Below are positions 1 through 64,000 of a stretch of 64,000 bases of DNA, one piece after another. Every line of letters begins with the position of its first letter. The first letter of the stretch is position 1. The notes beneath the pieces are model-generated. The model was not told where the DNA came from. It did no database searches and was given only the letters and a program-made list of their open reading frames with translations. The DNA lies in the NCBI GenBank assembly GCA_963662795.1, contig OY759746.1, positions 1,440,001 to 1,504,000 of the forward strand, written 5' to 3'. Made by a program: the position numbers and the translations under genes. Source of the stretch: Spirochaetia bacterium (GTDB lineage Bacteria; Spirochaetota; Spirochaetia; CADAEX01).

Positions 1-1
1 G

Positions 2-610
2 TTAAGAATAATTAAAGAAAATGAAAAAGATATTTATGATAAAAAATTTTCGTTTTTAGATTTTACTAAAAAAATTATATTAGTAACTGGGCATAGACGA
101 GAGAGTTTTGGAATACCTTTTGAAAACATGTGTAATGCAATAAAAGATATTGCTTTACTTAATCCAAATATACAAATAGTATATCCAGTTCATTTAAATC
201 CTAATGTTCGTAAACCTGTTAATAAAATACTAGCTGGGCTTTTCAATGTCTTCCTAATTGAACCAATTGATTATTCATATTTTGTTTGGCTAATGGAAAA
301 ATCATATTTAATATTGACTGATTCTGGTGGTATTCAAGAAGAAGCACCAACTCTTGGTAAACCAGTATTGGTAATGCGTGATGTAACAGAAAGAATGGAA
401 GGTGTTGAAGCTGGAGTTGCAAAGTTAGTTGGATCAGACCGGAAAAAAATTGTAGATAATGTACAGTCATTAATAAGTGACTACGAATTATATTTAAAAA
501 TGAGTAAATGTGATAATCCTTATGGTGATGGTACAGCCTCAATTCAAATTATTAAAATTATTGAGGACTTATTATTTAAAAATAATAAAGATAGAATGGA
601 TGGAAAATGA
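2..610 (+). CDS. wecB: UDP-N-acetylglucosamine 2-epimerase (non-hydrolysing), 5'-truncated by the window edge
   Basis: Frame is open from base 2 (…ILVTGHRRESFG…); motifs YPVHLNPNV, TDSGGIQEEAP, NPYGDG. Confidence 0.93.
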   Translation, partial: LRIIKENEKDIYDKKFSFLDFTKKIILVTGHRRESFGIPFENMCNAIKDIALLNPNIQIVYPVHLNPNVRKPVNKILAGLFNVFLIEPIDYSYFVWLMEKSYLILTDSGGIQEEAPTLGKPVLVMRDVTERMEGVEAGVAKLVGSDRKKIVDNVQSLISDYELYLKMSKCDNPYGDGTASIQIIKIIEDLLFKNNKDRMDGK

Positions 611-1782
611 AGATATTATTTATTGCAATGTCAGAAAGTATTCACACAGCACGTTGGATAAATCAGATAAAAAATAATGGGTGGAAGTTGTATTTATTCC
701 CTTCACAAATAACAAATAATGTTAATAGCAAAATTGATCATGTTGAGATTTGTATTCCTGCTTTTTTAAAAGATAGAAAAACTTATTTATCTAGAATAGT
801 TTTTAAAATATATAATGTTTTAAATCAAAAAATTAATCCTTATTATTATGAAAAACTTTTAGCTAAATATATTAAAAAAATTAAACCAGATATAATCCAT
901 ACTCTTGAAACACAAGCTGCTGGATATTTGGTGTATTCAACAAAAGAAAAGTACTTTAAAAATAGCTTATTCCCTTCTTGGTGGCATACTAATTGGGGGA
1001 GTGATATTTATCTTTTTGGTAGATTAAAAAAACACAAAGATAAAATAAAAGAGGTAATAGGAACTTGTGATTATTATTCATGTGAATGTAATAGAGATTT
1101 ATTACTCGCAAAATCTTTCGGATTTAGCAAGATTGCTTTTCCTGTTTATCCAAACACCGGTGGGTTTGATATTGATAAACTTATTGAATGTAAAAAAGAT
1201 ATTCTAAAAACTTCTAAGAGAAAGATTATTATGCTTAAGGGATATCAGGGCTGGGCTGGTCGTGCCTTAGTTGGGATTAGGGCCTTGTCACTAATAAAAG
1301 ATTATTTAAGTGGATATGAGTTGTTTATTTTTTCATGCGGTGAAGATTCTGTAGAAATTGCCGCAGAATTATTTGAGTGTGAATCAAAAATTAAAGCAAG
1401 TATTATACCTCCCGGAACATCACACGAAGGAATGCTTAAGTTTCATGGAAAAGCACGTATTTCTATTGGATTAAGTATCAGTGATTCAATTAGCACAAGT
1501 GTACTTGAAGCAATGGCTATGGGGTCTTTTCCAATACAGTCCTGGACTTCTGCAGCAGATGAATGGATTAAAGATGGAGAAAGTGGAATATTGGTTCCCC
1601 CGGAAGATCCTGATCAGATTGCCAAGGCTATTATAATAGCACTATCTGATGATGATCTTGTAGACAAAGCCGCAGAAAAAAACTGGGAAACAGTAAGGAA
1701 AAGACTTGATTATAACGACTTAAAACAGAAAACCATTAATTCATATAATCAGATATTTTCAGATAGAAAAAACAAAAACTAA
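607..1782 (+). CDS. Glycosyltransferase family 4 (GT-B)
   Basis: SIHTARW N-terminus, WGSDIY, C-terminal SVLEAMAMG and SGILVPPED. Confidence 0.85.
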   Translation: MKILFIAMSESIHTARWINQIKNNGWKLYLFPSQITNNVNSKIDHVEICIPAFLKDRKTYLSRIVFKIYNVLNQKINPYYYEKLLAKYIKKIKPDIIHTLETQAAGYLVYSTKEKYFKNSLFPSWWHTNWGSDIYLFGRLKKHKDKIKEVIGTCDYYSCECNRDLLLAKSFGFSKIAFPVYPNTGGFDIDKLIECKKDILKTSKRKIIMLKGYQGWAGRALVGIRALSLIKDYLSGYELFIFSCGEDSVEIAAELFECESKIKASIIPPGTSHEGMLKFHGKARISIGLSISDSISTSVLEAMAMGSFPIQSWTSAADEWIKDGESGILVPPEDPDQIAKAIIIALSDDDLVDKAAEKNWETVRKRLDYNDLKQKTINSYNQIFSDRKNKN

Positions 1783-1800
1783 ATTTAATATGGATAAAAA

Positions 1801-2688
1801 ATGAAAATCCTTATTTTAGGTATTACTGGAATGCTTGGTCATACTCTTTTTTTTTATTTAAATAAAAAAAAAGAGTATGACATCTATGCTACAATACGAA
1901 ATAAAGAAGAGATAAATAGATTTTTCCCAACAAATTTACACAATAAAATAATATCCGATATCAATGTATTTAATATTGAAACAGTTAAAGATATTATTAA
2001 AAACAATAAACCTGATGTAGTTATCAATTGTATTGGAATTATTAAGCAATTAAAAGAAGCTAAAAATTCGAAAATATCGATAACTATAAATTCTCTTTTT
2101 CCTCATCAGCTTGCAGAGATATGTGAAGTCAATAATTGCAGATTAATCCATATAAGTACAGATTGTGTTTTCAGTGGTAAAAAAGGCAATTACAAGGAAA
2201 GTGATTATGCAGATGCTGATGATCTCTACGGCAGAACAAAATATCTGGGTGAAATTGATTATAATAACTCTGTGACACTCCGTACATCAATAATTGGACA
2301 TGAATTAAAGCATGATGTTTCACTGGTTGACTGGTTTTTAGCACAAAATGGTAACGTAAATGGTTATACTAAAGCTATATATACAGGATTACCTACAATA
2401 GAATTCGCTGAAATTATTGATAAATATGTAATAACAAATCCAGATTTAAAAGGTATATTTCATGTCTCATCAAATCCTATATCCAAATATGATTTACTGC
2501 AGCTGGTAAAAAAAATATATAAAAAAAACATAACGATTATTCCTTATAACGATTTCAAAATTGACCGCTCTCTTGATTCCTGTAAATTTAATTCTACGAC
2601 CGGTTATAAAACTCCGTCTTGGGAAGAGCTTGTTTTAAAAATGTATAACAACTATCTTGAGAATAGATCACTTTATAAAAAACTCTGA
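1801..2688 (+). CDS. RmlD-like NAD(P)-dependent 4-reductase (WbvR/QnlA type)
   Basis: GITGMLG Rossmann motif, HISTDCVF, YGRTK catalytic motif; no cupin domain. Confidence 0.82.
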   Translation: MKILILGITGMLGHTLFFYLNKKKEYDIYATIRNKEEINRFFPTNLHNKIISDINVFNIETVKDIIKNNKPDVVINCIGIIKQLKEAKNSKISITINSLFPHQLAEICEVNNCRLIHISTDCVFSGKKGNYKESDYADADDLYGRTKYLGEIDYNNSVTLRTSIIGHELKHDVSLVDWFLAQNGNVNGYTKAIYTGLPTIEFAEIIDKYVITNPDLKGIFHVSSNPISKYDLLQLVKKIYKKNITIIPYNDFKIDRSLDSCKFNSTTGYKTPSWEELVLKMYNNYLENRSLYKKL

Positions 2689-2712
2689 TAAAATTATGAA
2701 GGTAAGATAAAA

Positions 2713-3738
2713 ATGTTTAAAGGGAAAACACTACTAATAACAGGGGGAACAGGTTCTTTTGGGAATGCTGTACTTAACAGATTTTTAAATACAGATATAA
2801 AAGAAATACGTATCTTCAGCCGGGATGAGAAAAAACAGGAAGATATGAGAATAAGATTAAATAATGAAAAACTTAAATTCTACATTGGTGATGTGAGGGA
2901 TTATAACAGTGTAAGTTTTGCTATGCCGGGTGTAGATTATATCTTTCACGCTGCTGCATTAAAACAGGTTCCGACCTGCGAATTTTTTCCTATGGAAGCT
3001 GTTCGTACCAACATTTTAGGGACTGAAAATGTTATAAATGCTGCAGTTGCAAATAGTGTAAAAAAAGTAATTGTATTAAGTACAGATAAGGCAGTATACC
3101 CGATAAATGCAATGGGTCTTACCAAAGCGCTGCTTGAAAAAGTAATGATCGCAAAATCACGAACTATTGCTTCTTCAGAAACAGTATTATGCGGAACAAG
3201 ATACGGTAATGTAATGGCCTCCCGCGGTTCTGTAATACCTCTTTTTATAAACCAGATATTTGAAAAAAAACCGTTAACAATAACAGATCCCAATATGACC
3301 CGCTACCTGATGTCCTTGAATGATGCGGTAGATCTTGTGTTATATGCTTTCAAACATGGAAAACAGGGCGATATGTTCGTGCAAAAATCACCTGCATCAA
3401 CCATAGGAGATCTTGCGAAAGCACTTATCCAGCTGTTTGATTCAGGTAGCCCGATAAATATAATCGGGACAAGACATGGCGAAAAACTTTATGAGACTTT
3501 AGTTACAAGGGAAGAAATGTCAAAAGCGCTTGATCTTGGTAATTACTATCGAATTCCGGCTGATAACAGGGACTTAAACTATAATAAATACTTTGTAGAA
3601 GGGGAAACAGAAGTTTCTGTTTGCAAAGACTATAATTCTGATAACACGCAGCGGCTTGATATAGACGGGGCAAAAAAACTTTTATTATCGCTTGATGAAG
3701 TTCAAATTGCAATAAAAGAGTTCAGGAATAATAAATGA
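2713..3738 (+). CDS. fnlA: UDP-GlcNAc 4,6-dehydratase/5-epimerase (FnlA/WbjB/CapE family)
   Basis: TGGTGSFG, FSRDEKKQ, HAAALKQVP, STDKAVYPINAMG, RYGNVMASRGSV, GTRHGEKLYE. Confidence 0.92.
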   Translation: MFKGKTLLITGGTGSFGNAVLNRFLNTDIKEIRIFSRDEKKQEDMRIRLNNEKLKFYIGDVRDYNSVSFAMPGVDYIFHAAALKQVPTCEFFPMEAVRTNILGTENVINAAVANSVKKVIVLSTDKAVYPINAMGLTKALLEKVMIAKSRTIASSETVLCGTRYGNVMASRGSVIPLFINQIFEKKPLTITDPNMTRYLMSLNDAVDLVLYAFKHGKQGDMFVQKSPASTIGDLAKALIQLFDSGSPINIIGTRHGEKLYETLVTREEMSKALDLGNYYRIPADNRDLNYNKYFVEGETEVSVCKDYNSDNTQRLDIDGAKKLLLSLDEVQIAIKEFRNNK

Positions 3739-4859
3739 AAGTATTAACAGTTGTTGGAACGCGGCCTGAAATTATAAGGCTTTCCCTTATAATAAAAAAG
3801 CTTGATAATTTTACTGATCATATACTGGTTCACACTGGGCAGAATTATGATTATGAACTTAATAAGATATTTTTTGATGAACTTGACATAAGAAAACCTG
3901 ATTATTTTCTTGAAGCTGCCGGTGAGACACTTGCAAAGACTATTGGTGCGATAATTGTTAAAATTGATGAAGTACTTGATAAAGAAAAACCTGATGGATT
4001 CCTTGTCCTTGGAGATACAAACAGTGCCTTATCAGTAATTCCAGCAAAAAGAAGAAAGATTCCAATATTCCATATGGAAGCTGGAAACAGATGCTATGAT
4101 CAAAGGGTACCGGAAGAAACCAACAGAAAAATAGTGGATCACACATCAGATATCAATATGCCTTATAGCTCGATTGCTCGTGAATATCTGCTTGCTGAAG
4201 GTTTTCCTGCTGAACAGATAATAAAAACAGGAAGTCCGATGTATGAGGTTTTGGATTACTATAGTGACAAAATTAAAGAATCTGATGTTATTGATAGGCT
4301 TAACCTGGAAAAAGAAAAATATTTTGTTATAAGCTCTCATCGTGAAGAAAATGTTGATGACAAAATCCGCCTTGAAAAAATAGGTGATATACTGAATGCT
4401 ATCAGCGAAAAGTATGGATTTCCTGTTATTTTTTCTACTCATCCGAGAACAAGAAAAAGACTTGATTCATATGGAATAATTTTAAATGATTTAATTAAAA
4501 CCTTAAAACCGCTTGGTTTTATAGATTATGTAAAATTACAGCAAAATGCTTATTGCGTTGTATCAGACAGCGGTACAATAACCGAAGAATCATCAATTCT
4601 GAATTTTCCTGCAATAAATCTTCGGGATTCGCATGAAAGACCTGAAGGTATGGAAGAGGGGACGGTTATCATGACAGGTTTAAGTAAGGAACGGGTTTTG
4701 GAATCAATTCCCGCTGCTGTTTCACAGGCAAAAAGTGAAAAAAGAACACTTGAAATAGTCCGTGACTATTATGCACCAAATGTTTCAGAAAAAGTTTTAA
4801 GAATTATTTTAAGCTATACAGATTATATCAACAGAAGAGTCTGGTATAAAAATGTCTGA
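3735..4859 (+). CDS. UDP-2-acetamido-2,6-dideoxyhexose 2-epimerase (FnlC/WbjD/QnlB family)
   Basis: VGTRPEIIRL, HTGQNYDYEL, HMEAGNRC, SDSGTITEE; directly follows fnlA. Confidence 0.88.
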   Translation: MKVLTVVGTRPEIIRLSLIIKKLDNFTDHILVHTGQNYDYELNKIFFDELDIRKPDYFLEAAGETLAKTIGAIIVKIDEVLDKEKPDGFLVLGDTNSALSVIPAKRRKIPIFHMEAGNRCYDQRVPEETNRKIVDHTSDINMPYSSIAREYLLAEGFPAEQIIKTGSPMYEVLDYYSDKIKESDVIDRLNLEKEKYFVISSHREENVDDKIRLEKIGDILNAISEKYGFPVIFSTHPRTRKRLDSYGIILNDLIKTLKPLGFIDYVKLQQNAYCVVSDSGTITEESSILNFPAINLRDSHERPEGMEEGTVIMTGLSKERVLESIPAAVSQAKSEKRTLEIVRDYYAPNVSEKVLRIILSYTDYINRRVWYKNV

Positions 4860-5871
4860 TAATTTTAATCCGCTGGTATCAATTGTTATCCCGGTTTATA
4901 ATGGTTCCAATTTTATGCGGGAGGCAATAGACAGCGCTCTTGCCCAGACATATAAAAACATTGAAGTACTAGTTATTAATGACGGATCAAATGATGAAGG
5001 AAAAACAAGGGAAATTGCTTTATCCTATGGTGATAAGATAAGATACTTTGAAAAAGAGAATGGTGGAGTTGCAACTGCGCTTAATTTTGGCATTAGGGAA
5101 ATGAAAGGAGATTATTTTTTATGGCTTAGTCATGATGATCTTATTGATAATAATCGTGTTGAAGAAGATATTAAAATGTTGCATGGATCAAATTATAAAA
5201 TAACATATTCAAAATTATTTATATTAAATGAAAAGAATAAAAATATTTATGAGGCTAAAAGATTATTAAATATAGTAACTTCACCATATGATACTATAGT
5301 AATGGCTGGTATTGGATTTTGTTCTATGACAATAAAAAAGGAGTGTTTTAAAAAAGTAGGATTTTTTAATGAAAACAACAAAACAATGCAGGATGTTGAA
5401 ATGGTTTTGCTTTTAGCAAAATATTTTATTTTTATACATAATAGCAAAACAAGCACCTATAATAGAAATCATTCTAATAGAGGAACTTATAAACAAAAAA
5501 ACCTACATAGCATTGAATCTCTTAAACTAGGTGATTTTGTAAAAAATACTTTTAGCATAAGTGAATTTTTTAATCTTGGAGAAATAAAGGATAAGAAAAA
5601 ATTAACATGGGCATATATGAAAATGGGAGGGATCTATAAATCTTTTAAATCATATAAAAATGCTAACGAGTGCTATAAAACTGCATATTGTATAAGTGGA
5701 AAAAAAATTAGTTTATCTTATATATATAGTATTGTTGGAGCTCAAAACCTAAATAATTTCCCGTTAAAATTAGGATATAGTATGTTTTTTATTATGAAAA
5801 AGAGTGTATTCCTTTGTCATAAATTATTATTATGGCCTAATAGGTTTATTAAAAAAGTAAAGAATGATTAG
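4852..5871 (+). CDS. Glycosyltransferase family 2
   Basis: VSIVIPVYNG, INDGS, NGGVATALN, WLSHDD. Confidence 0.9.
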   Translation: MSDNFNPLVSIVIPVYNGSNFMREAIDSALAQTYKNIEVLVINDGSNDEGKTREIALSYGDKIRYFEKENGGVATALNFGIREMKGDYFLWLSHDDLIDNNRVEEDIKMLHGSNYKITYSKLFILNEKNKNIYEAKRLLNIVTSPYDTIVMAGIGFCSMTIKKECFKKVGFFNENNKTMQDVEMVLLLAKYFIFIHNSKTSTYNRNHSNRGTYKQKNLHSIESLKLGDFVKNTFSISEFFNLGEIKDKKKLTWAYMKMGGIYKSFKSYKNANECYKTAYCISGKKISLSYIYSIVGAQNLNNFPLKLGYSMFFIMKKSVFLCHKLLLWPNRFIKKVKND

Positions 5872-5907
5872 AATAAAATATTAATAGTAATTATTAGGAA
5901 GATAATA

Positions 5908-6663
5908 ATGATAATATTGATAAATGGTTATGGAGATCATTGCAATAGGCTATTTCAAGCTATTCATGTAGAAGCATATTGTTTAAAAAATAATATAAAA
6001 TATTATAATCCCAGTTTTAGAAATATGTCAAAATATTATGGAATAAATAGTTCTAGTTTTGATTCAATTTTTTGTTTTCTTATTAAAGGGCTAAATAAAT
6101 TAAAAATTATTAAAATTTATGATATTGTTGATAAAGAAAAAAAAATATTATTTCTTCAAGGATGGCTTTTAAAGAATTATATACTATCAAAGGAATATAA
6201 AAAGTTTTTTAGCGATAAATATTTGCTATTACCTGAGTATTATCAAGATAATGATCTTTATAAAACTTTGATGAAAATAAAACATACAAATATTGTTATT
6301 GGAATTCATATACGGCGTGGTGATTACAAAGATTGGGAAAATGGTAAATACTATTACAGCGATGAAATTTATCAAAATATTATGAATAACTTTTCTCTAG
6401 AATTAAAAAAAACGGAAAAAAAAGAAATACAATACATAATATTTTCAAATGATATTGTTACAATAAAAGAAAATGAAAAAATAATTATTTCATATAATGA
6501 ATGGTATATTGACCAATTTCTTATGAGTATGTGTGACTATTTAATAGGACCACCAAGTACTTTTACATTATGGGCAAGTTATATTGGCAATGTTAAATAT
6601 TTTCACATAAAAGATAAAACAAGCACTATATCTAAAAATGATTTTAAAATTTGTGAAGGATAG
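5908..6663 (+). CDS. Alpha-1,2-fucosyltransferase-like glycosyltransferase (GT11)
   Basis: HIRRGDY motif and C-terminal MSMCDYLIGPPSTFTLWASY. Confidence 0.8.
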   Translation: MIILINGYGDHCNRLFQAIHVEAYCLKNNIKYYNPSFRNMSKYYGINSSSFDSIFCFLIKGLNKLKIIKIYDIVDKEKKILFLQGWLLKNYILSKEYKKFFSDKYLLLPEYYQDNDLYKTLMKIKHTNIVIGIHIRRGDYKDWENGKYYYSDEIYQNIMNNFSLELKKTEKKEIQYIIFSNDIVTIKENEKIIISYNEWYIDQFLMSMCDYLIGPPSTFTLWASYIGNVKYFHIKDKTSTISKNDFKICEG

Positions 6664-6702
6664 AGAATCGTATTTATTTCTTTATTAAAGGGGAAAGCAA
6701 TT

Positions 6703-7617
6703 TTGTATAATAAGCCGGTTCTTTTTTTAATTTTTAATAGGAAAGAAGAAACTTTAAAAGTTTTTGAAGTTATTAAAAAAATTAAACCAAAAAAATTATA
6801 TATTGCTAGCGATGGTTATCGATTAGATAGATCTGATGAAAAGTATATTGTCGAAGAATTAAGAAAAATTATTTCTGATGGAATTAATTGGAATTGTAAA
6901 TTAAAAACCTTGTTTCGAGAAAAAAATCTCGGTTGTAGAACTGCTGTTGAGGATGCAATTAATTGGTTTTTTGATAATGAAGAATCAGGAATCATATTAG
7001 AAGATGATTGTTTGCCTTCTTTAAGTTTTTTTAGATTCTGCGATGAACTTTTGGATTATTATAAAGAAGATGAAAGGATAATGTGTATAAGTGGTGATAA
7101 TTTTCAAAGAGGTATTATGAGAGGTAAATATACTTATTACTATTCCCAGTTACCTCATATATGGGGGTGGGCAACTTGGAAAAGAGCCTGGAAATTAAAT
7201 AAAAAGACTATTGAAAATTATAATGAGTTATGTAGAGAAAAAGTATTTAATAATTTAAGTCTTAAAAAAAGTATTAATCAAATGTGGTTTAAGAATATAA
7301 ATGAAACATTTAAGGGAAATATAATCGCTTGGGATTACATTTGGACATTAACAAATTTTATAAATTCAGGGTTAACAATAATTCCAAATAAAAATTTAGT
7401 AAAAAATATTGGTTTCGGAAAAAATGCTACTCATACATTAAACAAGATTAATAAATTAATTGTTGAACAAGAAGAACTTATATTTCCGTTAACACATCCT
7501 ATATCTATTTTATCAGACAAAAATGCTGATGAATTCACATATTGGCATAATTTTGATGTTAAACCATTATTTTTTAAAATAATAAGTAAATTGCTTCGAT
7601 TGCTTGGAATGAAATAA
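6703..7617 (+). CDS. GT-A nucleotide-diphospho-sugar transferase
   Basis: FLIFNR, NLGC, IILEDDC, WGWATWKRAW, NIGFG; TTG start. Confidence 0.8.
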   Translation: MYNKPVLFLIFNRKEETLKVFEVIKKIKPKKLYIASDGYRLDRSDEKYIVEELRKIISDGINWNCKLKTLFREKNLGCRTAVEDAINWFFDNEESGIILEDDCLPSLSFFRFCDELLDYYKEDERIMCISGDNFQRGIMRGKYTYYYSQLPHIWGWATWKRAWKLNKKTIENYNELCREKVFNNLSLKKSINQMWFKNINETFKGNIIAWDYIWTLTNFINSGLTIIPNKNLVKNIGFGKNATHTLNKINKLIVEQEELIFPLTHPISILSDKNADEFTYWHNFDVKPLFFKIISKLLRLLGMK

Positions 7618-7897
7618 ATTATTATTGTCTAAAATTACTGTAATAATCTTATTTATATTTAGCTTTATACTAAGTTTAGTTGAAAAATGTCCAATTTATT
7701 TTTAAAATAATTAGTGAAATCATTTTAATCAACGAAAAATAATATTTACTGAAATACTAAAATTATAAGTAGTAAAAAACGAAACCAACTTTAAATATGT
7801 ATTTCTCCTTCTCACAGAAGATATTATTTAAATATTATAAAGACTGTTTTAGATAATAATGTAAAAATGAAATTATTAAAACCATAAAGGATTTAAT

Positions 7898-8806
7898 ATG
7901 AATAGATGTCCGTTGTGTAGCTCATCTGAAATTGAAAATATTGAAATTATCAGAAAGAAAGATCTGTTGAAATTATATAATAAAATGGTTAAAAAAGATT
8001 TCAGTCATTTAGTAAAAACAAATATAGATTACTGTAAATGCTTAAAATGCGATTTGTTATATTTTTATCCTTTGGTATCAGGTGATGAATGTTTTTATAA
8101 TGCTCTCCAGAAATTCCCATGGTATTATGTGGATGATAAATATGAATATACAATGGCAAAAGATTTTATTTCTGAAAATGACAAAGTACTGGAAATTGGA
8201 AGCGGGAAAGGAGCCTTTTCGAAGTATGTAAAATCTAAATTGTATACGGGCCTTGATTTTAGTAAAAATGCTAAAAAACTAGCAGAATTAAATGGAATAA
8301 ATATTGAAAATGCAACAATCGAAGAACATGCTGAAATGTATCCAAATCATTACGACGTTGTTTTGAGTTTTCAAGTTATGGAACATGTTTCAAATATAAG
8401 AGAATTTATTCAATCGCAGATTAAAGCCTTAAAAGAAAATGGAAAATTAATAGTTGCTGTACCAAGTGAAGATTCTTTTTTAAAATATGTTACTAACGGA
8501 ATATTAAATATGCCGCCGCATCATGTTTCAAGATGGAGTGATAAAACATTAAAGTATTTAGCTGAAGAATTTAATTTAGAACTTATATGTTTATCGCACG
8601 AAAAACTACAGAAGATACATTTAGATTATTTTTTAAATACGCTGATTGCAAATATTTTTAAAACAAGAAAATTAATAGATTTAAGCATTTATAACACAAT
8701 TATTTCAAAATTAGCAAAAATCTTAACAAGGATAATAAGAAAGAAAATTTTCGAGGAAATGTATCCTGTTGGTCATACTGTAATAGCCGTTTATAATAAA
8801 AGATGA
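7898..8806 (+). CDS. Class I SAM-dependent methyltransferase with N-terminal Cys (Zn) motif
   Basis: CPLC…CLKC, LEIGSGKG, FQVMEHV, PPHH. Confidence 0.85.
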   Translation: MNRCPLCSSSEIENIEIIRKKDLLKLYNKMVKKDFSHLVKTNIDYCKCLKCDLLYFYPLVSGDECFYNALQKFPWYYVDDKYEYTMAKDFISENDKVLEIGSGKGAFSKYVKSKLYTGLDFSKNAKKLAELNGINIENATIEEHAEMYPNHYDVVLSFQVMEHVSNIREFIQSQIKALKENGKLIVAVPSEDSFLKYVTNGILNMPPHHVSRWSDKTLKYLAEEFNLELICLSHEKLQKIHLDYFLNTLIANIFKTRKLIDLSIYNTIISKLAKILTRIIRKKIFEEMYPVGHTVIAVYNKR

Positions 8807-10044
8807 AAATACTAATAATTAACACTTCTGATTTATATGGTGGTGCCGCAAGAGCAGCATATCGTCTTCATAGAGCATTAGTCAATGAGGGCGTAGATTG
8901 TAAGATGCTTGTACAGACAAAATTAGGTGGTGATTATACTGTTATATCTCCGTCATCTGTTTTTCAGAAGATATTTTCAAAATTCAGGCCGCACCTTGAT
9001 ACACTGCTTATTAAAAAAATATATAGAAATAAAACAGATACGCTCTTTTCACCTGCCTGGATTCCTTCTTTCGGTTTGATTGATCAAATAAATAAAATAA
9101 AACCGGATATTGTTCATCTACACTGGATTTGCGGTGGAATGATGCGGATCGAGGAATTAAAAAAAATAAATTCACCTATTGTCTGGAGTCTTCATGATAA
9201 TTGGGCTTTTACAGGCGGGTGTCATATAAAATGGGCCTGTGAAAAATATAGAGACCAGTGCGGTTCATGCCCAAGGCTTGGATCAAAAAATAGTAAAGAT
9301 ATCAGCAGAAGAATATTTAAAAGAAAAGAAAGAATATATTCAAAAATATCCAGTTTAACAATAATTGGTTTAAGCCGCTGGATAAATAAATGTTCCCAAA
9401 AAAGTAAATTATTTAAAAATAGTAACACTTACAATCTGCCAAATCCAATTGATACAGAAATATTTAGACCCTTTCACAAAAACAATTCAAGAGAACTTTG
9501 GAAATTCCCTGAAAATAAAAAAATTATTTTATTTGGCGCTCCTGTTGATGATATAAATAAAGGTTTCAAAGAATTATTTGAAGCTGTAAAATTATTAAAA
9601 ACAATGAATGTTGAAATTGTTATTTTTGGGAGCAGTATACCTGAAAACTTTCAAAGTCTGAATTTCAAATTTCATTTTTTAGGCTCTTTACTGGATGATA
9701 CAAGTTTAATCACACTATACAGCGCTGCAGATGTTTTTGTAGTACCTAGCTTGCAGGAAAATCTTTCCAATTCTATTATGGAATCACTCTCCTGTGGAAC
9801 TCCGGTTGTTGCATTTGATATTGGAGGGAACTCCGACATGATTGAACATGAAAAAAACGGGTACCTGGCAAAAGCATATTCAGCCGATGATTTGGCCTGT
9901 GGAATAGAATGGATTATAAATCATAACAATTATAATGAACTATCTTTAAATGCCAGGAAAAAAATTGTAGAAAATTTTGATAGTAAGATTGTCGCACATA
10001 AATATATAAAAATGTATAATGAAATATTAAATAAAATTAGATAA
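8803..10044 (+). CDS. Glycosyltransferase family 4 (WcaC-like)
   Basis: GGAARAAYRLH, LHDNWAFTGGCH, PSLQENL…ESLSCGTPVV. Confidence 0.9.
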   Translation: MKILIINTSDLYGGAARAAYRLHRALVNEGVDCKMLVQTKLGGDYTVISPSSVFQKIFSKFRPHLDTLLIKKIYRNKTDTLFSPAWIPSFGLIDQINKIKPDIVHLHWICGGMMRIEELKKINSPIVWSLHDNWAFTGGCHIKWACEKYRDQCGSCPRLGSKNSKDISRRIFKRKERIYSKISSLTIIGLSRWINKCSQKSKLFKNSNTYNLPNPIDTEIFRPFHKNNSRELWKFPENKKIILFGAPVDDINKGFKELFEAVKLLKTMNVEIVIFGSSIPENFQSLNFKFHFLGSLLDDTSLITLYSAADVFVVPSLQENLSNSIMESLSCGTPVVAFDIGGNSDMIEHEKNGYLAKAYSADDLACGIEWIINHNNYNELSLNARKKIVENFDSKIVAHKYIKMYNEILNKIR

Positions 10045-10175
10045 ATCAGATATAAGATTACAAACATTATTCTCATATTTAATGAAGAATTGCACTTGAA
10101 TTACAAGTAGATTCAAGATAAATACTGATATTAGTATTGGTGTGAAATTAATTTTAAAAAAAGGATTGAGTTAAA

Positions 10176-11288
10176 TTGGAAAAAAGAGCTTTTGTTATTC
10201 TTGCAACACCCTTCTATCTTGATAAAGGATCTTCTGTCCGTGCAAGATCAAACATTCTGGCTTTATCTAAAGTTTTTGATGAAGTTGTTGTATTTACATA
10301 TCCGGTCGGAAATGATTTTAATGCTGAAAAAGTTAAAATAACAAGGGTAAAATCTTTATTTTATAAAAGAAAAGCAGCAGGGCCCAGTTTTGGAAAAGTA
10401 ATAATAGATATGCATTTGATCTTTAGTGCATTCACACATCTTTGGAAAAACAAGGATCGGTATTCTTATGTTATTGGAGAGGACATTGAAGGCGGAATAA
10501 TCGCAAAAGTATTATCCGGAATATTTAGAAAGCCTTATGTCTATGAAATGTATAATCCGTTTTACAATACATTATTGCCATACCCTAAGTGGAAAATATT
10601 TCTGCCGATTGTTAAATTAATAGACAAATGGCTTGAGAGTTCGAAATGCATGTCTGTTGAATGGGATTATGAACTTGAGAGGGTAAAAAACGGAAAAAAT
10701 ATATGCTCTGTTGTATATGATGCTTTTCCGGAAGACAGGGAAGACCTTGATTTTATACTTCCTGAAAAATATATGTGCTATTCAGGGAATTTCAAGAAAT
10801 ATCAGGGGATAGAATGGTTTTTAAATATTTATTCACAAACAGAAAGTGATTATAAAGTTGTTTTAGTAGGTGAAACCAGTCAGGAGATAAAAAATATAAT
10901 CAGTGAATTAAAATTAAATGAAAAAATCATAACCCCGGGTTCACTTTCTCTGCAGAAGACAAACACCGTAATAGGTAATTCCTGTTTCTGTATACTGCCG
11001 CGAATTATTGACGGTCCTCCCGGAATGAAGGCCCTGCACTATTTTTCTCAGGGGAAAGCTGTGCTTGCAACTGATTTATCCTGCAATAAAAAAATGATAA
11101 TCCGTAATAAGACCGGCTATTTATGTTCAACAGATACTGCCGGAATTATAAACGGATTAAAAATTATGCAGGATACTGTTTTTATAAAGGAAATGGAAGA
11201 TAATATCCGGAAACTCGGCATAGGTTCACAGAATTTAACAGATCGGAATATGTTGGAATTTTTTACAATGGTTGAAAATAATGCATAA
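10176..11288 (+). CDS. Glycosyltransferase family 4 (divergent)
   Basis: YSGNFKKYQG, PGMKALHYFSQGKAVLATD. Confidence 0.75.
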   Translation: MEKRAFVILATPFYLDKGSSVRARSNILALSKVFDEVVVFTYPVGNDFNAEKVKITRVKSLFYKRKAAGPSFGKVIIDMHLIFSAFTHLWKNKDRYSYVIGEDIEGGIIAKVLSGIFRKPYVYEMYNPFYNTLLPYPKWKIFLPIVKLIDKWLESSKCMSVEWDYELERVKNGKNICSVVYDAFPEDREDLDFILPEKYMCYSGNFKKYQGIEWFLNIYSQTESDYKVVLVGETSQEIKNIISELKLNEKIITPGSLSLQKTNTVIGNSCFCILPRIIDGPPGMKALHYFSQGKAVLATDLSCNKKMIIRNKTGYLCSTDTAGIINGLKIMQDTVFIKEMEDNIRKLGIGSQNLTDRNMLEFFTMVENNA

Positions 11289-12258
11289 TGAACCGCTTGT
11301 AACAGTTATTATGCCATCCTACAATAGTTCTTCCTTTATTAAGGAATCTGTTGAGAGCATAATTAACCAAAGCTACGGGAAATGGGAATTATTGATAACT
11401 GATGATAATTCAATTGATGATACAATCAGAATAGTAGAAAATCTCAAAATAAATGAGCCAAGGATAAAATTATTTAAAAACGAAAAAAACATGGGCCCTG
11501 CATTTTCGAGGAATATCTGCTTAGAAAACGCAGAAGGGAAATATATCGCAATATTGGATTCGGATGATTTAGCGGATAGGGAAAGACTTGAAGAACAGGT
11601 TGATTACCTTGAAAAAAATGATAATATTTTTTTGCTGGCAACAAGTGCAATACTGATTGATGAGAAAGGTAATATATTAAGGAAGTCCAGGCAAATTACC
11701 GATCCCCTTAAACTGATTAAAAGACTTGAGAAAAAAAATGCTATTTATCATTCATCAGTTATGTACCGTAATATTAAAGGTTTAAATTACAGAACAAACA
11801 TTGAAAGTGAAGATTATGATTTTTATCTCCGGCTTTTAACGGACGGGGAAAAAATTGCCGGAATAGAAGAACCTTTAATAAGCTACCGTATAAGGGCGAA
11901 TTCAAATTCATTCAGTAAAAGTATCCGGACAAGATTGGTAAGTGAGAAACTTGTAGAATTTTATCGTGAACGTATTAGAACAGGAACTGACAGCTATTCT
12001 GAGTTTGATCAGGAAAAATATATAAATAAAAGATTACTTGATAAAAAAGACATGACTGTCTTAAAGACAAAAATTAAGGATGAACTTCTATTTAATTTTG
12101 AAATTAGGGATAAAAAAGAATATTATACCTATTTTAAAGAATATGGAATTTTCAACCGTGTTTTTATTTTATTTTTTATTTCTTTTTTACCATATAAAAT
12201 CAGACAGAAACTTTTTAGAAAATCTCCAATTGCACTGCTGAGGATCTTTAACCAATGA
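11272..12258 (+). CDS. Glycosyltransferase family 2 (start may be the ATG at 11281)
   Basis: VTVIMPSYNS, TDDNS, GPAFSRN, ILDSDD, SEDYDF. Confidence 0.9.
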   Translation: MKIMHNEPLVTVIMPSYNSSSFIKESVESIINQSYGKWELLITDDNSIDDTIRIVENLKINEPRIKLFKNEKNMGPAFSRNICLENAEGKYIAILDSDDLADRERLEEQVDYLEKNDNIFLLATSAILIDEKGNILRKSRQITDPLKLIKRLEKKNAIYHSSVMYRNIKGLNYRTNIESEDYDFYLRLLTDGEKIAGIEEPLISYRIRANSNSFSKSIRTRLVSEKLVEFYRERIRTGTDSYSEFDQEKYINKRLLDKKDMTVLKTKIKDELLFNFEIRDKKEYYTYFKEYGIFNRVFILFFISFLPYKIRQKLFRKSPIALLRIFNQ

Positions 12259-13082
12259 AGCTGTTTTCCATAATAACCGTTGTTTTAAATGACAAAACAG
12301 GTTTTAAGAGGACTGCCGAATCACTTTTTATGCAGAGTTGTAATGATTATGAATATATAGTTGTTGATGGAAATTCTACTGACGGGACTTTGGAATGCAT
12401 AAAGCAATTCGGAAGTAAAATAAATACTCTTATATCAGAGAAAGATAACGGTATTTATGATGCAATGAATAAAGGCATAAAATCTGCCTCCGGAAGATAT
12501 TCATTTTTTTTAAATGCGGGTGATATTTTTTATGATAACAATGTTATTGAAACTATAAAAAAAGCAATAGCAGATGATAATCCCGACCTTGTAATAGGTG
12601 ATGTAAGAAAAGAAATCGGAATTACAGATATTTATTCATATGAGACAATAAGAATACCATTCAGTAGGAAATTATTAAAAAAAGGAATAATGCCGCATCA
12701 TCAGGGAGTTTTTTTAAAAACAAAACACTACAAAGATGCCGGAGGGTTCAGCACTAAGTATAAAAGCTCAGGAGATGTTGATTTATTTCAGCGGCTGAGC
12801 AGAAAAAATTTTAATGTTTTATATGTAGGCTGCACTATCTCGCAATTCAGGGGAGAAGGAATCAGTTCCAATAAGCTTATCAGCTATAAGGAAACTTATG
12901 ATTCAATAAAAAACAATTTCGGGTTGTACTGGTCGCTGAAATATTATATATCCCGTATTTTAATTGAACAGGGAATAAAAAAAATATTCAGATTTATAGG
13001 AATATTGAATATCTATTACACGATTAAATTCGGTATAGAAAAATATTTTAGAAAGAAATCTGAATTTATAAGAAAAAATTAA
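12255..13082 (+). CDS. Glycosyltransferase family 2 (WcaE-like)
   Basis: SIITVVLN, VDGNSTDGT, EKDNGIYDAMNKG, FLNAGD. Confidence 0.9.
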   Translation: MKLFSIITVVLNDKTGFKRTAESLFMQSCNDYEYIVVDGNSTDGTLECIKQFGSKINTLISEKDNGIYDAMNKGIKSASGRYSFFLNAGDIFYDNNVIETIKKAIADDNPDLVIGDVRKEIGITDIYSYETIRIPFSRKLLKKGIMPHHQGVFLKTKHYKDAGGFSTKYKSSGDVDLFQRLSRKNFNVLYVGCTISQFRGEGISSNKLISYKETYDSIKNNFGLYWSLKYYISRILIEQGIKKIFRFIGILNIYYTIKFGIEKYFRKKSEFIRKN

Positions 13083-13147
13083 TAGTAGAATTATTTTTCT
13101 TACATATATCATAAAATCAGGCAGCTGCTCCGGGTCTTAAAGGTTAA

Positions 13148-14881
13148 TTGAAAATGAGAATAAAAACAGAATATTTTATAAATGCAGTTACAGCCTCAAT
13201 AATGCTTTTTGTTTATACAACTGCAGGAGCTTATCTTCTGCCTGAAGGTATAAACGAAGTCTTTACGGAAAGGACCTGGAAATATTTTCTTATTCTGACA
13301 GTTGTACTTGCTGCTTCATTTGCAGTTTTTTCTCGTATGTGCAAAAACAGGGCCATAATCAATATAGGAAAAATTGAAAAAGTACTGGTTCATGAACTTA
13401 TTTATATCCTGATTCCTCTTACCCCCATTATTCAATACATGATTTCCAACAGGGAAATGCTCACTATATCAAGTTCAATTCTGATAATACTGTTTTTCGG
13501 GATATTATCCTTTGTTCTCTGCGTTGGAATTCCTGTCTTATTATCTTTTACAGCATCAAGACATATCCTGATTTCAGCAGGAACAGCCTTTTTATATTTA
13601 TTATTAAGCATGGTTTCACTTTCCGCAAAATACGGCTGGCACAACAAGGGTTCGCTGAAAATACAAATGCTTGTATTTTTGTCAGCATTTATAATACTGG
13701 CATTTTCAAAATATCTGCCGAAAAAAATATTCATTTCTGCGGTTCTTCTTAATTTACTGATCAACTCCTTTACTTTTTTTTATACCGCGGAAACGGTTAA
13801 TAAAGCGCAGAATAACACTGGAGAAATTACAGTTGGCAGTGAACTTGTAAATAAGGAAATCAAAAAGTTAAACGATATATTTTTGTTTGTTTACGAATCA
13901 TATGCAGATTATGAAACGGTTAAGCATTATGGTTTCGATAACAAAGCGCAACTGGAATATTTAGAAGAAAAAGGTTTTAATATTTACCCAGGAATATATT
14001 CACTGGGTACGCCTTCTATTCCATCCATCTCAAATGTATTTAATATAAACAGCAATGTCCACTACAATAGAGAATATATAATCGGCGGCGGTAATGTTCA
14101 TAAAATATTAAAAACGAAAGGCTATAAATCATACGGTGTTTTTCAAAATGATTATTTCTTTCGGGGAATGGGACCTGATAAAATAAAGTATGATTATCTT
14201 TTTCCTGCCCCGCTTCCTCTAAAAGAAGATAAACTGCTTATTAAGACAATACTGGCCGGTGAATTTAATGATGAAGTCAGTCTTGAGGGTGTTGGTACGG
14301 AATCTTATGTAAATGAAAAACAAAAAATAATTAAAAGTGATTTTCAATATCCAATAATATTTTATACGCATAATCCCAAACCGGGACATGGGCCCAGCGC
14401 CGGGGTGCTTCCTGCGGAAGTAGATAAATATATTGAATTATACATAAACCAGATTCAACAGGTTAACAGAGAAATGGAGCAGGACATTAATCTGGTATTA
14501 AAATATAAACCTGATGCGATAATTATAATTGCAGGGGATCATGGTCCTTCATTAACCAAGTCAGGGTATGGGCTGCAGAAAGGAAAAGGGGGATTCACAG
14601 CCGGGGATGTCGACAGGTATGATATCCAGGATAGATTTGGAGCGTTTCTTGCAATAAAATGGCCGGAAATTAATTATAAGCAAACAGACAAAATAAAAAT
14701 TCTACAGGACATTTTTCCGGCTGTATTCTCATACTTATTTGAGGATGACAAATTATTCAATGAAACAAGAATGGATAGCGAAATATTAAACCCCAAGAAA
14801 ACACTTGGCGTATCAGTTAATGATGGTATTATTGCGGGTGGAGCGGATGATGGTGAGCCGTTATTTTTATTTAAGGAATAA
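13148..14881 (+). CDS. Polytopic membrane protein with C-terminal alkaline-phosphatase/sulfatase-fold (LTA-synthase-like) domain
   Basis: About 7 hydrophobic segments, then FVYESY, PSIPS, HNPKPGH and AGDHG metal/nucleophile-like motifs. Confidence 0.7.
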   Translation: MKMRIKTEYFINAVTASIMLFVYTTAGAYLLPEGINEVFTERTWKYFLILTVVLAASFAVFSRMCKNRAIINIGKIEKVLVHELIYILIPLTPIIQYMISNREMLTISSSILIILFFGILSFVLCVGIPVLLSFTASRHILISAGTAFLYLLLSMVSLSAKYGWHNKGSLKIQMLVFLSAFIILAFSKYLPKKIFISAVLLNLLINSFTFFYTAETVNKAQNNTGEITVGSELVNKEIKKLNDIFLFVYESYADYETVKHYGFDNKAQLEYLEEKGFNIYPGIYSLGTPSIPSISNVFNINSNVHYNREYIIGGGNVHKILKTKGYKSYGVFQNDYFFRGMGPDKIKYDYLFPAPLPLKEDKLLIKTILAGEFNDEVSLEGVGTESYVNEKQKIIKSDFQYPIIFYTHNPKPGHGPSAGVLPAEVDKYIELYINQIQQVNREMEQDINLVLKYKPDAIIIIAGDHGPSLTKSGYGLQKGKGGFTAGDVDRYDIQDRFGAFLAIKWPEINYKQTDKIKILQDIFPAVFSYLFEDDKLFNETRMDSEILNPKKTLGVSVNDGIIAGGADDGEPLFLFKE

Positions 14882-14887
14882 AATAGT

Positions 14888-15580
14888 ATGTTCCATGTTA
14901 TTTACCTGGTTTTTATATATCCAATAGAATTTATTATAAAGACTATACTGGAAACAGCTTATAATTTTACAGGAAATTATGGTTTTTCGCTTATTATCTT
15001 AAGTATTTGTATAAGTTTAATTCTTCTGCCATTTTATCGGTTCACAGAATATTTGCAAAACAGGGAACGAAAAGTAAGGAATAAAATGCAGTCTCAGATA
15101 GACGATCTTAAAAGTGTCTATAAGGGTTATGAACAGCATTTATATCTGAAAGCACTCTACAGGCAGAATAATTATCATCCCTTACTTGCACTGCAGGCGT
15201 CTTTGGGATTGCTGATTCAACTCCCTTTTTTTATCGCAGCATATCATTTTATTTCCGGGTATGAATTACTTAATGGGGTTGTGTTCTGGATTTTTAGGGA
15301 TCTTGGGAATCCTGACGGCCTGATTGAAACGGCCGGGATGAATATAAATATCATGCCTGCTGTCATGACTTTTTTTAATCTTTCAGGTGCTTACTATTAC
15401 GGAAAAAATCTTTCATCTAACGAGAAATACCAAATGTATTTTGTTGCCTTGCTTTTTTTTATTCTTCTTTATAATTCTCCGGCGGGCCTTCTTATTTACT
15501 GGACCTGCAATAATATTTTCAGTTTTATTAAATACATCATTATTCACTTTATGAATATCAGATCGAGTGAAAAAACGTGA
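14888..15580 (+). CDS. Short YidC/Oxa1-family membrane protein (no periplasmic P1 domain)
   Basis: YGFSLIILS…LILLPF, helical hairpin, LIQLPFFIAAY, DLGNPD, PAGLLIYWTCNN. Confidence 0.8.
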   Translation: MFHVIYLVFIYPIEFIIKTILETAYNFTGNYGFSLIILSICISLILLPFYRFTEYLQNRERKVRNKMQSQIDDLKSVYKGYEQHLYLKALYRQNNYHPLLALQASLGLLIQLPFFIAAYHFISGYELLNGVVFWIFRDLGNPDGLIETAGMNINIMPAVMTFFNLSGAYYYGKNLSSNEKYQMYFVALLFFILLYNSPAGLLIYWTCNNIFSFIKYIIIHFMNIRSSEKT

Positions 15581-16892
15581 GGCAAAAATGATTCTTGTTT
15601 GTGTTTTATTTTTAATAATTATTCAACCTGCACATGCATACCTTGATCCCGGAAGCGGAAGTATGCTTATCAGCGTGATAATTGCCTTATTGGCTACATT
15701 GTATTACTTTGCTAAAAATATTTTCTATAATAAATCAAAATATTTTTTTAAAAAAAACAGCAGTATACAGACAGAAAAAAATGATATAGTTTTCTATTCC
15801 GAATCAGGATGCTACTGGAATGTGTTTTTTCCGATTATAAGGGAATTAAGCGAACGCGGGATAACCTCCTCATATTATACCAGCGACAAAAAGGATCCCG
15901 GATTGTCAACCGACATACCTGAACTGGATAAAAAATATATTGGTGACGGGTATGAAGCTTTTTTCTTCTTGAATCATCTTGAAACATGTATTGTTGTGAT
16001 GACCACTCCGGGCTTGGATGTCCTTCAGATAAAACGCAGTAAAAAAGTAAAGCATTACTGTCACATTGTTCATGGTCTTGAAGACACATCCACTTATTCT
16101 CCATACGGTGTTGATTATTTTGATTCTGTGCTGGTCAATGGAGAACATCAGGTTTTTGTAATCAGGGAACTGGAAAAAGAGCGAAGTCTCCCGGAAAAAA
16201 AAGTTGAAATAATTGGAAGTACATATCTTGATGTAATGCGCGAAAATATTAATAAAAAAGTACCTGATAATCTGAATATATTACCAGATAAAAAAACAGT
16301 CCTGCTTGCTCCCAGCTGGGGTGAAAAGGGATTTTTGAAGAACCATGCTGAATCTATACTGAATAGTCTGATTGAAGAAGATTACAATATAATCCTTCGC
16401 CCTCATCCGCAGAGTTTAAAAGCTGAAGCGGATGTTATCAAACTGCTTGAAAATAAATTTGCCGATAAAAAATATTTAATCTGGGACAAAACATCATCAG
16501 GACTTGAAGCAATGCGAAAGTCAGATGTCATGATTTCAGATTTTTCGGGCATAATATTTGATTATATTTTTCTGTTTTCAAAACCTGTTATTGTAACTGA
16601 TTTCAAGTTGGACTGCCGTAAATATGATATGAATATTCTTAAATCAAAAAGCAGCACATTAATGAAATTAATTAATGAAGATAAAATAGGCTACAGGTTT
16701 AAGAGCCGTGATTATAAAAACATTAAGAAAATTGTACAAATCGCATTATCTGATAATCCTTATAAACAATATGTAGATGAAATAAAAGATACAGTTAATT
16801 GTTTTCCGGGACAGGCTGGAAAAAGAGGCGCAGACTTTCTGCAGAGTGAATTGAAAAAGATAGTAACTGATAAAAATAAAGGTACCAGATGA
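15567..16892 (+). CDS. CDP-glycerol:glycerophosphotransferase-like (TagB/TagF family) with signal peptide and YLDPGSGS-TM anchor
   Basis: MTTPGLD, HIVHG, LLAPSWG, LRPHP, ISDFSGIIFDY. Confidence 0.8.
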   Translation: MKKREAKMILVCVLFLIIIQPAHAYLDPGSGSMLISVIIALLATLYYFAKNIFYNKSKYFFKKNSSIQTEKNDIVFYSESGCYWNVFFPIIRELSERGITSSYYTSDKKDPGLSTDIPELDKKYIGDGYEAFFFLNHLETCIVVMTTPGLDVLQIKRSKKVKHYCHIVHGLEDTSTYSPYGVDYFDSVLVNGEHQVFVIRELEKERSLPEKKVEIIGSTYLDVMRENINKKVPDNLNILPDKKTVLLAPSWGEKGFLKNHAESILNSLIEEDYNIILRPHPQSLKAEADVIKLLENKFADKKYLIWDKTSSGLEAMRKSDVMISDFSGIIFDYIFLFSKPVIVTDFKLDCRKYDMNILKSKSSTLMKLINEDKIGYRFKSRDYKNIKKIVQIALSDNPYKQYVDEIKDTVNCFPGQAGKRGADFLQSELKKIVTDKNKGTR

Positions 16893-19225
16893 AAACTGAC
16901 CGCTTAAACAATCACACCCTGCTTATATTGTTATTGGCTTTCGTCATCATTGTCCCCTGGATGTGTGTAGATTTCCTGACAAGTGTTTTAGATGCGGCGA
17001 ATAAAAAAATTGTATCATCCATCCATAATGCTGTTGTGCTTCCAGTCCGTGTAAAGCTTACCGGGCTTGATGATGAACAGCTCTCCCTGGTCCGGGTTTA
17101 CCGTGTATCCCCAAGGGGTAACCGCAGTTTATACCGCCTTAATGAAGGCGTTTTCTATAAAGAAGCAAAATATTTTGCAGATATTGAACTTGAAATTCTT
17201 GATAGCGATATTTCTGACTTTGAGAAAATTACTCTGGAAACAGGAAGTCGTGAATATGAAGTATTACCTGAAAATCTTATAACTGCGGATAGCAAAAGTC
17301 TGGCTGATTCTTCATCGGTATTTTCACTTAAAAAAACATTTAATCTTAAAAAATCAAAGTCTTTTATCCCTCAGTTCAAAGGTTTGATAAATTATCGCGG
17401 TGACATGCAAATGGTATTACTGATTTTTTTACGTACAGCGATCCCTGTGATTATTTCCCTTTTACTGTTTTTATGGTGGTCGCGTTTTTCACCTGTATTG
17501 CTTTTTACTTTGTCCTGGTTTGTGATTGGAATTGCCGGATTTCTTTTAAGTCCTGTATATCTGCAGATCCGGCATTTAATCTTTACATATTTTCTTATTT
17601 CAATACGTAATGGTTTTTATATTGTGTTTTTATATTCTTCATTGAAAATAATAACACAGAAAAAGTCTTCCCTTGCTGAAATCGATCCAGATAATAACAA
17701 TAATTCAATATTTACTTTTGCAGCAGTGATTTCAATTTTTATTGCCGCCTTTGTGCTCCGGATCTGGAATCTCAATTATATGCAGGGTGTTGATACTTTC
17801 AATCTTACATCTGCCCGTGCGTTAAATGATACAGGTGTTTTTTCCTATCTGCGGAACTGGGATCTCACATACATGCTTGCCTGGGTTTTTAGAAATTTTG
17901 GAATTAGCCTGACTGCGGCAAGGTTGCCTTTTGTGCTTATTTCTCTTGTTATTATGGGTCTTACCGGATTAATGCTTCGACAATTCGGCCGGAAAGCTTT
18001 ATTAACAGGCCTTATATTATATGCAATATCACCGGTTGCAATTGAAAAAGCAAGTGTTATCCGTGAATATGGTGAAAATGTTTTTCTTACAGCATTAATC
18101 TGCACAATACTTCTGGCTGTTTATGTTAAATATAGAAAACGGATGTTTACAGCTCTGTTTTGGATGACAATTGTGATATCTTTTTTCTCCATTGCCATTC
18201 TGATCTACGGCCCTGCTGTACGGAATTTAACAATAAATACCTCGCTTCAGGCATCAGGTTTTCTCTACATATCCCTGTCTGTCATGCTCCTGTGGAATAA
18301 TTATCCGTCGCTTAAGCGAATAATTATAGCCGCAGGACTCATCTGCGTAATCACTGTTTTTGTAATAGCGCCGAAACTTGGACCTTTTTCAGGCAGATTT
18401 CGTCCCTCTTTTAATTTTATTTTCTTTTATTTTAACCCAATGGTGCATCATCCCATGCAATGGTTTTCTTTCCAGAGCATAGGATTGGTACTGCCTCTTA
18501 TGCTGCCGGTTTTTGCTCTTTTTAACCGGAAAAACAGGGATGTTATTATAGCGGTATTTATGACTTTTTTTGGCAGTATCGCTTTATTTTCTGTATATAT
18601 GGGCAATACGATAAGAAGCAGATATCTTTATCATATATCCCCATTTTATATTATTCTTATAACTCTTGGACTTATCTGGCTTTGGGAAAAAATATCTGAA
18701 CATGAGCTTTCTGATAAAGCAGGAAAAAGATATAAATTGAGGGGCTTTTTTATTGCCGGATGTGTATTAATATTCTGGCTGCCGAATACAGTTATTGCCG
18801 CAAAGCATGAAATCCCTTCAGGTCAGGAAAGGGATGTAACTTCTTTCGGTTATCGCGATTATTTTATCGATTTTTATGAATATTTAATTGCAAGCGGGTT
18901 AAGAAAATCTGATGCAATTGTTATGGAAACTCACAGACCTGACCTTCTATGCTGGCTTCTTGACCGGCCGGTAAATAATAAATATGTTATTAAACGTGGA
19001 AGCTATGATATATCAGAAAATATGTATCTTGAAAATGTCTATGGCGTAAAACAGCTTGAAACGGCCGTTGAAAAACATGATAAAGGTTATTTTATTACAA
19101 GAAATGTTGCATATGACAGAAATCCCGTTTTTATAAAAGGTATTAAACTTAAATATTTAACAACTATTCATAATCATTCTTTTTATATCTGGGACAAAAA
19201 AATTAGCGGATCTAAAAAAAGTTAA
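16889..19225 (+). CDS. Polytopic GT-C-type (ArnT/PMT-like) glycosyltransferase
   Basis: More than 10 TM segments; FVLRIWNL, AARLPFV, IREY, RSRYL. Confidence 0.6.
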   Translation: MKTDRLNNHTLLILLLAFVIIVPWMCVDFLTSVLDAANKKIVSSIHNAVVLPVRVKLTGLDDEQLSLVRVYRVSPRGNRSLYRLNEGVFYKEAKYFADIELEILDSDISDFEKITLETGSREYEVLPENLITADSKSLADSSSVFSLKKTFNLKKSKSFIPQFKGLINYRGDMQMVLLIFLRTAIPVIISLLLFLWWSRFSPVLLFTLSWFVIGIAGFLLSPVYLQIRHLIFTYFLISIRNGFYIVFLYSSLKIITQKKSSLAEIDPDNNNNSIFTFAAVISIFIAAFVLRIWNLNYMQGVDTFNLTSARALNDTGVFSYLRNWDLTYMLAWVFRNFGISLTAARLPFVLISLVIMGLTGLMLRQFGRKALLTGLILYAISPVAIEKASVIREYGENVFLTALICTILLAVYVKYRKRMFTALFWMTIVISFFSIAILIYGPAVRNLTINTSLQASGFLYISLSVMLLWNNYPSLKRIIIAAGLICVITVFVIAPKLGPFSGRFRPSFNFIFFYFNPMVHHPMQWFSFQSIGLVLPLMLPVFALFNRKNRDVIIAVFMTFFGSIALFSVYMGNTIRSRYLYHISPFYIILITLGLIWLWEKISEHELSDKAGKRYKLRGFFIAGCVLIFWLPNTVIAAKHEIPSGQERDVTSFGYRDYFIDFYEYLIASGLRKSDAIVMETHRPDLLCWLLDRPVNNKYVIKRGSYDISENMYLENVYGVKQLETAVEKHDKGYFITRNVAYDRNPVFIKGIKLKYLTTIHNHSFYIWDKKISGSKKS

Positions 19226-19251
19226 AAATAAATAAAAGGTGAAAATAATTA

Positions 19252-20121
19252 ATGAACAACCAAAATGATATGGGAATAATATATCTTGCTTTTGGCCGGC
19301 CATATTTAGCTATGGCTCTGGTATCTTTTTATTCTGTTCGTAAAACAAACCCGAATCTGCCTGTATGCATATTAACAAATGTATGTAATAAAATTGATGG
19401 AATTGACGGTTGGGTGGATGGATTTGATATATGGATGTATCTTGAGATTGAAACCTCTGAAAACAGAGATGTAAAAACACAACTTTATAAATATTCCCCT
19501 TTTAATAAAACTCTTTATATTGATAGTGACACAATTATTGTTGGTGATTTATCCAAGACTGCTCTTTTATTGGATTACTTTGATATATGTCTGAAAATGA
19601 ACATAACAGAACAAAATAAGGCGGGGCGTACAAATTATAATGTGTTAGATGAAAAAGCAATTGTTAATGATTTGCCTCATTGGAATGGAGGTGTTGTTTT
19701 TTTTAAAAAAAATCAAAAAGTGAATAACTTCTTCGATTTATGGTATAAGTATTATAAAATACATAATAATAAGTATGATCAAATATCTTTGGTTGAGGCT
19801 ATCTTCAGATCCGAATGTAGAATATTATCTTTGGATTCAAGATGGAATTATAAAAGAAAAAATCCTAATGTACCATTAAAAAAGAATATTAAAATAGTAC
19901 ATTACGTAACCGACATGACGAGCCGTAATACACCTCAAATAAATAAAAAAATAATTAAAAAAATATTGACTGCCTCAACAATTATACCGGAAGGAATGCA
20001 GCCTCAACATTATTCAGAAATTCAAAACTTTTTTATTAAAATAAATAAGTTTAGAAAAAAAAGAATATTACTTTACAGGATTATAAAGAAAATAAGTAAA
20101 AAATTAAGAATCAAATATTAA
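19252..20121 (+). CDS. GT8-like nucleotide-diphospho-sugar transferase
   Basis: LYIDSD, WNGGV, YDQ, RWN, IVHY. Confidence 0.7.
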   Translation: MNNQNDMGIIYLAFGRPYLAMALVSFYSVRKTNPNLPVCILTNVCNKIDGIDGWVDGFDIWMYLEIETSENRDVKTQLYKYSPFNKTLYIDSDTIIVGDLSKTALLLDYFDICLKMNITEQNKAGRTNYNVLDEKAIVNDLPHWNGGVVFFKKNQKVNNFFDLWYKYYKIHNNKYDQISLVEAIFRSECRILSLDSRWNYKRKNPNVPLKKNIKIVHYVTDMTSRNTPQINKKIIKKILTASTIIPEGMQPQHYSEIQNFFIKINKFRKKRILLYRIIKKISKKLRIKY

Positions 20122-20191
20122 TAATTTCTAAGAATCAGTTTTTTTAAAAACAAGGATGAGTAGTATCCTGGAAATACACCGGAGAGAATAA

Positions 20192-20977
20192 ATGGAAATT
20201 AAAAATACTTCAATAAGAGAAAAGGCAAATTTATATCTTGATACTTATGAATATATAAATAGCGTATTTGAAAAAAACTTTGGATATTCACTTTATTTTA
20301 TCGGCGGTACACTACTGGGATATATAAGAGAGAATGATTTTCTTGAAAATGATAAGGATATGGATATTTCATATTTTTCAAAATATGAAAATGTATCAGA
20401 TGTAAAAAAAGAGATGATTGAGATATGTGAAAAACTTATCGAGCTTGATGAACCATTAATTTTTATCAGATCAGGATTTACTACTGTAAAATATTTCATT
20501 AAATATAAAATTAATGAAACAGAAGATGACAGAATTGATATAATGCCTACATGGATTCAAAATGGAAAAATATACAGACCGACATTTGTCGGTTATAATG
20601 GTACCAGAGAAATTATCTTTCCTCTAAGGAAGGAAATATTTTATGGTCATAATGTATACATTCCGAATCAGGCGGAAATGAAACTTGCCAAAGTCTATGG
20701 GGAGAGCTGGAGGATTCCTGATAAAGATTTTAAAAAAAAGAAAAGACGCGACCGAGACACGATAAAAGTAATTACTGAACAACTTTATTATGGTGATGAA
20801 TGCAGATATCTTGTAAAAAAAACAAAGCAATGGAAGGATTTATCACCTTTTATGAAGATGGTATTGAATATTATTCTTATGCGAAGACATAACTTAATTT
20901 CCAAAATATTGCCTAAATCCGGAAAAATTAAACGAAAAATATTGAAAAAAATAAATTCGATAATCAGGAAAAAATAA
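20192..20977 (+). CDS. LicD-family phosphotransferase
   Basis: GGTLLGYIRE…DKDMD, RIDI, YGESWRIP. Confidence 0.75.
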   Translation: MEIKNTSIREKANLYLDTYEYINSVFEKNFGYSLYFIGGTLLGYIRENDFLENDKDMDISYFSKYENVSDVKKEMIEICEKLIELDEPLIFIRSGFTTVKYFIKYKINETEDDRIDIMPTWIQNGKIYRPTFVGYNGTREIIFPLRKEIFYGHNVYIPNQAEMKLAKVYGESWRIPDKDFKKKKRRDRDTIKVITEQLYYGDECRYLVKKTKQWKDLSPFMKMVLNIILMRRHNLISKILPKSGKIKRKILKKINSIIRKK

Positions 20978-20995
20978 ATTATTAAAGGGATACTT

Positions 20996-21424
20996 ATGAA
21001 AATTATTGGATACACAACAGGAGTTTTTGACCTTTTTCATGTGGGTCATCTGAATATTCTTCGAAACGCAAGGCTTGAATGCGACTATCTTATTGTTGGT
21101 ATTACTACAGACGAATTGTCAGAAGAAAAAAAAGGGAAAAAACCGATTATTCCGTTTTCTGAGAGAATGGAAATAGTTGAAAATATCAAATTCGTTGATA
21201 ACGTAGTACCACAGACAAATTATAATAAGATGGAGGCCTGGAATAATCTTCATTTTAACAAAATGTTTGTTGGTGATGACTGGAAAGGCAGTGATAAATG
21301 GCAACAGCTGGAAGATGATTTTAAAAAACTTGGAGTAGAAATATGTTATTTCCCTTATACAAAACATACTTCAAGTACAAAGATTAGAAATATTATTGAC
21401 GCCATGGAAAAAATGGAAGAATAA
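20996..21424 (+). CDS. tagD: Glycerol-3-phosphate cytidylyltransferase-like
   Basis: GVFDLFHVGH (HxGH), VGDDWKG, YTKHTSSTK. Confidence 0.85.
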   Translation: MKIIGYTTGVFDLFHVGHLNILRNARLECDYLIVGITTDELSEEKKGKKPIIPFSERMEIVENIKFVDNVVPQTNYNKMEAWNNLHFNKMFVGDDWKGSDKWQQLEDDFKKLGVEICYFPYTKHTSSTKIRNIIDAMEKMEE

Positions 21425-21440
21425 CAGAAGGGGTAACTGG

Positions 21441-22214
21441 ATGTCGCGTATAAGAGGCAAGGCACATGAATTCTTAAATGCATATGAGCATATGAACGAT
21501 GTAATGGAAAAGAAATTTGGATACAGCCTTTATTTTATAGGAGGTACCCTTCTTGGATATATCCGGGAAAATGATTTTCTCGAAAATGATAAGGATATGG
21601 ATATTTCTTATTTTTCAAAATATACCAATGTGTCTGATGTAAGGAAAGAAATACTTGATATTATAGATACTTTGATTAATTCAGGCGAACAGCTTTATTT
21701 TATAAGAAGCAGTTATTCAATAGTTAATAAATATTTCAGATGGCAGGTTGATGAAAGGGACCGGATTGATATAATGCCCACCTGGTGCCAGGATGGTATG
21801 ATATACCGGCCGACTTTTGTTGCATACAAAGGTAATAGTGATATAATTTTACCTTTAAAAAAAGAAAAATTTTATGGACATAATATTTATATCCCCAATA
21901 AACCTGAATTAAAACTTGCCAACGTATATGGCGAAACCTGGAAAATACCTGACTCCGGATTTAAAAAAGATTCGAGGAGAAATATTTATTCCGCAGATAT
22001 ACTTGAAAAGCAATTAAATTTCGCAGATGAAGCATGGCTATTTGCTAAAAGAACACGGCAATGGAAAGATTTTTCATTTATTGAAAAAGCATTCATGAAT
22101 CTTGTTGTAAAACAGAAAGTTAAGGTTATTGCAAAAATACTGCCAAACAGAAAATGGTTTAAAAAAAAGATTTTTATGAAACTAAGGAAATTGCTAAAAA
22201 ACGATAAAATCTGA
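21441..22214 (+). CDS. LicD-family phosphotransferase, paralog of 20192..20977
   Basis: Identical YSLYFIGGTLLGYIRENDFLENDKDMDISYFSKY block; ATG at 21441 with GAAGGGG upstream preferred over TTG at 21396. Confidence 0.75.
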   Translation: MSRIRGKAHEFLNAYEHMNDVMEKKFGYSLYFIGGTLLGYIRENDFLENDKDMDISYFSKYTNVSDVRKEILDIIDTLINSGEQLYFIRSSYSIVNKYFRWQVDERDRIDIMPTWCQDGMIYRPTFVAYKGNSDIILPLKKEKFYGHNIYIPNKPELKLANVYGETWKIPDSGFKKDSRRNIYSADILEKQLNFADEAWLFAKRTRQWKDFSFIEKAFMNLVVKQKVKVIAKILPNRKWFKKKIFMKLRKLLKNDKI

Positions 22215-22274
22215 ACATTAAAATTCAGATTTTATTGAATTGAAAAATGTATCTTCCGAAAGGGATTATGAATT

Positions 22275-23321
22275 ATGAAACAGCTTGGGATTTGCGGGCA
22301 TTTCGGGTCGAATGAAAATATTAACGGGCAGATGGTAAAGACCAGAATTTTAACAAGTGAGCTGACAGACTATTTCGGGAAAGATGAAGTTGTGCTGGTT
22401 GATTCGTTCGGCTGGAAAAATCGCTCGTTCAGGCTTTTTTTTGAATGCGTAGGTCTTTCAATTAAATGCAGAAACGTCCTCATACTTCCGGCGGCCGGAG
22501 GCATTAAAGTCTTTGCACCCCTTTTTGCCCTGCTCTGCGGTTTATTCAGACGGAAGCTGCATTATTCGGTAATCGGAGGATGGCTCCCTCTTCTGCTTTC
22601 AGAAAACAGGGGACTGATTAAATATATTAAAAGCATGACCGCCGTTTATGTTGAGACAGAATCCATGAGAAAGAGCCTTTCGGAACTCGGAATCGCGAAC
22701 GCGGTTTTTATGCCCAATTTCAAAAGCATAAGTGTGCTAAAGAAAAAAGACCTTCCCGGCAGCTATAAGGAACCCTATTCACTCTGCACTTTTTCACGTG
22801 TAAAAAAAGCGAAGGGAATACTTGATGCCATTGACGTGATTAAGAAGTTTAACGGAAAAACCGGCAAAAAAGTGTTTGCACTTGATATATACGGAAGCAT
22901 TGATGAAGATTTTGAGCAGGAATTTAAAGCTGCAGTTTCGGATAACAACAGTTTTGTGAATTACAAGGGAGTGGCTGAATTCAGTAAATCAACGGAAATA
23001 CTTAAAAATTATTTCGCCCTCCTTTTTCCCACATACTATGACGGTGAGGGATTTCCCGGGACTGTAATTGACGCGTTTTCGTCAGGACTTCCTGTTATTG
23101 CGACCGACTGGCTTTACAACAGTGAAATTGTAACAGACGGGGTAACCGGATACATTTATAATATTACTGAAAATGACAGGACCTCCGGCCTGTTTGAAGT
23201 CCTGACCGCTGTATACAATTCTCCGGATTCACTAATCCGGATGAAAAAAAACTGTCTTCTTGAAGCTAAAAAATATGATTCATCAGCTGTAATGAGAACC
23301 ATGATTAAGAGGATGGAATAG
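22275..23321 (+). CDS. Glycosyltransferase family 4
   Basis: FSRVKKAKG, FPTYYDGEGFPGTVIDAFSSGLPVIATD. Confidence 0.88.
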   Translation: MKQLGICGHFGSNENINGQMVKTRILTSELTDYFGKDEVVLVDSFGWKNRSFRLFFECVGLSIKCRNVLILPAAGGIKVFAPLFALLCGLFRRKLHYSVIGGWLPLLLSENRGLIKYIKSMTAVYVETESMRKSLSELGIANAVFMPNFKSISVLKKKDLPGSYKEPYSLCTFSRVKKAKGILDAIDVIKKFNGKTGKKVFALDIYGSIDEDFEQEFKAAVSDNNSFVNYKGVAEFSKSTEILKNYFALLFPTYYDGEGFPGTVIDAFSSGLPVIATDWLYNSEIVTDGVTGYIYNITENDRTSGLFEVLTAVYNSPDSLIRMKKNCLLEAKKYDSSAVMRTMIKRME

Positions 23322-23332
23322 AAAGGATTATT

Positions 23333-24274
23333 ATGGCAATTTTTACACCGTTTAAAAAACTTTACATAAAATATATAGGGAACAGGCGCAATGCTCATTA
23401 TATCCGCATGAAATACACCCTTAATGATGAAAATTATTTTACAGGTGATGAAAATGCTTGTTTCAACATAGCTATTGCCGCAATATTCAAGGGAGAGGAC
23501 CAGTATCTTAAGGAATGGATAGAGTTTCACCTGATTACAGGGGTAGAGCATTTCTTTCTCTATGATAACGGGGACTGTGAAAGTTCCAGGAATATTCTGA
23601 AACCCTACATTGAAAAAGGAATAGTAACTTATATACCGTTTCCTGAATTTCCTGAAAAAATATTAAGAAGCAGTTATGGAAAGGAGAATTTCAGCAAGCT
23701 TAGCATGCAGAACCTCGCCATGGGGGATTGCGTGATAAATTATTCAAGGCATTTCAACTGGCTGGTTAAAATAGATATTGATGAGTTTTTGTATCCTCTT
23801 CCCCCCTATGAATCACTCTCCGATGTTTTCCGGCTTCTTGACGGTGAAAATATTAAAGGAATGGCTTTCCGGGCATCGCGGTTCGGCCCATCGGGACAGG
23901 AAAAAAACTCTGTTCTTCCTGTTATAGAAAGATTTACAAAAAGATACCCTGCCTGGGACCGCAACTGGAAAGTTGCCGGGAAGAGTTCGTGTATAGCTGA
24001 AGGAACAGGGTATCACACCTGTCATAAATTTTTTTACACCTTTAATCCCTTTAAAAAAGAACTTGATGACGAAATTACATCAGAATATATTCATCTCAAT
24101 CATTACTATATAAAGTCACGGGAAGAATACCTTGCGAAAATTGAATATCATTCCGCGGGGCACAAGGCAGGAAAGGAGAAAGCTGATAAATGGCCTGATG
24201 CCGATAAGAAAGCAAATTTTGATGATGAAAGGCAAATATTCAGGTTTCTGGACAGACTGAAGGAAAGGCTTTAA
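23333..24274 (+). CDS. Glycosyltransferase family 92 / DUF23-like
   Basis: YLKEWIEFH, FFLYDNG, IDIDEF, LNHYYIKSREE. Confidence 0.8.
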   Translation: MAIFTPFKKLYIKYIGNRRNAHYIRMKYTLNDENYFTGDENACFNIAIAAIFKGEDQYLKEWIEFHLITGVEHFFLYDNGDCESSRNILKPYIEKGIVTYIPFPEFPEKILRSSYGKENFSKLSMQNLAMGDCVINYSRHFNWLVKIDIDEFLYPLPPYESLSDVFRLLDGENIKGMAFRASRFGPSGQEKNSVLPVIERFTKRYPAWDRNWKVAGKSSCIAEGTGYHTCHKFFYTFNPFKKELDDEITSEYIHLNHYYIKSREEYLAKIEYHSAGHKAGKEKADKWPDADKKANFDDERQIFRFLDRLKERL

Positions 24275-24278
24275 ACAA

Positions 24279-25646
24279 TTGAGAAAAGTTATACGGGACA
24301 TTGCCGGGAAACTGTCTGAAAAACTGGTAAGGATTATGCCTTTCAGGTATTTCCCCGCATCGCATATTCTGCTGGAGCAGTTTTTCAGATACAGGATGAG
24401 GAAAAATGATTTCAGGGCAGTAAGGGATTACTGCCTTTATTTTTCAGAAAAACCTGGTTCACCTGATAAAATAAAAAAAATATCAGCTGATTACTTCTGT
24501 AAAATAAGCCTTGATGACAAGCCTGATATTGATGTAATAAAAAACTTAAGGACCGGATATCAGGAAAAAATATCACAGAGCCTGGATTTTCTTGCTTCGG
24601 GTGAAAAAGAGAAGGCATGTTCTTCATTCGTGGATGCCCTGCCTTTCGCCGGAATTCCACGGCCGGCTGCCTCTCATCTTGAAAAGGCTTTCAGTATTGT
24701 CACAGGCAGCTCTTCAGGGGAAAAAAAGGCTTCTGCCTGCGGTGACTCAGAAAATGATTATAGGCAGGCGAAAAAAATAATCCTTTCCGGAATGTACTGG
24801 AGCGGCACCGGCGCTTTGTATGATTTCTTCAGGGAGTTTGAGGATGTAAAGGCCTTGCCTGTTGAGCAGCGGCTCTGGAAGGAATCGGACTACAGCCTCG
24901 GCTGGGGGCTTAAAAATATAGAGACAATTGATGATGAAGGTTTGAGACAATACTTTTTGAGGCTTTTTCTGATACCCCTTACCGGGCTTGCCATGCCCCG
25001 ATGCTGGCAGGATGTTCTCGGCGGAAAAGTCGGCATTAATTCAGTTAAAAATGATAAAAACGGAAAATATTCGCTTTCCATATCTAAATTCTTTAGTACA
25101 ATAACAGATTTGAGAGCGGAAAAAAAGCTTGATTATTCCTCTTTTTTAAGCTCTTCTGCTGTATTTACTGACCGGCTTCTAAACGCGCTTTCGGGTGATT
25201 TCAGCGGAAGTATCCTTCCTGACAACGCTGTTCATATCGGCGATATTGAGAATTTCAGATTTTTCAGCAACGCGCACCTTGTTTGTGTTTTCAGGGACCC
25301 CCGCTCAAATTACGCTGCGCGTTATCACGAAAACATTCGGTTCAGAAAAAATCCTGAGGACTTTATAAAATACTACCGCGGGACAAGGGAAAATTATGTT
25401 AAGCAATTGTCCGCCTTTAAGGACTGTTCAGATAAAATCATTGAAGTGCAGTTTGAGGATTTTATTCTCTCGGAAGAATACAGAAAATCGCTTGCTGAAA
25501 AGCTTGGTCTTGATCATTCACTCTGGAGCAGGCGTAAGTATTTCAGGGCCCATAAATCGGTGAAGAATGTTTACAATTACAGGAATTTCTCCGACAAAGC
25601 AGTCATGGATTTAATCGGCAGCTCGCTTAAGGAGTACTGTGTTTGA
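24279..25646 (+). CDS. Sulfotransferase-fold (P-loop) protein
   Basis: SGMYWSGTGALYD (5'-PSB-like) and VFRDPRSNY (3'-PB-like), FEDF. Confidence 0.55.
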   Translation: MRKVIRDIAGKLSEKLVRIMPFRYFPASHILLEQFFRYRMRKNDFRAVRDYCLYFSEKPGSPDKIKKISADYFCKISLDDKPDIDVIKNLRTGYQEKISQSLDFLASGEKEKACSSFVDALPFAGIPRPAASHLEKAFSIVTGSSSGEKKASACGDSENDYRQAKKIILSGMYWSGTGALYDFFREFEDVKALPVEQRLWKESDYSLGWGLKNIETIDDEGLRQYFLRLFLIPLTGLAMPRCWQDVLGGKVGINSVKNDKNGKYSLSISKFFSTITDLRAEKKLDYSSFLSSSAVFTDRLLNALSGDFSGSILPDNAVHIGDIENFRFFSNAHLVCVFRDPRSNYAARYHENIRFRKNPEDFIKYYRGTRENYVKQLSAFKDCSDKIIEVQFEDFILSEEYRKSLAEKLGLDHSLWSRRKYFRAHKSVKNVYNYRNFSDKAVMDLIGSSLKEYCV

Positions 25647-26845
25647 AGAAGTTTATACAATCAGTAATCAGTAAATTTCCCCGGAGCGCCGTAAAAATAC
25701 TTGTAAAACTTAAAAACTGCACCTACTGCCGGTTTTTCCATCTGTTCCCGGTTCAGAAAAACAAGATTGTCATAAGCAACTTTTTCGGCAACGGATACGG
25801 TGACAGCCCGAAGTATATTGCAGAAAAACTGATTGACAGCAATGAAAACTATGAAATAGTATGGCTGCTTAAAAAGAATTTGTCCGGGAAAGCTCTGTTT
25901 CCTGAACAGATAAAAACCGTAAGATACGGTTCATTCAGGGCGTTATATGAGCTCGCGACAGCTAAAATATGGATTGATAATACCAGGAAGGCGGCCTGCC
26001 CCCCCAAAAGAAAAAGTCAGTATTATATCCAGACATGGCACAGTTTTTTAAGATTAAAAAAAATCGAAAAAGACGCCGGGGAGTTTTTATCTGATACTTA
26101 TGTGGAAAGGGCGAAAATAGATTCAGGTAATTGCGACCTCATGATTTCAGGGTGCGATTTCAGCCATGATATCTACAAAAATTCATTCTGGTATGACGGT
26201 GAGATTCTTAAATGCGGAACACCGAGATGCGACGTTTTTTTCGGCGATACAGCATGTGTCAAAGAAAAAGTATTTGAATATTTCGGAATAACAGGTTCAT
26301 GCGGCCTGATTTTACACGCGCCCACATACCGCAGCGGTTCGTCTGCCGGACCGTATCTCATTGACTATGAAAAAATTATCGCCGCGGCAGGGATCAGATT
26401 CAAAGGAAACTGGAAAATTCTTGTCAGGCTCCATCCTAAAGCGGCATCTTTATCTGACAAGATAGATTATAATGAAAATATTCTTGATGCTACTTGCTAT
26501 GATGACATGCAGGAATTGCTTGCCGCATCTGATATACTGATCACGGATTATTCATCCAGCATGTTTGACATGATAGTCGCTGAAAAATTATGCCTGATTC
26601 ACGCTCCCGATCTTGAGGAATACATTGCAAGGGAAAGGGATCTGTATTTTACCATGGGCCAGCTGCCGTTTCCGGTGTCGGGTAGTATTGATGAGTTAAT
26701 CAATAATATAAAAAATTATGATTCCGGTGATTATAAATCAAAACTTAAGCTGTTTGGTAAAAAAGTAAATATCCATGAAAACGGGCATGCTTCAGAGATT
26801 TTGGCGGAAATAATCAGAAATAAGTTAATAGACAAAAAGAATTAG
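25643..26845 (+). CDS. CDP-glycerol:poly(glycerophosphate) glycerophosphotransferase (TagF/TagB)
   Basis: YIQTWH, GTPRCD, HAPTYR, RLHP, ITDYSS. Confidence 0.88.
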   Translation: MKKFIQSVISKFPRSAVKILVKLKNCTYCRFFHLFPVQKNKIVISNFFGNGYGDSPKYIAEKLIDSNENYEIVWLLKKNLSGKALFPEQIKTVRYGSFRALYELATAKIWIDNTRKAACPPKRKSQYYIQTWHSFLRLKKIEKDAGEFLSDTYVERAKIDSGNCDLMISGCDFSHDIYKNSFWYDGEILKCGTPRCDVFFGDTACVKEKVFEYFGITGSCGLILHAPTYRSGSSAGPYLIDYEKIIAAAGIRFKGNWKILVRLHPKAASLSDKIDYNENILDATCYDDMQELLAASDILITDYSSSMFDMIVAEKLCLIHAPDLEEYIARERDLYFTMGQLPFPVSGSIDELINNIKNYDSGDYKSKLKLFGKKVNIHENGHASEILAEIIRNKLIDKKN

Positions 26846-26854
26846 GAGATCACG

Positions 26855-27994
26855 TTGAATATCGTAGTTGAGAATATTGTAAAAAATTCTTTAGGCAGAG
26901 GTATGATACAATTTGGATTTATTATTCTTAAAATAGTAAAAAATTTATCTATATATAATTTTGCCTATTACTTTTACCCAATTAATCCTCCTGAAAAGCC
27001 AGGCTATGTGACATCTGCCGGCAGAAAAGGAATCTCAGGATTTGCTATTGGAAGTGAAAAGGATGTCCCTTCAAAGATCGAACTTCTGGTTGACGGCAAC
27101 GTGATAAATACAACTTACGCTGCGCAGAAAATATATTCCCCTTCAAAATATTACGGTGAATTTACAGGATTTTATTTTCCGATGAAACATCTATGGAATT
27201 TAATTGATAAAAAACAAAAAATTGAAGTTTTAGCAGAAGGAAAACCTCTCAGATTCCGTGCCGGTAAAAATGGGGAAGCCGTGATTCCAAATTTGGGTAA
27301 ATTGGGAACGAATGAAAAAAAATCTGAAAAAAATATTATTGATTATATATCAGAAGGTAATTTGATTAATAAATTTGGACGATTACAGCCGCCAAGAAAT
27401 AAAAATATTGAATGGACTACAAAAGTATTATCATCTTTTATTTATGTTAATCAGTTGTTTGAGAAATATTTTAAAAAGCAGCTTTTCGTTTTTTACGGGG
27501 GGCTTCTCGGCTTTGCAAGAGAAGGTGGTATAATCTCTCATGACTGTGATATGGACCTTGCGTATTTCAGCGAGGAAACCGATGCTGACAAGGTCCGGGA
27601 TGAGTTTTATAGGATAGCGGAAAAACTGATAAGGGAGTGCAGTGATCTTGTTATTTCTGTGTCTAAAATTAATTTTACAAAAATGAAAGTAAGTATTACC
27701 CCTGCCTGGATAACCCCGGATGGTGATTTTGCATGCACCTTTGCCTATGTAGGCGATAAATTTAAAGTAACAAGGGAAGATATCCTGCCGCTTAAAAAGA
27801 CAGAGTATGAAGGTTATGAGTTAAACCTTCCCGCCAATCCTGTGAATGTTGTAAAATACCTTTACGGCAGAGGCTGGAAGTATCCTGACCCGGGGTGGAA
27901 ATGGCTGATTGAGTATAAGCTGCGACCGGCAATATTTAAAGCAAGACTTACAAGTTCTCAGGTTAAAAAATTAAACAAAATTATTTCTCAATAA
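26855..27994 (+). CDS. LicD-family phosphotransferase with extra N-terminal domain
   Basis: YGGLLGFAREGGIISHDCDMD, LYGRGWKYPD; AGGAG upstream of TTG start. Confidence 0.7.
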   Translation: MNIVVENIVKNSLGRGMIQFGFIILKIVKNLSIYNFAYYFYPINPPEKPGYVTSAGRKGISGFAIGSEKDVPSKIELLVDGNVINTTYAAQKIYSPSKYYGEFTGFYFPMKHLWNLIDKKQKIEVLAEGKPLRFRAGKNGEAVIPNLGKLGTNEKKSEKNIIDYISEGNLINKFGRLQPPRNKNIEWTTKVLSSFIYVNQLFEKYFKKQLFVFYGGLLGFAREGGIISHDCDMDLAYFSEETDADKVRDEFYRIAEKLIRECSDLVISVSKINFTKMKVSITPAWITPDGDFACTFAYVGDKFKVTREDILPLKKTEYEGYELNLPANPVNVVKYLYGRGWKYPDPGWKWLIEYKLRPAIFKARLTSSQVKKLNKIISQ

Positions 27995-28048
27995 AATTTT
28001 ATTAAAAAGACTTCAAAATAATAAACCAAATTATAAAAGGAGTTTCAT

Positions 28049-29611
28049 ATTAAAAAAATAACCATATTGTTCTTTGCCTTTTTATGGACAATTCCGCTGT
28101 ATGCCCAATATTTCAACCTGGAAAAAGAAACAGAATATCTGCAAAAAGCATATTTACAGAACTCAGTTGTTTTTCCGACAACATCATATCCGGTCTCAAG
28201 ACGGCACCTGATTATCATAGCCGAAAATCTGGAAGGTATGCTTTCAGATCCGGTAGAGAAGGCAGAGGTGCAGGATGTTATCCTGAAGCTAAAAACTAAA
28301 GGCAATATCGGTGTCAAAGTAAAATCAACATTTGTTTATAATCATCAAAGTGAAAACCTTTGGGATGATTATTATGAGAATTTTTTCGGTATACCCCCCC
28401 TTTTTGAAATTTATGCTGTAATAAGCAGCGACAGGGTTGCCCTTGAGGCAGGTGAAACCTGGCGGCGGCAGTTTGAGTCCTTTCCTGAAACAAATCTGCC
28501 TGAAACCAGGGAAGGCGATTTTATTGCTATGGAAAACCAGTTCCTGTCGCTCGGTCTTTTTTCCTATCAGTTTGAGGAAATGGAATTCCTTCTCGGGAGA
28601 ACCCCTGTCCATTTCGGGGACCCATCGTTTAATTCTCTTTTGCCTTCTGACCGCCTTCCCTTTATGGATATTGCAGGCCTGAAAATACCTGTAGGCCCGT
28701 TTGAGCTTGTCGGGCAGATCGCGACACTCGAGAACCGGAAAGCAAAGGAAGACCAATACGATTCCGGAGGGGAGTTCGAATTCGGCAGCAATACGATAAT
28801 GACCGCTTTGCATAAATTTGAATACTCAAGTACCTGGATAAGGGTTTCCGTTACAGGTTTTTCAATTATATCAAGGCCTGATAACGGGTTTATGCTCGGC
28901 GATGTATTTCCTGTTTTTTCCTGGCACACAGCTGATGTCGGATGGCATAATCTTTCTCTTATCGGTGATTTTTCCGTATCTCCCTTCAGGGGCTTAAATA
29001 TGTTTTTTCAGACAGGATTTGACGATATTAACGCGAGCGATGTATTCGGGATAAATGATTCTGAAATCCCAACTATACAGGCCGCCATTATCGGTCTGTC
29101 TTATATTAAAGATATTAATGATAAGCGTCAGATCGGGATTGATTTTGAACTTGGAAAAACCCATTATCTCTGGGGCAATTTTTATGACGGAGTTACCTCT
29201 GATCCTGATGAGGGTGACCATTATTTTGAAAAAGCGGTTTACAGGGTTTTTATGGATAAGGAGAACAGAATTCTTCCCCTTACTTCCCCGTACGGGCCGG
29301 GGGCTTTCTGGAATGAAATATCTGTCAGCCTGAAAGGAAATACCTTCTTCCACTACAGCTTAAAATATTTTCATCTTACCAAAAACACTCTTGCGGACCT
29401 AATCAAAACACCATTCAAAGCTGATACAGATATTGAGGAAGGGCCGCGGGATGTTATCAGAAACATCAGCATTATGGCTGAATATATTCCCTCTGATAAT
29501 CTTACGCTTTTTGCTGAACCGGGGCTGCTTCTTTACAATGATGATCTGTCCTTTGATTTTATGATCGGGGGAACAATAACCTTTTCAAAATTCGGCAATT
29601 ATAATAAGTAG
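28049..29611 (+). CDS. Outer-membrane beta-barrel, Wzi (capsule assembly)-like; probable ATT start
   Basis: Signal peptide (M)KKITILFFAFLWTIPLYA; LGRTPVHFG…SLL motif; alternating beta-strand pattern. Confidence 0.55.
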   Translation: MKKITILFFAFLWTIPLYAQYFNLEKETEYLQKAYLQNSVVFPTTSYPVSRRHLIIIAENLEGMLSDPVEKAEVQDVILKLKTKGNIGVKVKSTFVYNHQSENLWDDYYENFFGIPPLFEIYAVISSDRVALEAGETWRRQFESFPETNLPETREGDFIAMENQFLSLGLFSYQFEEMEFLLGRTPVHFGDPSFNSLLPSDRLPFMDIAGLKIPVGPFELVGQIATLENRKAKEDQYDSGGEFEFGSNTIMTALHKFEYSSTWIRVSVTGFSIISRPDNGFMLGDVFPVFSWHTADVGWHNLSLIGDFSVSPFRGLNMFFQTGFDDINASDVFGINDSEIPTIQAAIIGLSYIKDINDKRQIGIDFELGKTHYLWGNFYDGVTSDPDEGDHYFEKAVYRVFMDKENRILPLTSPYGPGAFWNEISVSLKGNTFFHYSLKYFHLTKNTLADLIKTPFKADTDIEEGPRDVIRNISIMAEYIPSDNLTLFAEPGLLLYNDDLSFDFMIGGTITFSKFGNYNK

Positions 29612-29648
29612 TATTTTCAATACCGGCCTTAATTAAGGAGAATTATCA

Positions 29649-30971
29649 ATGGCAGAGAATAAAAAAACCGTTTATGTCGGCATGAGCGCAGACCTTATTC
29701 ACCCAGGCCACCTCAATATATTAAAGCACGCCAGGGAGCTTGGTTCAGTGACGGTAGGCCTGCTTACAGACAAGGCCATCGCGAGCTATAAAAGGCTTCC
29801 CTACATGACCTTTGAGCAGAGAAAGCAGGTTATAGAAAATATAAAAGGGGTGGATTCTGTAGTGGCACAGGATACACTTGATTATGTCCCGAACCTTAAG
29901 CAGTATAAACCGGACTTTGTTGTCCACGGCGATGACTGGAGGGAGGGGGTCCAGAGGAAGACACGCCAGAGCGTTATTGATGCCTTATCACAGTGGGGTG
30001 GCGAGCTTGTTGAAGTTTCATACACTCCCGATATTTCATCGACAAGGCTCAATGACGGGCTTAAAAAAATGGGTACAACTCCGCAGAGAAGGCTCGGGAT
30101 GCTGCGCCGCCTGATAAACGCCAAACCTGTAGTTACATTCATGGAAGCGCACAGCGGCCTGAGCGGGCTGATAATCGAGAACATCAGTGAAAACGATGGA
30201 AAAGGTGTAAAAAAGGTTTTTGACGGAATCTGGCTTTCAAGCTTTACGAATTCCGCAAGCCGCGGAAAACCTGATATAGAAGCTGTCGATGTAACAGCGA
30301 GGATACAGACTTTAAATGAGATAATCGAGGTTACTACAAAACCTGTTATCTATGACGCGGGAAGCGGCGGCAGGGGAGAGCATTTCGGCTTTACCGTGAG
30401 GACCCTTGAGCGCTTCGGTGTTTCCGCCGCGGTAATTGAGGATAAGGCATCTTTTTCACGGAATGAGGGAAATCCTGAGAACGCGAACGCCGCAGGCGCC
30501 CTGGTTGATATAAATGAATTCTGCCGGAAAATTGAGGCCGGAAAAAAGTCCAGGGTAACGGATGATTTTATGGTAATTGCCAAGCTTGAAAGCCTTGTTT
30601 CCGGCATGGGAACAGGTGAGGCGATGAAAAGGGCCTCCGCGTATCTCGAGGCAGGGGCTGACGGGATACTTATTCACAGCCGCGGCAGTGACGGACGTGA
30701 CATACATGAGTTCTGCAGTAAATTCAGGGGTAAGGGACTTAAGGCCCCTCTTGCTGCAATGCCTACTTCCTATAACAGCGTTTATGAATCGGAACTGCAC
30801 GAAATGGGCATAAATATAATAATCCACGCCAATCATCTGATCAGGAGCGCATACCCCGCGATGACAAAAGCCGCGAAAATGGTTTTAAAATACGGGCGTT
30901 CATTCGAGTCGGATCAAATGACGGTACCGGTGGAGGAAATTTTATCTGTCATACCTGAAGGGGACTGGTAA
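29649..30971 (+). CDS. Cytidylyltransferase / phosphoenolpyruvate mutase-like fusion (mutase motifs degenerate)
   Basis: [14 protein letters not shown]; [27 protein letters not shown]. Confidence 0.85.
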
Positions 30972-31038
30972 GAGACTGTCTTTATTGTGCTTCAAAGTAT
31001 TTGATGTCCTGTGATAAAAAATGATATAAGTTTAAATT

Positions 31039-32505
31039 ATGCTGATATTAAAAATAGCGCTCAGAAATCTTAAACGGCATACCCGGAAAACTCTGCTTAT
31101 AGGTGTTCTGATTACACTCGGGATGGCTTTTCTCTTTACCTCGAACGCGGTTTTTGAAAGCACCAACAGGGGGCTTAAAAGCTCATTTATCAGGAGCCTG
31201 ACCGGGGATGCTGTTATAAGCGCGCAGTCTGACGTCCCGTACGGCCTTTTCGGAGTTGAAATCCCGATAATAAGCTCATACGAGAATATACCGGCCCTTG
31301 CAGGATATGCTGAAATAAATGAGAGGCTTAAGGAAATCCCTGAAATCGCTGAAGGGAAATGGAGATGGACTCCCCTGGTTTCAGCTGCAGCCAGCCTTGA
31401 AATTGACAGTTTTCAGCTTGCAGTTCCGTTATTCGGTGTAGACCCTGAAAGCTATTTCAGCGTCTGTTCAGACATTAAAATCGAAAAAGGATCTCCCGGC
31501 TCACTTTCCGACGGCGGCATCTTTCTCAACACCCGGCTCGCTGAAAATATTGAGGCGGAACTCGGGCGGGCACTTGTTATTGGTGAACCTGTAACTCTCA
31601 GCATGTATTCGGATGGAAGTTTCCACATCAGAAAAGGGATTTTTTCAGGCATACACAGTTATATCAGCTATACAGAACCCCTTGGCCGCATTGTCCTTGC
31701 CGATGCCTCGATTGTAAGGGGCCTTGCCAATTACACTTCAGGGTATATAAGCGGAAAACAGGATGATGAAATCATTTCTGATGCAGGTTCCTTTGATATG
31801 GATGATCTTTTCTCGGAGTCTTTAGATACTGTATCAGCAGGCGATGAGGGAATAACCCCTGATGAGCTTGAAGAGATACTTTCCGATACAGGGCAGAGAA
31901 CAGCGCTTGTTGAGACAGATGCTGCGGCATGGAGTTTTATCCTGCTGAGCGCAGACAACGGCAGCCAGGGCCGTCTTTTGAGGGTAATTGAAAAGGAAGC
32001 TGAGGAAAATGAATGGGCGGTCCGGATCCTTAACTGGAGAAATGCCGCAGGGCTTGGGGCCCAGGCTGTTTTTGCGCTGCAGGCGGTCTTTTACAGCGGG
32101 ATGATATTTATAGTTTTCGGAGCGGTACTTGTAATCATGAACGCTCTTGTGATATCAGTTTTTGAGAGGATTCCTGAAATCGGAACCATGAGGGGGCTCG
32201 GTGCAGGCCGCCGTTTTATCAGTACCCTTTTTATAACAGAATCCATGATTCTTACAATGAGTGCTTCAGCCGCCGGAATCCTCCTTGGGATTATAATCTC
32301 GCAGATTACGCTTAAAACAGGCATAACAATTGAAAATGAACTTTTAATTACTCTTTTCGGCGGGAATGTCATCCGCCCGGAAGTAAGCCTTTCAGGTGTT
32401 GTAAAACATCTTGTCATGGCATCTCTTGCCGGTTCTGTCGCATGGATATATCCGGTATCTCTTGCGATGAGAATCCAGCCGGTTGAGATTATGGGGAAGG
32501 GCTGA
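31039..32505 (+). CDS. ABC transporter permease, FtsX/LolE family
   Basis: ALRNLKRH, ISVFERIPEIGTMRGLG. Confidence 0.88.
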   Translation: MLILKIALRNLKRHTRKTLLIGVLITLGMAFLFTSNAVFESTNRGLKSSFIRSLTGDAVISAQSDVPYGLFGVEIPIISSYENIPALAGYAEINERLKEIPEIAEGKWRWTPLVSAAASLEIDSFQLAVPLFGVDPESYFSVCSDIKIEKGSPGSLSDGGIFLNTRLAENIEAELGRALVIGEPVTLSMYSDGSFHIRKGIFSGIHSYISYTEPLGRIVLADASIVRGLANYTSGYISGKQDDEIISDAGSFDMDDLFSESLDTVSAGDEGITPDELEEILSDTGQRTALVETDAAAWSFILLSADNGSQGRLLRVIEKEAEENEWAVRILNWRNAAGLGAQAVFALQAVFYSGMIFIVFGAVLVIMNALVISVFERIPEIGTMRGLGAGRRFISTLFITESMILTMSASAAGILLGIIISQITLKTGITIENELLITLFGGNVIRPEVSLSGVVKHLVMASLAGSVAWIYPVSLAMRIQPVEIMGKG

Positions 32506-32507
32506 TC

Positions 32508-33800
32508 ATGATGACTTTATTTCTGGCGCTGCGAAATCTTTTCCTGCAGCGGAAAAGATACCTTCTTGTTGCCGTGGCTATAGCGGCCGGATTTGCCCTG
32601 GTTACTTTTCAGAGCGGTACTGCTTACGGCGCCATGGAAACAGTAATGGTTAAGGCGGCGCGCTATTTTTCAGGGCACGTGAGCATCTCAGGATACAGGA
32701 AAAAGGAAAATGCAATAGAAAATCCTGAAGCAATTATAAATGCCGTAAAGTCAGCGGGCCTTCCTGTAAGGACAGTCTCGAAAAGGACCATCTATGCGGG
32801 AAAAGAGGCAAGGCTATTCTTCGGAGGCAATTCAGTAAGGCTCAGGCGGCAGGTGGGATTTGATTTTGAGGGAGAAAGCGGAGAACTTGCAAGACTTCCC
32901 TTCACGGAAGGGGGGATTGAGGGGATGGCAGAAAGTGAAGGGCATAACGGCATAATTATAAGCCGTGCCGCTGCCAGGCTGCTTGGGGCCCATCTCGGCG
33001 ATGATGTCAGCTTTTATTTGACTGCGGATAACGGACAACACAATACGGCGACAATGATAGTCCGGGGGATCTTTGATGAGACAAGCATATTCGGTTACGC
33101 TACCTATATGCGAAACGATGACCTGAACGCGCTCCTGCAGAGGCCGGAAGGGGCAGCAACCGAGATAGCGGTTTATGCCAGGGAAGGGGTAAATATTGTA
33201 AAATTCGCGGAAAAAATAAGGACTCTCCTCGATAGTGAGCATTCCGTGTTTCCTCCGATACTGCGCCGTGATGATTTCCCGTCCAAAAGAAACAGAAATA
33301 CGGAAAATGAAACTTTTGCCGTAATGTCGCTTGATGCCCATCTTGATCAGATAAAAAATCTTCTTGATGCTTTTCTCGCCGGGTCATACTTTATTTTTGT
33401 TGTTTTTATGCTTATTGTGATGATTGGCGTTCTTAATACCTACAGGGTAATGGTTTATGAAAGGACAAGGGAAATCGGGACCATGCGGGCAATAGGAATG
33501 CAGAGGGGGCAGGTTAAGGCGCTTTTTCTCTATGAGGCAACCGGTCTTGTAACTTTATCCTCAGCCACTGGTTTTGTTATCGGGATTCTGCTTCTTTACG
33601 CGGCCGGTACAGTTGATTTAAGCGGGATAACCGCCTCGGCCCTTTTTACTGAGTCCGGACGGCTGAAATTTTATTTAAGTCCGGGTATTATTTTTACCAA
33701 CTTTCTGATTATGGCTTTTACAGTGCTGCTTGCGGCATGGGGGCCGGCAGACAGGGCCGGTAAAATGCCTCCGGCAGAGGCCCTTGGCAAAAACGGTTAA
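32508..33800 (+). CDS. ABC transporter permease, FtsX/LolE family
   Basis: ALRNLFLQ, ERTREIGTMRAIG, PADRAGKMPPAEAL. Confidence 0.88.
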   Translation: MMTLFLALRNLFLQRKRYLLVAVAIAAGFALVTFQSGTAYGAMETVMVKAARYFSGHVSISGYRKKENAIENPEAIINAVKSAGLPVRTVSKRTIYAGKEARLFFGGNSVRLRRQVGFDFEGESGELARLPFTEGGIEGMAESEGHNGIIISRAAARLLGAHLGDDVSFYLTADNGQHNTATMIVRGIFDETSIFGYATYMRNDDLNALLQRPEGAATEIAVYAREGVNIVKFAEKIRTLLDSEHSVFPPILRRDDFPSKRNRNTENETFAVMSLDAHLDQIKNLLDAFLAGSYFIFVVFMLIVMIGVLNTYRVMVYERTREIGTMRAIGMQRGQVKALFLYEATGLVTLSSATGFVIGILLLYAAGTVDLSGITASALFTESGRLKFYLSPGIIFTNFLIMAFTVLLAAWGPADRAGKMPPAEALGKNG

Positions 33801-33842
33801 GTGCGCCCTATGTCAAAATACAGGTTTTACGGAGTTTGTGCA

Positions 33843-34628
33843 GTGATAATAAAAAAATATTTTACGGTTCTGCTTTATTTTATTCTGGCTTCGGGCATGT
33901 TATGTGCCCAAACAATCGAAGATTATAAAAAGCTGCTTAAAAAGGTAGATGCCAATGTTACTTTTAATAAATCGGATTTATCGGCTGAATATACAATAGT
34001 TAAAAGGGACCCCGGCGGGTCTACCTCAACAACAGTGGCGGCCATGTTCAGGCGGGATAAAACAGACCAGTTTCTTATCCTTGTTCTTGAGCCTGTTTCT
34101 GACAAGGGGAAGGGCTACCTCAAAATCGGGGACAACCTGTGGCTTTATGACCCTGTCGGGCGGAGTTTTACCTTTACAAGCGCAAGGGAGAGGTTTCAGA
34201 ATTCAAGCGCGAGAAATTCCGATTTCAACAGGTCGAATTTTTCAAATGACTACCGCCCTGTCTCAGGCAGGAGAGAAAAACTTGGCCGTTTTGAGTGCAC
34301 CGTCCTTGAGCTTGAAGCTGTAAATACAAGTGTTTCTTTCCCGAAAATGATTATATGGGTATCAGATAACGATAACCTTGTAAGGAAGATTGAGGATTAC
34401 AGCCTTTCGGGACAGCTGATGAGAACTACCGCGGTACCCAGTTATCAGAAAGTCGGGAATCTCTGGGTCCCCCAGGCCCTTGTTATACTTGATCACCTTA
34501 ATTCAAAAGTCATATCCGGAAAGACCGAGTATGAACGGACAACCATTACAATAAAAAATCCTTCAGTTGCGGATATTCCTGATTCAGTCTATACAAAAGA
34601 ATATCTTGAAAAGGTAAATACCAGATGA
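33843..34628 (+). CDS. Outer-membrane lipoprotein-sorting (LolA-like) protein
   Basis: Signal peptide; EPVSDKGKGYLKIGDNLWLYDP; GTG at 33843 has GGAG 8 nt upstream (ORF track start 33801). Confidence 0.75.
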   Translation: MIIKKYFTVLLYFILASGMLCAQTIEDYKKLLKKVDANVTFNKSDLSAEYTIVKRDPGGSTSTTVAAMFRRDKTDQFLILVLEPVSDKGKGYLKIGDNLWLYDPVGRSFTFTSARERFQNSSARNSDFNRSNFSNDYRPVSGRREKLGRFECTVLELEAVNTSVSFPKMIIWVSDNDNLVRKIEDYSLSGQLMRTTAVPSYQKVGNLWVPQALVILDHLNSKVISGKTEYERTTITIKNPSVADIPDSVYTKEYLEKVNTR

Positions 34629-35827
34629 ATTTCAGGAAAAATGCCTCATTTATAAAGCTGCCGGCTTTACTGCTCTGCGGCTTTTTGTTTTTTTACCCGT
34701 CTGCCTTGTACTCACAGGAAGCGGAGTCAAGTTCGGACCTGGATTCCCTTTTTGAGGATGCCCCTGAGGATATTGTGGCAGAGGATACACAGACCGACCA
34801 CCTGACCCAGTTTCAGGAAACCGAGAAAATGAAGGTAAGCGGCAATTTTACCGCTAAGGGAGGCGCGGCCTTCGGCTGGGAAAGCCTTCCTGAAAGCGGC
34901 GGGAGTCTTACTGACGGGCTTGGGTTTACTCCGGGGGCACGATCGCTTGCGAGACTGACTTTTGATTCAAGACCCAGCACGGTGTTCAGTATGTACGGCA
35001 GCTTTTATACGGAAATTGACCCTTCAGAAGGGGAGAACAACTGGTCGGAACCTGTTATTGATGAGCTTTTCAGCGATTACAATTGGCTTGACAAAGCCTT
35101 TATCAGGATGGGAAAGCACAGGGTAACCTGGGGACAGGGGCGTATATATACCCCCGGTGATCTTATGTCCGCAAGTGAAGACGGCGCTACATTCAGGGTA
35201 AGTATGCCTACCCTTCTTGACGGTGTCTCGTTTGTCTCTTTGCTTGATGAAAGTTTTATCGGCGAAGATGAATCGTTATCCGCATACGATCTTGCTTATG
35301 GAGTACTTGCTGACAAGATATTCGGCGGCATAAGGCTTTCCGCAGGAACCCGCTGGCAGAGAGATCTTGGGTTTACTTCACTTGTTTCTTTTAAAAAAGT
35401 TTTATGGAAAACCGATCTGCTTTCGGATTTTATCCTTCATTACAATGATGATGAAATTGATTTTGAGACGCTTGCCGGTTTTTTCAGGGAATGGCCGCAG
35501 TATAAACTATACGGTGAATACTATTTTAACGGAAGAACAGAATCATGTGATGACCATAACATAGGCCTTGCCGGCACATATAAGAATATTTTCTCGACTC
35601 CGCTTGATTTCGGAATTGAGTGGCTTCATGCTTTCATGAATGATTCGGGGCGTCTTACAACCGGCGTTTCCTGGAAACCGTGGAAACTGGTTACTGCAAG
35701 TATCGGGGTACCTTTTTTCTACGGTAACTATGAAAACAGGTATGAAGAGGATGATGATGATGTGAACCTTCTCTCTGAAAGAAAGCTGTCGTTCGCCTTT
35801 TTTCTTGAGCTATCTTCCTCTTTTTAA
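34625..35827 (+). CDS. Putative outer-membrane beta-barrel protein
   Basis: Signal peptide, RMGKHRVTWGQG, beta-strand pattern, terminal Phe. Confidence 0.6.
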   Translation: MNFRKNASFIKLPALLLCGFLFFYPSALYSQEAESSSDLDSLFEDAPEDIVAEDTQTDHLTQFQETEKMKVSGNFTAKGGAAFGWESLPESGGSLTDGLGFTPGARSLARLTFDSRPSTVFSMYGSFYTEIDPSEGENNWSEPVIDELFSDYNWLDKAFIRMGKHRVTWGQGRIYTPGDLMSASEDGATFRVSMPTLLDGVSFVSLLDESFIGEDESLSAYDLAYGVLADKIFGGIRLSAGTRWQRDLGFTSLVSFKKVLWKTDLLSDFILHYNDDEIDFETLAGFFREWPQYKLYGEYYFNGRTESCDDHNIGLAGTYKNIFSTPLDFGIEWLHAFMNDSGRLTTGVSWKPWKLVTASIGVPFFYGNYENRYEEDDDDVNLLSERKLSFAFFLELSSSF

Positions 35828-36528
35828 GGACTCTGCCTTATGTTTTCCGCCACAAGACCGTCCTTCAGCCTGATGATGTGGTCAGCTATTGAGAAGATAT
35901 TCTGGTCATGTGTTGAAAATATAAAGGTTGTGTGCAGGGTGCTGTTTATCCTCTTCATAAGCCCGATTATTTCTTCGCCGGTTTTACTGTCAAGGTTAGC
36001 TGTAGGTTCATCCGCGAGAACTATCTGAGGTTTTGTTACAAGAGCCCTGGCAATGGCCACCCTCTGTCTCTGTCCGCCCGAGAGTTCATTCGGCCTGTGG
36101 TTCTTCCATTTCGTAAGGCCTACTGATTCTATCAGGTGATCAATATACTCTGTTTCAGATGATCTGCCGGATTCTGATTTTTTCCTTTTTCCCAGCAGCA
36201 GCGGGAATTCAATATTCTCAAAAACATTCAGCACGGGAAGAAGGTTGAAAGACTGAAATATAAATCCTATATATTTATGCCTGAGTTTGGTAATTTCACG
36301 GTCGGAGAGAGAGCCTGTCTGGAGGCTGTTTACTGTCACGGTGCCTGATGTCGGGACATCAATGCAGCCTATCATATTCAGTATTGTTGATTTTCCCGAA
36401 CCGGAAGGACCGATTATCGAGATAAAATCCCCTTTTTCTATTTCAAAAGAGATTCCGTTGACTGCTGTTACTTCGGTTTTTCCAAGGGGATAGGTTTTCC
36501 TTACATCCTTAAGCCTTACTATAGCCAT
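35824..36528 (-). CDS. ABC transporter ATP-binding protein (LolD/MacB-like)
   Basis: GPSGSGKS, LSGGQRQRVAIARAL, LADEPTANLD, STHD. Confidence 0.95.
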   Translation of the reverse strand: MAIVRLKDVRKTYPLGKTEVTAVNGISFEIEKGDFISIIGPSGSGKSTILNMIGCIDVPTSGTVTVNSLQTGSLSDREITKLRHKYIGFIFQSFNLLPVLNVFENIEFPLLLGKRKKSESGRSSETEYIDHLIESVGLTKWKNHRPNELSGGQRQRVAIARALVTKPQIVLADEPTANLDSKTGEEIIGLMKRINSTLHTTFIFSTHDQNIFSIADHIIRLKDGLVAENIRQSP

Positions 36529-36553
36529 TTACCCTCCAGTCGCTGATTGAGGG

Positions 36554-36583
36554 ATTATAGCAATTTTAGGCTCCATGTTGCAA
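36554..36583 (-). promoter_or_regulatory. Sigma70-type promoter for the ABC ATPase
   Basis: Minus strand TTGCAA-18 bp-TATAAT with extended TGn. Confidence 0.55.
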
Positions 36584-36665
36584 GGCTGGCGGCCTTAAAC
36601 ACTGCTGCCGTTTAAGACTCAGAAGGCCTTGAATATTTCATGCTTACTGCATAATATTTTCACCT

Positions 36666-37733
36666 GTGAACAAAGATATTAATTACGCCGGCCGCCGGTT
36701 GGGCATATTTACCGCAGGGTTCCGCTGGAGCGGGTCAAGCGCGTTAAGCGACTGGCTTGAATCATTTTCATCAGTCAGAAAACCGCCGGGATGCCAGGCT
36801 GCCTATGATGAAATCAGGGCTCTTAACTATGGCCTTACTCTTGTGATAAAGGCAGTTGAGAAAACGCCCCTTTACGGCGAGCAGCTTTCCAGGTACTCAA
36901 TGTATCCCGATAAGAGCCGGTGGAACAGTATCTTCGGAAAGCCCCTTTCCCTGAAGACAGTATGCACTGATGCCCTGTTTATGACTGCCGCGAAAGGAAA
37001 GCTTAATCCGGGCCTTGAAAGCTACGGCCCTCTTTTAAGCACTTCCCTCGGCCGGGACTACAGAAGCGATACTGAATATATCAAAACCATAGGTAATCTG
37101 ACAGAAGCGGCCAGAAGCCTCATCAAAAAATATCCCGGCAGGCGTAGCTGGGAAGCTGTTGCGGGAGATAAGGATTTTTCCTCATCTGTTTCGGCCTTTC
37201 TCGGGCTTTTTTATGAAAGGCTCAGCTCATCCGGCGTTGTCCCGGTCTTTGATAACGCGATATCAGCCCTTAATCCCCGGTTTTTTGATCTTGTGGAAAA
37301 CTCTGTTTTCCCCGTGCAGCTTATCATGTTTGTAAAACGGGACCCGAGGGACCAGTTCGCGGAGCTTGTAAAATACAGCGCTAAAACTTTTTCCTTTATG
37401 GTCCGCTCTTTCATAAAGGATTACAGAAGGAACATAACCCGCTCCTTAAACTACACTTCCATATCAGGCGGCCGCCCGGATTCAGGGAAAATCATCCGGC
37501 TGATAGATTTTGAGGATTTTGTTTATGATACAAGCGGAATCAGAAGGGAGATGGGATCAGTTCTTTCAGGGCTTCTCTCTGATTTTTCATTTTCCGCTGA
37601 TTTTGATCCCCGTTTTTTTAATCCAGAAAAATCCAAACCTAATATCGGGATATGGAAAAATTCCGGAATGAAAAAGGAAATGGATCTGATTAAAAAAAGT
37701 CTGCCCGAATTCCTCAGGCCGGAATCTGACTGA
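36666..37733 (+). CDS. Sulfotransferase-fold (P-loop) protein, paralog of 24279..25646
   Basis: AGFRWSGSSALSD, VKRDPRDQF, FEDF, NIGIWK. Confidence 0.55.
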   Translation: MNKDINYAGRRLGIFTAGFRWSGSSALSDWLESFSSVRKPPGCQAAYDEIRALNYGLTLVIKAVEKTPLYGEQLSRYSMYPDKSRWNSIFGKPLSLKTVCTDALFMTAAKGKLNPGLESYGPLLSTSLGRDYRSDTEYIKTIGNLTEAARSLIKKYPGRRSWEAVAGDKDFSSSVSAFLGLFYERLSSSGVVPVFDNAISALNPRFFDLVENSVFPVQLIMFVKRDPRDQFAELVKYSAKTFSFMVRSFIKDYRRNITRSLNYTSISGGRPDSGKIIRLIDFEDFVYDTSGIRREMGSVLSGLLSDFSFSADFDPRFFNPEKSKPNIGIWKNSGMKKEMDLIKKSLPEFLRPESD

Positions 37734-37758
37734 AAAGCTTTACAGGGGGTTTTATATT

Positions 37759-38745
37759 GTGATTTGTGTTGTGGGGGGATCCGGATTTATCGGCACCAGG
37801 CTGTGCAGACGGCTTAATGCCGGTAAGAGAGAGTTTTCAATTGCTGACAAGTCAATGAGCCGCACTTTCGGAAGCCTGACAGAGATTGCGGATGTGAGGG
37901 ACGTTGAGTCGCTTGGAAGGGCAGTCGGCGCTCCTGAAATACTTGTTAATCTTGCGGCTGAGCATCATGATAATGTGAGACCTTTAAGCCTTTATGACGA
38001 TGTAAATGTTAAAGGCGCTGAGAATGTCTGCGCTGTTGCGCGCGAAAAGAAGATCAATCATATAATTTTTACAAGTTCTGTCGCTGTATACGGGTTTGCC
38101 CCTTCAGATACGGATGAAAATGGTCAGATAAACTATTTTAACGATTACGGAAGAACTAAATGGCTTGCGGAGAAGGTTTACAGAAAATGGCAGGAAGAGG
38201 CCCCTCTTGAAAGAACCCTTGTCATAATCCGGCCGGCAGTTGTATTTGGAGAGCAGAACAGGGGCAATGTCTATAATCTTCTCCATCAGATGGCATCAGG
38301 CCGTTTTGCAATGGTCGGGAACGGAAGAAACAGAAAATCAATGGCTTATGTCGAGAATGTTGCCGCGTTTCTTGAACATTCCATGAATTTCAAACCGGGC
38401 ATACACCTTTATAACTATGCCGATAAACCTGATTTTGACATGAACACCCTTGTTTCTCTTGTCAGAAATACTCTCGGGCGCAAAAAGAGCTTTAATTTAA
38501 GGGTCCCCTATTCTATGGGGCTTCTGGCCGGATATATGTTTGATGCCGCATCATTTATAACAGGGAAAAAATTTACCATCAGCAGCATCAGGGTAAAAAA
38601 ATTCTGTTCTGAAACGCAGTTCGCCTCAAGTGCTTACAAAAGCGGGTTTAAGCCCCCGCATGAACTTGAAGATGCGCTGATAAAAACAATCAGATATGAG
38701 TTTATTGACCGAAACAATGACAGGGAACTTTTTTACTCTGAATAG
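37759..38745 (+). CDS. gnu: GlcNAc-PP-undecaprenol 4-epimerase (Gnu-like SDR)
   Basis: LAAEHHDNV, FTSSVAVYG, YGRTK, FGEQNRGNVYNLL, KSMAYV resemble E. coli O157 Gnu as recalled. Confidence 0.75.
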   Translation: MICVVGGSGFIGTRLCRRLNAGKREFSIADKSMSRTFGSLTEIADVRDVESLGRAVGAPEILVNLAAEHHDNVRPLSLYDDVNVKGAENVCAVAREKKINHIIFTSSVAVYGFAPSDTDENGQINYFNDYGRTKWLAEKVYRKWQEEAPLERTLVIIRPAVVFGEQNRGNVYNLLHQMASGRFAMVGNGRNRKSMAYVENVAAFLEHSMNFKPGIHLYNYADKPDFDMNTLVSLVRNTLGRKKSFNLRVPYSMGLLAGYMFDAASFITGKKFTISSIRVKKFCSETQFASSAYKSGFKPPHELEDALIKTIRYEFIDRNNDRELFYSE

Positions 38746-38769
38746 AAACTGATATAAATACAATTATTA

Positions 38770-39816
38770 TTAATCAGGGAAATTATAGGGATTGAGCAGT
38801 GATGATGCCCTGCTTCCTGATATTTCAACTTCAAGTGTATTGTCCGGCCCTGATGATAAATTGGGGGAAATCAGCATTGGAAGTGAGTCAGCATAACGGA
38901 TTTTGTATCTATGATTGTGTCCGGTTATAATTAACCGGATGTCATGTTTTTTATAAAATTCTATGGCTTCATCATAATCAGCAAACTCATCATCTACCGG
39001 ATGATGCTGTACGGCAAAAACATTTTTACCCTTTTTTTCGGCATTATAAAGTATATTATCAGCCCATTTTATTGTATCCCCGGAAATGTGTCCGTCAGGC
39101 GGAGTAACCCTGAATGGAAAACCCCTGTTTCTTTTCCATTGGGCTGTATCGAGACATAGAAGAACAAGACCCGGCAGGGGCTCAACAGCATAAGACAGGG
39201 AGGTTTTATCCCTTGAAAATGCTTCTCTGTAACCGAATTCGCCGTAAATCTCTGAAAAATCTTTTGCTGAAATATTTTTTGCGTGCCTGGGTTTGTTTTT
39301 AAGAAACTGAAGCCCTTTGGAATTTTTTACATCGTGGTTTCCCGGAACAACATAGGCCTGTATCCCTGATTTTTCGAAATCAAGCAGGATCTCCGCAAGC
39401 AGTATATGGCTTGCCTTGTCTCCGTTTACAGTAAGGTCCCCAGGTATGACAATGAAGTCTGCCTCAGAACCTGCAGCCCTATCAAGGGCAAATCTGGTAT
39501 TCTCAAAGTTATCATCAAATACTTTTTTTGTTATTTTAAGGTAACTGTTCCATGCCTGGTAATCATTTACAAGTGTGTCAGAGTCATACCCGTGCAGATC
39601 GCCGAGTACTGTCATTGTGAAATCACGGTTTCCCGGTTTTATGCGAAAAATATATGGATTGCCTGTTATGTCTTCTGCTTCTGATATGTAAGTGTAGTCT
39701 TCCAGCGGTGTTTTTACAGAAGCGCATGAAAAAGATATTACGGACAATATTGACAGTATAATTGCTGAAAAAAACAATCTGTTGCTTTTTCTCAGGTACT
39801 CGGTATTTTCAGACAT
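38770..39816 (-). CDS. Calcineurin-like metallophosphoesterase, probable lipoprotein
   Basis: ISFSC lipobox; GDLH, GDL, GNHD, HH, GHNH. Confidence 0.85.
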   Translation of the reverse strand: MSENTEYLRKSNRLFFSAIILSILSVISFSCASVKTPLEDYTYISEAEDITGNPYIFRIKPGNRDFTMTVLGDLHGYDSDTLVNDYQAWNSYLKITKKVFDDNFENTRFALDRAAGSEADFIVIPGDLTVNGDKASHILLAEILLDFEKSGIQAYVVPGNHDVKNSKGLQFLKNKPRHAKNISAKDFSEIYGEFGYREAFSRDKTSLSYAVEPLPGLVLLCLDTAQWKRNRGFPFRVTPPDGHISGDTIKWADNILYNAEKKGKNVFAVQHHPVDDEFADYDEAIEFYKKHDIRLIITGHNHRYKIRYADSLPMLISPNLSSGPDNTLEVEISGSRASSLLNPYNFPD

Positions 39817-39888
39817 GTTATTAATTTAGTATAGTGACATGTATAAATCAATAAAAAGAGACATATTCATCTTTCATCGGAGAAATAT

Positions 39889-41211
39889 ATGAAAATTGCT
39901 GTTATCGGAACAGGATATGTAGGACTGGTTTCCGGCGCGTGTTTCGCGGAATTCGGCTGGGACGTTACATGCATTGATAAAAATACGGAAAGGATAACTT
40001 CCCTTGAAAAAGGGGTCATGCCGATATATGAACCGGGACTTGAAGCGCTTGTAATTAAAAACACATCCGCGGGAAGGCTTTCTTTTTCTCTTGAATACGC
40101 GCCGCATGTTGAAAATGCCGATATCGTGTTCATTGCTGTCGGGACTCCTGAAAGAAGGGGCGGGGGCTACGCTGATCTTACCTATGTTTATCAGGCAGCG
40201 GCCGAAATAGCTCATCACCTGAAAGGATATACTGTAATAGTTGATAAAAGCACTGTTCCTGTAGGAACTGCGAGAAATGTGGAAAGGATAATAAGAGAGC
40301 AAAATCCTGAAGCTGATTTTGATGTGGCATCAAATCCCGAATTCCTCCGTGAAGGGTCCGCGATCGGGGATTTCATGAGGCCGGACCGGGTTGTTCTGGG
40401 CGCTGAAAGCGATAAGGCGAAGGAAATGCTTAAAGAACTTTACAGGCCGCTTTTCCTTCTTGAGACGCCGATGCTTATAACCGGCCTTGAAACCGCGGAA
40501 CTTATAAAATACGCGAGCAACTCGTTTCTTGCGGCAAAGATTTCTTTTATTAATGAAATCGCGAACCTCTGCGAAAAGGTGGGGGCGGATGTCAAGGATG
40601 TTTCCCGCGGAATGGGACTTGATAAAAGGATAGGCTCTAAATTTCTTCATGCAGGCCCCGGATACGGCGGCTCCTGCTTTCCAAAGGATGTTTCAGCTCT
40701 TGTCAAAATATTCCACGATAACGGTATGACGGGCCGTATCCTTGAGGCTGTCGTCAATGTGAATAATTCCCAGAAATCCCTTATGGTAGGCAAAATCAGA
40801 TTTGCACTCGGAGGCAGTGAATACGGAAAAACAATCGCCATACTGGGGCTCACTTTTAAACCCGAAACAGATGACATGAGGGAGGCACCCGCGCTAACCA
40901 TAATTCCCGCGCTTCTTGACGGAGGGGCGAAAATTAGCGCGGCTGACCCGGCAGGGATAAACGAGGCAAAAAGACTTCTTCCTGAAGGGATCTCATATTT
41001 TGATGATGCCTATGAGGCCTGCAGGGGAGCGGATGCCGTTGTTCTTCTTACCGAGTGGAATCAGTACAGGGCCCTAAACTTTAAAAAGCTTAAAGATTTG
41101 ATGACTGGAAGGATTTTCATTGATCTTAGAAATGTATTTAATTCCATGATTCTGAAGAACGCAGGATTTGATTATTTCTGTGTCGGGCATGGTGAGAGGG
41201 TTCAGGAGTAG
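39889..41211 (+). CDS. ugd: UDP-glucose 6-dehydrogenase
   Basis: GTGYVG, KSTVPVGT, NPEFLREG, GYGGSCFPKD, FKPETDDMRE. Confidence 0.95.
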   Translation: MKIAVIGTGYVGLVSGACFAEFGWDVTCIDKNTERITSLEKGVMPIYEPGLEALVIKNTSAGRLSFSLEYAPHVENADIVFIAVGTPERRGGGYADLTYVYQAAAEIAHHLKGYTVIVDKSTVPVGTARNVERIIREQNPEADFDVASNPEFLREGSAIGDFMRPDRVVLGAESDKAKEMLKELYRPLFLLETPMLITGLETAELIKYASNSFLAAKISFINEIANLCEKVGADVKDVSRGMGLDKRIGSKFLHAGPGYGGSCFPKDVSALVKIFHDNGMTGRILEAVVNVNNSQKSLMVGKIRFALGGSEYGKTIAILGLTFKPETDDMREAPALTIIPALLDGGAKISAADPAGINEAKRLLPEGISYFDDAYEACRGADAVVLLTEWNQYRALNFKKLKDLMTGRIFIDLRNVFNSMILKNAGFDYFCVGHGERVQE

Positions 41212-41213
41212 GG

Positions 41214-43997
41214 ATGCTGGATTTTTTTTATACACTGTTTATTTTTCCGATTGAAACTGTAATCAGTGTTTTTTACTGGTTATTTCTGCAGATGTTTGAA
41301 ATACACGGGATCGCCATCATCTGCCTGAGCGTTACCGTAAATATTATACTTCTTCCGCTCTACAATGTCGCCGAAAGGTGGCAGCAGAGGGAAAGGAATA
41401 TCCAGGCTCATCTTAAAAATAAACTTGATGATATAAGGGCCGTATTTAAGGGCGCAGAGCGTCACATGATAATAAGGACATATTACCGGCAGAACCACTA
41501 TCATCCATTTTATTCTTTAAGAAATGTGATAGGGCTTGCAATACAGATCCCCTTTTTTATAGCGGCATATCATTTTTTAAGCCATATGCCGATGTCAGCA
41601 AAAACCAGTTCATATTATTTTATTAAAGATCTCATGCGCCCTGACGCGTTATTGACTGTTTCAGGCCTTTCCATAAATCTGCTTCCCGTAGTCATGACTG
41701 TGATAAACCTTGTTTCCGCGTTTGTTTATTCCGGCAAGCTTCAGAAAAAGGAAAAAAACCAGCTTTTTATAATGGCGCTGCTCTTTCTTGTACTTCTTTA
41801 TAATTCTCCGGCCGGGCTTGTCCTTTACTGGACAATGAATAATGTGATATCCCTGATCAAGAATATTATAAACTCAGGCCGGAATCCCAGGAAGTATTTT
41901 TATATTACTCTTGCTGGTTTTGCAGCTTTCATGTTTGTTTACTCCCTGTTGTTGAGATATCCCCTGTTCATGAGACTGGCCGGCCTTGATGGGTTTGTTT
42001 TTAAGGCAAAAAAAATACGGCAGATAAATATAATTACAGGAAGTTTTTTTGCTTTTGTTTTATTGTTTCCGGTATTTTCAAAATTTATCCATAAAGCAGT
42101 TGAAAATATATTTTCAGGATTAAAGAATTCCCTAAAGGACGGAACAGCTGTTTTTGCGTTATCGTGCATAATATTGTTTATGCTGACAGGCCTTGTTGCC
42201 CCTTCATTTCTGATTTCAGGTTCTCCGCTTGAGTTTGCGGAAGTTATCTCCGGCGGCAACTATAACCCCTCCTGGGCAATAGTTAAATCTGCACTGCAGG
42301 CCTTTTCCCTGTTTATTTTTATTCCTTCTGTAATTTATATCCTTTTCTCCAGGGATGTAAAAAAATACCTGATCCTTTTATCTTTCCTTTTTGCGGTGAC
42401 GGCTCTTGTAAACATTTTTATCTTTTCCGGCTCCTACGGGGTAATCAGTCCGGATTTTACATTTGATAATTCACAGATACTGAAGCCTGAAGTGTATCAG
42501 GTTTTTCTTAACTTTTCTGGAATAGTATCTGCTGCGGCTCTAAGCGTTTTCTTAATTAAAAAAAAATATTATAAAATTATAAACAATTTATTAATTATAA
42601 TAATAATTTCACTTGCAAGTATTTCTGCTTTTAATATACATAAAATCAATTCAGAATTTCGCCACATGCTTTCCTATAATTCTGTTTTGACTTTTGAGGA
42701 AAAAAATCAAAAATCCAAGAATATTTTTACTTTATCAAAAAAAGGAGAAAATGTTTTTGTTATAATGTTGGACAGGGCCCTTGGCGGACTGATGGGTGAG
42801 GTTTTAAACCATAATCCTGAGTTTCTGGAGCAAATGACGGGTTTTGTCTGGTATCCAAATACAGTTTCTTTTAACGGACATACCCTGCTGGGCGCACCGC
42901 CTCTTTTCGGCGGTTATGAATATACGCCAGTTGAAATGAATAAACGTGATAAATTGCCGCTTGTAGATAAGCATAATGAAGCTCTTCTCGTAATGCCTCG
43001 TATTTTTCTTGAAAGTGGATATGAAGTTAAAGTTACAGATCCGAGTAATGCCAACTATTCTGAAATACCGGATCTCAGTATTTTTAAGGAGTATCCCGGC
43101 ATAAAGGCAGAATTAATTGTCGGTAAATTCACCTCAGACTGGATTAATGAAAATATTAAAGATGATTCAAATAGTAACATTTCAGAAGTATTGAATGAAT
43201 ATCTTCTAAATTTCAGTATTTTCAGAATAGCACCTAATTTCCTTCGAAGCAGAATTTATGACAGCTCCAGATGGTTAAAGCCTGTTAAGGCAAACCTTCC
43301 TCTTAGGTTCATAGACAGTTATTCTATTCTTGATTATCTCCCCAGGATAACAGGGTTTGATGCGGAAAAAAATACTTTCAATATGACTGTTAATTATACA
43401 ATTCATGAACCCAGAATACTTAATATATACTTACCTGAAGAGTTCAGAAGTACTCTGTCAGAAGATTTCAACTATAAAACTTCAATTCAGGACAGCTATA
43501 CGCTTAAACATTTTTATACTCAGATTGGGGCATTTCAAAAACTATGTAAATGGTTTAATTATTTAAAAGAGAATAATGTTTATTCCAATACAAAGATAAT
43601 AATCGTTTCAGATCACGGCCGTCGTGATATAGTCGATCCGTTTTTTATTAACTTTTCAGATGATAATAAACTAACAAATAATTATACATATTATCATCCT
43701 TTACTGCTTGTAAAAGAATTTAATGCAGAAGGAAAACTAAAAATCTCTGATGACTTTATGACAAACGCAGATGTTCCATCAATTGCTGTTTCACATCTGG
43801 ATAATGGAGTTAATCCGTTTACAGGCAACCCAATTAAAGGTGAACAGAAGAAGGACGGAGTGGATATTGTAACAGTTCATACCTGGAAAGAAGATCTTAA
43901 CTACAGTAAATATAAATTCAAATTTTCAGATAAAGATATTATTCATGTAAAAAATAATATTTTCATAAAAGAGAACTGGACTGGGATTATTAAATGA
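41214..43997 (+). CDS. YidC-like domain fused to membrane linker and sulfatase/LTA-synthase-fold domain
   Basis: N-term IQIPFFIAAY, PAGLVLYWTMNN; C-term IMLDRA, GHTLLG, IHEP, VSDHG. Confidence 0.8.
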   Translation: MLDFFYTLFIFPIETVISVFYWLFLQMFEIHGIAIICLSVTVNIILLPLYNVAERWQQRERNIQAHLKNKLDDIRAVFKGAERHMIIRTYYRQNHYHPFYSLRNVIGLAIQIPFFIAAYHFLSHMPMSAKTSSYYFIKDLMRPDALLTVSGLSINLLPVVMTVINLVSAFVYSGKLQKKEKNQLFIMALLFLVLLYNSPAGLVLYWTMNNVISLIKNIINSGRNPRKYFYITLAGFAAFMFVYSLLLRYPLFMRLAGLDGFVFKAKKIRQINIITGSFFAFVLLFPVFSKFIHKAVENIFSGLKNSLKDGTAVFALSCIILFMLTGLVAPSFLISGSPLEFAEVISGGNYNPSWAIVKSALQAFSLFIFIPSVIYILFSRDVKKYLILLSFLFAVTALVNIFIFSGSYGVISPDFTFDNSQILKPEVYQVFLNFSGIVSAAALSVFLIKKKYYKIINNLLIIIIISLASISAFNIHKINSEFRHMLSYNSVLTFEEKNQKSKNIFTLSKKGENVFVIMLDRALGGLMGEVLNHNPEFLEQMTGFVWYPNTVSFNGHTLLGAPPLFGGYEYTPVEMNKRDKLPLVDKHNEALLVMPRIFLESGYEVKVTDPSNANYSEIPDLSIFKEYPGIKAELIVGKFTSDWINENIKDDSNSNISEVLNEYLLNFSIFRIAPNFLRSRIYDSSRWLKPVKANLPLRFIDSYSILDYLPRITGFDAEKNTFNMTVNYTIHEPRILNIYLPEEFRSTLSEDFNYKTSIQDSYTLKHFYTQIGAFQKLCKWFNYLKENNVYSNTKIIIVSDHGRRDIVDPFFINFSDDNKLTNNYTYYHPLLLVKEFNAEGKLKISDDFMTNADVPSIAVSHLDNGVNPFTGNPIKGEQKKDGVDIVTVHTWKEDLNYSKYKFKFSDKDIIHVKNNIFIKENWTGIIK

Positions 43998-45280
43998 AAT
44001 TCCAATTTTACATCTTTTATTTTATTTTTATCAACACGTTTCTTGTACAGGCTTATATAGATCCGGGTACAGGGAGCATGCTGTTTGCCGTGCTGACCGG
44101 AATAATCTCAACTCTTTTCTTTGCCGGAAAAACACTGTTTATAAGACTGAAGACTTTGCCGTTCTGGTATAAAAAAGATAAAACAGCAGTTTCCGGAGCA
44201 GAAAGAAAGAAATATGTTTTTTATTCTGAAGGAAAGCAGTACTGGAATGTCTTTAAACCTGTTATTGATGAATTCATCAGGCGTAAACTTTCATGCAGTT
44301 ATTATACATCGGATAAGGAAGACCCGGGCCTTGAAGTCTCATCTGAATTTGTTAAACCGGAGTTTATCGGGAGAGGTAATATGGCCTATTCAAAACTGAA
44401 TATGCTTGAGACTGATATCTGTGTTATGACAACTCCCGGTCTTGATGTTTACCAGCTTGAAAGATCTAAAGGGGTAAAGCATTACAGCCATATACTCCAT
44501 GCGGTAGACGATACTACCCTCTATAAACTTTTCAGTTTTGATTATTATGATTCCATGTTTCTTTCAGGGGAATATCAGAAAGAAAGCATCAGGGAGCTTG
44601 AGGCTAAAAGGGGAACAAAAGAGAAAGACCTGTATGTCACAGGCAGCACATATCTTGATGTTCTCTCATCAAAAGTAAAAACGCTTGATGTAAAGAGAAA
44701 AAATGATGTGATAACTGTTCTCGTATCTCCATCATGGGGAGACAATTCTCTTTTAAAAAAATTCGGACTTAAACTGCTTCTTCCATTGGTTAAGTCAGAA
44801 ATGCGTGTAATATTAAGGCCGCATCCGCAGTCGTCCATTTCTGAAACAGAATTGCTTGATAATATAAAAGAAGGTCTTAAGGATTTTAAAAATGTTGAAT
44901 GGGATTTTTCGCGGGAGAACATAACGTCAATGGCAAGATCTGATATAATGATTTCAGATTTTTCCGGAATTATGTCTGATTACCTGTTTCTTTTTTCAAA
45001 ACCTGTTATCTATACGAGTTATGAATTTGATAAAAGAGGTTATGACTTAAGCGATGTCGAAGGAATCCCCTGGAAATTCAGAATGCTGAAAGAAGCGGCA
45101 GTTGAAATCGGTGAAGAAAATTTTAATGATGTTTCAGCAATAATCAAAAAAACACTTGCCAGCGATGTTGTTTCCAGAAAAATTGAGGAAGCTAAAAACA
45201 CTGCATGGTTCTATCAGGGAAAAGCAGGCGAAAAATGCGCCGATGCGCTTGAAAGTATTCATTCAAACCTTGAAAATTGA
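43994..45280 (+). CDS. CDP-glycerol:glycerophosphotransferase-like with YIDPGTGS-TM anchor, paralog of 15567..16892
   Basis: MTTPGLD, SPSWG, LRPHPQS, ISDFSG. Confidence 0.8.
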   Translation: MKFQFYIFYFIFINTFLVQAYIDPGTGSMLFAVLTGIISTLFFAGKTLFIRLKTLPFWYKKDKTAVSGAERKKYVFYSEGKQYWNVFKPVIDEFIRRKLSCSYYTSDKEDPGLEVSSEFVKPEFIGRGNMAYSKLNMLETDICVMTTPGLDVYQLERSKGVKHYSHILHAVDDTTLYKLFSFDYYDSMFLSGEYQKESIRELEAKRGTKEKDLYVTGSTYLDVLSSKVKTLDVKRKNDVITVLVSPSWGDNSLLKKFGLKLLLPLVKSEMRVILRPHPQSSISETELLDNIKEGLKDFKNVEWDFSRENITSMARSDIMISDFSGIMSDYLFLFSKPVIYTSYEFDKRGYDLSDVEGIPWKFRMLKEAAVEIGEENFNDVSAIIKKTLASDVVSRKIEEAKNTAWFYQGKAGEKCADALESIHSNLEN

Positions 45281-45304
45281 TTCATCGGAACGGGAGGCGG
45301 TAAA

Positions 45305-45787
45305 TTGAAATATGACAGATGTGTAGTAAACGGCGTATTTGATCTTTTTCATGTAGGGCACGTGAGGCTGCTGCAGAGGGCAAAGGAGATGTTCAAAGAA
45401 GTCGTTGTAACAATCGATTCAGATGAACTTACAATGAAAGAAAAAAGAAGACCGATATTTAATCAGGATGAACGGCTTGAAATAGTAAAGGCATGCAGGT
45501 ACGCCGATGACGCTCTTATTATCGACCGTTCGTGGGGGCCGCACGCGGTTGACCCTGCAATGGTTGATGACTTCATGAACAAGTACAATGTAGATGCTGC
45601 TTTTGTCGCGGCTGACGATGAGGAATATGTTAAATACTGGTTCGGGCATTTGCACAGCCAGGGGCGGGTGGTAATTGTCCCGAGGACAAAATACATATCA
45701 ACAACGCATGTGATAAAGATCGTAAACGGTGAAATTGTAAAGGAAGAAAAAGTGAACCTGCTTAACGGCGGCGGACAGGGTAAATGA
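45305..45787 (+). CDS. Cytidylyltransferase (TagD-like HxGH family)
   Basis: GVFDLFHVGH, PRTKYISTT; GGAGG upstream of TTG. Confidence 0.82.
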   Translation: MKYDRCVVNGVFDLFHVGHVRLLQRAKEMFKEVVVTIDSDELTMKEKRRPIFNQDERLEIVKACRYADDALIIDRSWGPHAVDPAMVDDFMNKYNVDAAFVAADDEEYVKYWFGHLHSQGRVVIVPRTKYISTTHVIKIVNGEIVKEEKVNLLNGGGQGK

Positions 45788-46818
45788 AAAAAATTCTTGT
45801 GACAGGGGGATGCGGTTTTATAGGCTTTCACCTTGTAAGGGAGCTTGCGGGAGGTGATTTTAAAATTACCGCGCTTGATTCCATTAACAGCTATTATGAT
45901 CAGGAACTGAAATACCGCAGGCTTGAAGAACTTGGTATCCGAAAAAGCGATATAGCGGATAACAAAATGCTCAAATCAAAGCTTTTTTCGGATGTTGAAT
46001 TCATCAAACTTGATACGGCTGAGAAGGAAGAGCTGGATAATCTGTTTAAGGAAAAAAAATTTGATATTGTATGCCATCTTGCCGCCCAGGCCGGGGTACA
46101 GTATTCGCTGGTCAATCCGCAGTCGTATATTGACAGCAATATAACGGGGTTTTTGAATGTTCTTGAATCCTGCAGAACATACGGCCCCCGAAAACTTGTT
46201 TATGCGAGCAGTTCGAGCGTTTACGGCAATAATGTCAAGCAGCCGTTTGCGGAATCCGACAGGACCGACAGCCCTGTGAGTATGTACGCGGCAAGCAAGA
46301 AATGCAACGAGCTTATGGCCGGAGTCTACAATTCCCTTTACGGACTTAAGTCCGTCGGATTGAGGTTTTTTACGGTTTACGGCCCCTGGGGAAGACCTGA
46401 TATGGCCTATTTCAAGTTTGTCAGGAAGATTTTAAACGGAGAGCCGATTGAGGTTTACAATAACGGAGTAATGAAGAGGGATTTTACATATATCGACGAT
46501 ATTACCGAAGGGCTTAAGAGAGTTATTACTTCCTTTGCCGAAAGCGGTGAGGATGTAAAATCAGAAATTTACAATATCGGCAGGGGCAAGCCAGAAGACC
46601 TCGTATCGTTTATTGAAACTATTGAGAAAAACCTTGAAGTCAGGGCTGAAAAAAAATATATGCCATTCCAGATCGGAGATGTGGAAGAAACCTTTGCCGA
46701 TGTTTCGCTGCTTGAGAAAGATTACGGCTATAAACCCCATGTTGACCTTGAAGAAGGGATCAGGGAGTTTGTGAAATGGTATAAGGCCTGGAATTCCTCA
46801 GGCAAACCTTTCTTTTAA
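45784..46818 (+). CDS. UDP-glucuronate 4-epimerase
   Basis: GGCGFIG, HLAAQAGV, YASSSSVYG, YAASK, FFTVYGPWGRPDMA. Confidence 0.9.
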   Translation: MKKILVTGGCGFIGFHLVRELAGGDFKITALDSINSYYDQELKYRRLEELGIRKSDIADNKMLKSKLFSDVEFIKLDTAEKEELDNLFKEKKFDIVCHLAAQAGVQYSLVNPQSYIDSNITGFLNVLESCRTYGPRKLVYASSSSVYGNNVKQPFAESDRTDSPVSMYAASKKCNELMAGVYNSLYGLKSVGLRFFTVYGPWGRPDMAYFKFVRKILNGEPIEVYNNGVMKRDFTYIDDITEGLKRVITSFAESGEDVKSEIYNIGRGKPEDLVSFIETIEKNLEVRAEKKYMPFQIGDVEETFADVSLLEKDYGYKPHVDLEEGIREFVKWYKAWNSSGKPFF

Positions 46819-48111
46819 AAACTTTTTCAGCGCTTCATCGGAATTATCAATTAAAACTGATTCCTTTTTTAAGTTTAAAAGCTTTTCAAGCTGTGCCGGG
46901 AGCGGAGGGTTTTTACCTGTAGCTTTTTCAACTACCTCGAGAAACTTTCCGGGGTGGGCAGTGGACAGGGTTACAACCGCAGTCGCCCCGCTCCTGCCCG
47001 GCAGGGTTTTAATATATCTTTTTGCCGCCGTATAACCCACAGCAGTGTGCGGATCAATAAACCTTTTTTTCTTTTCATAAAAATCCCTTACAGCTTCAAT
47101 TGTCTCATCATCATCTACCCATTCCCCTGTTATCATTTCACCCATCTTTTTGTAATCATCCCTGAAAATATCCTTAAGCCTCTCGAAGTTGCTTGGGTTG
47201 CCGACATCCATGGCATTTGAATATGTCAGAACTGATGGCCGGGGAGTGTAAATTCCTGACTCAAGATATTCGGGCACTTCCCTGTTAAGGTTTGTCGCTG
47301 CGATAAACTTTGTTACGGGAAGGCCCCACCTGGCGGCAAGTACGCCTGCAGTGAGATCTCCGAAATTCCCGCTTGGAACAGAGAAAACAATATCGCTGTA
47401 TCTGTCTTTGAGCTGGTTAACCGCCCAGACATAATAAAACGACTGCGGAAACAGTCTTCCGAGGCTTATGGAGTTTGCGGATGTCAGAGGAAGGGCTGAG
47501 AGTTCGTCGCTTACAAATGCGTCCTTTACCATCCTCTGGCAGTCGTCGAAAGAGCCTTTTACCTCAAGCGCTGTTACATTGCCGCCGAGGGTTGTAAGCT
47601 GTTTTTCCTGGAGAGGGCTTACCCTTCCGGAAGGATAAAGTATTACTACCTCGATATTGTTTCTTTTGTGAAAAGCCTGGGCGACAGCGCTTCCCGTGTC
47701 TCCGGATGTCGCGGTAAGGATTATTGCTTTCCTCTCCTCGTCTTTCAGAAACTCTTCCATGGCGGCGGCAAGAAAGGACGCCCCGAAATCTTTAAAAGCG
47801 CATGACGGGCCGTGATAAAGCTCAAGAATAAACATGTTTTCATCGGCAGATGTCAGTTCCGGTTTAAAGGGAAAAGCTTTCCTGCATACGCTTTCCGCCC
47901 TGTCCGGTGTCAAATCGTCTTTAAGGACAACAGAGGACAGAGCTGATGAGGACTCAATAAAAGAAGTTTTACTGTCCATTGATTTGAATAGATCTGACAG
48001 GTCAGGGTATTCGGCGGGGTTGTACAGCCCTCCGTCAGGCGCAAGCCCCTGAAATACCGCTTCGCGGAAACTTACCATGTTTTCCCTGTTTCTTGTGCTG
48101 TAGAATTTCAT
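46798..48111 (-). CDS. thrC: Threonine synthase
   Basis: GLAPDGGL, HGPSCAFKD, ATSGDTG, VPSGNFG, STAHPGKF. Confidence 0.95.
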   Translation of the reverse strand: MKFYSTRNRENMVSFREAVFQGLAPDGGLYNPAEYPDLSDLFKSMDSKTSFIESSSALSSVVLKDDLTPDRAESVCRKAFPFKPELTSADENMFILELYHGPSCAFKDFGASFLAAAMEEFLKDEERKAIILTATSGDTGSAVAQAFHKRNNIEVVILYPSGRVSPLQEKQLTTLGGNVTALEVKGSFDDCQRMVKDAFVSDELSALPLTSANSISLGRLFPQSFYYVWAVNQLKDRYSDIVFSVPSGNFGDLTAGVLAARWGLPVTKFIAATNLNREVPEYLESGIYTPRPSVLTYSNAMDVGNPSNFERLKDIFRDDYKKMGEMITGEWVDDDETIEAVRDFYEKKKRFIDPHTAVGYTAAKRYIKTLPGRSGATAVVTLSTAHPGKFLEVVEKATGKNPPLPAQLEKLLNLKKESVLIDNSDEALKKFLKERFA

Positions 48112-48132
48112 TTTTATCTCCTTGTCAGCCGG

Positions 48133-49518
48133 TCAGCAGCCGAGAAATGTTTTGTGGATTGCGTTAATCGCCTTTACTGTTTCTTCTTTTTTTATTATGA
48201 ATGAAAGATTTCTCTCGGATGAGCCCTGGGCAATAGCCAGGACGTTTATGCTGTTTTCTCCCAGAGTATTGAAAAGTTTACCGGCAATACCCGGTGTTCC
48301 TCTCATGTTTTCCCCGATTATGGCAATTATCTCAAGGTTTTCAATCAGTTCAAACTGCTGAATCTTTTTGGAATCAAGTTCCTCCCTGAGGTTGTCATTA
48401 AGACCTCTAAGCGCCCTTTTGGAATCTTCCTCAAGGCATACAACGCAGATTGTGTGTTCCGATGATGCCTGTGATATCATGATCACATTTACCTCGTTTT
48501 TGGCCAGGACGTCAAAAACCCTTGATGCAAATCCCGGAAGGCCGAGCATGCCTCCCCCCTCAATGTTGATGAGTGAAACGTTATTGATGCTTGCTATCCC
48601 GGTAATCGGCCTGTTATTGGGCTTCGGGGTTTTTATTATCATTGTTCCCGGGGCTGAAGGGTTAAGTGTATTTTTTATACATATCGGTATCTCATTTTCT
48701 ACTGCAGGTATCATCGTATACGGATGAATTACCTTCGCTCCGAAGTATGAAAGCTCCATGGCTTCTTCCACGCTTATCTCCGGTACAACAAAAGCTGTTT
48801 TTACAAGTCTCGGGTCTGCGCTCAATACTCCGTCAACATCTGTCCAAATTTCAATCACATCAGCTTTTATTCCGGCTGCAATTATGGATGCTGTGAAATC
48901 TGATCCGTTCCTTCCGAGTGTTGTGGTTGATCCGTCTTCCGCAGACCCTATAAAGCCTGTAATTACAGGAATACCGCTGATCCCGGAGAGCCTGTCCCTG
49001 ATCAGGGGGTAAGATTCGTCATATTTTACAGAAGCTCTTGTATACTGATTATTGGTTTTGATAATCTCCCTTGAATCAACATATTCTGAATCAACTCCAT
49101 CTGAGTGCATGTATGATGCGATAAGAAAATTATTAAGCCTCTCCCCGAAGCTCGCGACAAGGTCAAGACTTCTCGGGGAACACTCTTTTACAAGTTCAAT
49201 GCCGTGAAGAATATTTGTAAGCTCTTCAATCATCTCTTCTATCTTTGCAATGACATTTACCGCAGTATTTCCGCTCATCAGTTCTTCGGCCGCATTCTTC
49301 TGCCTTGTCCGCAGCAGTTCAATATTTTTCCTGTATCCGCTATTGCCTGAGGCAGCTGTTTTTGACGATTCAATTAAAAGATCAGTAATTCCTTTCATTG
49401 CTGAAAAAACTACCGCTATTTTCGCATCTTTCCTTTCATTTTTTACTATTGCACAAACCTGTCTGATTTTTTCGGCATCCTGCACCGAGCTTCCGCCGAA
49501 TTTCAATACCTTTACCAT
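48133..49518 (-). CDS. Aspartate kinase with two ACT domains (no homoserine dehydrogenase domain)
   Basis: KFGGSSV, TLGRNGSD, WTDVDG, SYFGAKVIHP, ISQASSE / IAQGSSE. Confidence 0.92.
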   Translation of the reverse strand: MVKVLKFGGSSVQDAEKIRQVCAIVKNERKDAKIAVVFSAMKGITDLLIESSKTAASGNSGYRKNIELLRTRQKNAAEELMSGNTAVNVIAKIEEMIEELTNILHGIELVKECSPRSLDLVASFGERLNNFLIASYMHSDGVDSEYVDSREIIKTNNQYTRASVKYDESYPLIRDRLSGISGIPVITGFIGSAEDGSTTTLGRNGSDFTASIIAAGIKADVIEIWTDVDGVLSADPRLVKTAFVVPEISVEEAMELSYFGAKVIHPYTMIPAVENEIPICIKNTLNPSAPGTMIIKTPKPNNRPITGIASINNVSLINIEGGGMLGLPGFASRVFDVLAKNEVNVIMISQASSEHTICVVCLEEDSKRALRGLNDNLREELDSKKIQQFELIENLEIIAIIGENMRGTPGIAGKLFNTLGENSINVLAIAQGSSERNLSFIIKKEETVKAINAIHKTFLGC

Positions 49519-49715
49519 TGCTTAAGTCCTTATCTCGTCAGTTGGAATCAGAAAAATATATATCATTTTTTTAACTTTTGTTTAAGTGTACCGGTGGTAT
49601 AATAATACGGTAAAACCTGATGCCGGGAAAAAAAGGTGGTACAAAACCTCTTTCCTGCTGTATATTTTATATAAAGGGTTTTCAGATGTGCCCATAATAA
49701 TTAAAAAGGGTTTTT

Positions 49716-51101
49716 GTGTCATTTAAAAGAGTTTTATTTACAAAAGCTGAATCTCAAAACAGAAAATATTCCAGATCAGGATGTTTTAGTGATTTGTTGA
49801 CTTTTTTTAAAACATTTTTATTCCTTCCCGGTATCTTCATAATGGTATTTTTTCTTTTTTCATGCTCATCCCTGCAGAAAGCGTCAGATGAAAGTAATGA
49901 TTCAAAAGGAATTGAATCCTCCTCTCTGGCTGGAAAATCCGGAGAGGCGCCGGAAGCTCCGGGAACATCCGGAATATCACCCGAAGGATTACCTGAAAAA
50001 GGAGTTTCCGAAGATGGTAATTCGTATACTGTGACGGCTTCCGGTGCCGGCGAGTGCAGCCCCCGGGAGATTGAGAAACTTTATCATAGCGCAGCCGCAA
50101 ACAGGATAACAAAGGAAGGAAGGATATACCTTCCCGTGAGCGAGGGGAACAAACTTACCTTTATTTCAGGCGATTTCACAGGAGACGGATGCCCCGAGTT
50201 TTATGTGCTTTATTCTGAAGGCAGTTCAGGGGATGATGTATTGAAACTCAATATAACCGATCTTAAGAATATATATCAGGAGGATGTGGGACTGAGACAG
50301 TATCTCCTCGCCGCCTACATCTTTTCAGATAATGCTTTTGTTTATAAAGGGTACGTAAACATTGAAAGCAGGGGAGCTTTCAGCTATCTTGAAAAGAAAG
50401 AGATAAACAGAAATACAAAAACCTATGCGCTCTCTGCAGGATTTCTGACAAGCGAAGGGTCATCAGAGGATCTTGTAATTTTCAGCAGGGATGGAAAATA
50501 CTCCACAATTACAATAAGAAATACCCTTTCCGATTCAATGAGGAAGGAGGACATTGATAACGACGGAATTCTTGACCTGCTCCGTTATGAACAGATTTTT
50601 GTTGACGGGTCAGGCGCCGAGACCTTTATTACCTGGTTTAAATTCAACGGGAAGGAATACCTGCCTGTAAAAACAGTCAATACAGTAAAGGACCTCCGCG
50701 GTTTTCTTGAAAAAACAGAACTGCTGCTTGAAGGGAAAGAACTCGAAAAATTTATTGAAGATTCGATATCACCTCCCGTTCTCAGAAAAATAAGATCAGC
50801 CGGAATCAGCAGCAGCGGGATCCTCCGGAGGGTGTTCATCCCGGCAAGGAGAGATACCGGCTCTTTTGCTGATATAGGGACGCTTCTTTCATCTGAAGCC
50901 GGTATTGATTTTACCTTCCCTGTAATTCTTGAAAACCCTTTCAGGATGGAGAGAGATAACCTTTACAGTTTTACTACCTATGTCAGAGCTTCCCTTAAGG
51001 GAGCGGAAGATACGGAAGAGAATGAGGCTATATATCTGGTGCGTATTTATATGGCGGCTAACCCGTTTGCAGCGAGAAAATATTTTTATTTTGTAAATTA
51101 A
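49716..51101 (+). CDS. Hypothetical lipoprotein with FG-GAP-like DxDxDG motifs (start uncertain)
   Basis: FLFSC lipobox, Ser/Gly/Glu-rich tether, GDFTGDGCPE and DIDNDGILD. Confidence 0.55.
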   Translation: MSFKRVLFTKAESQNRKYSRSGCFSDLLTFFKTFLFLPGIFIMVFFLFSCSSLQKASDESNDSKGIESSSLAGKSGEAPEAPGTSGISPEGLPEKGVSEDGNSYTVTASGAGECSPREIEKLYHSAAANRITKEGRIYLPVSEGNKLTFISGDFTGDGCPEFYVLYSEGSSGDDVLKLNITDLKNIYQEDVGLRQYLLAAYIFSDNAFVYKGYVNIESRGAFSYLEKKEINRNTKTYALSAGFLTSEGSSEDLVIFSRDGKYSTITIRNTLSDSMRKEDIDNDGILDLLRYEQIFVDGSGAETFITWFKFNGKEYLPVKTVNTVKDLRGFLEKTELLLEGKELEKFIEDSISPPVLRKIRSAGISSSGILRRVFIPARRDTGSFADIGTLLSSEAGIDFTFPVILENPFRMERDNLYSFTTYVRASLKGAEDTEENEAIYLVRIYMAANPFAARKYFYFVN

Positions 51102-51168
51102 TCTTTTTTGATTATTATCCCGGTTTACCCCCTTCTTTTGTGCCGGAATTTTCGATTTTAACCCATTA

Positions 51169-51197
51169 TTGACAACAGTACTTAATGATTGTAGAGT
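51169..51197 (+). promoter_or_regulatory. Sigma70-type promoter of murA
   Basis: TTGACA-17 bp-TAGAGT, 7 bp before the ATG. Confidence 0.6.
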
Positions 51198-51204
51198 CTG
51201 AAAT

Positions 51205-52491
51205 ATGTGCAGATATCATGTTGACGGGTCTTTTCCCATTAAAGGAAAAATAAAGGCAAGCGGTAATAAAAACGCGGCGCTTCCGTGTATCGCGGCAGCG
51301 CTCCTTTCAGACAGCGAGGTTATCCTTGAAAATCTGCCGGAGATTGAAGATGTTTCTGTTATGCTCTCCATTGCGTCCAAGCTGGGAGCAGCAGTTAAAA
51401 AAATAAAACCCACCGAGTATTCAATAAAAACAGGCAATTTAAAATCCGAACTTCCGCTTGAAGAAGCAAAAGCTGTCAGGGCCTCAATTCTTTTTGCAGG
51501 TCCCCTTCTTGCCAGAACAGGAAAAGTTGTTTTCCCGCCTCCAGGCGGTGACGTAATAGGCCGGCGGCGTCTTGATACCCATTTTATTGCGTTTTCCGAG
51601 CTTGGCGCAAGGATTGAAATGGACGGCTTTTTCAAGCTGACGGCAAACAAACTGGTAGGGGTTGATCTGTTTCTTGATGAAGCATCTGTCACAGCAACGG
51701 AAAATGCGATTATGGCATCAGTCCTCGCGGAAGGGAAGACAATTATCCAGAATGCCGCATCAGAGCCTCATGTCCAGGACCTGTGCAAAATGCTTGTTTC
51801 CATGGGGGCAAAAATAGCGGGAATCGGTTCCAATATCCTGTTTATTGACGGAGTTAAAAAGCTTTCGGGAACACGCTATAAAATCGGCTCTGATTTGATT
51901 GAGGTGGGTTCTTTTATAGGGCTTGCCGCAGTTACAAGGGGAGAACTTGAAATAGAAGATGCGGTTGCATCAGACCTTAGAATGACCAGAATTGCTTTTG
52001 CAAAACTGGGGATACACTGGGAAACTGACGGCAGTGTCATAAGGATCAAGCCCGGTCTTCAGCTGAAGGTTGTTCCTGACCTTGGCGGACAGATTCCGAC
52101 TATTGATGATGCGCCATGGCCCGGTTTTCCTCCCGACCTTACAAGTATAATAACTGTCGTTGCGACCCAGGTTGAGGGGACTGTTCTTATCCACGAGAAG
52201 ATGTTTGAATCAAGGATGTTTTTTGTAGACAAGCTTATCGGGATGGGAGCCCGGATTATCCTGTGCGACCCACACAGGGCTGTTGTAAGCGGCCCGTGCC
52301 GGCTTAAGGGGAGCGAGCTGGTCTCTCCCGATATAAGGGCAGGTATGGCAATGCTGATAGCTTCTCTCTGTGCAGAGGGTAAAAGCGAAATAAAAAACGT
52401 TTATCAGATTGAGCGGGGATATGAGAATCTTGTTAAAAGGTTAAAGCTGCTCGGAGCAAGAATTGAAAAGAAAAATGCTTCTGACTGCTGA
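51205..52491 (+). CDS. murA: UDP-N-acetylglucosamine 1-carboxyvinyltransferase (Asp in place of the catalytic Cys)
   Basis: [40 protein letters not shown]. Confidence 0.95.
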
Positions 52492-52497
52492 AGATTT

Positions 52498-54198
52498 TCA
52501 GGAATTTTTAATTGATGAAGCTTTATTGATTGTAAATAAGAGAATCCCGAAAATTTCAGCAAATGTTATAATTGAGTAGATAATTGCTGTTTTCAGCATT
52601 CCCAGTTCTCCCATAAAAATTGTTATCATTCCTGTTTTAAGATAAATAATGCTGTTTTCAAAAAGATAGATAAGGAGAACCGCCGCGGGAAGGAGGATCA
52701 GTGAAAAATAGTTTTTCCCCCTGTTTCTCTTTAAAAAGGATATTCCTGCTGCCATAACTGCAAGCAGCGTAAATACAAAATTGAAAAACCTTATAAACCT
52801 GATAAAAAGTTCCCTTGCCGGAGCAGTTTTTCCCGCCCCTGACGCGGCCAGCATTCCAAGATGATCAGCAAGATATGATGTTTTTATTTTCTTGAGGCGG
52901 GTATCTTCCAATCCCATGAAAAGCAGCGCTTCCTGGGGAATCTCAAGTTTTACTGAATATATTTTTTCACTTTCTTTCCCTTTAATTACCTCAGGCGGGA
53001 TCATCATTTTTGTATCCCTTCCGATGCACAGCATATTGAGATCGCCGTCGATTGATTTTCCATACATCGAATGGATCTGGTTTTTGATTTCACCTTTTTC
53101 AGACAGGTGTATTATATCGATATCAAAAAAATAGACACTGTCTCCTGAAAAGATAATTTTTTCTGCCAGGATAAGCTCCTTTCCTGTCTTGTCTGATTTA
53201 TTTACAAAAGCGATCTCTGTTTTTCCAGGCGCGAAATAGAATTTTATTATATCCTCATAAAAAAATGAGATTCCGGTAAGATGTGAAAAAACTTCTTCCC
53301 CCATATCAGCCAGTTCCGGGTCAGTTTTATATGCCAGTGAAAGCTGATGGAAAAGATAATAGGCTTTCTGATATTCCTTTTCATTGATAAGTTTTTCAAG
53401 TTCAAGTTTTCCGTCATAAAGTCTTTCTTCCCTGTTTTTATCCGGAGTATATAAGGTAAGCTTCTTCTCTGCCCTTTTTAAAATTTCACCGGCTTTTTTT
53501 CTGCTGCTTTTTAAACGGCCGGCCATTTGCCCGTAATAAACTGCTGAAGGGTAATCTCCATTTTTGAAATACTTCTCCGCGGTGTCAAGGAGCCTGCTGC
53601 CTGTTATAAAATCCTCAGAATAACTGCCTGCAATTTCTTTATCCTGCTCCTTTCTCCCGGATTCATTATCCGGAAGAGCTATTATGATAGCGCTCTTTTT
53701 TTCATTTATCTCTTTGTTGTTCGGGTCTAAGTAAAGATAAAGATCTGCAAAAACGCGGGCTTCCTCAAGCTTTCCCTCATTCAGATTTTTTATTGTTTCT
53801 TCAAAATATAATTTTCCGGAACCTGACAACTGTTTCAGCCACTCCTTTTTTTCGATTAATACCGGTTCTGTTACAAAAACGAAAAGCAGATAAATAATTA
53901 CAGATGGAATAGCTGCCGGCAGCACAGACAGTATTATTGCCGCCCCGCTTGCAGACGGGGTTTTATCTTTTCCGGAAATTCTGTCTGTCATTACAAGCAT
54001 GATAAAAAGAGCTGCGGCGGTTATGGGAAGGAACAGCCTCGAATATATGTAGAATATGTTTATTATAATATATGGGGTATTTAAAACTGAAATTTGCAGT
54101 TTTTCATGTATCAAAAGGGAGTATAAAACAATAAGTATCAAGGAAAACAGATGAGTAAGGAACAGATACTTGATGCTGCGTCCTGTTGTAAGTTTCAT
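52498..54198 (-). CDS. Membrane protein, LptF/G-like topology with TPR-like insertion
   Basis: N- and C-terminal TM clusters around a helical-repeat plus beta-rich soluble region. Confidence 0.45.
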   Translation of the reverse strand: MKLTTGRSIKYLFLTHLFSLILIVLYSLLIHEKLQISVLNTPYIIINIFYIYSRLFLPITAAALFIMLVMTDRISGKDKTPSASGAAIILSVLPAAIPSVIIYLLFVFVTEPVLIEKKEWLKQLSGSGKLYFEETIKNLNEGKLEEARVFADLYLYLDPNNKEINEKKSAIIIALPDNESGRKEQDKEIAGSYSEDFITGSRLLDTAEKYFKNGDYPSAVYYGQMAGRLKSSRKKAGEILKRAEKKLTLYTPDKNREERLYDGKLELEKLINEKEYQKAYYLFHQLSLAYKTDPELADMGEEVFSHLTGISFFYEDIIKFYFAPGKTEIAFVNKSDKTGKELILAEKIIFSGDSVYFFDIDIIHLSEKGEIKNQIHSMYGKSIDGDLNMLCIGRDTKMMIPPEVIKGKESEKIYSVKLEIPQEALLFMGLEDTRLKKIKTSYLADHLGMLAASGAGKTAPARELFIRFIRFFNFVFTLLAVMAAGISFLKRNRGKNYFSLILLPAAVLLIYLFENSIIYLKTGMITIFMGELGMLKTAIIYSIITFAEIFGILLFTINKASSIKNS

Positions 54199-55094
54199 CT
54201 TCGGTTTACTCCGGTTATTTTTTTAATTAAAAAAGCAGCTGTGATAACACCAGTGATAATCAGGTATAATAAATACCAGGTTAATGTTTTGTCCGGGAAC
54301 AGGCCGGGAAGGTTTTCTGCCGAAAGGGGGAGCGGAATTCTTTGAAGATGATAATTACTCAGGATAAAAAGAAAGACAAAAAACTGGGAAAACATGTAGT
54401 TTATTACGGGCCAGCTCCCTGAAGAAAAAAAGATTGAAATTGCAGTGACAGAAATAATAACAGACATTGCTTTTAAAGTTTTTCTGTAGAGTGAAGAGAG
54501 GCCGCCCCTGCTGATATCAGCAGAAATATTTGAAGAATATTTTATAAGAGCGTTGAAAAATTTGTTCCACGGGTTTTCTGTCTCCAGTTTATATTCCCCT
54601 TCCACAGATGAGAGCTTTAATTTCATGTTCTCATTTATCTTGTAATTTCCTCTGTAAACAGCCGGACTGGAAGGGGATGATGAAGCTGAAGCTGAAGAAG
54701 GTGAGATCTGTGAACCGGTTTTTTTATTTATGATAAGTCCTGTCAGTGTTCTGTTTTCTATATTATCAACAAAAAGAAGATTTTTACCAGACTTGTAAAA
54801 TCTTCCTGATTCAACATCAGGCTGGGAAAAAACAATGATGGAGTGAGGGAAAAAAACTCCGGCAGCTGTCAGGAGGAGAGAAAGTATTGCTGTTGTTGCG
54901 AGTGCGGTTAATAAGGGGTGTTTTTTCCTTTTTGCCCAGAATGACGGAATATAAAAAATCATTGAGATAAGTACTATAAGGGTAAGGTTTTCAGCGAAAA
55001 AAACAGTAAAAGCAGTCCCTGCATCTGATGCTGCAGCAAAATTCTGGGAAAAAACAATTACTGAACCGGCTGCAAAAAAAAATAAAAAAGACAT
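54195..55094 (-). CDS. Membrane protein, LptF/G-like topology (possible ATC start at 55118)
   Basis: 3 TM, then SGRFY…LLFVDNIE…LTGLII, then 3 TM. Confidence 0.45.
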   Translation of the reverse strand: MSFLFFFAAGSVIVFSQNFAAASDAGTAFTVFFAENLTLIVLISMIFYIPSFWAKRKKHPLLTALATTAILSLLLTAAGVFFPHSIIVFSQPDVESGRFYKSGKNLLFVDNIENRTLTGLIINKKTGSQISPSSASASSSPSSPAVYRGNYKINENMKLKLSSVEGEYKLETENPWNKFFNALIKYSSNISADISRGGLSSLYRKTLKAMSVIISVTAISIFFSSGSWPVINYMFSQFFVFLFILSNYHLQRIPLPLSAENLPGLFPDKTLTWYLLYLIITGVITAAFLIKKITGVNRR

Positions 55095-55227
55095 AATATT
55101 TATTATTAAAGAGGCGATGACCTTACTCCTGTATTATGCTTAAAGAGATCCTGTGGTACTGTTTTTATGCTGATGCAGGACCGGATCAATCTTTTTAATG
55201 AATTTTATCATGTGCTGAACCCCATTG

Positions 55228-55545
55228 CAATAATAATAATTTTATCCATAATGCGTGCCCTTAGGGGATAAGCTGTTGTTATGCACAGGCGGCAGCCTCT
55301 CCTGCACAAGTTATCCACAGGTAATTAAGGTTAATTATTTGTTATAATGTGCGGATGACAGTGCTTTTTCTGCAGAAAAAATAATTATTTACGGTAATTC
55401 GCCGGGTTGAGATTTAATAATTACTTATAATACATGTATTTATTTGTCTTTTCTCTAAAAAGCCAATTATTGAAAAAAATATTAAAAAGGCAAATAAAAA
55501 ACCTGCAGCTAACGGCAGGAAGTTATCCACAGGTTGTTAACAACA
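55228..55545. promoter_or_regulatory. DnaA-box cluster flanking an AT-rich tract
   Basis: TTATCCACA at 55311-55319 and 55523-55531, TTATGCACA 55279-55287, TTATCCATA 55242-55250, weaker boxes at 55263-55271 (-) and 55537-55545. Confidence 0.65.
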
Positions 55546-55599
55546 GGTTTAATTTAAAAAAAGTTTTCGCTGTTTTTTGAAAAAAGAATAGAAAAGAGT

Positions 55600-56151
55600 T
55601 TATCCCAGGAAGACCTGTCCGTTATTGTCTATCGCAAGAATTGTCTTACATTCAGAACACCTGAATCTTCCTGCTTTTACTGCTTTAAGCTTCTTTGAAC
55701 AGATGGGACATTTGAATATTTTCGGGAATATTTCTGAAGATTTCTGGGGATTTCCCTTGTTAAAGAATTCAACCGCATCTTCGAGTGAATCTTTTATATT
55801 AAAAAACTGTGAAAAGCCAAGCAACTGGAATACTTCATAGACTTTTGGCTGTATTTCGAGAAGAACAATATCCCCTCCTCGCGGTTTTACTGTTTTGAGA
55901 AATGCTGTAAAAGACCCGATTCCTGTGCTTGATACATAATTAAGGCCGTTACAGTTGAAAATCAGTTTTATAAAACCCGAATCAACTGCTTTTGCGATTC
56001 TTTTCTGGAATGAATTGGAATTATATGTATCAATGTATCCGGTAAGGTATAGTACAAGACATTTGGGATCGCTTTCAACTTTTTGTAACCTGATTTTCAG
56101 ACTGTCATCTTTTTCATCATCAAACCCCGGTACTATTTCATTATTTGACAT
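55600..56151 (-). CDS. STAS-domain anti-sigma-factor antagonist with C-terminal Zn ribbon
   Basis: LTGYIDTYN, YVSSTGIG phospho-Ser motif, CPIC…CSEC. Confidence 0.88.
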   Translation of the reverse strand: MSNNEIVPGFDDEKDDSLKIRLQKVESDPKCLVLYLTGYIDTYNSNSFQKRIAKAVDSGFIKLIFNCNGLNYVSSTGIGSFTAFLKTVKPRGGDIVLLEIQPKVYEVFQLLGFSQFFNIKDSLEDAVEFFNKGNPQKSSEIFPKIFKCPICSKKLKAVKAGRFRCSECKTILAIDNNGQVFLG

Positions 56152-56203
56152 ATATATACCTTTTTATAGAAAATAATTTTGCAAAATACTGATTTTTCTT
56201 TTT

Positions 56204-56232
56204 ATAATAAAAGTTAATCATTATTTTGTCAA
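56204..56232 (-). promoter_or_regulatory. Sigma70-type promoter of the STAS gene
   Basis: Minus strand TTGACA-17 bp-TATTAT. Confidence 0.6.
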
Positions 56233-56356
56233 ATAATATATAGTTAAGCAACTATTCCGATATTAATTATTATCGGCAGGATATAACCATTTTGTTTATG
56301 GTTTATTTTGCAAATATGGTATAATATCCGAAATTATCTGTTTTTCAGGGGGCGGA

Positions 56357-56836
56357 ATGAATAAAAACCTGTTTATATTTTTTATTATTTTTATTTCATA
56401 CAGCGCTGCGCTTACTGCACAGGAAGCGCCCGGATTTGATAATGTTGTTAATTTTAATATCTCCTTAAAAGACCTTGATGCTCTTGCCAAAAACAATAAA
56501 GTAAAATCCATAGGTGACAAATATCTTATTTTAAACGGGGCAGTTTCTGAATATATGGTTACGGACAAGGAAGATGACAGCTACACAGTTGAAATTGTGC
56601 TTGTCAACGGTGAGTGGGCTGGAATTTCCGATGTGTATATCTACAGAAGCATAATTGTGTTCAAAGGCCCTGAGTTTAAGGAAAAATTTCCTGAGAGAAG
56701 AAGAAGCACTCCCGGCCCTGAAGAAATACCGGTAAATTCCGGTCTTATTGTTGTAGCAAAATTTCTGGAAGTCAGAAACGAGGGGGGGATGGTTATTCCT
56801 GTCCTTGACGGTAAATATCTTAGAGTATACAAATGA
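56357..56836 (+). CDS. Hypothetical exported protein
   Basis: Signal peptide ending ALTA; small beta-rich mature domain. Confidence 0.6.
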   Translation: MNKNLFIFFIIFISYSAALTAQEAPGFDNVVNFNISLKDLDALAKNNKVKSIGDKYLILNGAVSEYMVTDKEDDSYTVEIVLVNGEWAGISDVYIYRSIIVFKGPEFKEKFPERRRSTPGPEEIPVNSGLIVVAKFLEVRNEGGMVIPVLDGKYLRVYK

Positions 56837-56904
56837 CCCTGCCGTACCGGCTGCCGGACAGGAAAATATGGCCGTGCCTGAATACTACCCCGGAGTTTTT
56901 TTAA

Positions 56905-57771
56905 ATGAAGCAGTATTTTGATCTTGTAAAATATGTTCTTGAAAATGGAAAAAGAAAGGAAAACCGCACAGGAGTAGCGACTTTAAGCTGTTTTTCCTGT
57001 TTTTATAAAGTTGATCTTGCTCAGGGGTATCCCCTGCTTACTACAAAAAAAATCTTTTTTAATTCAATGCTCAGGGAGCTCCTCTGGTATCTTTCAGGCG
57101 AGGAGCATATCAAAAATCTTAAAAAACACACAAAAATATGGGATTCCTGGGCTGATGAGGAAGGACATCTGGAGACTGCATACGGCAGGTTCTGGAGAAG
57201 GTTTCCTGTTCCTGAAAAAGGGCTTGACGGAGAAGTCTGGTCAGACAGCAGGTGGGTCAGCATGGACCCGGTTACAGGATATCCGGTTTTTGACCAGATT
57301 CAGTACATCATCGATTCGCTTAAGGAAATCAGGGAAAACCCTTATTCAAGTGCTTTGAGGCGCCTTGTTGTTTCTGCGTGGCACCCTGCCAACGCATCTG
57401 TAAGCAGACTTCCCCCCTGTCATTACACTTTCTGCTTTAATGTATCTGACGGAAAACTCAACTGCCATTTGACTCAAAGATCCGCAGATATAGCACTTGG
57501 AGTTCCCTTTAATCTTGCGTGTTACTCTCTTCTTACCATTATGCTTGCCAAAGAATGCGGTTTTATCCCGGGAGAGTTTGCCCATACCCTGATTGACGCC
57601 CATATTTATGAAAACCATGTTGAAGGGCTTAAAATGCAGCTTGAAAGAAAACCGTCACCCCTGCCGGGGATTATAATTGCGGATAAGCCGTTCAATGAGC
57701 TTATGTTTGAGGATTTTGAACTTAAAGATTATAATCCCCAGCCTTTTATCAAATTCGAGGTGGCTGTTTGA
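56905..57771 (+). CDS. thyA: Thymidylate synthase
   Basis: PLLTTKK, ELLWYL, LPPCH, QRSADIALGVPFN, DAHIYENH. Confidence 0.96.
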   Translation: MKQYFDLVKYVLENGKRKENRTGVATLSCFSCFYKVDLAQGYPLLTTKKIFFNSMLRELLWYLSGEEHIKNLKKHTKIWDSWADEEGHLETAYGRFWRRFPVPEKGLDGEVWSDSRWVSMDPVTGYPVFDQIQYIIDSLKEIRENPYSSALRRLVVSAWHPANASVSRLPPCHYTFCFNVSDGKLNCHLTQRSADIALGVPFNLACYSLLTIMLAKECGFIPGEFAHTLIDAHIYENHVEGLKMQLERKPSPLPGIIIADKPFNELMFEDFELKDYNPQPFIKFEVAV

Positions 57772-58298
57772 CCGTTTCAATAAAGCCGGTAAAAGAAATA
57801 TCTCTAATTGCCGCAATGACAGGCAGAGGTGTGATCGGCAAAGGTAATAATCTGCCCTGGAATATATCAGAAGATTTAAAACTGTTTAAAAAGATAACTA
57901 TGGGAAATATCCTTATAATGGGGCGAAAGACTTACGAGTCAATAGGCAAACCGCTGCCGGGGCGAAAAAACTTTATTATAACATCAACCGCCCCGGAATC
58001 TTCTGCCGCGGAAATTTCTTCTTCCGCCCCGGTATTTGAAAATGGAAAAACCTATTATTTCGCCTCATTTTCTGATGCTGCTTCCGCTGCCTCATCAGCA
58101 GAGGGAAGTCCCTTCATTATCGGGGGAGCGTCCATATATGCGCATACCCTCCGTTATGCAGACAGAATGTATCTTTCAATGGTTAAAAAAGAGTATGACG
58201 GAGATGTTTATTTCCCCCGTTTTGACCTTGATGAATGGGTTTTGTCTGAAGAGAAAGATTTCGGCGGGTTTGTTTTAAAAGTACTGCTCCGCACTTGA
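57768..58298 (+). CDS. folA: Dihydrofolate reductase
   Basis: VIGKGNNLPW, MGRKTYESIGKPLPGR, IGGASIY, GDVYFP. Confidence 0.93.
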   Translation: MTVSIKPVKEISLIAAMTGRGVIGKGNNLPWNISEDLKLFKKITMGNILIMGRKTYESIGKPLPGRKNFIITSTAPESSAAEISSSAPVFENGKTYYFASFSDAASAASSAEGSPFIIGGASIYAHTLRYADRMYLSMVKKEYDGDVYFPRFDLDEWVLSEEKDFGGFVLKVLLRT

Positions 58299-60151
58299 GT
58301 GTGGGCTGATGAAGTGTGAGCAGATAATTTGCCGGCAGGTAAAGGGTGAGCCGGAATAAGCGATTCCCTTCTGCTTCCTATAAGATCGGTTCTTCCCGCC
58401 TTTTCAAGCGCCTTTCTTACCAGCTGATAGTTTTCCGGTTTGTGAAAATGAATCAAAGCTTTCTGCATTCTCTTTTCTTCGTCTGTCGAGGGAATATAAA
58501 CCTTTTTCATTGTAAGCGGATCAAATCCGGTATAATACATGCATGTAGAAAGCGTTCCCGGTGTAGGATAGAAATCCTGCACCTGATCCGGGATAAACCC
58601 GCTTTTCTTAAGATAAATGGCAAGTTCAATTGCATCCTCAAGTGTTGATCCGGGGTGGGATGATATGAAGTAGGGAACCAGAAACTGCTTTTTCCCTTCT
58701 TTCCTGTTCTCTTCATTAAATCGCGAAACAAATTCCTCGTATACCTTTGCAGGAGGTTTCCCCATCAGTGCAAGCACCCTGTCAGAGACATGTTCCGGCG
58801 CAATTTTAAGCTGTCCGCTGATGTGGTGAGAGCAAAGCTCTTCAAGGAAATTGCCCTTCCTGCCGGAGGCTACATCCGGGTCAAGAAGAAGATAGTCAAA
58901 CCTTATGCCGGACCTGATAAATACTTTTTTGACATTTTCCACTTTCCTGAGCTTCCGCAGGAGTGCAATATAGTCCCTGTGGTCTGCGTCAAGGTTTTTG
59001 CAGGGAAGGGGGGTAAGGCATCTTCTTTCACAGCATCCTTTTTTCATTTGCATTTTGCATGAAGGATTTCTGAAATTTGCCGTAGGCCCTCCGACATCAT
59101 GAATGTATCCCTTGAAATCTGATGCCGATGTAATAGCCTCAGCTTCCGCAATAATGGACTGGTGGCTTCTGCTCCTCACCCCTTTTCCCTGGTGGAAGGT
59201 GATGGAACAGAAGCTGCAGCTGCCGAAGCAGCCACGCGAACTTGTTATGCTGAACTTTATTTCCTTAAGAGCCGGTATTCCCCCTGCCCCGTCATAGACC
59301 GGATGGGCTTCCCTCGTATAGGGAAGAGCGTATACTTTGTCAAGCTCTTCCCTTTCAAGGGGAAATGCAGGTTTGTTCTGAATTATAAACTGCTCCCCGG
59401 TTTTTTCTGCAAGGACAGAAGCGGTAACCGGATCAGTATTTCTGTAAGCTGCCGCGTAGTTTTCGGCGAAAAGCTGTTTACTGCCTGCAGTTTCTTCATA
59501 AGAGTGAAGCACTGTTAAATCTTTCAGAGACGGCAATTGAGAGGTTCTGAATACTGTCCCCCTTATATCTGTAAGCGATTTTACGGTTTCTCCCGCGGCA
59601 AGTCTTTCCGCTATTTCCAGTATTGCTGTTTCCCCCATCCCGTAAACAAGAAGGTCTGCCTTGGAATCCGCAAGGATGCTTCTTCTAAGACTTCCGCTCC
59701 AGTAATCATAATGGGCAAGCCTCCTGAGCGATGCCTCAAGTCCGCCCAGAATTACAGCTGTGTCTTTATAAGCTTCCCTGATTCGGGCTGTGTAGGGAAT
59801 CAGTGCCCTGTCCGGGCGCAGTCCTGCTTTCCCTCCGGGAGAATAAAGATCGTCTCTTCTTTTTCTTTTAAAGGAAGTGTAATGGGCAACCATTGAATCT
59901 ATGTTTCCCGAAGTGACAAGAAATCCAAGCTCCGGACGGCCCATTATTTTAAAAGATTCGGGCCCTTCTCTCCACTGCGGCTGGGCAATTATTCCAACCC
60001 TGTATCCCCTGTCCTCAAGAACGCGGGAGATTACAGATGCTCCGAATGAAGGATGGTCCGCATATGCGTCACCCGTCACGAGAATAAAGTCAAGCTTTTT
60101 CCATCCTCTTTCATCCATCCCGTTCCTGTTAACCGGAAGAAATTTATTCAT
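58208..60151 (-). CDS. YgiQ/UPF0313-family radical SAM protein
   Basis: GDAYADHPSFG, RGCFGSCSFC, DVGGPTAN, QVQDFYPTP; ATG at 60151 (MNKFLP) preferred over 60205. Confidence 0.9.
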   Translation of the reverse strand: MNKFLPVNRNGMDERGWKKLDFILVTGDAYADHPSFGASVISRVLEDRGYRVGIIAQPQWREGPESFKIMGRPELGFLVTSGNIDSMVAHYTSFKRKRRDDLYSPGGKAGLRPDRALIPYTARIREAYKDTAVILGGLEASLRRLAHYDYWSGSLRRSILADSKADLLVYGMGETAILEIAERLAAGETVKSLTDIRGTVFRTSQLPSLKDLTVLHSYEETAGSKQLFAENYAAAYRNTDPVTASVLAEKTGEQFIIQNKPAFPLEREELDKVYALPYTREAHPVYDGAGGIPALKEIKFSITSSRGCFGSCSFCSITFHQGKGVRSRSHQSIIAEAEAITSASDFKGYIHDVGGPTANFRNPSCKMQMKKGCCERRCLTPLPCKNLDADHRDYIALLRKLRKVENVKKVFIRSGIRFDYLLLDPDVASGRKGNFLEELCSHHISGQLKIAPEHVSDRVLALMGKPPAKVYEEFVSRFNEENRKEGKKQFLVPYFISSHPGSTLEDAIELAIYLKKSGFIPDQVQDFYPTPGTLSTCMYYTGFDPLTMKKVYIPSTDEEKRMQKALIHFHKPENYQLVRKALEKAGRTDLIGSRRESLIPAHPLPAGKLSAHTSSAHTQVRSSTFKTNPPKSFSSDKTHSSRSKRGK

Positions 60152-60231
60152 ATATAAGTGATACGGTTTAAAAAAATAAAAGTCAATTTGCTGATAACCC
60201 GTCATTACCTGTATCAGTTCCTAAAAAGAAA

Positions 60232-60260
60232 TTGACTTATGCTTTTTTTGTTAGTATGAT
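60232..60260 (+). promoter_or_regulatory. Sigma70-type promoter of the glycoside hydrolase gene
   Basis: TTGACT-17 bp-TATGAT. Confidence 0.55.
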
Positions 60261-60376
60261 AGGGATGTATCCCCATTTTATTAACATTTGTAATATAATA
60301 TATAATAAATATAGTAAGTATCACATTTTATTAATTAATAGATGATATAGTTATGCTCTTACTGTGAGGAGTTGAG

Positions 60377-61798
60377 GTGATCAAAACCGGTTTTCCAATT
60401 GTACATTTTTACGATCAGGACTTCGTTGATATATATAACAAAACCTGGACATGGTTATATGATTTCTGGAAAAAAGGGACAAAAAAAAACGGTTTTCAGC
60501 AAAAATATTATAATTTTCAGGGAAATGATATTATAAGCCAGTATGAAGCGTGCCTTTCCACTTTTTTTCTTGTTTACAGCAATAATATTTTCCAGCCTTT
60601 TACAGCGCTTGACAATTTTTACGCGAGGCAGGAAGAATCAGGCGCAATAAGGGGGCTATACAGGGAAGAAGACGGCACTCCGGTTTTTAGCGAAGACAAC
60701 CCTGAATGTGTCCACCCGCCGCTTTTTTCATGGGCGGAATACAACCTCTACCACAAGATAGGGCAAAAAAAAAGGGTAAAAGATGTAATTCCTGTCCTGG
60801 AAAGATATTACAGCTGGCTTGAAGATACTTTTCAGAAAGAAAACGGTTTATACGAAACTCCGCTCTCATCTGTTGTAATGGGCAATACCCCGAGGGAAAA
60901 GGGGTGCTATCTTGTTGATTTCAATACAATGCAGGCTGTAAACGCGCTTTATCTTTCCGCTCTTGGTGATATACTGAACGACAAGGAAGTGAGCTTCCGA
61001 TACAAGAAAAAATATTTTTCCCTGAAAACAAGAATCAATTCCCTGATGTGGAATGAGGAAGACGGTTTTTATTATGATCTTGATAAAGATGAAAATTTTG
61101 TAAGGGTAAAAACCATTGCTTCCTACTGGACCCTGCTTGCAGAGATTCCAAATGAAGACAAGGCGAATGCAATGATAGCTAAACTTTCAGGAGACGACTT
61201 CGGTACTGAAAACCCTTTTCCTTCACTGTCTGTCGAATCGCCTTTATTCAGTGAAGACGGCAACGGATTCAGGGGATCTGTTTATCCCCACATGACTTTC
61301 ATGGTTGTAAAGGGACTTGAGAAATACGCGAGAAATGATCTTGCGAGGGAATGCTCCATAAGACATCTATATTACATCCTTGATACACTTCATCCGGAGG
61401 ACGACAAGAAAGGGAATATATATGAAGCCTATCTTCCGCTTAAGGAAGGGGCTGCGAAATCTGAAGAAGGGGATACTGATTTCCCGAGAGAAAATTTTCT
61501 GACCTACACCGCTTTAAGCACTATAACACTCATGATTGAAAATGTAATAGGCCTTTATATCAGTCTGCCCCGAAAAACTGTTGACTGGATTATTCCAACG
61601 CTTGAGATTATGGGGATAGAAGATCTGTCCCTTAAAAGAAACATGATTACAATACTCGGCAACAAGAGCGGGCGGGGCTGGGAAATAAGGCTTGAGTCGG
61701 AGAAGCTTTATTATTTTACAATCAATATTATGGGACTGAAGAAGAAAACCCTTCCCATTCCATCCGGCAAATGTTCCATGCTTATCGAAAAACTCTGA
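60377..61798 (+). CDS. Trehalase-like / MGH1-like (alpha/alpha)6 glycoside hydrolase
   Basis: HPPLFSWAE, MWNEEDGFYYD, RGSVYP, IYEAY; GTG start with GAGGAG. Confidence 0.7.
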   Translation: MIKTGFPIVHFYDQDFVDIYNKTWTWLYDFWKKGTKKNGFQQKYYNFQGNDIISQYEACLSTFFLVYSNNIFQPFTALDNFYARQEESGAIRGLYREEDGTPVFSEDNPECVHPPLFSWAEYNLYHKIGQKKRVKDVIPVLERYYSWLEDTFQKENGLYETPLSSVVMGNTPREKGCYLVDFNTMQAVNALYLSALGDILNDKEVSFRYKKKYFSLKTRINSLMWNEEDGFYYDLDKDENFVRVKTIASYWTLLAEIPNEDKANAMIAKLSGDDFGTENPFPSLSVESPLFSEDGNGFRGSVYPHMTFMVVKGLEKYARNDLARECSIRHLYYILDTLHPEDDKKGNIYEAYLPLKEGAAKSEEGDTDFPRENFLTYTALSTITLMIENVIGLYISLPRKTVDWIIPTLEIMGIEDLSLKRNMITILGNKSGRGWEIRLESEKLYYFTINIMGLKKKTLPIPSGKCSMLIEKL

Positions 61799-61823
61799 CA
61801 TACGCGGTCACAATCATCAGCAT

Positions 61824-61891
61824 AAATTAATAAAAAAACAGGGCAGTTCAGATTTTAATCTTCTGAAGAATACCCTGTTTTTATTTAATTT
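61824..61891. terminator. Bidirectional intrinsic terminator between convergent genes
   Basis: AAAAACAGGG…CCCTGTTTTT arms with inner TTCAGA/TCTGAA stem and A/T tails. Confidence 0.6.
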
Positions 61892-61899
61892 TTTATTTC

Positions 61900-62574
61900 T
61901 CAGACAATCTTTCCAAGAAGAACTGCTGATACTTCCTTTACCCCGCCGCTTCCGTCAAGTTCTATATAACTGATACCTTCGGCAGCCGCAATTTTCTTGA
62001 AATAGTATGCAGCCGCGAGCGTTCCGTTGCCCTTGTCATAATAAATATCGTGTCTTTTGTTAATGGCGTTTGAATCCTGGTCATCGGCCCTTGTCGAAAG
62101 AGCGCCGCCGCATACCCTGCACTTGTCCCCGTCCGGTTTTACAGCTTCGAAGTAAATATTGTTGGGGTGATTGTTGTCATTTTCACAGAGTCTTCTTCCC
62201 ATTATTCTTTTTCTCGCCAGTTCCCTGTCCAGCAGCAGTTCAATGACATAATCAAGCTTTATGCCTGATTGTTTAAGGGCTTCAGCAAGTTTTATGGACT
62301 GGATCTTGTTTCTGGGAAACCCGTCAAGCAGCCAGCCTTTTTTGCAGTCATCATCTTTAAGACGGCTGAGTATCATTGGTATTGTAATCTCATCAGGGAC
62401 AAGATCTCCATTGTCGATAAACCCTTTTGCCTTTTTCCCAAGTTCAGTTCCCGCTTTGATGTTTTCCCTGAAGATAACACCGGATTCAATATGGGCAATT
62501 TTATACTTTTCCTTAACGATAGACCCCATTGTCCCTTTACCGCTTCCGTTGGGGCCGAAAATTAAAATATTCAT
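61900..62574 (-). CDS. adk: Adenylate kinase, metal-binding LID type
   Basis: GPNGSGKGT, GDLVPD, LLDGFPR, LID C-X5-H-X15-C-X2-C. Confidence 0.95.
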   Translation of the reverse strand: MNILIFGPNGSGKGTMGSIVKEKYKIAHIESGVIFRENIKAGTELGKKAKGFIDNGDLVPDEITIPMILSRLKDDDCKKGWLLDGFPRNKIQSIKLAEALKQSGIKLDYVIELLLDRELARKRIMGRRLCENDNNHPNNIYFEAVKPDGDKCRVCGGALSTRADDQDSNAINKRHDIYYDKGNGTLAAAYYFKKIAAAEGISYIELDGSGGVKEVSAVLLGKIV

Positions 62575-62662
62575 AATTACTCTCCTTCTGCTGTATTAAT
62601 TTACCAATATAGCATTATATGGAAAAAAAATCAGGCAATAATAAGCGGATTTGATTACTTTA

Positions 62663-62691
62663 TTGACTTACTATTTTAATCAAACTATTAT
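62663..62691 (+). promoter_or_regulatory. Sigma70-type promoter upstream of the receiver-PP2C gene
   Basis: TTGACT-17 bp-TATTAT. Confidence 0.55.
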
Positions 62692-62775
62692 GAATTTTAT
62701 GGATACCTTAAAAAAAGTGTTTTTTTCGTTTCCGGAAAAAATAATTCTTTACGCCTTTGGCGATCGCGAAGCGTA

Positions 62776-62862
62776 TCCTGTAAGCCCCGGATTTTACAAA
62801 TCCGGGGTAAAGGGCCCAGCCGAACCGAAGGATGGAGGACCCCTATACCGTGCCTTACAGGA
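62776..62862 (+). promoter_or_regulatory. Structured 5' leader (multi-stem) overlapping the SD sequence
   Basis: TCCTGTAAG/CTTACAGGA outer stem; CCCCGGATTT/AAATCCGGGG inner hairpin. Confidence 0.45.
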
Positions 62863-62872
62863 GAAATTATAG

Positions 62873-64000
62873 TTGGCGCAGGACGATTTACTTGTTTTTG
62901 CAGATGAAGAAGAAGCTGTTGCAGAAGTTACAACTGATTTCTGGAACATTCTTATAATCGATGATGAACCTCATGTCCATCAGGTTACAAGAATGGTCCT
63001 CCGCGACCTGGTTTACAACAATAAAAAAATCAAATTCCACAGCGCTTTTTCTGCAGAAGAAGCAAAAACCATACTCAAACAGGATATAGTATTTTCACTT
63101 GCGCTGGTTGATGTTGTAATGGAGGAAGATGACTCAGGTCTTAAACTTGTTGAATATATAAGAAAAGACCTTGCAGAGTACAAGCTGAGGCTTATACTCA
63201 GAACAGGGCAGCCCGGATTTGCTCCTGAAAAAGAGGTAATTATCAATTATGACATTAACGATTATAAGGAAAAAACCGAACTTTCCGCCCAGAAACTTAC
63301 TACCTCTGTAATTTCCGCGCTCAGGAACTATGAGCATATTGATGCAGTTTCAACACTTAACAACGAACTTGAAAAAAAAGTTGCTGACAGGGTAGCTGAT
63401 CTGAATGAAGCCAATAAAAAGCTGAAAAACATGCTTGAAGCGCTTCAGGAGGACCAGGAAGCCGGAAGAATCATGCAGCAGAAGCTTCTCCCTGAACAGG
63501 AAAAAAAGATCCAGGGTTATGTATTTAAAAGCAGATTTTACCCGTCAATGACTTTAAGCGGCGACTTTCTTGATTATTTCGAAATCAATGAAAAATATCT
63601 GGGATTTTATATTGCCGATGTTTCAGGACACGGGGTTTCCTCAGCTATTGTAACTGTACTTCTTAAAAATTTCATTGATAATGCGCTTGAGAAATTCTGG
63701 ATAGAAGGGGATCAGATGATCCTTAAGCCGGATGCGGTCTGCAAAAGGCTTAACGAAGAACTTTTAAGGGAAAAACTCGACAAATATCTTACTATTTTTT
63801 ACGGTATAATTAATACATCGGACAACAGGATGTGTTACATCAACTGCGGACAGTTCCCCTATCCTTTTATGATTTCTCCGCGCGACGGGGTCAAAGTAAT
63901 CGGGGGGAAAGGAACGCCTGTCGGGCTTTTTAAAAAACCGGTATTCAGGGTATGTGAAGAGATGCTTGCTGAAGATTTCAGAATGGTAATGTTTTCTGAC
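62873..64000 (+). CDS. Response-regulator receiver + coiled coil + PP2C/SpoIIE phosphatase (RsbU-like); 3'-truncated, absent from the ORF track
   Basis: TTG start after AGGAG; ILIIDDE, DVVME, RTGQPG; SGDFLDY, IADVSGHG, MFSD. Confidence 0.88.
   Translation, partial: MAQDDLLVFADEEEAVAEVTTDFWNILIIDDEPHVHQVTRMVLRDLVYNNKKIKFHSAFSAEEAKTILKQDIVFSLALVDVVMEEDDSGLKLVEYIRKDLAEYKLRLILRTGQPGFAPEKEVIINYDINDYKEKTELSAQKLTTSVISALRNYEHIDAVSTLNNELEKKVADRVADLNEANKKLKNMLEALQEDQEAGRIMQQKLLPEQEKKIQGYVFKSRFYPSMTLSGDFLDYFEINEKYLGFYIADVSGHGVSSAIVTVLLKNFIDNALEKFWIEGDQMILKPDAVCKRLNEELLREKLDKYLTIFYGIINTSDNRMCYINCGQFPYPFMISPRDGVKVIGGKGTPVGLFKKPVFRVCEEMLAEDFRMVMFSD

Follow-up and report, generated by a model that had tools for sequence, protein, structure and literature searches.

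Genes at the locus

The window analyzed here is a stretch of 64,000 nucleotides from a Spirochaetia bacterium, which according to a domain scan represents a region of glycan biosynthesis; coordinates refer to this window, and all features whose structure is described lie on its forward strand. Six-frame translation of the window revealed the sequences YLDPGSGSML, preceded by AHA and beginning at 15639, and YIDPGTGSML, preceded by VQA and beginning at 44054, with no further match to Y[ILVMF]DPG[ST]G. Because 2.6e-5 six-frame matches to Y[IL]DPG[ST]GS are expected in the window, and because the DNA version of the motif matched twice in the window and not at all in 100 shuffles, chance is rejected as the source of both motifs. 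The motif pair described in an earlier note on this DNA is thus real, and its flanks are as described there: in both copies a hydrophobic, signal-peptide-like stretch precedes the motif, and 17 uncharged residues forming a transmembrane (TM) stretch and then a Lys follow it.

The first copy (copy A, 15567..16892) starts with a signal-peptide-like leader ending in AHA (15567..15638), for which GTG 15567 and ATG 15588 are both possible start codons; in the close relative P0001, the protein begins at the ATG. The leader is followed by the tip YLDPGSGS (15639..15662; profile E 8e-14), by the TM stretch with Lys26 and a basic amphipathic segment (15663..15750), and by a CDP-alcohol phosphotransferase of the TagF family (PF04464) with its invariant His. 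The second copy (copy B, 43994..45280) has the same architecture, with a leader ending in VQA (43994..44053; helical at residues 2-17 in a structural model), the tip YIDPGTGS (44054..44077, likewise found by pattern, shuffles and profile), a TM stretch and amphipathic helix (44078..44170; one continuous helix at residues 24-59 of the model) and a TagF-family phosphotransferase, identified by Pfam, alignment, model and fold search. From the AxA-Y pattern, cleavage of a signal peptide just before the motif Tyr is predicted. The two motif-bearing proteins matched PF04464 with 53 and 34 bits (cut-off 22.1). The earlier note had called them TagB-like, a label we do not retain, as neither matched the TarB primase model NF041711 and the match to TarF lay far below cut-off.

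A gene with a YidC core lies immediately upstream of each copy. Before copy A this is a short, core-only YidC paralog of 230 aa (14888..15580), itself preceded by a NoeB-like transferase of 577 aa with five TM segments and an alkaline-phosphatase fold (13148..14881). Before copy B, the YidC core is fused to a membrane transferase of the alkaline-phosphatase fold in a protein of 927 aa (41214..43997), and a TagD-like cytidylyltransferase (45305..45787) behind copy B may, by its adjacency, supply the donor. A fusion of a cytidylyltransferase with a PEP mutase (29649..30971) points to phosphonate synthesis in the glycan region of the window; it is a candidate donor supply, the same pairing being present with the cassette in other genomes.

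Several neighbors are of interest in their own right. LicD-like proteins at 20192-22214 and 26855-27994, around a TagD-like cytidylyltransferase, represent a second phospho-decoration route, with ORF 21396 lacking a Pfam match and resembling 20192 by eye. Two proteins are sulfotransferase-like (24279-25646 and 36666-37733), the first by Pfam match and the second as judged by eye. Directly after copy A, at 16889-19225, lies a multi-pass membrane protein of 778 aa that matched no Pfam or NCBIfam model and could be a GT-C-like enzyme. A promoter scan remained at chance level.

Copies A and B are 39.6% identical across 409 aa and hence paralogs, so that their common motif was inherited and does not represent two independent arrivals. 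A third TagF protein at 25643 has neither the module nor a YidC neighbor in domain and profile scans of the window, as the earlier note had observed. Its best BLAST match to the motif-bearing TagF proteins (E 0.001 across 65 aa) places it in a different subfamily, and it is therefore no matched control. Given this and the paralogy of A and B, the window alone cannot show on what the motif depends.

A family of single-pass membrane peptides

Scanning species genomes with a DNA pattern of the motif detected at least 124 loci in many bacterial phyla and one archaeon; the pattern fixed positions 1, 3-8, 10 and 11, with variants at these positions and motif-less loci lying outside the sample. A 38-column profile of the module, built from 121 of the 124 listed sites (three being incomplete) and the two window copies, matched 12,426 clusters at E values up to 0.001. 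Among the matches listed, a TM stretch directly follows the motif at 121 of 124 loci, and a resemblance to the Gly motif of SAM methyltransferases is rejected on this ground. Among relatives of copy B, the best 120 (window protein included) comprise 116 with Y[IV]DPG, three with a variant G5 and one without the N-terminus. Named relatives of copy B are mostly spirochaetes. Using the N-terminal piece as a query, we retrieved stand-alone proteins of 65-78 aa.

Judged by its sequence, the motif forms the outward-facing tip of a module that spans the membrane once and constitutes a family of its own. Searches of Pfam with the two window pieces gave one weak match below cut-off, and searches of NCBIfam with 123 members gave scattered matches, at most two per family. 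The module profile had no match among PDB sequences, the ESM Atlas returned nothing for the window piece and only unnamed clusters for the family member P0130, and a phage collection yielded no match.

The anatomy of the module is strongly constrained. Its alignment is gap-free, and among the 123 aligned members (of the matches listed) 17 uncharged residues follow S8 in 110, a small residue occupies position 16 in all and position 20 in 90%, and position 26 is K or R in 90%; this spacing and positions 16, 20 and 26 lie outside the fixed positions of the scan pattern. No change at Tyr1, Asp3 or Pro4 occurs in any of 394 modules, of which only 119 were chosen by their TagF domain and the rest by the motif profile. 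The two most degenerate copies (L127 and L128) keep Tyr1, Asp3 and Ser8 with changes at Pro4, Gly5 and Thr6, T6 can be Ala (L127, P0143), and Tyr and Phe swap freely at position 23 of the helix, which is of ordinary hydrophobicity (median KD 2.04). Leaders are of two kinds, some being complete signal peptides that end immediately ahead of the Tyr and others just a few residues long. About half of all members keep the signal peptide, and 38 of the 43 fused members lack it among the matches listed.

In the model of copy B, which has a pLDDT of 61-68 around the motif, the leader is helical, Tyr-Ile-Asp forms a loop and, starting at the Pro, a single helix makes up both the TM and the amphipathic part. 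The leader and the positive-inside residues would place Tyr1 outside. The N-out/C-in topology proposed in the earlier note thus finds support, and so does its suggestion of a structural subunit of the complex, both by way of prediction.

P0143 (161 aa) carries two tandem degenerate modules, possibly because two neighboring genes are read through. Several proteins in which the module seems joined to NoeB or another domain (P0289, P0300, P0304, P0345 and others) look like frameshifts or read-through and were not counted.

Partner enzymes

The partner is, by its sequence features, a transferase of the LtaS/EptA type with an intact active site. A simple hydropathy count places up to about five TM segments before the catalytic domain. 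In 73 aligned domains, duplicates included, the metal-binding D/E, the T/S nucleophile and the His are present in 73 of 73 and the Asp in 71 of 73, at a median identity of about 16%. A model of the 41214 protein (pLDDT 84.6) matched the folds of PbgA/YejM, LtaP, LtaS and EptA, among others. Enzymes of the LtaS/EptA type draw on lipid donors. The transferase at 13148 groups with the NoeA-partnered enzymes of loci L006, L025 and L026 (support 100, quick tree) and yet adjoins YidC and TagF genes. This suggests module swapping, and copy A may have another transferase as its partner. A motif-like YIDPRSDAG inside the NoeB of S. meliloti (L001:6616-8277, residue 26, before the second helix) was found in one of 45 stand-alone transferases and is probably due to chance.

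Upstream of the partner transferase in the proposed pathway are two unrelated kinds of cytoplasmic enzyme, here termed loaders. For the TagF-like domain, Foldseek gave TagF 3L7J as the top match (E 2.5e-14). Two histidines, H169 and H277, are invariant in 93 rows of the TagF-like alignment; H277 aligns with the RMH of TagF, and H169 is presumably its H444. The methyltransferase part of NoeA had weak best matches to WbdD. Donor-making genes were present at 15 of the 28 TagF loci scanned among the matches listed, namely nucleotidyltransferases, PEP mutase (six) and choline kinase (three).

Both YidC-core genes of the window matched PF02096 above cut-off, and with TIGR03592 the one at 14888 scored 92 bits (cut-off 84.3) and the one at 41214 scored 83.8. 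Among the matches listed, all 33 short YidC paralogs have N, S, T or Q in place of the groove Arg, a Lys or Arg occurs in the last TM segment of 32 of 33, and R or K at the groove position is kept only by the two full-length YidC neighbors. In the window, the paralogs at 14888-15580 (Arg to Ser) and 41214-41890 (Arg to Asn) have both lost the groove Arg and carry the conserved Lys of the last helix (FSLxKN). The groove Arg of YidC binds acidic N-tails.

Neighborhood census

Genes within 4 kb of 80 flanked sites, taken from the matches listed (at least 124 loci), were screened with local profiles, and all counts in this and the next two paragraphs, the plasmid test aside, refer to these matches. 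A loader was found at 78 of the 80 sites, TagF-like at 33 and NoeA at 45, with neither at two and both at none. The TagF-like loader is fused to the module at 30 sites and separate at three, whereas NoeA is fused at one of 45, in a Legionella sp. metagenome-assembled genome (L020/P0283). The module is hence N-terminal to two unrelated loaders. This NoeA fusion (L020:1712-3346) lies next to type IV secretion genes.

A membrane transferase of the alkaline-phosphatase fold was detected at 64 of 80 sites and at 50 of the 54 with full flanks, two of those counted having been entered by hand from Pfam matches. The four full-flank sites without one within 4 kb are L009, L014, L019 and L044; the transferase of L014 lies farther along the same contig, by the L015 site. 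YidC, in turn, adjoins 29 of 33 TagF sites but none of the 45 NoeA sites (29 of 80 overall), or 22 of 23 against 0 of 30 when only full flanks are considered, counting neighbors within 4 kb. As four site pairs share a contig and the link between TagF and YidC comprises only two YidC lineages, these counts are not independent, and a Fisher P for that link overstates the independence of the sites.

YidC tracks the loader and not the leader, as called by a crude hydropathy classifier: 20 NoeA sites without a signal peptide have no YidC, and five of six TagF sites with a signal peptide have it. In a reverse test, five diverse loci were picked from the 63 plasmid records that match NoeA. In each of them the peptide gene immediately precedes noeA and the transferase gene follows it, and YidC is absent from all five. 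Of the association between motif and YidC/sulfatase neighbors implied by the earlier note, the sulfatase-like part therefore stands and the YidC part does not. Plasmid searches with the TagF fusion and with the YidC fusion gave no match for either, and neither did a distant DNA search of E. coli genomes with one NoeA cassette.

Some loci deviate from the common arrangement. A stand-alone peptide, a separate TagF-like gene and a full-length YidC occur together at L079:6001-10673 and L019:2278-5377, the partner transferase of L079 being YejM/PbgA-like (DUF3413 plus sulfatase). Tandem YidC-transferase fusions, often outnumbering the peptide-TagF genes, are found at L039/L040, L047/L048, L030, L060 and L077. 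At L076:2310-4097, NoeA is present only as a fragment and a transposase follows right behind the peptide gene.

Relation to known systems

In Sinorhizobium, the peptide is part of the nodL-noeA-noeB operon. On S. meliloti pSymA (CP140953.1) it corresponds to a hypothetical gene of 71 aa between nodL and noeA (L001:4986-5201), and NoeB is the same kind of transferase as that of the window, where TagF-like loaders and YidC paralogs take the place of NoeA. Many plasmid records list no feature under the peptide match, their gene tables being incomplete. In the Legionella neighborhood Lani_1193-1195, the small hypothetical gene Lani_1193 has been reported to adjoin 65% of 816 NoeA homologs, with no family assigned (PMC9758233); Lani_1193 is probably this peptide. 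The role of NoeA and NoeB has been termed hypothesized (PMC9048898), and the accessible parts of these two papers give no family, motif or link to TagF cassettes for the small neighbor of NoeA (PMC9758233; PMC9048898).

The partner transferases share with LtaS, EptA and PbgA (YejM) the five TM segments and outer catalytic domain, the metal ligands and the Thr/Ser nucleophile, but are only 9-14% identical to them and are often fused to a YidC core. Known members of that group draw on bulk phospholipids and, to our knowledge, do without a dedicated loader or microprotein. The fused loaders resemble TagF, TarL and Cps3D in PF04464, in having TagF as top fold match and in the two invariant His, yet with only 16-18% identity to TagF they form a distant subfamily, and they carry an N-out anchor. 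The YidC paralogs share the core domain of YidC/Oxa1, but have neither its groove Arg nor its large periplasmic domain, carry a new Lys and can be fused to an enzyme. M13 procoat has a leader-loop-TM layout, which the peptide resembles; unlike the YidC substrates M13 procoat and Pf3 coat, however, the peptide often occurs without YidC.

A further parallel is the C-terminal acyl shuttle of DltX/PatA, likewise a single-pass microprotein or fused equivalent with an invariant extracytoplasmic Tyr that bridges a cytoplasmic donor and an outer transferase (PMC12148441). The motif of the peptide is N-terminal (YxDPG[TS]GS), whereas that of DltX is C-terminal (FxYxxF), and the cargo of the peptide is by our proposal a phospho-group instead of an acyl group. 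No MBOAT or SGNH protein was found among the cassette neighbors scanned, which covered 58 of 113 on the NoeA side. The enzyme families and the NoeA neighborhood are already known. A literature search of mainly open-access papers turned up neither the motif nor the peptide family, and neither the TagF-YidC-sulfatase cassette nor the replacement of NoeA by TagF plus YidC.

Proposed function and alternatives

We tentatively posit that the module is a coupling subunit of a machinery in which a lipid carrier brings phospho- or phosphono-groups from donors in the cytoplasm to glycans at the surface; that the module is an obligate part of such a decoration cassette is very likely. The cytoplasmic loader would, by its family, take the group from a nucleotide, this being CDP-glycerol, CDP-choline or CMP-phosphonate for TagF-like loaders and ATP, then SAM, for NoeA. 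It would place the group on a membrane carrier, most simply the hydroxyl of a glycerolipid. In TagF cassettes, transport of this bulky and charged carrier to the outside would fall to the altered YidC paralog. The alkaline-phosphatase-fold enzyme with its five TM segments would then transfer the group to the glycan via a Thr/Ser intermediate, as its family and active site suggest. The peptide would join both ends of this pathway: its C-terminal side would hold the loader, fused or separate, the small-residue face of its helix would pack on the transferase, and the fixed length of the helix would set Tyr-x-Asp-Pro at the outer catalytic domain. The fused TagF-like enzyme probably performs a single transfer and is not a polymerase. 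What the sequences show directly are the gene associations, the fusions, the conservation and the intact catalytic residues, and the pathway is deduced from these. E. coli YidC has been reported to scramble lipids in vitro (10.1101/2023.09.01.555937). A lipid carrier would also fit the lipid-based chemistry of enzymes of the LtaS/EptA type. Several observations count against the coupling role. The invariant Tyr-x-Asp exceeds what an adaptor would need with transferases that are about 16% identical, and in NoeA cassettes without a neighboring flippase the crossing step is unexplained. YidC-transferase fusions outnumber the peptides at L030, L060 and L077, four full-flank sites have no detected transferase, and the grouping of 13148 does not follow its location.

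The invariance of the tip would be better explained by a covalent shuttle, in which the phospho-group is bound to Tyr1 itself as an aryl phosphodiester and then passed on to the Thr of the transferase, the YidC paralog moving the loaded tip outward. Tyr1 and Asp3 persist in all 394 modules and even in the degenerate L127 and L128, unlike position 23 with its interchange of Tyr and Phe, and the tip is constant across two unrelated loaders. The fusion of YidC to the acceptor enzyme would suit channeling, and in DltX the invariant Tyr of a microprotein carries D-Ala (PMC12148441). We nevertheless consider this shuttle doubtful. The loaders are cytoplasmic and the tip lies outside, so that the whole helix would have to retract in each cycle; the cassettes lack an MBOAT-like tunnel, those with NoeA lack a dedicated YidC, and a signal peptide would fix the tip outside in about half of the members. 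We know of no precedent for retraction of a whole helix in every cycle. In a fuller version, which appears unlikely, the peptide would be a protein carrier for phospho-groups: cytoplasmic loaders would assemble an activated Tyr phosphodiester at its tip, the loaded tip would be cycled across the membrane by a repurposed YidC, and the fused transferase would unload it onto glycans. If true, this would be a phospho-analog of DltX shuttling, would put an insertase to a new use and would supply the mechanism that noeA/noeB still lack.

An ordinary membrane anchor, with the tip as a mere helix cap kept by common descent, is improbable. Asp3-Pro4 does start the helix in the low-confidence part of the copy B model, as a typical cap would, and the window copies are paralogs, but the tip is invariant over many phyla and an archaeon, both as a separate gene and on two unrelated enzymes, the alignment is gap-free with a helix of fixed length, and a cap would not need an invariant Tyr. 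The earlier note had favored an address or docking tag by which the adjacent YidC paralog recognizes the tip for inserting the anchor of the enzyme. The many TagF sites with YidC would agree with this, and the fused members without a signal peptide have a short N-tail that may need an insertase. The same tip, however, occurs without YidC within 4 kb at all 45 NoeA sites among the matches listed and also at all five loci picked by NoeA instead of by the motif; YidC is independent of leader type, and the paralogs lack the groove Arg with its role in binding acidic N-tails. We regard such a tag as very improbable. Least probable of all is that the peptide is a regulator or a final modified target outside the transfer path. 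NoeA does have a protein-kinase-like domain (PMC9758233) and the tip is rich in hydroxyl residues, but T6 can be Ala, glycan genes and donor pathways surround the cassettes, and a permanent fusion to an enzyme is more in keeping with a subunit than with a product.

Significance

According to our analysis, a large unannotated family of membrane peptides joins NoeA/NoeB with TagF-like enzymes and YidC-sulfatase fusions, systems between which we found no printed link. It opens the rhizobial host-range genes noeA and noeB to experimental tests, and adds a fourth, overlooked gene to the nodL-noeA-noeB operon. The coupling role proposed here would offer a route by which phosphonates and phosphocholine reach the cell surfaces of spirochaetes and gut Bacillota, and the function of the associated YidC subfamily may be carrier transport instead of protein insertion.

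Follow-up and report, generated by a model that had tools for sequence, protein, structure and literature searches.

The locus raises the question of what a YidC copy lacking its key charged residue does when it is fused to an enzyme, within a gene set that is widespread but unstudied. At roughly even odds (about 0.5), we read the set as a conserved three-part machine of the membrane: small head groups would be loaded inside and transferred outside, and envelope glycoconjugates would come to carry them through a phosphate or phosphonate link. No published description of a YidC-fused transferase module was found in the literature searched.

Locus organization and proposed mechanism

Three genes occupy positions 41214-45787 of the window (the whole stretch of 64,000 nt that was analysed), all on the plus strand and with the gene calls as first read. 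Their adjacency and common orientation, claimed in the sequence-only reading, are borne out by the gene calls and Pfam.

39889..41211, plus strand: ugd, UDP-glucose/GDP-mannose dehydrogenase (PF03721, PF00984 and PF03720 match), gene 1 of the putative operon
41214..43997, plus strand: 927-aa fusion that joins a YidC-like core and seven helices to an outward alkaline-phosphatase-superfamily domain (gene call, Pfam, model)
41214..41879, plus strand: YidC/Oxa1-like five-helix core, residues 1-222 (PF02096)
41895..42635, plus strand: seven extra predicted transmembrane helices, about residues 228-474 (model helices, loop charges from sequence)
42711..43997, plus strand: LtaS/EptA/PbgA-type alkaline-phosphatase-fold domain (Foldseek, invariant residues)
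43994..45280, plus strand: membrane-anchored TagB/F-fold phosphotransferase, 428 aa (PF04464, model, TagF fold match)
44054..44077, plus strand: Y-I-D-P-G-T-G-S N-terminal motif, residues 21-28 of the TagF-like protein (alignment)
45305..45787, plus strand: HxGH cytidylyltransferase, 160 aa, TTG start (PF01467, 70.3 bits)
45784..46818, plus strand: NAD-dependent sugar-nucleotide epimerase/dehydratase (PF01370, 190 bits), end gene of the putative operon

The fusion gene and the TagF-like gene overlap by 4 bases, as do the cytidylyltransferase stop and the epimerase start. Promoter-like (39750-39778) and terminator-like (46992-47006) sites were found by consensus match only. The ugd and epimerase genes, which bracket the three-gene set, probably have a role in making the acceptor glycan as uronic-acid genes; the ugd family is present in 20 of 76 related loci.

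In the proposed mechanism, the cytidylyltransferase would, judging from family-level homology, activate a head group with CDP or CMP on the cytoplasmic side; in this locus that would give CDP-X, with glycerol, ethanolamine and choline as candidates for X. The TagF-fold enzyme, placed by its modelled fold and topology at the inner membrane face with one N-out helix, would transfer X-phosphate to a putative membrane-bound acceptor. The arginine-less YidC-like core may help the product cross the membrane, either as a conduit for the lipid or head group or as the holder of its partner's helix; both this role of the YidC fold and the lipid carrier are what we infer. Lastly, the outward LtaS/EptA-type domain, with the fold seen in its model and the invariant threonine and metal-site residues seen in the alignment, would pass X-phosphate to a surface glycan or glycolipid. 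A search of the genome, which is 98% complete, found no LpxC, the usual LPS gene, and this speaks for the proposed reading.

A YidC-like core without the groove charge

The five-helix core of the fusion matches the YidC/Oxa1/SpoIIIJ insertases, both by PF02096 (residues 32-219, 80.6 bits against a cut-off of 35) and in comparison with E. coli YidC structures, and the fusion-family profile recovers E. coli YidC at 6.9e-9. It nevertheless differs from these insertases in having neither the periplasmic P1 domain nor a positive residue in the groove, and the YidC-like cores of the module stand outside the yidD-yidC-jag context, fused to or adjoining envelope-tailoring enzymes. R366 of E. coli YidC aligns with a family consensus threonine; the groove position is N43 in the 927-aa protein, arginine in E. 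coli and lysine in the organism's own housekeeping YidC. Across 117 aligned homologues this column holds T 65 times, N 28 times, S 23 times and one gap, and none of the 117 carries lysine or arginine in the groove helix. The fused core also scores below all NCBIfam YidC equivalog cut-offs. A YidC-like core without the positive groove residue argues against an ordinary insertase. A separate housekeeping yidC, for which the sequence-only reading had proposed a check, is present in the same genome within a yidD-yidC-jag locus (214 bits). Lipid scrambling in vitro has been reported for E. coli YidC (10.1101/2023.09.01.555937).

The predicted outward domain

The model places seven helices after the core (225-246, 265-299, 307-336, 353-377, 380-403, 427-449 and 453-497), followed by a C-terminal domain that reaches 16.9 bits with PF01663, below the cut-off of 23. 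Its alkaline-phosphatase fold, earlier proposed from motifs, is borne out by a confident model (pLDDT 89.1), and the motifs themselves (MLDRA, GHT, HEP, SDHG) are present, with D520, T557, H731, D800 and H801 conserved without exception across all 117 aligned homologues. The best Foldseek matches are PbgA, EptA, LtaP/LtaS and MCR-1 (6xlp 4.1e-8, 5fgn 7.2e-7, 4uop 9.3e-7, 4uor 1.8e-6; also 9nww). Model and sequence together predict this domain outside and the TagF-like domain inside, in agreement with the proposed topology.

The domain shares with LtaS/LtaP, GacH, OpgB (MdoB), EptA/MCR-1 and PbgA/YejM the fold, the invariant threonine and Asp/His metal-site residues, and the succession of a membrane domain and an outward catalytic domain. 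PbgA, the top fold match, is not known to act as an enzyme, which weighs against the proposed machine. Known LtaS/EptA-type enzymes have about five helices, whereas the fusion has seven in addition to its N-terminal YidC core; sequence similarity to LtaS is very weak (E 0.024 with the fusion-family profile). Donors for the known enzymes are phosphatidylglycerol or phosphatidylethanolamine from the bulk lipid; the fusion is genomically coupled to a CDP-dependent cytoplasmic transferase.

A second, split set

The components of the fusion and the TagF-like gene had been said to recur as separate genes elsewhere in the window, and a split set does exist there.

13148..14881, plus strand: split outer enzyme, polytopic, with an outward sulfatase-family domain, 577 aa (PF00884, 29.5 bits)
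14888..15580, plus strand: stand-alone YidC-like core, 230 aa, serine at the groove position (PF02096, 85.7 bits)
15567..16892, plus strand: second TagF-like transferase, 441 aa, YLDPGSGS motif (PF04464, 53.4 bits)

Its YidC-like core shares 42% identity with the core of the fusion and 26% with the genome's housekeeping YidC, and the two TagF-like transferases share 39-40%. The split and fused outer enzymes are not close paralogues: BLASTP detects no significant similarity between them apart from the DHG motif. The two outer-enzyme types are thus unrelated by BLASTP, yet both have the same two partners, YidC-like and TagF-like. Orthologues of the split enzyme (40-46% identity) adjoin YidC-like and TagF-like genes in all five genomes examined.

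The anchored TagF-like transferase

The 428-aa protein matches PF04464 (34 bits, cut-off 22.1), and its model (pLDDT 89.4) finds TagF as best fold match (3l7m, 3.7e-12). It shares the GT-B fold with TagB, TagF, TarF, TarL and Cps3D; the family profile matches Cps3D (8qoy, 3.3e-6) and aligns with it over the PSWG, RPHPQ and SDFSG motifs. Unlike these enzymes, it carries a single N-out helix and an invariant YxDPGxGS tail, and its family is associated with varied CDP/CMP donors; the NCBIfam TarF model gives 15 bits only, against a cut-off of 550. A canonical TarF-like gene lies elsewhere in the window (25643-26845, PF04464 229 bits). Y21, D23, P24, G25, G27 and S28 of the tail motif, which directly precedes the anchor helix, are the same in all 49 sequences. 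Only 4-12 residues stand upstream of the motif in 46 of these, and 19-24 in this gene, its paralogue and the gene of locus L004.

Such an anchor lends itself to another explanation, in which the YidC-like core is no conduit for small molecules and serves instead as a dedicated insertase, as an assembly chaperone or as a permanent docking site. The N-out anchor and the seven helices that follow the core would be positioned or retained by it, joining the inner and outer enzymes, and head groups would cross on ordinary lipid by ordinary routes. A short N-out tail followed by a single helix, as in the Pf3 coat protein, is the substrate class that YidC inserts alone, and it occurs in the same 46 of 49 sequences; an invariant tail motif would be expected for protein contact, and the core occurs both in fusion with the outer enzyme and as a free protein encoded next to both partners. 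We nonetheless regard this explanation as rather unlikely. The positive groove residue that captures acidic tails in Gram-positive YidC is absent from all 117 family members aligned, the genome's normal YidC could perform the insertion, and the explanation gives no reason for an insertase reserved for this one pair of enzymes.

Distribution and co-occurrence

The fusion family comprises 830 cluster representatives at E<=1e-30. The co-occurrence expected of a three-part machine is strong among 401 Spirochaetota genomes: 69 of the 72 with the outer domain also carry a TagF-like gene, the exceptions being G392, G279 and G231 (weak). Conversely, the fusion is present in 66 of the 71 strong TagF-like carriers, and the other five all have the adjacent split triad (YidC-like, TagF-like and outer enzyme), so that no strong carrier has the anchored transferase without both partners; the 1e-60 cut defining a strong match was chosen after the data had been seen, and the genomes counted are partly related and not independent samples. 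A TagF-like gene was found at 55 of the 76 related loci. Many of the other 21 are short contigs, while L033, L039, L041, L054 and L074 have long flanks and still no TagF-like gene. A TagF-like gene lies within two genes of 66 of the 106 complete fusion genes.

The 76 loci hold 123 fusion genes, including tandem paralogues, against 60 TagF-like genes, and some fusion genes are distant from every TagF-like gene. These figures could suggest enzymes acting in parallel rather than in series, the TagF-like one decorating lipid-linked repeat units inside and the fusion another target outside, with phospholipid donors that derive from the same pool of CDP-X but are synthesized elsewhere, and adjacency reflecting shared cargo supply only. 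This is improbable: among about twenty of the commonest recurrent clusters compared with Pfam, two of which had no match, none was identified as a CDP-alcohol phosphatidyltransferase, and the anchored family always accompanies its partners among the 71 strong carriers.

Activated head groups

The 160-aa cytidylyltransferase is about equally near to enzymes acting on ethanolamine phosphate, glycerol-3-phosphate and choline phosphate (ECT 3elb 5.2e-18, TagD 1coz 9.7e-16, CCT 3hl4 2.5e-14), and TIGR01518 gives 67.1 bits, short of its cut-off of 165.4. These matches do not single out a polyol substrate. Neighbouring cargo genes differ by locus, with activation of aminoethylphosphonate, amino-alcohol phosphate, choline-type or glycerol-phosphate-type groups, and the donor here is therefore written CDP-X. 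A nucleotidyltransferase-CobD-like decarboxylase fusion occurs at 22 loci, directly adjoining the fusion or TagF-like gene at 19 of them; aminoethylphosphonate pathway genes occur at 14 loci, choline-kinase fusions at five, a cytidylyltransferase-oxidoreductase fusion at L063, and a small TagD-like enzyme at the window locus and L004. Cargo-type genes are found no further than three genes away at only 34 of the 76 loci, to which L004 and L063 can be added. Envelope phospho-decoration, as first proposed for this locus, thus keeps its support from co-occurrence, the separate yidC, topology and loss of the groove residue; the CDP-polyol donor is not established.

The cargo genes also bear on a lipoteichoic-acid-like polymer, which we hold very unlikely here: the TagF-like enzyme would add glycerol phosphate to a glycolipid on the inside as a primer, and the LtaS-like domain would extend it outside from bulk phospholipid. 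Teichoic-acid-like glycolipids are reported from oral treponemes, the outer domain resembles LtaS and LtaP closely in fold, CDP-glycerol would suit the cytidylyltransferase (the 1coz match), and the negative search for LpxC fits this reading as well. However, aminoethylphosphonate, amino-alcohol phosphate and choline-type groups, the cargo at most related loci, can only be terminal substituents because they lack the second hydroxyl that a growing chain needs, and a bulk-lipid donor would leave it unexplained that the outer enzyme is so strictly coupled to a CDP-dependent one.

Relation to known tailoring systems

The decorating machine proposed here resembles the Lic pathway (LicA/C/D) and PntC phosphonate tailoring in that head groups are activated by cytidylylation, and aminoethylphosphonate transaminase- and choline-kinase-nucleotidyltransferase fusions adjoin the module; it departs from both in its TagF-like transferase and YidC-fused outer partner. 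Rice et al. 2019 (PMC6697681) connect such phosphonate genes with LicD-like transferases and with glycans of the cell wall; the main text of that paper contains no mention of YidC, sulfatase, TagF or glycerophosphotransferase.

The proposed logic of carrier loading inside, flipping and transfer outside would be that of GtrA/B/C and ArnC/E/F/T, from which the module differs in sharing no homologous part and in moving a phospho-head group rather than a sugar. Genuine Gtr/Arn-type sets (GT2, half-size EamA pair, GtrII) are found beside the module in related loci.

Gene organisation

The three-gene set belongs to a module of envelope genes that is real, widespread and mis-annotated at present. In the ORF list of the window it lies within five co-oriented, closely packed genes at 39889-46818:

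39889-41211 (+), ugd
41214-43997 (+), the 927-aa fusion
43994-45280 (+), the 428-aa TagF-like gene, overlapping the fusion stop by four bases
45305-45787 (+), the 160-aa cytidylyltransferase gene, with a TTG start
45784-46818 (+), an epimerase gene, overlapping the preceding gene by four bases

A promoter-like site lies 5' of ugd and a terminator-like site 3' of the epimerase gene, both as consensus matches only. Pfam assigns PF04464 to the 428-aa gene and PF01467 to the 160-aa gene. The sequence-only reading had described these three genes and a second copy, split into separate genes, at 13148-16892. The ORF list and Pfam show that both are real, and with the outer domain identified by model, fold matches and invariant residues, the observation is therefore confirmed.

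Two neighbouring regions deserve mention. The stretch 16889-19225 (+) encodes a polytopic protein of 778 aa that neither Pfam nor NCBIfam recognises; its start overlaps the stop of the TagF-like gene in the split copy, and it may belong to the split system as an extra membrane part. The region that separates the two glycan clusters, 31039-36528, holds two FtsX-type permeases, a LolA-like protein, a 400-aa ORF without assignment and a minus-strand ABC ATPase, a set that resembles a Lol-type exporter of lipoproteins or lipids.

The outer domain

Pfam gives the outer domain of the fusion a single match, PF01663, which at 16.9 bits stays under the cut-off of 23, so that neither PF00884 nor PF01663 claims it; some of the fusion homologues, and 30-41% of the members of the Atlas clusters, are annotated with PF00884. 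An AlphaFold2 model of the fusion, built from 117 homologues, has a pLDDT of 89.1 and a pTM of 0.79, and Foldseek matches it at probability 1.00 to PbgA, EptA, LtaP, LtaS and MCR-1, with sulfatases and phosphonate monoester hydrolases ranking after these. In the model an alkaline-phosphatase fold follows a polytopic membrane domain, the arrangement of LtaS/EptA-type phosphotransferases. D520, T557, H731, D800 and H801 of the fusion, which underlie the motifs named in the sequence-only reading, are unchanged in 117/117 sequences, and by motif order they may correspond to the threonine nucleophile and the Asp/His metal ligands of LtaS and EptA. LtaS and EptA work through a phospho-threonine intermediate and use bulk lipids as donors. 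By analogy, the outer domain would work on the outer face of the membrane and draw its phospho-head group from a lipid there.

The TagF-like protein and the cytidylyltransferase

The TagF-like protein scores 34 bits on PF04464 (cut-off 22.1) over residues 203-347 only, and its confident GT-B model finds TagF (3l7m) as top fold match (3.7e-12, TM 0.56). It falls well short of the TarF/TarB/TarL equivalog, with 15.1 bits on NF041712 against a cut-off of 550. All homologues carry an invariant Y-x-D-P-G-x-G-S motif, preceded by only 4-12 residues in 46/49 and followed by one hydrophobic helix and then a lysine-rich stretch. This order of short N-terminal motif, helix and lysine-rich stretch indicates that a short N-terminal tail lies outside the membrane and the catalytic domain in the cytoplasm. 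Both copies in the window and the orthologue at a related locus (L004) have an extra signal-peptide-like hydrophobic segment, the cleavage of which would give the same mature end as in the other homologues. A query of shorter proteins (six matches among ten candidates) returned no independent form of a small stand-alone YxDPGxGS-helix protein; three of the six short matches, once examined, were truncated TagF-like proteins.

The sequence-only reading had named CDP-polyol as the donor, and this is not established, because the cytidylyltransferase reaches 67.1 bits on TIGR01518 (TagD, glycerol-3-phosphate) against a cut-off of 165.4 and is about equally near the structures of ECT, TagD and CCT, which act on ethanolamine-phosphate, glycerol-3-phosphate and choline-phosphate, respectively. 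At family level, PF01467, its assignment holds.

The YidC-like core and the topology of the fusion

Residues 32-219 of the fusion score 80.6 bits on PF02096 (cut-off 35), and the family profile in turn matches E. coli YidC at 6.9e-9. The fusion nevertheless stays far under the cut-offs of the NCBIfam YidC equivalogs; on TIGR03592 it scores 83.8 against 84.3. Its core has the five-helix PF02096 fold of the YidC/Oxa1 insertases, but lacks the groove charge, a defining feature of working YidC proteins. In the family profile alignment, the column of R366 of E. coli YidC is occupied by T, N or S (65, 28 and 23 of 117 sequences, with one gap), and K or R occurs nowhere in the groove helix (0/117). 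N43 occupies the position in the fusion itself, so that the positive groove residue of YidC/Oxa1 proteins is absent; K stands there in the genome's own housekeeping YidC, and N or S in five paralogue-type sequences. Many further core positions are invariant in the family alignment, which argues that the YidC-like fold is under strong selection for something.

The existence of a separate housekeeping yidC had been proposed as a check, and such a gene is present. Three proteins of the genome match PF02096, the strongest being a 586-aa protein (214 bits) with a periplasmic P1 domain, encoded between yidD and jag in a locus (L001) separate from the fusion gene. The fusion core is thus not the housekeeping YidC.

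The C-terminal end of the YidC core is cytoplasmic, as established for the YidC family. In the fusion model seven further helices follow the core, and from the eighth of the twelve helices on, the loops read from the sequence alternate between net-negative and net-positive, the positive ones being cytoplasmic if the catalytic domain faces outward. The predicted topology thus agrees with the arrangement proposed from sequence, the catalytic domain of the TagF-like protein inside and the alkaline-phosphatase domain outside. One loop, residues 249-270 (window 41958-42023), carries a net charge of +4 and is predicted outside beside the YidC-like core, against the positive-inside rule; this region is indel-rich in the family.

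Distribution and co-occurrence

The fusion family is large. Its length is 873-962 aa in 117 of the 120 best matches of the protein collection, and the outer domain alone has 830 representatives (50% clustering, E<=1e-30); among the 150 of these that were listed, 111 have at least 800 aa with the outer domain at the C-terminus. At least 586 stretches of species-representative genomes encode a relative of the fusion, mostly from Treponema and other Spirochaetota MAGs. Those sources that give the family a name use 'membrane protein insertase YidC', 'YidC/Oxa1 family membrane protein insertase', 'membrane protein' or 'hypothetical protein', and current annotation is therefore misleading.

Gene neighbourhoods were compared at 76 loci by our own ORF calls and single-linkage BLAST clustering, with 891 ORFs retained. 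The fusion family has 123 members there, tandem paralogues being frequent, and the TagF-like family occurs at 55 loci and is missing from 21; for 66 of the 106 complete fusion genes a TagF-like gene lies at most two genes away. Of an even sample of 401 Spirochaetota genomes, 72 have the outer domain and 83 the TagF-like protein; 69 carry the two together, 315 lack both, and three have the outer domain with no TagF-like match. These three genomes and the 21 loci without a TagF-like gene count against the linkage, as does the fact that related genomes are not independent samples. A TagF-like cut at 1e-60, chosen after seeing the data, sets anchored TagF-like proteins apart from generic relatives of TagF; of the 71 carriers that it leaves, 66 have the fusion. 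In each of the remaining five (G233, G313, G322, G394 and G400), a 230-aa YidC-like gene, the TagF-like gene and one to three 600-aa outer enzymes of the split type stand next to one another. The expectation that the components co-occur across genomes is thus borne out.

Fused and split outer enzymes have no BLASTP similarity, and so represent two lineages. That both keep the same two partners is a strong sign of a functional unit. We reject a simple fission or fusion event as the link between the window's two copies, because the outer enzymes are dissimilar and the gene order differs: outer enzyme, YidC-like, TagF-like in the split copy of the window, and YidC-like, TagF-like, outer enzyme in G313, G322, G394 and G400.

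At four loci (L012, L024, L026, L060) and at G347:C1:1813676-1825359, three to four tandem fusion paralogues stand beside a single TagF-like gene, which suggests diversified acceptor or cargo specificity. Some fusion or TagF-like copies contain in-frame stops (TAA, TAG, TGA; G215:C1:1319094-1320918, G219:C72:3435-4675, G085:C1:842513-843751) and are probably pseudogenes or assembly errors. Spirochaete-type fusions were also seen on MAG contigs labelled Butyrivibrio, Prevotella, Clostridiales and Paratractidigestivibacter (L065, L017, L023, L075; G401-G404). Since none of 400 other genomes from the phylum of the Butyrivibrio-labelled G401 gave a YidC-like match at E<=1e-30, a cut-off that may miss divergent forms, these contigs may reflect mis-binning or gene transfer.

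Cargo and target

The activation genes beside the pair of fusion and TagF-like gene differ between related loci. At 22 loci a nucleotidyltransferase is joined in one gene with a CobD-like phospho-amino-acid decarboxylase, and at 19 of these that gene is directly adjacent to the YidC-like fusion or the TagF-like gene. Fourteen loci combine a PEP mutase-cytidylyltransferase, a phosphonopyruvate decarboxylase and an aminoethylphosphonate transaminase-nucleotidyltransferase, the transaminase scoring 365 bits on TIGR03301, over the cut-off. Nucleotidyltransferase-choline-kinase fusions occur at five loci, mostly farther off, and a cytidylyltransferase-oxidoreductase fusion at one (L063). From this variation the module looks cargo-swappable, handling CDP- or CMP-activated head groups that would mostly be terminal substituents. 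Envelope decoration with phospho-head groups is well supported by this context as its general role.

The window also encodes, at 29649-30971 (+), a cytidylyltransferase-PEP mutase fusion (PF01467 and PF13714; 317.3 bits on TIGR02320, cut-off 319.55), from which the split triad upstream may draw a phosphonate cargo. Pfam picked out no phosphonopyruvate decarboxylase in the window ORFs submitted to it. The large glycan locus of the split triad further contains a canonical full-length TarF-like gene at 25643-26845 (+), with 229 bits on PF04464, and two weak LicD-family genes at 20192-20977 (+) and 26855-27994 (+). The genome has therefore several routes to phospho-substituents.

Related loci contain Wzi, initiating sugar transferases and many glycosyltransferases. 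As LpxC was not found in the genome, which is 98% complete, a capsule-like polysaccharide or a glycolipid is a more likely target than LPS.

Proposed mechanism

We propose that the TagF-like enzyme would put X-phosphate, X being the head group, onto a membrane-bound acceptor. The product bearing X-phosphate would then cross the membrane, a step for which the YidC-like core is the obvious candidate, and the outer domain would hand X-phosphate to the final target via a phospho-threonine intermediate. The YidC fold would accordingly serve in moving this product across the membrane and not as an insertase. Lipid scrambling by E. coli YidC and other Oxa1-family proteins is reported both in vitro and from simulations (10.1101/2023.09.01.555937), and YidC is referred to as a scramblase elsewhere (PMC11997395).

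At its most specific, this reading has the YidC fold turned from protein insertion into a dedicated translocator of a phospho-head-group carrier. The carrier could be a lipid to which the TagF-like enzyme has linked X-phosphate, or that enzyme's own invariant YxDPGxGS tail, which would swing through the groove that lacks arginine and bring the covalently bound head group to the outer domain. We hold this tentatively, at a probability of about 0.3. The main rival to a crossing role, likewise a tentative reading, sees in the core a private insertase or a docking site for the TagF-like anchor. A complex prediction with the whole fusion and TagF-like residues 18-88 scored 0.00 and speaks neither for nor against either.

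If the model holds, spirochaetes of the gut, the rumen and the environment would have in the module a general means, with exchangeable cargo, of placing charged or zwitterionic groups on their surface, such as phosphocholine-like groups, amino-alcohol phosphate, aminoethylphosphonate and glycerol phosphate. Groups of this kind shape immune recognition, cationic-peptide resistance and phage adsorption. It would also place an Oxa1/YidC fold inside a small-molecule or lipid pathway for the first time, and offer a natural, genetically tractable test case for the recent in vitro lipid scrambling by insertases.

Comparison with known systems

At fold level the parts of the module belong to the TagF, LtaS/EptA and YidC families, and none reaches an equivalog cut-off. 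A literature search and a term look-up in the main text of a phosphonate-tailoring paper (PMC6697681) gave no description of the module. The proposed logic is like that of the GtrABC and Arn systems, but without homology between them and the module. Real Gtr/Arn-type sets share loci with it (L032:1484-4262; L046:14729-16459), comprising a DegT aminotransferase, a GT2, a half-size EamA pair and a GtrII-family protein.
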